Shown: positions 1 to 21,703 of the stretch, piece after piece
Numbering within the stretch: the stretch's first letter is position 1
Layout of the letters: each line of letters begins with the position of its first letter
Assembly: GCA_040754655.1 (NCBI GenBank)
Contig: JBFMCE010000065.1
Coordinates: 1-21,703, forward strand
Direction of reading: 5' to 3'
Length of the DNA: 21,703 bases
Origin: Bdellovibrionota bacterium
Lineage (GTDB): Bacteria > Bdellovibrionota > UBA1018 > UBA923
Notes under the pieces: model-generated
Database searches by the model: none
The model's input: only the letters and a program-made list of their open reading frames with translations
Told to the model about the DNA's origin: nothing
Position numbers and translations under genes: made by a program

Positions 1-1
1 C

Positions 2-832
2 GGGCTTTTGAATTTTTACAAAACCCACCGGATAGGGAATTTAGAATGGTTCGAAGGCGGAAAAATGCATCGCGTGGTCTCACTCGGGGGCAAGGTTGGG
101 AAGATCGTAATTGCCAACGAAGCAAGAAATTCTCGACTGCTGGTTGAGATCGATTTTCCGGATACGGCGCTGATTCATCTCATTCTAAGACGAGTGCGAA
201 GCTTATTTGACCTTGATTCCGATCCGCTTGTCATCGCTAACGCGTTGGAATTTGATATCGAAGTCAGAGGTCTCTTGAGAAAAAATCCCGGTATTCGGCT
301 CCCGTCAGGGTGGGATGGCTTTGAGGTCGCAGTTTCTTCCATCCTAGGGCAGTTTGTGACAGTCGAGTTTGGCGGCTCCCTGGTCGCGGACTTGATCGAG
401 CTTCTTGGAAAAGACTCAGGGTTGAAGCATGGAGGCCGTTCGATTCGATTGTTCCCCACCGCGAAGCAGATCGCCGAATCCGATCTTCGGGGGCTTAAGA
501 CCACATCTGCTAGAAAAGAGACCCTCATCGCTTTTTCAAAAAAAGTGATGGAAGGCGAACTTTCGCTCGAACCCACGCAAGACGTGGATGAGTTCTTGAA
601 AAAAACCATGGCGATCAAAGGAATCGGGCCTTGGACCGCAAATTACATGGCTATGAGGGTGCTCCGCCACACGGATGCGTTTCCGCATACGGATTTGATT
701 CTTGCGCGGGCTCTGGATCGGCATCCTAAAGAGGTCGTTGCTCAAATGAGCCCCTGGAGAGCGTATGTCGCGACGCTGTTTTGGCGAGAGTATTCTGAAA
801 TCCTGAAGAAGAAGAAAGGAAAACGTTCGTGA
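2..832 (+). CDS. alkA: AlkA-family DNA-3-methyladenine glycosylase (5'-truncated by window edge; possibly the C-terminal part of an AdaA-AlkA fusion)
   Basis: Frame is open to the window edge. AlkA N-terminal-like segment, then 'RRVRSLFDLDSDP', 'PGIRLPSGWDGFEVAVSSILGQ', HhH motif 'IKGIGPWTANY', 'DAFPHTDL' and 'SPWRAY'. Stop overlaps the ogt start (GTGA). Confidence 0.9.
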   Translation, partial: GLLNFYKTHRIGNLEWFEGGKMHRVVSLGGKVGKIVIANEARNSRLLVEIDFPDTALIHLILRRVRSLFDLDSDPLVIANALEFDIEVRGLLRKNPGIRLPSGWDGFEVAVSSILGQFVTVEFGGSLVADLIELLGKDSGLKHGGRSIRLFPTAKQIAESDLRGLKTTSARKETLIAFSKKVMEGELSLEPTQDVDEFLKKTMAIKGIGPWTANYMAMRVLRHTDAFPHTDLILARALDRHPKEVVAQMSPWRAYVATLFWREYSEILKKKKGKRS

Positions 833-1365
833 AAAAAGCGCAATGGCTGATGGATTCAAAGGTTGGGCGTCTCTATTTGGTTGCTTCTGAGAAGGGGCTT
901 CTGGGCGTGTTTTGGAAAAAGCAACCAGAGCCGATGGCGCCCTCTCTCAAAGGGGCGAAACCAGAAATAAAGGTACTCTGGCAAGCGGTCAACGAGCTCG
1001 ATGAGTATTTGAATGGAAGACGGAAAAAGTTCGATGTGCCTCTTGATGTCGCGGGAACGCCGTTTCAAGAGCGGGTTTGGGATCAGCTGAGCAAGATTCC
1101 ATACGGAAAAACCTACTCTTATAAAGAGATCGCCAGCCAAATCAAAAACGAAAAGGCCGTTCGAGCTGTAGGCACCGCCAATGGGAAGAACCCCGTTTGC
1201 ATCATCGTTCCTTGTCATCGGGTGATCGCAGCCGATGGGTCTCTTGGCGGTTATTCCGGCGGAATTGAAATCAAAAGAAGGCTTCTTGAACTTGAAAAGG
1301 GCTTGCTGAGCGCCGAGCGGGTGGAAAGCAAAAAAGCGATTTTCACTTCACTTTCTCAATCCTGA
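829..1365 (+). CDS. ogt: Methylated-DNA--protein-cysteine S-methyltransferase
   Basis: 'GTPFQERVW...IPYGKTYSY...AVRAVGTANGKNP...PCHRVI...LGGYSGG..IKRRLLELE' with the PCHR active site. GTG start is coupled to the alkA stop. Confidence 0.95.
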   Translation: MKKAQWLMDSKVGRLYLVASEKGLLGVFWKKQPEPMAPSLKGAKPEIKVLWQAVNELDEYLNGRRKKFDVPLDVAGTPFQERVWDQLSKIPYGKTYSYKEIASQIKNEKAVRAVGTANGKNPVCIIVPCHRVIAADGSLGGYSGGIEIKRRLLELEKGLLSAERVESKKAIFTSLSQS

Positions 1366-2743
1366 ATTTGCGCCCTTTGATGCGGCCATTCGAAAGCCTC
1401 TCAAGCGCGGTTTTAGCAAGGCGCTTCGAAACAGCTACGTAAGAGAAGCGATCGTGGATTTCAATTTTACCTACGTCCGAGGCGTTTAAGCCTCCGGCCT
1501 CGCCAGTCAAAGCCCCCAAAATATCTCCAGGCCTCATCTTATCCTTGCGACCCCCTGAAATAAAGAGGGTCTCCATCGAGGCATCTTGCGGAAAGTCCCT
1601 TTGGTTTGCATCCATCTCAAGCTGCTTAGCAGCGGGCAAGTTCTTTTTTTCAAGCGGCGTGCGCGTGTACTCTTCGATCATCTGGCGCTTTGGTTTTTCA
1701 CGAGGAGTTGCGAGTGAGATGGCGAGACCGCTTTGACCAGCGCGTCCCGTCCGTCCGACTCGATGCACGTAAACCTCGGGTCGTGAAGGAAGATCGAAAT
1801 TGAATACGATGTCTAGATTTTCAATGTCGATGCCGCGCGCGGCTACGTCGGTCGCGATCAACACACGCGTGCTGCGATTGCGGAACTTCGCCATGACCCG
1901 GTCGCGTTCGCTTTGGTCAAGGTCGCCGTGAAGGCAGGCCGCGCTGATACGCGCATGCGCTAGTTCGCGCGCGAGTTCATTGACGGTGGTTTTGAGATTG
2001 CAAAACACGATTGCCGACTCTGGTTTCTGGTTTTGAAGAATCCACAAAAGAACCTTTAATTTGTTCTCTTGCTCGGTTTCGTAAAATACTTGAACTATAT
2101 CTGGAGCCGGGTCTTCATCTTCAATCGTGACGTGCACGGGGTCGCGTTGATAGGCATGGCTCATTTCTTCGATCGATTCCGGGTAGGTGGCTGAGAAAAA
2201 CGCGGTCTGCCGGGTTTCGGGAGCTGTCCGCAGAATTTCCTTCATATCTTCCTGAAAGCCCATGTCGAGCATGCGATCAGCCTCATCAAGCACGACAAAA
2301 GAGGTATCGCGAAGATCAAGCGTACGGCGTCCCAAGTGGTCGAGCACGCGACCTGGCGTTCCTACGACAATATGAACGCCTTTCTCAAGCGCCCCGATTT
2401 GCGGAAACAGAGGTTGTCCGCCTGAAAGAATGAGGACTTGAAGGCCCGGGTGACGACGCCCAAGCTTCCTCATCTCGCGAGCGACCTGGATGCACAATTC
2501 ACGGGTGGGGCAGAGTACAAGCGCTTGAAGTCTTTTACCTCGAAGTTCGATCTTTTGAAGAATAGGAAGCGTGAATGCCGCCGTCTTTCCGCTTCCGGTT
2601 TTGGACTGACCGACTAGATCTTTGCCGTCAAGAAGATGCGGGATGCTCTCGGCTTGGATGGGGGTGAGCTTCTCGAAGCCAAGCTCTTGGACGACCTGAA
2701 GCAATTCTTTTGAAAGCGACAGCGAGCTGAAGTTTGTGGTCAT
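1343..2743 (-). CDS. dbpA: ATP-dependent DEAD-box RNA helicase DbpA
   Basis: Q motif, GSGKT, PTREL, TPGR, DEAD, SAT, ARGID, HRVGRTGRAG, and the DbpA C-terminal RNA-binding domain 'GGRKDKMRPGDILGALTGEAG...VGKIEI...GRIKGRKF'. Confidence 0.96.
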   Translation of the reverse strand: MTTNFSSLSLSKELLQVVQELGFEKLTPIQAESIPHLLDGKDLVGQSKTGSGKTAAFTLPILQKIELRGKRLQALVLCPTRELCIQVAREMRKLGRRHPGLQVLILSGGQPLFPQIGALEKGVHIVVGTPGRVLDHLGRRTLDLRDTSFVVLDEADRMLDMGFQEDMKEILRTAPETRQTAFFSATYPESIEEMSHAYQRDPVHVTIEDEDPAPDIVQVFYETEQENKLKVLLWILQNQKPESAIVFCNLKTTVNELARELAHARISAACLHGDLDQSERDRVMAKFRNRSTRVLIATDVAARGIDIENLDIVFNFDLPSRPEVYVHRVGRTGRAGQSGLAISLATPREKPKRQMIEEYTRTPLEKKNLPAAKQLEMDANQRDFPQDASMETLFISGGRKDKMRPGDILGALTGEAGGLNASDVGKIEIHDRFSYVAVSKRLAKTALERLSNGRIKGRKFRIEKVK

Positions 2744-2893
2744 GAAACGTCTTCCTCAAGACTGTATAGCAGCTTTCCAGTCGAAATGCTTGATGAACCC
2801 GCTCCTCAACGGCCACTTTCCGCGTAATTGAACACGTATCTGTGGTATACGGCCATCTATGGTTAAACTAGTTCCGATTGGCGTGCCGCAAGT

Positions 2894-3169
2894 ATGACGA
2901 CCTCACGAGGCCCAAAAGAAAATCCCAAAGGCAGCTTTCGGATCATCCTCACCCTTCCGACGTCGATGCCTCGGCTTGATCAAGTCCTGCTGGAAGCGAT
3001 TCGCAAGCAGAAACAAAATCTGGAGCTGAAGAATATTTCGCGCACGCAATTCAAAACGCTCTTCAAAGAAAAACGCATTCGCATCAAGGGGCAAAATGCG
3101 ATCCCTTCGTCTGCCCTTGCGCAAGGCACGACCGAAATTGAGATCCTAGGGTTTGAAGACGAGCAATGA
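2894..3169 (+). CDS. Small basic protein with a stand-alone S4-like RNA-binding motif
   Basis: 'RLDQVL...ISRTQFKTLFKEKRIRIKGQNAIPSSALAQG' follows the S4 pattern RLDxxL...SRxxxxxLxxxxxVxxxG...ps..l..G. Divergent from dbpA. Confidence 0.65.
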   Translation: MTTSRGPKENPKGSFRIILTLPTSMPRLDQVLLEAIRKQKQNLELKNISRTQFKTLFKEKRIRIKGQNAIPSSALAQGTTEIEILGFEDEQ

Positions 3170-3386
3170 CTTCCTTGATTTTGGGCCTATGATGCCTCTG
3201 TTTGCGATGGAGTTTATGAATCTCACTTCAATTTCATGGTGGCTCAAAGCTTTTACGCCATCCTGTCGGGTCAACGAGAGGTTGAAAATCTAAAAATCAC
3301 GACCAACCTGGCCAAAGCTCGCGTTAATGAAACCAAGAAGCGCACCAGCATTGCATTGGTCGCTCTCGTAGGTCAGCTATCCCTCC

Positions 3387-6300
3387 TCACCAAGGATCTA
3401 GCGTCGGGTTTTGCCTGAAGAACCATTCCATTCCCTCACGATCAAGCACATCGGCGTCGAGGATATTTCCCTTTAAGTCTGTGAGAATGTATTTACGGTG
3501 TAATGGCCGGCTTACCATGTCGTCTGTGATTTCTATGTAGGCCCAACATGTTTTGCCGTTCATCCTGACCAAATAGCGCCTATAGGTCGCGGCTCCGGCG
3601 GCCGCCCCAATTTTAGCGTTCTTTACAATGATTTTGAGTTTAGCCGACAGTTCCGCGAGTTTCCTAATGTCTGGTTTCATGCCTCCACCATACACGCCGA
3701 ACATGTCACGCCATTTCCAGGCGTTTTTTGCGCCACTTAAATCTTGGGTTGTAACCGTCAAGTCTTCCCCAGCTATCGAAACGAGCAAGTTATCGGAAGA
3801 ATCTCCGCCTTTCTTTTCAGAAAGCAGAATAAGGTTGTTTGCCGCGCCAACGCCCATAATTCCAGAAATTGCAGCCGCCGCGGTAACTCCCCAGCTACCT
3901 GCTTGAGCGCCGGCCCTGCCGCCGCCACCAGCGGTCGCATAGGCAGGTTGTAGGCCTGGTCCGCCTGGACGAATATTTTTTAGCTGCCGGTGTAGGTCAG
4001 CTACTGATATAACGGCGATCGTCTTGGTCATGTCCTCCCATCCCGCAAAATAAGCGGGCACGAAATCAGGACTTGGTTCGACAATGTTCACGCCGATCAT
4101 TCCGGAAGAGAAAGCATCGACGGCGGCGCAAATCGAACCCGCCGTGTAGTTTACGCTATCAAAGGTATCCATCCGCGCTGTGTATTGGAGAATTTCATAT
4201 GTGCTCGAACCCCAGCCGGGTACGAGGGGAGCATGTCCTGAAGGATCATTGAACTTCACGGGGTTGTTCAAGACATAAGCATGACGGTTGTAGCCCTGAA
4301 GGTTAAAACCATCGCCTGGAATCTCAGTATCCGCCGTCAAGAACCGAGCGATGGAAGGATCGTAATACCTTGCCTTGAAGTAAATCAGCCCAATCTCTTG
4401 GTCGCTTTCTTGACCAGTGAACTGAGTCGTAACCGTGTCGTAGCCCAAGCTATGGTTGTAATCGATTTCGCCCCATGGCGTGTACAGATAGCGCGTGGCA
4501 GGAGCGCCTGTATTGTTGGTTACCACTGAAGTCGATTTCAAGTTGTCGCCATGCAAGAACCACTTGTTGCCGTACGGAGAACCGCGGTGGTTATTGCCCG
4601 TCATTGAGCTTGACGCTCCGGCCATCACTGTCGATGCGCTCGGCAGGCCCGTCAAGGTAGCTGTTACGTCTGCGTAAATACGCCCCACTCCCGGGGCATC
4701 GAAGTGATAAGTGCCATTCACTTCAGTATTGCCGTTTACGACCTGTTCTCTTCTTTCATAGTTCGGACCATAGTAATAAGTGGTGATCTGTCCACCGGTC
4801 GATGGATAATAGATCTTCTTCACTCTTTCGCCAGCGAAGTTGTAAACCACGTCAAGCACTCTCAAACCATTCCTGAAAACGGCGATCAGCTCGTTGTTTT
4901 CGCTATAATTATAGCTCCAAAGCGCGTTTGGCGTTGATTTCGATGTTACGTTACCCACGGCATTGTGATGGGTTCTCGAAACCTCCGTGGTAATGCCGCC
5001 TATTTGAGTCTCGCCAACCCAGTCCCAGCCTGAAGCCGGAGGGTTCGTCTCTCTTCGGAAACTGACATTGCCTTTTTTTGTCATGTTCCCGATAGAGTCA
5101 TAATCGTAAGGCACCGGCGTCGATTGCCAGGCCCTTGCCGAACTCTTCAACCGATTGACGGCGTCGTAGTCGAAGTCATGAGTCTCGTCCGTATTGATGC
5201 CGTTGACCACCTTCGCGCTGGAAGAGCGGCGATCGACGATGCGTTCAATATTTTTGATTTCATCGTATTCATACTGCAGGTCTTGAAGCACCGTATTCGC
5301 GCTGTTTTTAACGACGATCGTGTCAATCATATCGTCGTCAGGGCGGTAAGTGTAATCGGTCGTGGCCTGAATGATGGAATTGGTTTGGTGCGTCTTCTTT
5401 TTACCTGGTCTTCCTAGGGCATCAAAGTTCTCAAGCGTGAGTATATTCCCACCGGCAAGCGTGGCGTTGGTGAGGTTGCCTGCTTTAGAATATTTATAAC
5501 CGTAAATCAGTCCCCCTGGCAGGGTCTTTCGAATCAAACGGCGTTTGTAGTCGTAGGCGTAAGATTCTCCCAGTCTCTGCGTCGATCCGCCAATGGTCGT
5601 GTACTTATTGGTCACTTCGCCGGCTTGGTTGTATCGAAACTCGGTTTTCGCAGATTGCGTGCCATCGGTCGTTTCAACGACCTCGCCGAGCCTGCCAAGT
5701 GAATAACTTTCGTTTATTAAATCATAGTTGTAGACGGCCTGATAATTTCTCGAGAACGATGAATGAGTCTTTAGCTTGACGCGATCTAATTCGTCGTATT
5801 GATAGTTAGTGACTCTGCCTGTGCTGTCATCAAGATAGGTGGTCACATTGCCGATGTCATCATAAGTGTAAGCTCTGGTGCCGACATTAGTATCTATAGA
5901 GCCGACCAGCCTGCCCCAGCTGTCGAACTGCATGGTTGTCGTGCCTTTTCCATCTGGCAAGGTGATGAGGCGCAACCGGCTGGCATCATCATAGCCGTAA
6001 GAGATCGTCTTGCCCTGGGCGTCGGTCACGGATACAGCGGATCCAAATTCATCGAATAGGAACGAGGAGCTTTGTCCTTTTCCATTGGTGACGGTCACGC
6101 GGTTGGGTTGATACGTATAAGTTCTTAGGGTCTCTGAGATCGTGCTTCCGCTCATTCGGTAAACAGCGGTTGGTCTGCCGGATGTGTCGTAAGCTACTTT
6201 AATCGTCGGAACATTCAATGCCGCGCTTTGAAAGTGCGGTCTAGTGTAATACGCTTCGCGACTTGTTCCAGTATACTGATACCAGTTCTGCGTCACGATT

Positions 6301-9300
6301 GGATCACCTACGTTGTCACTTTCGGACTCTGTTCTATAGTTCATCCCGAAACCGTCCGTGTATTCACGAATTAAACGCGTGACAGGCGTAGAGCCGTTTA
6401 GTCCTACGGCCATCGTACGCTCTCGGCGTTGGGTAAAAGGATTGCCTTGATTCAAATAGGCGTACGTCTCAAATCCTCCATTGGGGAAATCGATTCGTGA
6501 CTCTCTCCCCATATGGTCATATTGAGTCGTTGTTTGAGCGCCATTTTGATCTGTGACGCGCCAAGTTCTGCCGGCAAAGTCATGGTCATAAGTCGTTGTG
6601 AGCTCACGAAGCCCCCCGGAATAACCTCCTTGGGTTACTCGCTTAGTGCTCGTTGCCAGGTAAGTCCTAAAATCGGTATCATAAGTGGTGCTGGTTACTC
6701 TGTCGAGCGCGTCGGTGACGTTGAGCTGATTGCCATAAAGGTCGAGCTGCCTGTTCTTCTCAGTGCGCACCCATCTTGTGTTGGGTGACGAGCAAACACC
6801 GGCGTTATCGCAAAAACAGTTGGTCGCATCTTTGCACAAGACCTTATCTACATGTTCGATATAACGGTTCTGCGGTTCGTAGATATACTTCTCCCAAGCA
6901 AGGATCAGGTTGTTTGAAGTATGCTTGAGCCTGGTGCCCGTCACTCTATGTAAGTTCCAGTTGGTCGCATCGTTCTCGTAAGAGGTGGTGGTCTCTATAC
7001 AATGTGTGCCGACGCAGGAGACGTCACTGATCACTCCGCCATAAGAATCATAATTGTAGTCAGACTGGTGGGTGGCAAGAAGTGTCGAGTTTTCGTAGGT
7101 TCTTTTCGTGGTTCCAGTTTTTCGGATAAACTTCACGCCTGGAATGGTTTGAATTTGATCGAAGTAAACCCAGTTCTTTTCCACCAGGTACTCGTCACCG
7201 TTATAAATCTCTTGCTCGGCAAGAAGCCCCTGAAAAGGCCGGTGCAGATAGTAGTTAGAGATATCAGAGGTGTTGGTCTGCTGGTCTACGGCAGTAAAAT
7301 ACTCAAAGCCGAGATCCGACCTCTCAAGCATCGGCCCATAATTGTATCGGCCGTTATCATAAGTGTATTCCGAGCCATGAGTCGTGCTGTGCCCGTTGAA
7401 GAGCGCCATGGTCTTGGTTAATAGCCTGTAGCTTGAATTAACCCCGCCGCAGTCTTCATTTTGCCTTAACTGCGCAGAACAACCGGCATTGCCAGGGGTG
7501 ATGGCTCCTAGCATTTTTGATGCGTGTTCATACGATACCGTCACGCTTCCACCGAGGCTGTTTAAAGAGCTGGTAATGACATCGGGTTTAGCGCTATTGG
7601 AATAAGCGATCTTTATCGGGTGGTAGTTCGTTGGGTTTGCGCCGTTGATCATGACTACTTCTGAGATGCCGTCACCATTGATGTCGCCAGTTTTCACTCC
7701 CACAAAATGGGAATAGAGATTGGTACCAAAGCAATAGACGCAATTAGACTCTGAAGGGGCGCTTCCGTCAGTGAGCGCCGTAAGCGGCCCAAGACCGGTT
7801 TCCGTACCTAAGGCATAGTGAAGGATCACTCCCGGAGAGGCATTGCCTCTGAATGCCGAGATCAAATCGGCTCTACCGTCGCCATTGATATCGGCCATCG
7901 TATGATTGAAGAGATTTGTTCCCTCAGGGCCGTCGACAGTGCCGGTGCTGCTATTGGTGTGTACGACAAAAATTGTGGTCGCGCCTTTGGTCGAGCCAAG
8001 CATGGTTTGAATCTTAGTGCCTGCATGGCCCCTATAAACAGAGACGACGTCTTCAGCGCCATCTCCATTGATATCAGCCATCAGGTTATTCCACGTCGCT
8101 GTACGAATTGATTGCGAGTGGGGTACAGACTCATTTGTGGCGGTTGCATTGAAGGGCACATTAGGATCCGCGATCACAGTATGGGTTTGGCCAAAGAGAT
8201 CGGAATTGGTCGTTCCAGGCGCCCCACCAAACATATTCATGACATTGGTGACATCAGGAACGAACATCGTGTTCGAGATTAAGCTTCCATTCCAGGCGGT
8301 GGCTACATGATAGCCGCGATGCATGACATACACGTCTGACTTTTGATCGCCATTCGTGTCGCCTACAACTAGCTGCACCGGGTGAAGGGCGTGGTTCAAC
8401 ATTCCGGTGTCTCGAAAGACGACGTTTGTAGAAAGTCCTTGGTCGGTTCCAGGAAGATAGTCGAAATTCAGCCGGCCATTGCTGCCACTGTTGTAACCAA
8501 CGGCTAAGTCAGCCCGGCCATCGCCATTGAAGTCGCCTACAAAAGCCCCCCTGATTTGACGGGTATAATTGGCAGCCAGGCCCATCGATGGCGCTTGCAC
8601 GAAAGAGCCGAAGTTCGTACCAAGCGACATTAGGTAATAGGTGAGGCGCAACTCAGAATGATAAAAAACAAGATCTGTTTTTTGATCGGCGTTGATGTCG
8701 GTCGGAAGCACTTGCCACATGGGTGTATTTGTATACCAGTTCCAGTTGGCTGTTAAGGCGGGCCCGTTTTGAAGTGAGCCTAAACCGTTCGAGTTGCCTA
8801 GGCAAAACTTCACGTTAAAACCGTTGTTTGCGGAGAAAACCAGGATCAGGTCTTTAATTCCGTCTGCATTGATATCACCCAAGTGAGAAGAGTAATACTG
8901 CATCGGCCCCATGTTATTGCCGTGCGTGGCCGGGTGAGTGACTACTGATCCGAGTTTGCCGTTCGTTCCCGAAAGGGCATACTGAATTTTTCGGCCGCCT
9001 AGGCCTTGGAACGCGCCGACTAAGTCATCCTTGCCGTCGCCGTTGATGTCGCCTAAATGATATCCGTCTATTCTGATCAAGTCGTCGAAATCGAGCCCGG
9101 AGTCTTCTAATGCGCCGATTGCACCGGAAGACGTATCCCAAGTAAATGTTTGCGCTGGCGGCGCGACGCTCTCCGAATCGTTTGATCCGATCGTTTGAAT
9201 CGAAGCCAGTTGAGTTTTTTGACTGACAGGGCTCTGAACATAGACAAACTTATAGCGACGGACCAGCAAACCCTTTGATTTAACCCTGATGTTCAAGAGA

Positions 9301-10172
9301 CGGTTCTTATAATTCTCTGGAACTGGTGTCGCATCGCTTCTGGTCTGATACTCGAATTCCACGGTACGCAGTGAGGCGAACGTTGTGGTGGTGTGCTTGG
9401 TGTAAGTGATGACTTGCGGAAGCACATCGCCATTGTAGTTGGCATAGGTGATATCGAAATAGTTTCCAAACTTGTCGACAACCTTATAAAGGTGCCAGCG
9501 GTAAATGCCGCGAGCAAAGGCGGTTCCAAAGTTCGTCTCCCAGGTAGCTGGGTACTGTGTTTGACCGCCCAACCCTGAGTGGTGAGAAGCGTCTCCGCCG
9601 AAGTAATACGTGTTTCCCGAACCATCGCGCATTTCCCAATAACAAGGCCCGTTGTTGCATTGGCCATGTGCGATGAAACGTTTCCAAGATTCGGTAGCCG
9701 TGCGATAGGTATTTCCGCCTTGGACTTCGCTTACGAAGCGCTCGCTTGGATTCGCAAGGCCTGAGCCATTGGAATTGAATGCAAAAGAATCTGCTGATGT
9801 GTAACGAACGCCGTTCCCGATGTTTACACGATCAATGGAGGGCAAGCCTGCCAAGTGAAAGCCCATGCCCAAAAGCCCACTGCCACTTTGCGAATCATAC
9901 TGAACAGAAAGATTGGGTTGCACCCCTTTTCGTCCGGCTGGCACATCAATGGGCAATGAATAAGCGAATGACCCGCGCGGGGTGACGGTGAAAGTGCCGC
10001 CAGGCGATTGAAGCTCTTTTGCAGTAGCTCCTTTGATCAGCGGGTCTGAGAGGATGTCTCCAGAGCTCGGGGCCGCCGCCGCAGTGATTTCGTTGTTCCC
10101 TTCTTGGGAATAAACAAGCGCAGAAGTCAGGCAACCTACGAACAAAACAAATGCGATCGATCGAAATCTCAT
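3387..10172 (-). CDS. Secreted RHS/YD-repeat polymorphic toxin with SpvB-like N-terminus and FG-GAP/VCBS repeats (TcB-TcC-like fusion)
   Basis: N-terminal signal peptide ([22 protein letters not shown]). SpvB-like '[35 protein letters not shown]'. Eight DxNxD(G/Q) repeats and many YD repeats. RHS core '[27 protein letters not shown]...[12 protein letters not shown]' followed by a ~281-aa C-terminal region. GAGGA RBS at 10179-10183. Confidence 0.93.
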   Translation of the reverse strand: [2261 protein letters not shown]

Positions 10173-10545
10173 GGCCGAATCCTCATTTTTTGTTTAAACG
10201 GGCGTCGTGTAACTTTTGTTTACATTTTTGTCAAAAACTCATTTTATTTAGAATGAATTTGAGAGACGGCATCTCAGCGTGGTTTTGCGGTCACGCAATC
10301 TTTGCTCTCAACCGCAAAGATTGAGGGCAAAAAATGAGAATGAATCATGAAAATATTAGATTGCGCAGAGGTGGACCGAATGAAATGGTTGTGCGAAGAC
10401 ATTTGGAGGCGAAAAATGGCTCGAAGAAGTAATGATCCGAAACATAATCCGGTCAAGCAACGCTCAATCGCCTGCTTGAGCCAATGGGGTTGCGATTCGC
10501 TGTCGCCCCAATCACAGGTCAACGAAGGAAGTGAGCGGCCCAATC

Positions 10546-11199
10546 ATGGAGAATAGTTACTGGAAAAAAAAGTGGGAGACCGGGGACATCCGTTTTCACC
10601 AAGATGGCGTTCATCCACCCCTCATTAAAAACGCGAATTTATTTCCGGCAGGAAAGATAGTGGTTCCTTTGTGCGGAAAGAGTCGAGATCTTCTCTATCT
10701 TAGTTCTCAAGGGCATGAAGTCACGGGGATCGAATTGAGTGCAATCGCTTGCAACGCCTTTTTTGATGAAAATGAAATACCTTTCAAACAGATAACAACG
10801 GGGGATTTCATTGTTTATCAGTCGGAGAAAATTTCCATCTGGTGCGGAGATTTTTTTAAGACGCCTAAAGAAGTCTTTTCAGGAATCTCCGGAATTTACG
10901 ACCGTGCGGCTTTGGTGGCGCTCCCAAAAGAAATGCGGATTGACTATGTGAAATACATACTGAGTCAGACAACTGAGTTGAGCAATTTAGGGATTCTGCT
11001 TTTTACGTTTGAATACCAAGATCCAGAAATCAAAGGACCTCCATTTTCAGTGGATAGGATAGAAGTAGAGGAGCTGCTCGGGTCAAAGTTTAAGATTAAA
11101 GAGATTTTTTCAGAAACCAACGGAGATTTTGTGAAGAACCATCCCAGGTTACAATCAAGGACCGTCACTGAAAAAGGTTACTGGCTCTCGGAAAAATGA
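10546..11199 (+). CDS. tpm: Thiopurine S-methyltransferase family SAM-dependent methyltransferase
   Basis: 'YWKKKWETGDIRFHQ...VVPLCGKSRDL...GIELS...CGDFF...YDRAALVALP...GPPFSV'. ATG 10546 preferred; GTG 10531 is an alternative start. Confidence 0.92.
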   Translation: MENSYWKKKWETGDIRFHQDGVHPPLIKNANLFPAGKIVVPLCGKSRDLLYLSSQGHEVTGIELSAIACNAFFDENEIPFKQITTGDFIVYQSEKISIWCGDFFKTPKEVFSGISGIYDRAALVALPKEMRIDYVKYILSQTTELSNLGILLFTFEYQDPEIKGPPFSVDRIEVEELLGSKFKIKEIFSETNGDFVKNHPRLQSRTVTEKGYWLSEK

Positions 11200-11248
11200 A
11201 ACGATCTTTGAAACAAAATCAGATTCCAGAGACGACGACCTCTGGCCG

Positions 11249-11282
11249 CCAGCCCGTTAACTCAACGGACTGGGGTTTATTT
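11249..11282 (+). terminator. Rho-independent terminator-like hairpin after tpm
   Basis: CCAG-C-CCGTT/AACTC/AACGG-A-CTGG followed by GGTTTATTT. A second hairpin CCAGAG/CTCTGG lies at 11226-11245. Confidence 0.55.
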
Positions 11283-11290
11283 ACTTATAA

Positions 11291-11382
11291 AATTGGCTCA
11301 GGGGGAAGGTGAGTCGATCCACCACCCTAAACTCCTGACGTTGAGATGGAATTCGGTTTTATAAACCAATCAGAGAACTGAT
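11291..11382 (+). repeat. Left copy of a 92-bp imperfect inverted repeat flanking the sulfur cassette
   Basis: Aligns without gaps to the reverse complement of 15780-15871 at 64/92 positions. The first 12 nt (AATTGGCTCAGG) are identical. Confidence 0.85.
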
Positions 11383-11703
11383 TTGCGATACATTGGGGTA
11401 CTGAGCAATCTGAGCCTGATATCTGTCGCTGCACTTTTGCTCTTGGTCACCACTTCCTTTGCTGGAGACAAAGATAAGAAGTCAGAAGTCGACAATGATC
11501 TCAAAGCCCATATTGAGATGCACGAGAAAACGGCGAAAGCTCACGAACGGACCGCCGAGTGCCTAAAAGATGGCAAACCAGTCGACGAATGCCGCGCAGA
11601 ATTCAGAAAAGCCCGCCCGGGCGATGGCCAAGGTTGTGGAATGGGGATGGCTCCAGGACACGGCCGAGGCATGGGTAAAGGCAGAGGTAAGCGGACTCAA
11701 TAG
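11383..11703 (+). CDS. Small secreted hypothetical protein with a Cys pair and His/Met/Gly-rich segments
   Basis: Hydrophobic signal-like N-terminus ending 'TTSFA', helical 'HIEMHEKTAKAHERTAECLKDGKPVDECRAEF' and tail 'GCGMGMAPGHGRGMG'. The TTG start is uncertain. Confidence 0.7.
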   Translation: MRYIGVLSNLSLISVAALLLLVTTSFAGDKDKKSEVDNDLKAHIEMHEKTAKAHERTAECLKDGKPVDECRAEFRKARPGDGQGCGMGMAPGHGRGMGKGRGKRTQ

Positions 11704-11750
11704 ACCGGCAATCAAGCCTACTACTTAGTTTCATTCAATTTGCGCCACTC

Positions 11751-11785
11751 TTGACATATTAGTATTTTATAATATACTGATATGT
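11751..11785 (+). promoter_or_regulatory. Sigma70 promoter overlapped by a 32-bp palindromic operator upstream of the ArsR regulator
   Basis: TTGACA (11751-11756), 16-bp spacer, TATACT (11773-11778). Imperfect palindrome ACATATTAGTATTTTA/TAATATACTGATATGT at 11754-11785 (14/16 pairs). Confidence 0.8.
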
Positions 11786-12085
11786 ATGATAGACGAGCAA
11801 CTTGCGAAAAGAGCAGAAGAAGTAAGCGCGGTCCTAAAGCAACTGGCTCATCCAGATCGATTGAAAGTTTTGTGCGGCCTTTTAGAGAAAGAAAAAACGG
11901 TCTCTGAACTGGTCAATTATGCAAAATCTTCTCAATCCTGGGTGTCGCAGTTCCTTGCTCGAATGAAGCTTGAGGGCATGGTTGATTCGAGAAAAGAAGG
12001 AAACTTCGTCTACTATCGAATCGCTGACCCTAAGATCAAAGAACTGATGCGTGCGATTTATAAAACGTACTGTAAAAAGGAGTGA
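11786..12085 (+). CDS. ArsR/SmtB-family repressor of BigR/SqrR/YgaV type (persulfide sensor)
   Basis: 'LKQLAHPDRLKVLCGL...SQSWVSQFLARMKLEGMVDSRKEGNFVYYRI...IYKTYC'. Has a Cys in helix 2 and a C-terminal YC, the two-Cys signature of this subfamily. Heads a sulfur operon. Confidence 0.9.
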   Translation: MIDEQLAKRAEEVSAVLKQLAHPDRLKVLCGLLEKEKTVSELVNYAKSSQSWVSQFLARMKLEGMVDSRKEGNFVYYRIADPKIKELMRAIYKTYCKKE

Positions 12086-12088
12086 GTC

Positions 12089-12631
12089 ATGAGTGAAGTC
12101 ATTTTAGATGTCAGAGAAAGAGACGAGTTTGAGGCAGAGCACATTGAGGGCTCGATCAACATTCCGCTCTCTCACTTTATGTCGGTGGCTCCCGGTGTGC
12201 TAAATCAGCTTCGAGACAAGAATGTCACCGTCATGTGCCGAAGCGGTAATCGCGCAAAACTTGCTGCCGGCGATATTGCAAAAATGGGCTACGCCGACAA
12301 AGTGACTGCCATAGTCTTTGAAGGCGGCATTCTTGAATGGAAAAAACAGGGAAAACCAACTGTCGTAAAGCGCAAAGGGCATTTGCCGATCTTACGTCAG
12401 GTACAACTCATCGCAGGAGCCTTAGTCTTTACCAGCACAATGCTTGGTGCATTCATTAGCCCCTGGTTTCTTGCTGTCAGCGCGTTCGTTGGCGCGGGAT
12501 TAATGGTTGCCGGAAGCACTGGCTTCTGCGGAATGGCTCAACTTCTCGCGTTCATGCCTTGGAATAAAACCCTGCTAGAAACCAAAGAAGAGCTCTGTCA
12601 GGTCAGTCCTAAATCAGGATGCTGTGAGTAA
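12089..12631 (+). CDS. Rhodanese domain fused to a DUF2892 membrane domain (YgaP-like)
   Basis: 'ILDVRERDEFEAEHIEGSINIPL', active loop CRSGNR, then 'ILRQVQLIAG...FVGAGLMVAGSTGFCGMAQLLAFMPWN'. AAGGAG RBS. Confidence 0.9.
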   Translation: MSEVILDVRERDEFEAEHIEGSINIPLSHFMSVAPGVLNQLRDKNVTVMCRSGNRAKLAAGDIAKMGYADKVTAIVFEGGILEWKKQGKPTVVKRKGHLPILRQVQLIAGALVFTSTMLGAFISPWFLAVSAFVGAGLMVAGSTGFCGMAQLLAFMPWNKTLLETKEELCQVSPKSGCCE

Positions 12632-12642
12632 AGGAGAATTTT

Positions 12643-13374
12643 ATGAATACGATTGTAAAAGATATCAGAGAGATCATCAAAGATGACTCCACTCTTCCTA
12701 AAGGCTGGCAAGCCAAAGTCATCATTAACGACGACAATATGACTTATGTCGTATGGAACGAAAACACGAAAGAAGCGCTGATCGTCGATCCTATGCGTGA
12801 AGACTGGGAGACGCTTGTTTCGATCGCAATGAAGGACTTGAAGGAGTATCGCTTTCTCGCTGTGGTCGATACACACACCCACGCTGACCACATCTCGTGT
12901 GCTGCGAATTTGGCTAACGAACTTAAAGTTCCGCTCATTCAGCACGTGCTTAGCCCAAGCAAACGCATTCACTTGCGTGTGAGTCAAGACACAGCCTTGC
13001 CAACGGCGGCTGGCCCACTAAAGTTCTTAGTTACGCCAGGACACACCGCCGAGTGCATCACGCCAATCTGGGGCCCGTTTCTATTTGGAGGCGACATGCT
13101 TCTCTATGGCGATACAGGGCGCGATGATCTGCCAGGTGGTGATCCCGAAGCCCACTGGGAAAGCATTCAGAAGATCAAAACCCATGTCACTCCAGAGACG
13201 CTTGTTCTTCCTGGTCACGATGGCGAAGGCGGCAGAGCTTCAAGCTGGAAACACCAACTTGAAATCAGCCCGGGTTTAAAGCAAGACAAACCAACCTTCA
13301 TCAAAGACGCGGGTTCCTATGTTGGACCATCGCCAAGAATATTGAAGGAGTCGCTTTATGAAAACTTCAAATAG
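12643..13374 (+). CDS. MBL-fold persulfide dioxygenase (ETHE1/PDO-like)
   Basis: THTHADH, TPGHT, LFGGD, GRDDLPGGD, LPGHD and a PDO-like C-terminal 'PSPRILKESLYEN'. Rhodanese/TauE gene context. Confidence 0.85.
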   Translation: MNTIVKDIREIIKDDSTLPKGWQAKVIINDDNMTYVVWNENTKEALIVDPMREDWETLVSIAMKDLKEYRFLAVVDTHTHADHISCAANLANELKVPLIQHVLSPSKRIHLRVSQDTALPTAAGPLKFLVTPGHTAECITPIWGPFLFGGDMLLYGDTGRDDLPGGDPEAHWESIQKIKTHVTPETLVLPGHDGEGGRASSWKHQLEISPGLKQDKPTFIKDAGSYVGPSPRILKESLYENFK

Positions 13375-13693
13375 CTCTATCAACATCAACTCTCTTCACG
13401 GACGTGTGAAAGAGCTTGGGAAAAAAGAGGTTGTTCTCGACGTAAGGAGTCGCGAGGAATACATGGATGGCCATGTCCCAGGCTCGATCAATATTCCGCG
13501 TGATGAAGTCGCCCGATACGCAGCCAAGCTCAAGTCGTATGATAGAATCTACGTTCATTGTCAGGCCGGCAAGCGCGCCCAATTGGCGTTCGCAGACCTC
13601 GAGAAGCAAGGTCTCACCAATCTTGTATGCGTGACAGGTGGCGGAATGGCCGACTGGATAGAGGCTGGTTACGAAATCGACAAAGGAGCATGA
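13358..13693 (+). CDS. Single-domain rhodanese (sulfurtransferase)
   Basis: 'VLDVRSREEYMDGHVPGSINIP', active loop CQAGKR, 'GGMADWIEAGY'. AAGGAG RBS; 17-bp overlap with the upstream gene. Confidence 0.92.
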   Translation: MKTSNSSININSLHGRVKELGKKEVVLDVRSREEYMDGHVPGSINIPRDEVARYAAKLKSYDRIYVHCQAGKRAQLAFADLEKQGLTNLVCVTGGGMADWIEAGYEIDKGA

Positions 13694-13700
13694 AAAGCTC

Positions 13701-14471
13701 ATGATCGCTCTTGGATATTTTGGAGCTGCAGTGATGGGGGTGACCCTTGGCCTCCTTGGTGGTGGAGGGTCCATTTTAGCAGTACTCATCTTCGCTTACC
13801 TCTTCAATGTTTCAGCTACAGCAGCGACGTATTATTCGCTATTTATCGTGGGAGTTTGTTCCGCAATCGGTGTTATTCCTTTCGCTCAAAGAAGATTGGT
13901 TGAAGTCAAAACGGCGCTTTTGTTCTTTGTCCCAGCAGCTATAGGTGTTTTTTTCTCGAGACGAATTATCCTGCCAAGGCTTCCAGAAAACAAAGATATG
14001 ATCATATTGGTAGCTTTTGCCATCGTTATGCTTGCAGCTTCATGGTCGATGATTCGAAAGAAGGCACCCGCAAAAATTCATATGAAAAAGAACCACTTGG
14101 GGCGCATCACTTTAAACGGCGTTGGTGTCGGTATTGCCACCGGCTTTGTTGGTGCAGGAGGTGGCTTTCTCATCGTCCCTGCACTAGTAAATGGCATTGG
14201 CCTCTCCATGGAAAAAGCCGTTGGCACTTCGTTATTTATCATCGCACTCAATTCATTGTCAGGATTTACAGGCGATTTAATTGCAGGAATACCTGTTCAA
14301 TGGAACTTAGTGCTCCCATTTTTGTGTGTCGCGCTTGTTGGGATGGTGGCTGGAACTCACCTTAATCGTTTCGTATCGAGTATTAAGCTTAAGTCAATAT
14401 TCGGATGGTTTGTATTGACTCTTGGATCACTTATAATCATCAAGCAGTTCTTAGAACTAACTGACTTTTGA
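13701..14471 (+). CDS. TauE/SafE family sulfite exporter
   Basis: Duplicated motifs 'GLLGGGGSIL' and 'GFVGAGGGFLIVPAL...AVGTSLFII', with about 8 hydrophobic segments. Confidence 0.92.
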   Translation: MIALGYFGAAVMGVTLGLLGGGGSILAVLIFAYLFNVSATAATYYSLFIVGVCSAIGVIPFAQRRLVEVKTALLFFVPAAIGVFFSRRIILPRLPENKDMIILVAFAIVMLAASWSMIRKKAPAKIHMKKNHLGRITLNGVGVGIATGFVGAGGGFLIVPALVNGIGLSMEKAVGTSLFIIALNSLSGFTGDLIAGIPVQWNLVLPFLCVALVGMVAGTHLNRFVSSIKLKSIFGWFVLTLGSLIIIKQFLELTDF

Positions 14472-14485
14472 ACTAAGATTCAATA

Positions 14486-15718
14486 ATGAGCCATGCAAAT
14501 ACCGTTATCAGTTTAGGGCTTAAGGAAAACCTTCTACAGTTTTCGCTTTTGGTCATCGTCAATGCGTTCGTTGGCGCCATGATCGGTATGGAGCGAAGCA
14601 TACTGCCGGCCCTTGCTGAACAAGAGTTTCATCTTGCGGCAAAAGCTGGGATTCTTTCATTTATTGTTATTTTCGGGTTAACAAAGGCTTTCACAAATTA
14701 TTTTGCAGGCCGATTATCAGATAACCTTGGAAGAAAAGTCGTTCTAATCGCTGGTTGGATCGTTTCGATTCCCGTCCCCTTTTTGCTGATGTGGGCGCCA
14801 AGCTGGAATTGGATATTATTTGCTAACCTCTTGCTCGGAATCGGCCAGGGCCTGACCTGGTCTACGACGGTGATAATGAAAATCGATCTCGTGGGCTCGA
14901 AACAACGAGGTCTTGCCATGGGCCTAAACGAATTTGCGGGATACTTCGCTCTTTCGTTGTCTGCGTTAGCAACTGGTTATCTCGCAGATCACTTCGGCCT
15001 TCGACCGCAACCATTTTATCTCGGAGTGGGCTACGTTGCTTTTGGACTAGCGATAAGCCTGCTTCTTGTGCGTGAGACCGTCGGACATGTAAGGCACGAG
15101 TCGACCAAGTCAGCCCCAGAAACGACAAAACTAACCCACAGACAGATCTTTTTTAAAACATCTTTTCAAGATCGCGACCTGTCTTCAATCACTCAAGCAG
15201 GCCTTGTGAATAATTTGAACGACGGAATGGCTTGGGGTTTATTTCCGATGCTCTTTGCGGCTTCAGGGCTTGAATTAAAGAGCATTGGAATCCTTGCTGC
15301 TATTTACCCTGCGACATGGGGTTTGACCCAGCTTTGGACGGGGCATCTGTCAGATAGCTTTGGCAGAAAATGGATGATCGCATTCGGCATGTGGGTTCAA
15401 GCAATCGGAATTGCCATTACCGCTATTTCTACATCGATGTTAAGTTTTTCAATCGGCGCGGTTCTTTTGGGAATTGGGACTGCGATGGTTTATCCAACTC
15501 TGTTGGCAGCAATCGGTGACGTCACCCACCCGAGTTGGCGAGGCTCGGCTGTAGGCATCTATCGACTATGGCGGGACGCAGGTTATGCCTTTGGAGCTCT
15601 TATCGCAGGATTTACCGCTGATTATTTTGGCGCCACTACCGCTGTATGGCTAGTCGCAGCTATCACTACGCTGTCCGGTATTGTGGTTGCTCTGCGCATG
15701 AGAGAGACATTAAAATGA
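14486..15718 (+). CDS. MFS transporter
   Basis: About 12 hydrophobic segments. MFS motif A occurs twice ('GRLSDNLGRK', 'GHLSDSFGRK'). Confidence 0.92.
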   Translation: MSHANTVISLGLKENLLQFSLLVIVNAFVGAMIGMERSILPALAEQEFHLAAKAGILSFIVIFGLTKAFTNYFAGRLSDNLGRKVVLIAGWIVSIPVPFLLMWAPSWNWILFANLLLGIGQGLTWSTTVIMKIDLVGSKQRGLAMGLNEFAGYFALSLSALATGYLADHFGLRPQPFYLGVGYVAFGLAISLLLVRETVGHVRHESTKSAPETTKLTHRQIFFKTSFQDRDLSSITQAGLVNNLNDGMAWGLFPMLFAASGLELKSIGILAAIYPATWGLTQLWTGHLSDSFGRKWMIAFGMWVQAIGIAITAISTSMLSFSIGAVLLGIGTAMVYPTLLAAIGDVTHPSWRGSAVGIYRLWRDAGYAFGALIAGFTADYFGATTAVWLVAAITTLSGIVVALRMRETLK

Positions 15719-15779
15719 TAATTTTTGCTGCCCATCTCTAGCTACAAACAGGTCGTTTGAGTATCTCGGAGTATCGGTC

Positions 15780-15871
15780 ATCAGTTGCCTAACTGATTGA
15801 TACTATGAAATTCCGTTTTCATGTCAGGTGGTCGGTGTGTTGGATCGTAACGCCCTCCTCCTGAGCCAATT
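15780..15871 (-). repeat. Right copy of the 92-bp imperfect inverted repeat flanking the sulfur cassette
   Basis: Reverse complement AATTGGCTCAGGAGGAGGGCGTTACGATCCAACAC...AACTGAT aligns ungapped with 11291-11382 (64/92). Confidence 0.85.
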
Positions 15872-15876
15872 AAAAT

Positions 15877-15915
15877 AAAAACCCTCAGATTCAGTAATGA
15901 TTCTGGGGGTTTTTT
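15877..15915. terminator. Bidirectional Rho-independent terminator between the convergent MFS and USP genes
   Basis: AAAAACCCTCAGA-T-TCA/GTAA/TGA-T-TCTGGGGGTTTTTT, with an A-tract before and a T-tract after the stem. Confidence 0.8.
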
Positions 15916-16011
15916 GTTTTCAGAGTTTTATCAGATCAGTTTGTCCCAGCCTCTCCCAGCCGGTCAGAATTTTGCGCTTCGATTCGAGAAGATAAAGATC
16001 AAATCAAAACT

Positions 16012-16956
16012 TCACGACCGTAAAAACCAAACCGGACATGGAGCATCGCGCGCAACTCCACGCCCGATGCTGCCAAGCAAGGCCGCAGACGCCGCGCTCG
16101 ATTCAGATGCCATCGCAATCAATCCCGGTTTTTTCCTCCGAGCGTATTGCAGTATCGACCGAACCGCGCTGACGCTATCCGCGTCGAAAGCGGTATCAGC
16201 CGCTAGTCCTTTCTTTCTCGCCTCAGCAGCCCATCTCTCCGCCAACAGCTTCTGTCGCTCATAAGATTGTTTGATGTACCCCCGTGTCCAGACAACTCCA
16301 CCTGCAAGAAGGGCGGATCCCGATTGAACAAAGGGTTCAATGGGATTCAAAACGGCATGAAAGATCGTGATTTTCGCACCCAGTTTTTCCGCCAACTCTT
16401 GCACTTTTTCAAAAGTCTTCCTCGATTCTCTGGAAAAATCCGTTGGAAAGAGGATCTGATCCAGCTTTGAGACGCGTGTGGTCTTTGGCCCCGAAATCAA
16501 AACAGGGGTTTTGGAGTGAAGAGTCAAGGTTTCGGCGAAGCTTCCCAGCAGGGCTCGCTTCAACCCATGACGCCCATGAGAGTTCACGAGAATCAGATCG
16601 GCGTCTTTGCTCTTCGCATACCGATCAAGAGTTTCGGCAGCCGTCCCCATAGATGAAGGAGCCGAGACGAGAACCGTTGGCTTCGCCAGTCTAGAGAGAT
16701 TGCCTCTTTTTGCCAGTTGGTTCAATGCCTTCTCTGACGCTGGTTTGAACTGCCTCACGAGTTCCGACTTCGACACCGATAGGCTCAACAACCCATCGCT
16801 CAATACGTAAACGGGCTCAATGACCGCCTTCGTTCTCTTTGAAAGATCACGTAGCACATGAATACCTTGACTTTGGATCTGACTGTCTTCCAACGGATCA
16901 GCCGCCCAAATGATTCTTTGAAATGCTTTGCGCTTCACGCCAATATTGTGGTTCAT
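16012..16956 (-). CDS. Universal stress protein with tandem USP domains
   Basis: 'DADLILVNSHGRHGLKRALLGSFAETL...TPVL', 'ILFPTDFSRES', 'LLGSIGRGVARDAPCPVWFLR'. GAGGT RBS; starts 10 bp after the cytochrome gene. Confidence 0.93.
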   Translation of the reverse strand: MNHNIGVKRKAFQRIIWAADPLEDSQIQSQGIHVLRDLSKRTKAVIEPVYVLSDGLLSLSVSKSELVRQFKPASEKALNQLAKRGNLSRLAKPTVLVSAPSSMGTAAETLDRYAKSKDADLILVNSHGRHGLKRALLGSFAETLTLHSKTPVLISGPKTTRVSKLDQILFPTDFSRESRKTFEKVQELAEKLGAKITIFHAVLNPIEPFVQSGSALLAGGVVWTRGYIKQSYERQKLLAERWAAEARKKGLAADTAFDADSVSAVRSILQYARRKKPGLIAMASESSAASAALLGSIGRGVARDAPCPVWFLRS

Positions 16957-16966
16957 TGGTCACCTC

Positions 16967-18124
16967 TTACTGTGAGAGCTTTCTCAGCTCAGATAATTTT
17001 TTAATTTCATCCTCGGGGATGAAAGTTCCGCCGCTACCACTGTAACCAAAATACAACTTCGACGCGTACCGGTGATAACACCTCTTTGCGACGTCAGTGC
17101 GCGGGAACTCGCGGATGCAAGATTCAAAATAAAGGCTGTCGAGCGCCCATAAAAGAGGGTCTTGCAGGGAATCGTAACAAACTCCCAAGAGATAAAGTGC
17201 TTCTCCGCGAAACTTGCCTTTCGGATCTTTTTGAAGGGCCTCATGAATATAGTTGGTCGCGCGTAGGTAGCTTACGTCTCCAGCTGGATCGACGGGAAAC
17301 AACTGACGCTCTCCGGCTTGCGCGATCAAAGACCTCGCCTTCAACATCAGTTCAGCGGTCGTCATATTCTTTGGGCGCTTCTTTTCTTGCATCCATCTCT
17401 TCACATCTTTTTTCCATTCGGCGACATAGCGCTGGAAAAATTCCGGCAGATCTTTGCGGCTGGAAAGTTTTTCAAGCATATAGAAGGTGGTCTTCGCGTC
17501 TTGCTTTACTCGAATCGTGACGCTGAGGACCTCACGCACTGCGCGGCCTAATTCGATGTAGCCAACCTCTCCTGAGGGCGTGCGAGAGATGAATTTGTCG
17601 AATGCCCGGATTGCTTTGTCGAACTGCCGAGTCGCCGCATAGAATTCGGCTTTTTGAAACTCGGTAAGCGGCGACGAATCAACTTTGTTTTGAAGATCCA
17701 TGAAGCTCTGACCGGTGCTCACGCGTGTATGACAGCTCAGACAGAATCCCGTCATCGTTCGCACCTGATTCCTGACAAAAGAGCCATTGGCACCAGCCCT
17801 AAAGGATTTTTGGACGTCTTGAAGGTAGTCTGAAAAGAGGCCCGAAATAGCAGCCAACCCTGGTTCTTGATCCGCCATTTTCGTTGGGAAAACATGCTGG
17901 AGGCCCGACATCGAATCCAAGTTCTTCTGAATTTCCTCTCTATTCTTAGGATCAGAGAATGCCTTGGGATCTGCAACGTAAGGCTGCAGATTGATCAAAG
18001 CATCAAAGTTTTTCTTCATCGTGGCCTTGAGGTCTGCGGGCTCTTCAGCTCGAACACCACCCAAGGGTGTTACTAAACTCAAAAGGGCCAGACCCATAAA
18101 AATTGAAAGCGAGTAACGGCTCAT
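16967..18124 (-). CDS. Exported mono-heme c-type cytochrome with TPR-like helical C-terminal region
   Basis: Signal peptide ending 'GVRA', a single CxxCH (CLSCH), TPR-like 'KAEFYAATRQFDKAIRAFDKF' and 'GEALYLLGVCYDSL'. GAGGG RBS. Confidence 0.8.
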   Translation of the reverse strand: MSRYSLSIFMGLALLSLVTPLGGVRAEEPADLKATMKKNFDALINLQPYVADPKAFSDPKNREEIQKNLDSMSGLQHVFPTKMADQEPGLAAISGLFSDYLQDVQKSFRAGANGSFVRNQVRTMTGFCLSCHTRVSTGQSFMDLQNKVDSSPLTEFQKAEFYAATRQFDKAIRAFDKFISRTPSGEVGYIELGRAVREVLSVTIRVKQDAKTTFYMLEKLSSRKDLPEFFQRYVAEWKKDVKRWMQEKKRPKNMTTAELMLKARSLIAQAGERQLFPVDPAGDVSYLRATNYIHEALQKDPKGKFRGEALYLLGVCYDSLQDPLLWALDSLYFESCIREFPRTDVAKRCYHRYASKLYFGYSGSGGTFIPEDEIKKLSELRKLSQ

Positions 18125-18164
18125 AGCTTATTCCCTCTTTTCTGGTATGCTCGAAAAATACGTA

Positions 18165-18182
18165 TTGCAGCGGCCATGCCAA
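18165..18182 (-). promoter_or_regulatory. Sigma54 (-24/-12) promoter for the cytochrome c-usp unit
   Basis: Minus strand TTGGCATGGCCGCTGCAA has GG-N10-GC spacing and matches TGGCAC-N5-TTGC closely. Confidence 0.7.
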
Positions 18183-18211
18183 ACTTTCGCAGCACATTCA
18201 GATGCTTACAA

Positions 18212-18237
18212 GCCTCATTTTGGGACGGAATGTCCCA
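18212..18237. promoter_or_regulatory. Candidate upstream activator site shared by the divergent sigma54 promoters
   Basis: GCCTCA-TTT-TGGGAC-GGAAT-GTCCCA, containing a perfect 6-5-6 palindrome at 18221-18237. The 11-mer CGGAATGTCCC recurs at 21666-21676. Confidence 0.55.
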
Positions 18238-18308
18238 GTGCATCCTAAGCAAGGGTTTTTTTTGCTCACTCCAGCCCCCAACGAGCCTCAGCTGCACAGA
18301 AATTTCAC

Positions 18309-18326
18309 TTGGCCCGGTGGTTGCAA
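18309..18326 (+). promoter_or_regulatory. Sigma54 (-24/-12) promoter for the GPHGG protein-DUF1275 unit
   Basis: TTGGCCCGGTGGTTGCAA with GG at 18311-12, N10, and GC at 18323-24. Confidence 0.65.
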
Positions 18327-18337
18327 CCTTGTTCTTC

Positions 18338-18736
18338 ATGAAAAAAATAACGCTATTTCTTTTGATATGCGCAACTCAGGCAATTCATGCTGAGGAAACT
18401 CCTGGCCCGCATGGCGGCCATATCGTTCGAAGCGAGGCGCATCAGTTTGAAGTAAAGATCGATCCAGACGCAAAGAACATCGAGGTTTACACTCTCAACA
18501 AGCAAAGACCGGCGCCAAAGACCATGACCATCACTTTGTTTCGCGAATCTGGCACTGGCCAAACCATCGTTCTAGAAGCCGTGAACCTCAAAGATCCCCT
18601 TCCAAGATACCAAGGTGAGCTTTCCTTAGCTTCTGGCCCATACGTGGGAGCCGAACTTCGCTTTGAAATCAGCGTAAAGTCATTTAAAATTCTGAAGTTC
18701 ATGCCATATATTCCGAATCGTGGAGGCCGATTTTAA
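18338..18736 (+). CDS. Secreted hypothetical protein with a GPHGGH motif (possible metal-binding)
   Basis: Start reassigned from 18176 to ATG 18338, giving signal peptide MKKITLFLLICATQAIHA followed by 'EETPGPHGGHIVRSEAHQFEV' and a beta-rich body. Confidence 0.8.
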   Translation: MKKITLFLLICATQAIHAEETPGPHGGHIVRSEAHQFEVKIDPDAKNIEVYTLNKQRPAPKTMTITLFRESGTGQTIVLEAVNLKDPLPRYQGELSLASGPYVGAELRFEISVKSFKILKFMPYIPNRGGRF

Positions 18737-18741
18737 CGCTG

Positions 18742-19479
18742 ATGTTTCACCATAGTTTGGATGACGAAGTTGAGAAGCGAATTTTCGTAAAGTGGTATCT
18801 GCTGGCGTTCTTAGCAGGAAACGTGAACGCTGGTGGATTTTTGGCCGCAGGAAAATTCGTTTCGCACATTACAGGCTTTGCGACGCTTTTCGGCGTTGGT
18901 GTGGCGGATGGGCACTATGATCAAGCCGCCGGTATCCTCGCCGTTCCCGCTTTCTTTCTCGCCGGTGTGATGATTTCAGCGTTTCTCATCGATCATCGTT
19001 TTCATAAGGGGCTTCGCCCTCACTACGATTGGGTAATGCTCCTTCAATCTATTTCGCTCATTCTTGCTGCAGTACTCGGGCACTATCATTTCTTCGGAAT
19101 TTTCGGAGATGCACAGCACTTAAAAGAAAACTTCGTTCTCTTATCGCTGTTATGCCTCGCATGCGGATTACAGAATGGAGCCATTACCACTGCAACTGGT
19201 GCATCCGTGCGCACGACACATCTTACGGGGCTCACAACTGACCTGGGTATTGGGCTAATTCGAGTCTGGGGAATGCCACACTCTGGAAAAGATTTTCGTC
19301 AGGAAGTTCGGTCAAACTGGCTTCGAATAGGCACAATTATGTCATTCGCGATGGGATCAGTGGCCGGCGCTGCCTTATTCGTTCGCTTTCACTACCTAGG
19401 CTTTCTACTGCCAGCGGCCATCGCCCTGTACGCGATGACTCAAGGACGGAAACATTTGGTCCATCCCCACACAGGATGA
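18742..19479 (+). CDS. YoaK/DUF1275 family membrane protein
   Basis: 'LAFLAGNVNAGGFL...FVSHITG' and 'CGLQNGAIT...VRTTHLTGLTTDLGI', with multiple TM segments. Confidence 0.92.
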   Translation: MFHHSLDDEVEKRIFVKWYLLAFLAGNVNAGGFLAAGKFVSHITGFATLFGVGVADGHYDQAAGILAVPAFFLAGVMISAFLIDHRFHKGLRPHYDWVMLLQSISLILAAVLGHYHFFGIFGDAQHLKENFVLLSLLCLACGLQNGAITTATGASVRTTHLTGLTTDLGIGLIRVWGMPHSGKDFRQEVRSNWLRIGTIMSFAMGSVAGAALFVRFHYLGFLLPAAIALYAMTQGRKHLVHPHTG

Positions 19480-19484
19480 AAAAT

Positions 19485-19536
19485 GAACCGCGAGGCAATG
19501 CTCAACTCGATTTCGAGGAACACCGCCTTGCGGTTC
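19485..19536. terminator. Long stem-loop between the convergent DUF1275 and CBS genes
   Basis: GAACCGCGAGGC pairs with GCCTTGCGGTTC (12 bp, one G-T), with an inner CTCGA/TCGAG. The T-tract is weak (TCTTT). Confidence 0.55.
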
Positions 19537-19556
19537 TCTTTGCGTCCATCAGGCCG

Positions 19557-19985
19557 TCAACAGTGCTGTTGCACTGTTGAATTGCTCTTGTAGTGGCTGC
19601 GGAGCGTCTCACCTAAAATCCTGAGGGCGTCGTTGTCGGTAAGAATACCAACGACTTTTCCATTAGGTTGCGCGACGATGGCGCAGCCATATTTGTGTTC
19701 GGCCATATTGAGCACCACTTCATCGAGCTCGGATTCGGGGCGAACAACGTAGGGGTCGGGGGTCATCACGTCGTCCACCGTTAATTCGCCTGGCCCCTGG
19801 AAAGAACGGGCAAGCTTTATGTCACGATCAGAAATCACTCCGACAAGTTCTCCGCCTCTTTGTACGGGAAGATGACGAATGCGAAACTCTCGCATCAATT
19901 CCATCGCCTTCTTAATCGAAATATCAGCACCAATCGTGTGCGGCATCATAGTCATTACTTTTTGAATCTTTGGCATTGCTTTCAT
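19557..19985 (-). CDS. CBS-pair domain protein
   Basis: Start reassigned to ATG 19985 (GGAGG RBS at 19990-19994). 'IRHLPVQRGGELVGVISDRD', 'VDDVMTPDP', 'KVVGILTDND'. Confidence 0.92.
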   Translation of the reverse strand: MKAMPKIQKVMTMMPHTIGADISIKKAMELMREFRIRHLPVQRGGELVGVISDRDIKLARSFQGPGELTVDDVMTPDPYVVRPESELDEVVLNMAEHKYGCAIVAQPNGKVVGILTDNDALRILGETLRSHYKSNSTVQQHC

Positions 19986-20069
19986 AGAACCTCCATTGTG
20001 AGGGGCGACGCCCGCCCATGCAGATAATTTTTCCCCTGTTTCCGCGTCAATAACCGCTGGAAGATAATA

Positions 20070-20087
20070 TTGCAGCGTGCGTGCCAA
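20070..20087 (-). promoter_or_regulatory. Sigma54 (-24/-12) promoter for the CBS gene
   Basis: Minus strand TTGGCACGCACGCTGCAA, near-consensus GG-N10-GC. Lies inside the 3' intergenic region of the RNase gene. Confidence 0.78.
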
Positions 20088-20163
20088 CACGCTTCTAGCT
20101 TGGAAGACCGCACGAATCCTAAATTCTTGAGACAAATTTGCTCTAAATAGCGGCATTTCTGTC

Positions 20164-21558
20164 TCAGTCCTCAAAATGACCCTTCGCTCTGCTGCGAACC
20201 AATTCTTTTGCCTCAAACTGCGCAGGGATCTCTGCGATCCAGCCCAACGAATCACGAATTCTCACGCGAAGCGCATCTGCGCCTTGAGGCTCGCCATGCA
20301 CGATGAATGTTTTTTGTGGAACTCGTCGAAATCCCTTCAGCCAAGAGATGATTTCGGATTGATCAGCATGCGCCGAAAGCGACGAAATTTCTTCAATCCG
20401 AGCCTTCACGGGCACATATTGACCGAACATCTTGAGCTCAGAAATCCCGTCCCGAAGCAGGCGCCCACGCGTACTTGCCGCTTGGTATCCAACAAGCACG
20501 ACGGTGTTTCTTGCGTCCGGAAGACGTTTCTCTAAATGAAGAAGAACGCGCCCGCCAGTGAGCATTCCGCTTCCCGCAATAATGATAGTGCTGTTCTTGG
20601 CACGTGACAGTTCTTCAGACTGCTGGTGGTTCCGGACCATCGTCACATTTTGGCAAAGTTCTTCGACCTCCTTGGAACTCAATGTGTGCCATTGTGAATG
20701 ACCTAAGAAAACTTCGGTTGCATTGATTCCCATCGGACTGTCTAAAAAAACAGGAATGTCCGGAATGCGTTTGCTACGCTTGAGCTTGCTAATGAGGAAG
20801 AGTACATCTTGCGCTCTGCCGACCGCGAAACTGGGAATAATGACATGCCCTTTGCGCGCAATGGTTTCGTTGATGATTCGTTCAAGTTGATGCAGAGGCG
20901 TTTCTGAGGAATGGACACGGTCTCCATAAGTTGATTCAATGACGAGATAGTCGGCTGAGGTAATTCTCGTCGGTGGCGGCAACATTAACGGCGAGCGTCG
21001 TCCAAGATCGCCGCTAAAAACGATCTTCTTCTCGTTGTATTTCAGCTCAATGAATGCTGACCCGAGAATATGACCGCTCGGGGAAAAACGAACTTTTAGG
21101 CCTTTTGAAAGGCGAATCCATTTATTGATCTCTATTGGAGCGAAAAGCTTAAGTGACGCTTTCACTTCTTCTTTGGTATAAAGAGGTTCCGCCGGATGGT
21201 GTTTTGAATAACCCATCTTGTTTGCACGGTCGGCGTCTTCCTCCTGAATGTTCGCGCTATCTACTAAGATGATTTTAGCGAGTTCTTTCGTTGGCCCTGT
21301 GCAATAGATTTTTCCTTTAAACCCATTCCGAACGAGCAGGGGCAAATAGCCCGAGTGATCCAAGTGAGCGTGCGTAAGAAGAACGGCATCGATCGTTGCT
21401 GAATCAACTGGCAATTTTTCGCGATTCTGAAGACGCAACTCTTTAAGCCCTTGAAATAGGCCACAGTCTATAAGTAGTTTTTCATTTTCCGTTTCAAATA
21501 AAAACTTTGAACCCGTCACAGTACCGACTCCGCCTAAGAATTGAAGTGTTGGGGCCAT
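20164..21558 (-). CDS. MBL-fold beta-CASP ribonuclease (YSH1/CPSF3-like bacterial RNase)
   Basis: Start at ATG 21558 (GGAGAGGAG RBS). 'FLGGVGTVTGS', 'DCGLFQG', THAHLDH, GHILGS, SGDLG, IESTYG, 'PSFAVGRAQ', 'GSGMLTGGR', SAHAD, VHGEP. Confidence 0.94.
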   Translation of the reverse strand: MAPTLQFLGGVGTVTGSKFLFETENEKLLIDCGLFQGLKELRLQNREKLPVDSATIDAVLLTHAHLDHSGYLPLLVRNGFKGKIYCTGPTKELAKIILVDSANIQEEDADRANKMGYSKHHPAEPLYTKEEVKASLKLFAPIEINKWIRLSKGLKVRFSPSGHILGSAFIELKYNEKKIVFSGDLGRRSPLMLPPPTRITSADYLVIESTYGDRVHSSETPLHQLERIINETIARKGHVIIPSFAVGRAQDVLFLISKLKRSKRIPDIPVFLDSPMGINATEVFLGHSQWHTLSSKEVEELCQNVTMVRNHQQSEELSRAKNSTIIIAGSGMLTGGRVLLHLEKRLPDARNTVVLVGYQAASTRGRLLRDGISELKMFGQYVPVKARIEEISSLSAHADQSEIISWLKGFRRVPQKTFIVHGEPQGADALRVRIRDSLGWIAEIPAQFEAKELVRSRAKGHFED

Positions 21559-21592
21559 AGTTCTCCTCTCCCTGTATGCATGACTATATTGC

Positions 21593-21609
21593 TGCAACCA
21601 GCAGGCCAG
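21593..21609 (-). promoter_or_regulatory. Sigma54 (-24/-12) promoter for the beta-CASP RNase
   Basis: Minus strand CTGGCCTGCTGGTTGCA with GG at 21607-06, N10, and GC at 21595-94. Confidence 0.65.
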
Positions 21610-21639
21610 CCATTTGCGAGCTCAGCGCAAAGGCTGCAA

Positions 21640-21677
21640 TGAGGCATAATGACTCGGAGACGAGCCGGAATGTCCCT
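21640..21677. promoter_or_regulatory. Candidate tandem upstream activator sites
   Basis: TGAGGC-ATAAT-GACTCG and CGAGCC-GGAAT-GTCCCT, both 6-5-6 variants of the 18221-18237 palindrome. Confidence 0.5.
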
Positions 21678-21703
21678 TTTTCCATATTGTAACTATTTGA
21701 ATT

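What the first reader, a model, noticed from the sequence alone, without database searches (positions are those of the whole stretch)
11291..15871. Persulfide-detox operon packaged between 92-bp ungapped inverted repeats with no recombinase
Seen: 11291-11382 aligns without gaps to the reverse complement of 15780-15871 at 64/92 nt by hand count, with the outer 12 nt identical. The repeats enclose seven co-oriented genes forming a self-regulated unit, and a terminator lies just outside each repeat. The outermost AATT is palindromic, so it could be part of the IR or a 4-bp target duplication around ends GGCTCAGG (11295) and CCTGAGCC (15867). Established: IS inverted repeats are typically much shorter, and these ends do not begin with the TGT of Tn7/Mu or the GGGG of Tn3. 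Inference: a non-autonomous mobile or invertible cassette acted on in trans, or two members of a dispersed structured repeat family marking accessory-module junctions. I do not recognise the family.
Basis: partly seen in the sequence, partly recalled or inferred. Interest (0 to 1): 0.82.

Follow-up and report, generated by a model that had tools for sequence, protein, structure and literature searches.

The report
Inverted scars of tRNA-targeting islands
The two inverted repeats each end in a copy of the tail of the host's asparagine tRNA gene and match the ends of integrase-carrying islands in related bacteria, so they are likely leftover insertion scars that a later rearrangement turned to face each other, not the ends of a new mobile cassette.

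Summary
The repeat is real: 64/92, against at most 47 in shuffles. It is not a new element end. The right copy ends in the exact last 16 nt of this genome's only tRNA-Asn, and the left copy matches 14/16. Inward lies a ~130-bp arm with two IHF-like sites; outward lies a terminator. Related genomes carry the same arm next to tyrosine integrases that face tRNA genes, in same-strand tandem arrays. A third full copy and an arm fragment flank a broken integrase on contig C119.

The two copies are no closer to each other (61/89) than to sites in other genomes (62/89). They differ at 2 of 7 bases in the inferred crossover segment. Fourteen loci with homologous operon genes lack the arm. Codon GC skew flips at the left copy, where arm sequence has replaced a gene start, so a one-off rearrangement there is likely; no reads were available to exclude misassembly.

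Side result: part of the arm resembles, and co-varies with, each element's own excisionase coding sequence. The scan noted comparable scars and sites inside excisionase genes on other DNA before (unchecked notes).

The parts
11247..11275 (-). Terminator-like hairpin outside the left copy; the T-run expected on the - strand is missing (a T-rich tail follows on +)
   Evidence: sequence
11294..11309 (-). Left core: tRNA-Asn 3' end at 14/16; both mismatches fall in the inferred 7-bp crossover segment
11310..11417 (-). Left P-type arm: IHF-like sites at 11328-11340 and 11360-11372 (2 mismatches each), decayed repeat block 11384-11417, no outer arm repeats seen
11383..11703 (+). 106-aa predicted secreted Cys/Met-rich protein; the first ~10 codons are arm sequence, so the native start was likely replaced
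   Evidence: no Pfam or NCBIfam match
11751..11778 (+). Sigma-70-like promoter (11/12) ahead of the ArsR gene, inside the enclosed segment
11786..15718 (+). Cargo operon: ArsR/BigR-like regulator, rhodanese-YgaP, metallo-beta-lactamase fold (persulfide dioxygenase-like by context), rhodanese, TauE, MFS transporter
   Evidence: the persulfide role is inferred from the domain set
15724..15733 (+). One surviving outer arm-type repeat, identical to the doublets at both ends of the complete element on G068:C168
15740..15776 (+). Conserved ~10-bp-period repeat block (candidate excisionase array) that resembles the 5' coding region of the family's xis gene
15790..15834 (.). Two oppositely oriented IHF-like sites: 15790-15802 (perfect consensus on -) and 15822-15834 (2 mismatches on +)
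   Evidence: consensus recalled
15853..15868 (+). Right core: exact last 16 nt of the genome's only tRNA-Asn(GTT), G000:C92 c7191-7265
15872..15998 (+). P'-type arm of the next element: terminator hairpin (15872-15920) and 10-bp-spaced direct repeats (15944-15961); 15849-15998 is 97% identical to C119 6173-6322, where a broken integrase follows

Best explanation
The repeats each consist of a conserved arm, a copy of the tRNA-Asn 3' end and a terminator, as at the ends of tyrosine-integrase islands in related genomes, and are likely dead attachment-site junctions that a one-off rearrangement turned to face each other. Shown: the tRNA tail, the arm, its link to integrases that face tRNA genes in relatives, same-strand tandem arrays in relatives, and a skew change at the left copy. 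Inferred: islands inserted one after another at tRNA-Asn, and each left 'P arm + displaced tRNA tail + next arm'. The right copy is the end of an island whose last cargo was the sulfur operon. The left copy is the end of a different island. An inversion with deletion (or an equivalent illegitimate join) broke just inside the left arm at about 11418, fused it to a gene that lost its start, and reversed the operon-plus-usp block relative to the tpm side. The shared length and lack of gaps would reflect the fixed spacing that an integrase-IHF-excisionase complex needs, not pairing of the two copies. Identity as att scars about 0.9; inversion as the cause of the orientation about 0.6.
For: 16/16 and 14/16 match to the only tRNA-Asn among 42 tRNAs listed. 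Further copies flank a PF00589 pseudogene that is 52% identical to the tRNA-Asn integrase of G005. Of 21 integrase loci in relatives, 11 have a whole tRNA and 6 a tRNA tail directly behind the gene, facing it; 4 show neither, mostly at contig ends. IHF consensus with at most 1 mismatch at two fixed positions in 17 and 13 of 28 arms, against shuffles with max 3 and 2. The same arm carries Arg, Ser and Asp tails elsewhere. In 5 of 5 other contigs with several arm matches, neighbours within 100 kb are co-oriented. R-L identity is 61/89, against 62/89 for each to sites in other genomes. Three sites keep exactly CCCTCCT in register and then diverge, and a fourth does so one base off, which places the crossover where L differs twice. 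Third-position GC skew is +0.20 left, -0.10 in the operon and -0.08 right; the best split falls after tpm, reached by 88 of 5000 gene permutations.
Against: No intact cognate integrase was found in this 90%-complete genome. The tRNA gene, C65 and C119 are on separate contigs with no end overlaps, so the array order is not shown. The predicted skew change on C119 is not significant (p 0.65). Recently acquired genes can keep a donor's skew. The breakpoint lies at the outer arm end, not at a core, so it is not a clean integrase product. L's exact core variant was in no other of 301 genomes sampled; G001, outside that sample, has a tRNA-Asn that shares one of the two changes.
Confidence: 0.8

Rival explanations
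1. Same scars, different history: a second island inserted in the opposite orientation at a secondary site (or the left scar arrived inside cargo from another host), and was then deleted down to a ~170-bp fragment. No inversion is needed.
For: Secondary-site junctions are common in this family: several arms join unrelated DNA right after the 7-bp segment, and two integrase-side ends have unrelated DNA before the tail. L's core differs from the host tRNA, and G001's tRNA-Asn shares one change. L looks cut at both ends.
Against: L keeps a whole tRNA tail plus hairpin, which a secondary-site right end would not. The skew differs over whole blocks on either side of L, not just a small insert. Secondary-type junctions in relatives are still co-oriented.
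Confidence: 0.2
2. The contig is a chimera joined at about 11418, so the inverted pair does not exist in the cell.
For: Metagenome-type assembly in 196 contigs. A gene start is lost and skew flips at one point. No other genome examined shows such a pair.
Against: The junction region is unique in the assembly: whole-window BLAST finds repeats only at 15781-15819, 15849-15998 and a weak dbpA hit, so there is no repeat there to mis-join. C119 shows a second opposed arrangement with 5'-truncated genes back to back. dbpA and operon genes share one contig in G009, and tpm and operon genes share one in G005.
Confidence: 0.07
3. One reading: the pair bounds a non-autonomous cassette that a recombinase elsewhere inverts or moves. 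The right site (arm-core-arm, attP-like) would recombine with the left core used as attB.
For: 12 identical outer bases. The right site is nearly complete, with a perfect IHF site. The family tolerates mismatched secondary sites. Integrase-driven inversion between attP and a secondary site is reported for lambda (PMC6379469, passage) and for an archaeal integrase (PMC5495485, abstract). The operon is horizontally mobile: closest homologues are 81% identical in another family, against at most 60% in its own.
Against: 2 of 7 mismatches in the inferred crossover segment. The copies are not a co-evolved pair. 0 of 14 loci with homologous operon genes carry the arm (several are short contigs). No intact cognate integrase in the genome. 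Promoter and genes lie inside the segment, so flipping would not switch them. No match in plasmid, phage or viral collections.
Confidence: 0.05

Closest known systems
tDNA-targeting genomic islands with tyrosine integrases, junction ('J') site class and tandem arrays (Islander, PMC4383910; parts 1-2 of 3 read)
   Same: Displaced 3' tRNA fragment marks the island end. Identity starts right after the T loop. PF00589 integrase and tandem arrays at one tRNA occur in relatives.
   Different: Here only scars remain, with no intact integrase. Two fragments face each other, an orientation that Islander rejects as a false-positive class.
Lambda-type attR/attP architecture: arm sites, RDF array, IHF sites, core (phage 186 Apl, PMC7498355; KplE1 IntS/TorI, PMC2951348; passages read)
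   Same: Outer direct repeats shared with the opposite arm, a ~10-bp-period block, two IHF-like sites and a core at fixed spacing. An HTH_17 gene lies directly upstream of the integrase.
   Different: Binding is not tested. The integrase faces the tRNA, with xis upstream. The second copy of the array lies inside the xis coding sequence, not at a promoter as for Apl, TorI or RdfS (PMC11963761, passages).
Doubled motifs at fixed distance from the attP centre in helper-embedded PICIs (PMC10111431, passage)
   Same: A tandem doubled motif precisely placed upstream of the crossover, of unknown ligand.
   Different: Different sequence and host group; those satellites target prophage late genes, not tRNAs.
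IS/MITE terminal inverted repeats and invertible switches such as fimS, Hin or shufflons (recalled)
   Same: Two related sequences in inverted orientation around genes.
   Different: No target duplication, no transposase or invertase, non-identical cores, and the ends belong to a family that is normally in direct orientation.

Membership tests
att junction (attR or tandem junction) of tRNA-targeting tyrosine-integrase elements | Displaced 3' fragment of a host tRNA gene | tested here: met
   16/16 right, 14/16 left against tRNA-Asn C92
att junction (attR or tandem junction) of tRNA-targeting tyrosine-integrase elements | Same end occurs on elements with a tyrosine integrase next to a whole tRNA | tested here: met
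   G114:C72, G053:C145 and others; broken copy on C119
att junction (attR or tandem junction) of tRNA-targeting tyrosine-integrase elements | Arm-type repeats shared between both ends of an element | tested here: met
   Doublet at both ends of G068:C168; one copy at window 15724. Not seen for the left copy.
att junction (attR or tandem junction) of tRNA-targeting tyrosine-integrase elements | Host-factor (IHF) sites at fixed distance from the core | tested here: met
   17 and 13 of 28 arms against shuffles max 3 and 2; sequence match only
att junction (attR or tandem junction) of tRNA-targeting tyrosine-integrase elements | Binding and recombination by Int, IHF and Xis | not testable with these tools
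   needs biochemistry
Intact genomic island (Islander rule) | Integrase gene within the island | tested here: not met
   none in the window; only a broken one on C119
Intact genomic island (Islander rule) | Fragment downstream of and co-oriented with its tRNA within 200 kb | tested here: inconclusive
   tRNA is on another contig with no overlap; L and R cannot both satisfy it
IS/MITE or non-autonomous transposon | Target-site duplication | tested here: not met
   AATT also follows tRNA-Asn genes and att sites in relatives
IS/MITE or non-autonomous transposon | Ends form a matched pair that recurs around other cargo or a transposase | tested here: not met
   ISfinder and TnCentral could not be searched
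Invertible DNA switch | Identical crossover cores in inverted orientation | tested here: not met
   CCTTCCC against CCCTCCT in the inferred segment
Invertible DNA switch | Both orientations present in reads | not testable with these tools
   no run was listed

The most novel reading that the evidence does not exclude
In this family of island ends, the ~35-bp repeat block of the arm (window 15740-15776) is an excisionase-binding array with a second, co-evolving copy written into the first helix codons of the element's own excisionase gene. The protein would then sit on its own coding sequence and throttle the xis-int operon, while the same array at the far end licenses excision. Another integrase class seems to do this with a different stretch of its xis gene. 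The window's inverted pair would be two fossils of that system. (That the pair itself is a working invertible cassette is not excluded but is only about 0.05.)
Probability: 0.45. Interest if true: 0.5.

Novelty: new member of a known kind. Interest (0 to 1): 0.27.

Why it matters
As flagged, it matters little. It shows that long, gap-free 'inverted repeats with no recombinase' can be two tRNA-island scars brought face to face, which is a trap for element finders. It does map a family of tRNA-targeting integrative elements in this class of predatory-type bacteria that four searches on tRNA islands did not show described. The family has a readable att architecture and switches between Asn, Arg, Ser, Asp and Gln tRNAs. 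The side result, an arm array echoed inside the excisionase gene, would give a directly testable form of intragenic autoregulation of excision.

Tried and rejected
Rfam: 7 weak matches, none at gathering score.
Repeat finder: did not list this pair among its 25 longest.
Sequencing runs: none was listed, so no read test was run.
Plasmid and phage BLAST and viral pattern scan: no match.
Genome-collection pattern scan: 11 loci, 6 confirmed by the arm profile, 5 not.
Metagenome pattern scan: 10 loci, 5 confirmed. No confirmed locus of either scan held an opposed second full site; the weak opposed hits beside integrase genes were the xis gene.
Contig-end overlaps of C65, C119 and C92: only 15-nt chance hits.
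Skew test on C119 and C92: uninformative.
Host for L's core variant: none among the other 300 of 301 genomes.
tpm or dbpA as the conserved downstream neighbour of tRNA-Asn: not seen.
Antisense model for the arm block: no G-U bias (11 against 12).
Extra synonymous conservation of the block in xis: not significant (p 0.13).
Blind BLAST of xis DNA against whole genomes: hit an arm in 1 of 4 searches (yes; no, cognate ends may be unassembled). None of 18 xis queries retrieved the window's own arms at E up to 10.
Target duplication and minihelix readings: rejected as above.
The primary paper on tRNA sublocations (Williams 2002) was not obtained; the site classes are taken from the Islander table footnote.
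Full report
OBSERVATION. The window is the whole contig C65 of a 3.78-Mb, 196-contig assembly. The two stretches align without gaps at 64/92, with 12 identical outer bases. The next best ungapped match in the genome is 46/92, and shuffles of the intergenic DNA reach at most 47 in 300 trials. Seven co-oriented ORFs lie between them: a 106-aa protein with no family match, an ArsR/BigR-like regulator, rhodanese-YgaP, a metallo-beta-lactamase fold, rhodanese, TauE and an MFS transporter. Hairpins lie outside both copies.

WHAT THE REPEATS ARE. The outer 16 bases of the right copy (15853-15868, +) are the last 16 bases, CCA included, of the only tRNA-Asn among 42 tRNAs that ARAGORN lists (C92). The left copy (11294-11309, -) matches 14/16. 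Contig C119 holds a third full copy (6303, -) and a 39-bp arm fragment (5092-5130, +). Between them lies a broken tyrosine integrase (PF00589) that is 52% identical to the integrase facing tRNA-Asn in G005. C119 6173-6322 is 97% identical to window 15849-15998.

THE FAMILY IN RELATIVES. A sequence-only model built from 12 such ends matched 42 of 127 genomes of the class. Many weak matches are only the tRNA itself, and 10 of the 12 training ends come from or lie in these relatives or C119, so they match by construction. An intact family integrase was found in 17 of 127 genomes but not in this one. At the 21 loci returned, 11 have a whole tRNA (Asn, Ser, Arg, Asp, Gln) directly behind the integrase and facing it, 6 have a tRNA tail there, and 4 show neither. 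A small gene directly upstream is HTH_17 in the one case scanned. Record titles place the confirmed sites in Oligoflexia/Bdellovibrionota-type genomes.

ANATOMY. From the inside out, the right copy has: one outer repeat (15724-15733), present as a doublet at both ends of the complete element on G068:C168; a ~10-bp-period block (15740-15776); two opposed IHF-like sites (15790-15802 perfect; 15822-15834); the core; a terminator; and a second pair of direct repeats (15944-15961) where the next element's arm begins. The IHF consensus (recalled) is met with at most one mismatch in 17 and 13 of 28 arms at the two positions, against shuffle maxima of 3 and 2. Three sites in relatives keep exactly the first 7 core bases in register and then run into unrelated DNA, and a fourth does so one base off. 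I infer from this that the crossover segment is these 7 bases, which fits the T-stem/acceptor junction class in the Islander table (PMC4383910, parts 1-2 of 3 read). The layout matches lambda-type att arms as described for phage 186 and KplE1 (PMC7498355 and PMC2951348, passages). No binding was tested.

NOT A MATCHED PAIR. R and L share 61/89 bases. R shares 62/89 with sites in G008 and G114, and L shares 62/89 with G008. L differs from R at 2 of the 7 crossover bases. None of 14 loci with homologous operon genes carries the arm (10; several contigs are under 10 kb). The operon is nonetheless mobile cargo: its MBL gene is 81% identical to copies in another family and at most 60% to copies in its own. 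AATT follows tRNA-Asn genes and att sites in relatives too, so it is not a target duplication.

WHY INVERTED. In relatives the sites form same-strand arrays. In 5 of 5 other contigs with several model matches, neighbours within 100 kb are co-oriented; one weak opposed match lies 585 kb away. With the bare 16-mer, 7 of 8 multi-hit contigs are co-oriented, and the eighth has two one-mismatch hits 183 kb apart that I did not examine. The window is therefore an exception. Two signs put a breakpoint at the inner end of L. First, the first ~10 codons of the 106-aa ORF are arm sequence, while 12 homologues shown start with their own Met and signal peptide. Second, third-position GC skew on the + strand is +0.20 for alkA-tpm, -0.10 for the operon and -0.08 for usp onward (left against operon p 3e-11 by codon counts, which overstate; operon against right p 0.72). 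The best split falls after tpm, reached by 88 of 5000 gene-order permutations. Skew tracks strand in this genome (68 of 84 contigs agree). So the operon is not flipped relative to the usp side; the join is on the left. On C119 a helicase fragment and the integrase fragment, both lacking their 5' parts, meet back to back near 5480. Flipping one segment between these two points would make all four sites co-oriented. That needs C65 and C119 to be neighbours, which is not shown: there are no end overlaps, the C119 skew test is flat, and the only support is gene co-occurrence in G006 and G009. Integrase-driven inversions at secondary sites have precedent (PMC6379469, passage; PMC5495485, abstract), but this breakpoint is not at a core. 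Misassembly cannot be excluded because no run was listed.

SIDE RESULT. The arm block resembles the 5' coding region of the family's xis gene. In an 18 x 32 matrix many scores reach 40-60, against a shuffled maximum of 36. The window's right arm scores up to 40; the left arm scores at most 30, which is chance level. For 9 xis-arm pairs assigned by contig position (6) or by shared genome and tRNA or arm repeat (3), cognate pairs score higher than permuted ones: 12 of 362,880 permutations, 12 of 40,320 without G005, and 12 of 5,040 also without G071. One pair (G050) scored at chance. I left out xis genes with no position-defined arm and one without a clean frame. I saw the pattern by eye in these same sequences first, and the elements are related, so the numbers overstate. 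One blind whole-genome BLAST put an arm on top; three did not, and none of 18 xis queries retrieved the window's arms. There is no G-U bias and no significant synonymous constraint. A protein site is the more likely reading, since RDFs bind 10-11-bp direct repeats at att and similar arrays at promoters (PMC7498355; RdfS, PMC11963761, passages). Three searches listed no paper on such an array inside xis itself; I saw listings only, most subscription papers are not held, and no supplements were read. Unchecked notes of this scan report like cases on other DNA.

VERDICT. A real repeat, ordinary in kind: two decayed att junctions of tRNA-Asn islands in an unusual orientation, likely from a single rearrangement. 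It works like lambda-type attR/attP ends and passes the sequence tests for such junctions. It fails the tests for an intact island, a transposon end or a DNA switch. Interest 0.27, most of it for the arm-xis echo.

Noticed in passing
window 15740-15776; L122, L129, L139, L126, L127, L135 (xis genes): The arm block matches and co-varies with the cognate xis coding sequence; the G005-type arm matches a different part of its xis.
   Followed up: partly
5' part of the xis genes at the integrase loci among L122-L142: Nearly all carry CTTTGA(A/C)AA just before the HTH, which resembles the boxA antitermination consensus (recalled); a possible Nus-factor control of xis-int.
   Followed up: no
L001 (G000:C119) 5092-6440: Arm fragment, helicase C-terminal fragment, broken integrase and a third att copy; next come parA and a 514-aa ORF, oriented oppositely to their homologues beside an arm in G005.
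   Followed up: partly
window 3387-10172 (-): 2261-aa protein with SpvB, FG-GAP and RHS repeats (a YD-repeat, toxin-complex-like architecture), followed by a small unannotated gap before tpm.
   Followed up: no
window 16012-21597: Usp, TPR/cytochrome-like, DUF1275, CBS and beta-CASP cluster; homologues of two of these genes lie 3-6 kb downstream of tRNA-Asn in G006.
   Followed up: partly
G000:C92 100-7190: Downstream of the intact tRNA-Asn: an HTH gene of the xis type (6555-6704), a methylase-nuclease-like pair and IS21-like genes (labels by eye), but no integrase.
   Followed up: no
L110-L112 (G050:C35, G114:C72): Arrays of up to five co-oriented arms, several joined to unrelated DNA right after the 7-bp segment, suggesting frequent secondary-site deletions.
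   Followed up: partly
window 11383-11703; L091-L109: Family of small predicted secreted proteins with H/C/M-rich motifs in 24 of 127 genomes, with no Pfam or NCBIfam match; possibly metal-binding.
   Followed up: partly
L011 (G009:C360) 183-1589: An IS3-like transposase frame (label by eye) runs into the antisense strand of tRNA-Asn between the tRNA and its 3' fragment.
   Followed up: no

Follow-up and report, generated by a model that had tools for sequence, protein, structure and literature searches.

According to the Islander report (PMC4383910), a genomic island restores the tRNA gene that it has split, and the displaced fragment of that gene marks the far end of the island. The sublocations of Williams (2002), as summarised in a second report (bioRxiv 10.1101/2020.11.02.365908), describe an integrase subfamily as keeping its sublocation while changing the tRNA that it uses. 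The DNA analysed here (hereafter, the window) is a stretch of 21,703 nt from a Bdellovibrionota bacterium in which two hairpins, each with a GCCA tail, had been noticed and proposed to be a small CCA-ended RNA, a folded single-stranded recombination substrate or a degenerate remnant of an att site at a tRNA 3' end. The last of these options is supported by a match to the host tRNA-Asn gene. We conclude with good confidence that both hairpins are the core-proximal tips of two att arms of ∼150 nt each, belonging to islands whose integrase uses the 3' end of a tRNA gene, here tRNA-Asn(GTT). They are not a new RNA; they are leftover att sites, an ordinary kind of mobile-DNA scar. The feature was correctly seen in the preliminary description, but it was over-read, and the system is of a known kind.

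Both 45-nt strings, as they had been parsed, matched the window letter for letter, the right hairpin at 15824-15868 on the plus strand and the left hairpin at 11294-11338 on the minus strand (read 11338-11294). The inner palindromes that had been claimed were also found: AATCAG-AGAA-CTGATT in the left arm (11368-11383) and ATCAGTT-N4-AACTGAT in the right arm (15780-15797, plus strand), the latter being conserved in part of the family only. The two hairpins are homologous (69% over a 101-nt alignment) and therefore resemble each other more than would be expected by chance. The folds drawn for them were borne out for the right copy but not for the left one. The RNA fold of the right hairpin was computed at -18.1 kcal/mol (z = -2.68), a value equalled by 2 of 200 shuffled sequences, and its DNA fold gave z = -1.68. 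For the left hairpin, 34 of 200 shuffles were equally good (RNA fold, z = -0.91; DNA fold, z = -0.74) and the TCAGG/CCTGA helix was absent from the minimum-energy RNA fold. Both repeats had furthermore been said to point outward into a terminator. On the right this is a clear intrinsic terminator of the textbook type (A-run, hairpin and T-run; 15872-15919), which starts 4 nt past the hairpin and whose arms (15872-15893 and 15898-15919) are 82% complementary and precede the T-run. It is of the same type as the one found in relatives between tRNA-Asn and a convergent integrase gene, and homologous terminators follow tRNA-Asn as well as other arm copies. On the left, the minus strand past the hairpin carries a further hairpin (11249-11275) and a site that is terminator-like (11245-11226); the stretch that holds them (11226-11275), outside the left core, also lies at the end of the TPMT gene, which is on the plus strand.

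The whole genome to which the window belongs was scanned with ARAGORN, which called 41 tRNA genes; all of the tRNA 3' ends printed for this genome encode CCA. Its sole tRNA-Asn(GTT) gene is located on contig C92 (c[7191,7265]), starts with TCAGGAGT and ends with CCCTCCTCCTGAGCCA. The last 16 nt of the right hairpin (15853-15868, plus strand) are identical to the 3' end of this gene at 16 of 16 positions, comprising the 3' strand of the T-stem, the 3' strand of the acceptor stem, the discriminator G (G73) and CCA, and the 17th nucleotide is mismatched. An exact match to a host tRNA 3' end had been named in the preliminary description as the observation that would turn the repeats from something new into ordinary att remnants, and a 16-nt match of this kind is what the right hairpin has. 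The 16-mer is found three times in the genome (in tRNA-Asn, in the right hairpin and in a copy on contig C119), against 0.0018 occurrences expected, and exactly the same 16-mer ends 14 of 25 arm copies across the order. The left hairpin has the last 9 nt and the first 8 nt in common with tRNA-Asn; upstream of these last 9 nt, the positions of the 16-nt block do not all match the tRNA. tRNA-Asn accounts for the whole CCTGA-GCCA string, which consists of its acceptor 3' strand, its discriminator and its CCA. The tRNA-Asn locus itself (C92, L148, 2061-7265) consists of the intact gene followed by genes for a D12-class adenine methylase, a NotI-family endonuclease and an IS21-type transposase; it has no integrase, and the sequence past its CCA is unlike that of all arm copies.

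When the right and left copies, the C119 copy and three copies from relatives were aligned, the homologous stretch was found to begin at the CCA and to cover ∼150 nt on its inner side. A covariance model built on sequence only (R1, 150 positions) matched the two copies of the window at 93-98 bits. The right att arm, of the P-arm type, forms with its core a conserved unit that occupies 15723-15871 of the plus strand (98.4 bits; aligned with five other copies), and the left arm and core, inverted with respect to the right ones, occupy 11291-11430 of the minus strand (93 bits). The unit comprises, in this order, a GCTACAA box, two GTAT(C) repeats, a partly conserved palindrome, an A/T-rich stretch with GAAATTCC, the ATCARGAGNTTRG motif, a variable palindrome centred on GGATC(G), the tRNA-identical block and then ATT or TTT. 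The TCAGG of the closing helix corresponds to the first bases of the ATCARGAGNTTRG motif. The GTAT(C) repeats, direct and ∼10 nt apart (15760-15776, plus strand, in the right arm), fall in the most conserved columns of the arm and have the conserved form GTAT-N-GTATCG; sequence and alignment place GTAC/GTAT direct repeats at 11385-11406 of the minus strand in the left arm. We infer that these repeats are likely to be the arm-type sites of the integrase and that ATCARGAGNTTRG is likely to be the site of a bending protein; the motif on the TCAGG side presumably fits the IHF consensus. In the five copies for which the spacing was measured by hand (right, left and three of relatives), the GGATC centre precedes the tRNA-identical block by 6 nt.

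Matches to R1 were present in 17 of the 116 genomes of the order. A loose gapped-motif scan of the genome collection, which gave at least 120 matches in unrelated taxa and in coding DNA, apparently by chance, was set aside. The copies of the arm usually form same-strand arrays downstream of a tRNA gene: on five of the six contigs with at least two nearby copies (three copies on G114:C72, five on G050:C35, two on G071:C160, two on G077:C3 and three on G005:C2) all are on the same strand, the exception being the contig of the window. The G005 copies are located 50-60 kb downstream of tRNA-Asn on its strand, and in G003:C31 an intact tRNA-Asn gene is followed after 1.75 kb, with a PIN-toxin gene in between, by a copy in direct orientation. 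In G003:C31, G114:C72, G006:C114 (Ser) and G053:C145 (Arg), an intact tRNA gene stands upstream in direct orientation, with the island in between. On the inner side of the arm, the adjoining genes vary from copy to copy (MFS, P-type ATPase and Fic in the three cases read), and the island regions that were fetched hold mostly defence genes, namely restriction-modification, AbiE, HipA, Fic, GmrSD and Schlafen-type genes.

Some 100-200 nt past the CCA, beyond the terminator, there is a convergent gene for a tyrosine integrase of ∼415 amino acids. The enzymes of this family match phage integrase families and consist of a catalytic domain, a SAM-like core-binding domain and ∼95 further N-terminal residues; the family is found in 15 of the 116 genomes of the order and is represented by intact genes in G114, G008, G050, G006, G071, G053, G068 and G115. 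The G114 enzyme has 416 amino acids (L198:4960-6210; PF00589 at 2.8e-16) and the G008 enzyme, 54% identical to it, has 413 (L207:2755-3996). The integrase of G003 is broken and belongs to the same family (64% identity over the last 97 residues), as does a fragment of 173 amino acids on C119 in the genome of the window (L149:5658-6179; PF00589 at 5.6e-12; 32% identity). An integrase or integrase fragment adjoins only ∼3 of the ∼12 copies whose outer flank was examined; an ORF beside one of the G077 copies was considered and rejected, since it is not an integrase.

Nine integrase loci were scanned for tRNA genes. At four of them an intact convergent tRNA gene lies 115-208 nt from the end of the integrase gene: tRNA-Asn in G071 and G114, tRNA-Ser(GCT) in G006 and tRNA-Arg(ACG) in G053. 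No intact tRNA was present within the fetched stretch at the other five, where we found a contig end (one locus), a 47-nt fragment of tRNA-Asn (one), an arm copy (one) or nothing (two). At G008:C203 (L207, 4091-4123), the native tRNA-Asn locus keeps its upstream acyltransferase gene and is followed by an intact integrase gene; of the tRNA itself only the 3' 47 nt can be recognised, and no gene is called there by ARAGORN. The integrase at tRNA-Ser(GCT) (G006:C114; L236, L184) is 65% identical to the G114 enzyme, and an island of ∼8.6 kb on this contig has, at its far end, a distal arm whose last 17 nt are those of tRNA-Ser. Similarly, the integrase at tRNA-Arg(ACG) (G053:C145; L240, L181) is 51% identical to the G114 enzyme, and the distal arm at the end of an island of ∼5 kb on the same contig ends in 17 nt of tRNA-Arg. 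One integrase family thus has three tRNA targets, and in all three target types identity with the tRNA starts at about position 60/61. The repeat of the Yersinia high-pathogenicity island is 17 bp long.

The use of different tRNAs by one family bears on the claim that structure rather than sequence is conserved in the closing helix and its GCCA tail, a claim that does not survive the comparison. In the arms of G006 and G053 the 5' motif is still of the ATCAR..GGTTAG type, although it cannot pair there: the 45 upstream nucleotides, in G006 (Ser) as in G053 (Arg), contain no complement to the new acceptor strand, and in the folds of both arms this strand and the CCA are unpaired. Because the 5' motif is kept without pairing in the Ser and Arg relatives, the TCAGG/CCTGA helix with its GCCA tail is not a conserved structure; one side of this helix reads as tRNA gene sequence and the other as a motif kept for its own sake.

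The apical stem had been claimed to stay paired while its sequence changes, and for this part the outcome was divided. In 25 copies (one truncated, one near-duplicate and one diverged copy having been left out beforehand), the seven variable nucleotides that precede the constant block were compared for pairing with their own 5' region and with the 5' regions of other copies, and their own was on average the better partner: the mean longest Watson-Crick run was 3.32 against 2.69, a value reached by 2 of 20 000 permutations. When G-U pairs were allowed in the same test, 322 of 20 000 permutations reached the observed value. Perfect stems of unrelated sequence are present in G115 and G114b (7 pairs) and in G114a and G008 (6 pairs). 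Moreover, the 5' arm follows the target tRNA and is matched to the start of the tRNA block whichever of the three tRNAs is used (Asn, GGG/CCC; Ser, GAGA/TCTC; Arg, AAAGG/CCTTT). These three observations are what speaks for a reading in which the hairpin is needed as a folded structure, either as a cruciform or as a single strand in the manner of attC and CTX-phage attP, and is rebuilt for each target tRNA. It would then be a mimic of the T-arm, read by the integrase next to the crossover, a reading that refines rather than contradicts the identification of the hairpins as att sites. The formal counts, however, are close to their controls. In a structure-fitted alignment of 22 copies, paired cells amounted to 67.3% against 65.4% in shuffles (30 of 500 reached the observed figure), and the covariation score of 0.145 against 0.126 (40 of 500) was exceeded when the alignment was slid by one column (0.184). 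Fold z-scores averaged -1.1 and were below -2 in 4 of 26 copies, and hardly any stem is seen in G003, G068 and G077a. In addition, a dimeric protein site on duplex DNA explains the palindrome as well as a folded strand does. We therefore regard the need for a folded hairpin as unlikely. It is similarly doubtful that the GGATC-centred palindrome is a T-arm mimic that is required as a structure and adjusted to the T-stem strand whenever a new tRNA is adopted; if this were true, the mimic would be a built-in way to retarget the integrase, and the mode of recognition, duplex or cruciform, would be one not described for tRNA-targeting integrases. The short palindrome beside the core is real but weakly kept, running into the tRNA-identical block and changing with the target tRNA.

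The same observations weigh on the possibility that the elements are transcribed and act either as small tRNA-like RNAs that end in CCA or as signals for 3'-end processing, for example as substrates of RNase P or of the CCA enzyme on the operon mRNA. The right hairpin folds well and belongs to the 3' untranslated region of an operon on the plus strand, with the terminator 4 nt further on, as such a function would have it. The left hairpin, however, is antisense to its neighbours and folds no better than shuffled sequences, and neither the acceptor strand nor the CCA has a partner in the relatives that use tRNA-Ser and tRNA-Arg. That the elements are not tRNAs, as had been stated, was confirmed, with ARAGORN calling no gene in the window and Rfam returning no match at the gathering score. 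The loop does not carry a T-loop sequence and the stems, which are bulged, total 14-16 bp, the stem of a tRNA minihelix being 12 bp. The CCA is explained by the tRNA gene, as it is encoded in the tRNA 3' ends printed for this genome. Nor is the helix kept by compensatory change: the relatives at tRNA-Ser and tRNA-Arg have lost the closing helix, and the count over the whole structure is no better than the controls. A function as RNA is thus extremely improbable.

In the mechanism that we propose, an integrase with three domains, of the tyrosine family, would insert genomic islands into the 3' end of a tRNA gene, in this case tRNA-Asn(GTT). Strand exchange would take place in the tRNA-identical segment of 16-17 nt, most likely, as we infer, at its left edge, and the terminator outside the core would be the one that, in intact islands, stands between the rebuilt tRNA and the integrase gene convergent with it. 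In the copies G114b, G050c and G050d the arm and the palindrome are retained and similarity ends after CCCTCCT, an indication that exchange occurs at the left edge of the block. In these three copies (G114:C72, L194:1582-1628; G050:C35, L188 and L195) the sequence past CCCTCCT is unrelated and lacks the CCA; exchange with secondary sites may have produced them. For the right element of the window, the stretch 15849-15998 (plus strand) is 97.3% identical to 6322-6173 of C119, where it abuts an integrase pseudogene, and it can be regarded as a remnant of the integrase-side (P') arm. This match and the integrase-side terminator together indicate that the right element is a junction of arm, core and integrase side; it would be a junction such as forms between tandem islands, from which the integrase has since been lost. 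In the genome of the window (an assembly that is 90% complete), the C119 fragment is the only integrase of the family that was found. Since this single integrase is broken, the left and right elements are probably immobile fossils in this genome.

The two elements are inverted, not direct, in the window, and neither a tRNA gene (ARAGORN) nor an integrase is present on its contig. These points count against the mechanism, as do the mismatches of the left copy within the 16-nt block, the small share of copies with an adjoining integrase and the five integrase loci with no intact tRNA in the stretch fetched. They bracket seven plus-strand ORFs, six of which encode the proteins of an operon (11786-15718, plus strand): an ArsR-family regulator, a rhodanese-YgaP protein, a protein of the metallo-beta-lactamase (MBL) fold, a rhodanese, a TauE exporter and an MFS transporter. 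The best promoter-like site of the region is at 11751-11778, and the ArsR-rhodanese/YgaP-MBL-rhodanese-TauE-MFS operon looks like a unit for sulfide or persulfide stress. Upstream of this promoter-like site, an ORF of 106 amino acids (11383-11703) starts inside the left arm; it has a start resembling a signal peptide and no Pfam match. A minus-strand ORF of 2261 amino acids is located at 3387-10172.

An inverted similarity of ∼100 nt at both ends of a 4.4-kb block of genes that are all on the plus strand, together with a second inverted pair on C119, could suggest that the elements are the terminal inverted repeats of a single non-autonomous transposon or invertible segment carrying the sulfur operon. 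Several observations argue against this. The two elements are not each other's closest relatives: the left one is closest to a copy in G008:C288 (75.5%; the gene next to that arm on its inner side is a Fic gene) and the right one to copies in G114 and G068 (∼70%), while left and right share 65.7%. Being nearer to copies in other genomes than to each other, they represent two lineages of element. Reading of the sequences revealed no target-site duplication in the flanks of either, no transposase is encoded between them, and elsewhere the arm is single or in same-strand arrays. It is thus very unlikely that they delimit one transposon. For two att arms of separate origin, the facing arrangement may be the result of two insertions and a deletion, or of recombination between att sites; both are possible. 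An inversion deduced from the synteny of TPMT and the operon was considered and rejected, as the G002 case is too weak: homologues of TPMT (∼40-43%) adjoin an ArsR-rhodanese-MBL operon in G002 only, in divergent orientation.

The second inverted pair, which is convergent, is found on C119 (L149) at 5092-6350. Its first element is a truncated arm just past a P-type ATPase gene, with 39 nt that are 92% identical to the right arm of the window; next come the 173-amino-acid fragment of the tyrosine integrase and a full copy that shares the outer 150 nt of the right element at 97%. Compared in sequence, the right element looks like the product of an exchange between the two types of site on C119, and the convergent pair hints at a shuffling of att sites behind the arrangement seen in the window.

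Whether the bracketed operon was carried by an island is in doubt, because the ArsR-rhodanese-MBL operons of relatives have no such arms flanking them. The MBL protein of the operon is 65-71% identical to proteins in genomes of other families and 50-60% to those of its own family, which is suggestive of a transfer. The right flank (Usp, TPR and an ORF of 186 amino acids) is conserved at 68-77% in three genomes of one genus, and the DNA beyond Usp differs in each of these three genomes, with no tRNA and no arm in it; the right flank (Usp, TPR) is native chromosome common to a sister genus.

The analysis removes a candidate from the list of new RNAs, and it appears that an att site derived from a tRNA can pass for a covarying minihelix when the raw sequence is read. 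At the same time it defines, in an order of Bdellovibrionota, a previously unannotated family of islands characterized by an integrase of ∼415 amino acids, an arm of ∼150 nt and a tRNA core of 16-17 nt. The family uses at least three tRNA genes, and the island regions fetched are rich in defence systems. It also gives precise island boundaries for the annotation of these genomes, and the Asn, Ser and Arg sites constitute a small natural series in which target change by an integrase can be studied. No title or abstract start in the literature searched on Bdellovibrio and tRNA integrase islands and on integrase sublocations describes it; within the literature so covered, it is an island family not yet described in predatory bacteria.

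Among structures that the hairpins call to mind, the acceptor/T-arm minihelix of tRNA has in common with them a stem, a loop and a single-stranded GCCA tail; here, however, the loop is not that of a T-arm, the stem has bulges and a greater length, and it is a tRNA gene that provides the sequence of the tail and 3' strand. Integron attC sites and the folded attP of CTX phage are recombination sites that keep complementarity rather than sequence. The likeness to them lies in the complementarity of the arms, whereas here sequence motifs are strongly conserved, formal covariation is not significant and the recombinases that adjoin the arms are integrases of the phage type. Among the genes seen in the fetched loci there was no integron integrase, no cassette array and no filamentous phage.

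The closest resemblance is to tRNA-linked islands. With the asn-tRNA islands of Enterobacteriaceae, such as ICEKp and the Yersinia high-pathogenicity island, as they are presented in bioRxiv 10.1101/2020.11.02.365908, the family has in common tRNA-Asn as a hot spot and the formation of arrays. With respect to the sublocations treated in the same report, a block that runs from about position 60/61 to the CCA and a single integrase family with targets in Asn, Ser and Arg genes fit the rule; the block, however, starts at the boundary of T-loop and T-stem and has a palindrome of its own on the island side, so that it falls cleanly neither into the symmetric T-loop class nor into the asymmetric 3'-end class as these are presented there. 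What sets the family apart from the known tRNA islands is its host phylum, Bdellovibrionota, an integrase without a Pfam arm-binding domain, an arm of ∼150 nt that is conserved across families of the order, a palindrome that abuts the core, the prevalence of defence genes in the regions fetched and, in the window, ends that are inverted and orphaned. The islands described in the Islander report (PMC4383910) resemble it in the tyrosine integrase adjacent to the tRNA, the restored 3' end and the short repeat of the tRNA at the far end. The system formed by the arm and its integrase works like, and by most of its defining features is, a tRNA-linked island system of the Islander type.
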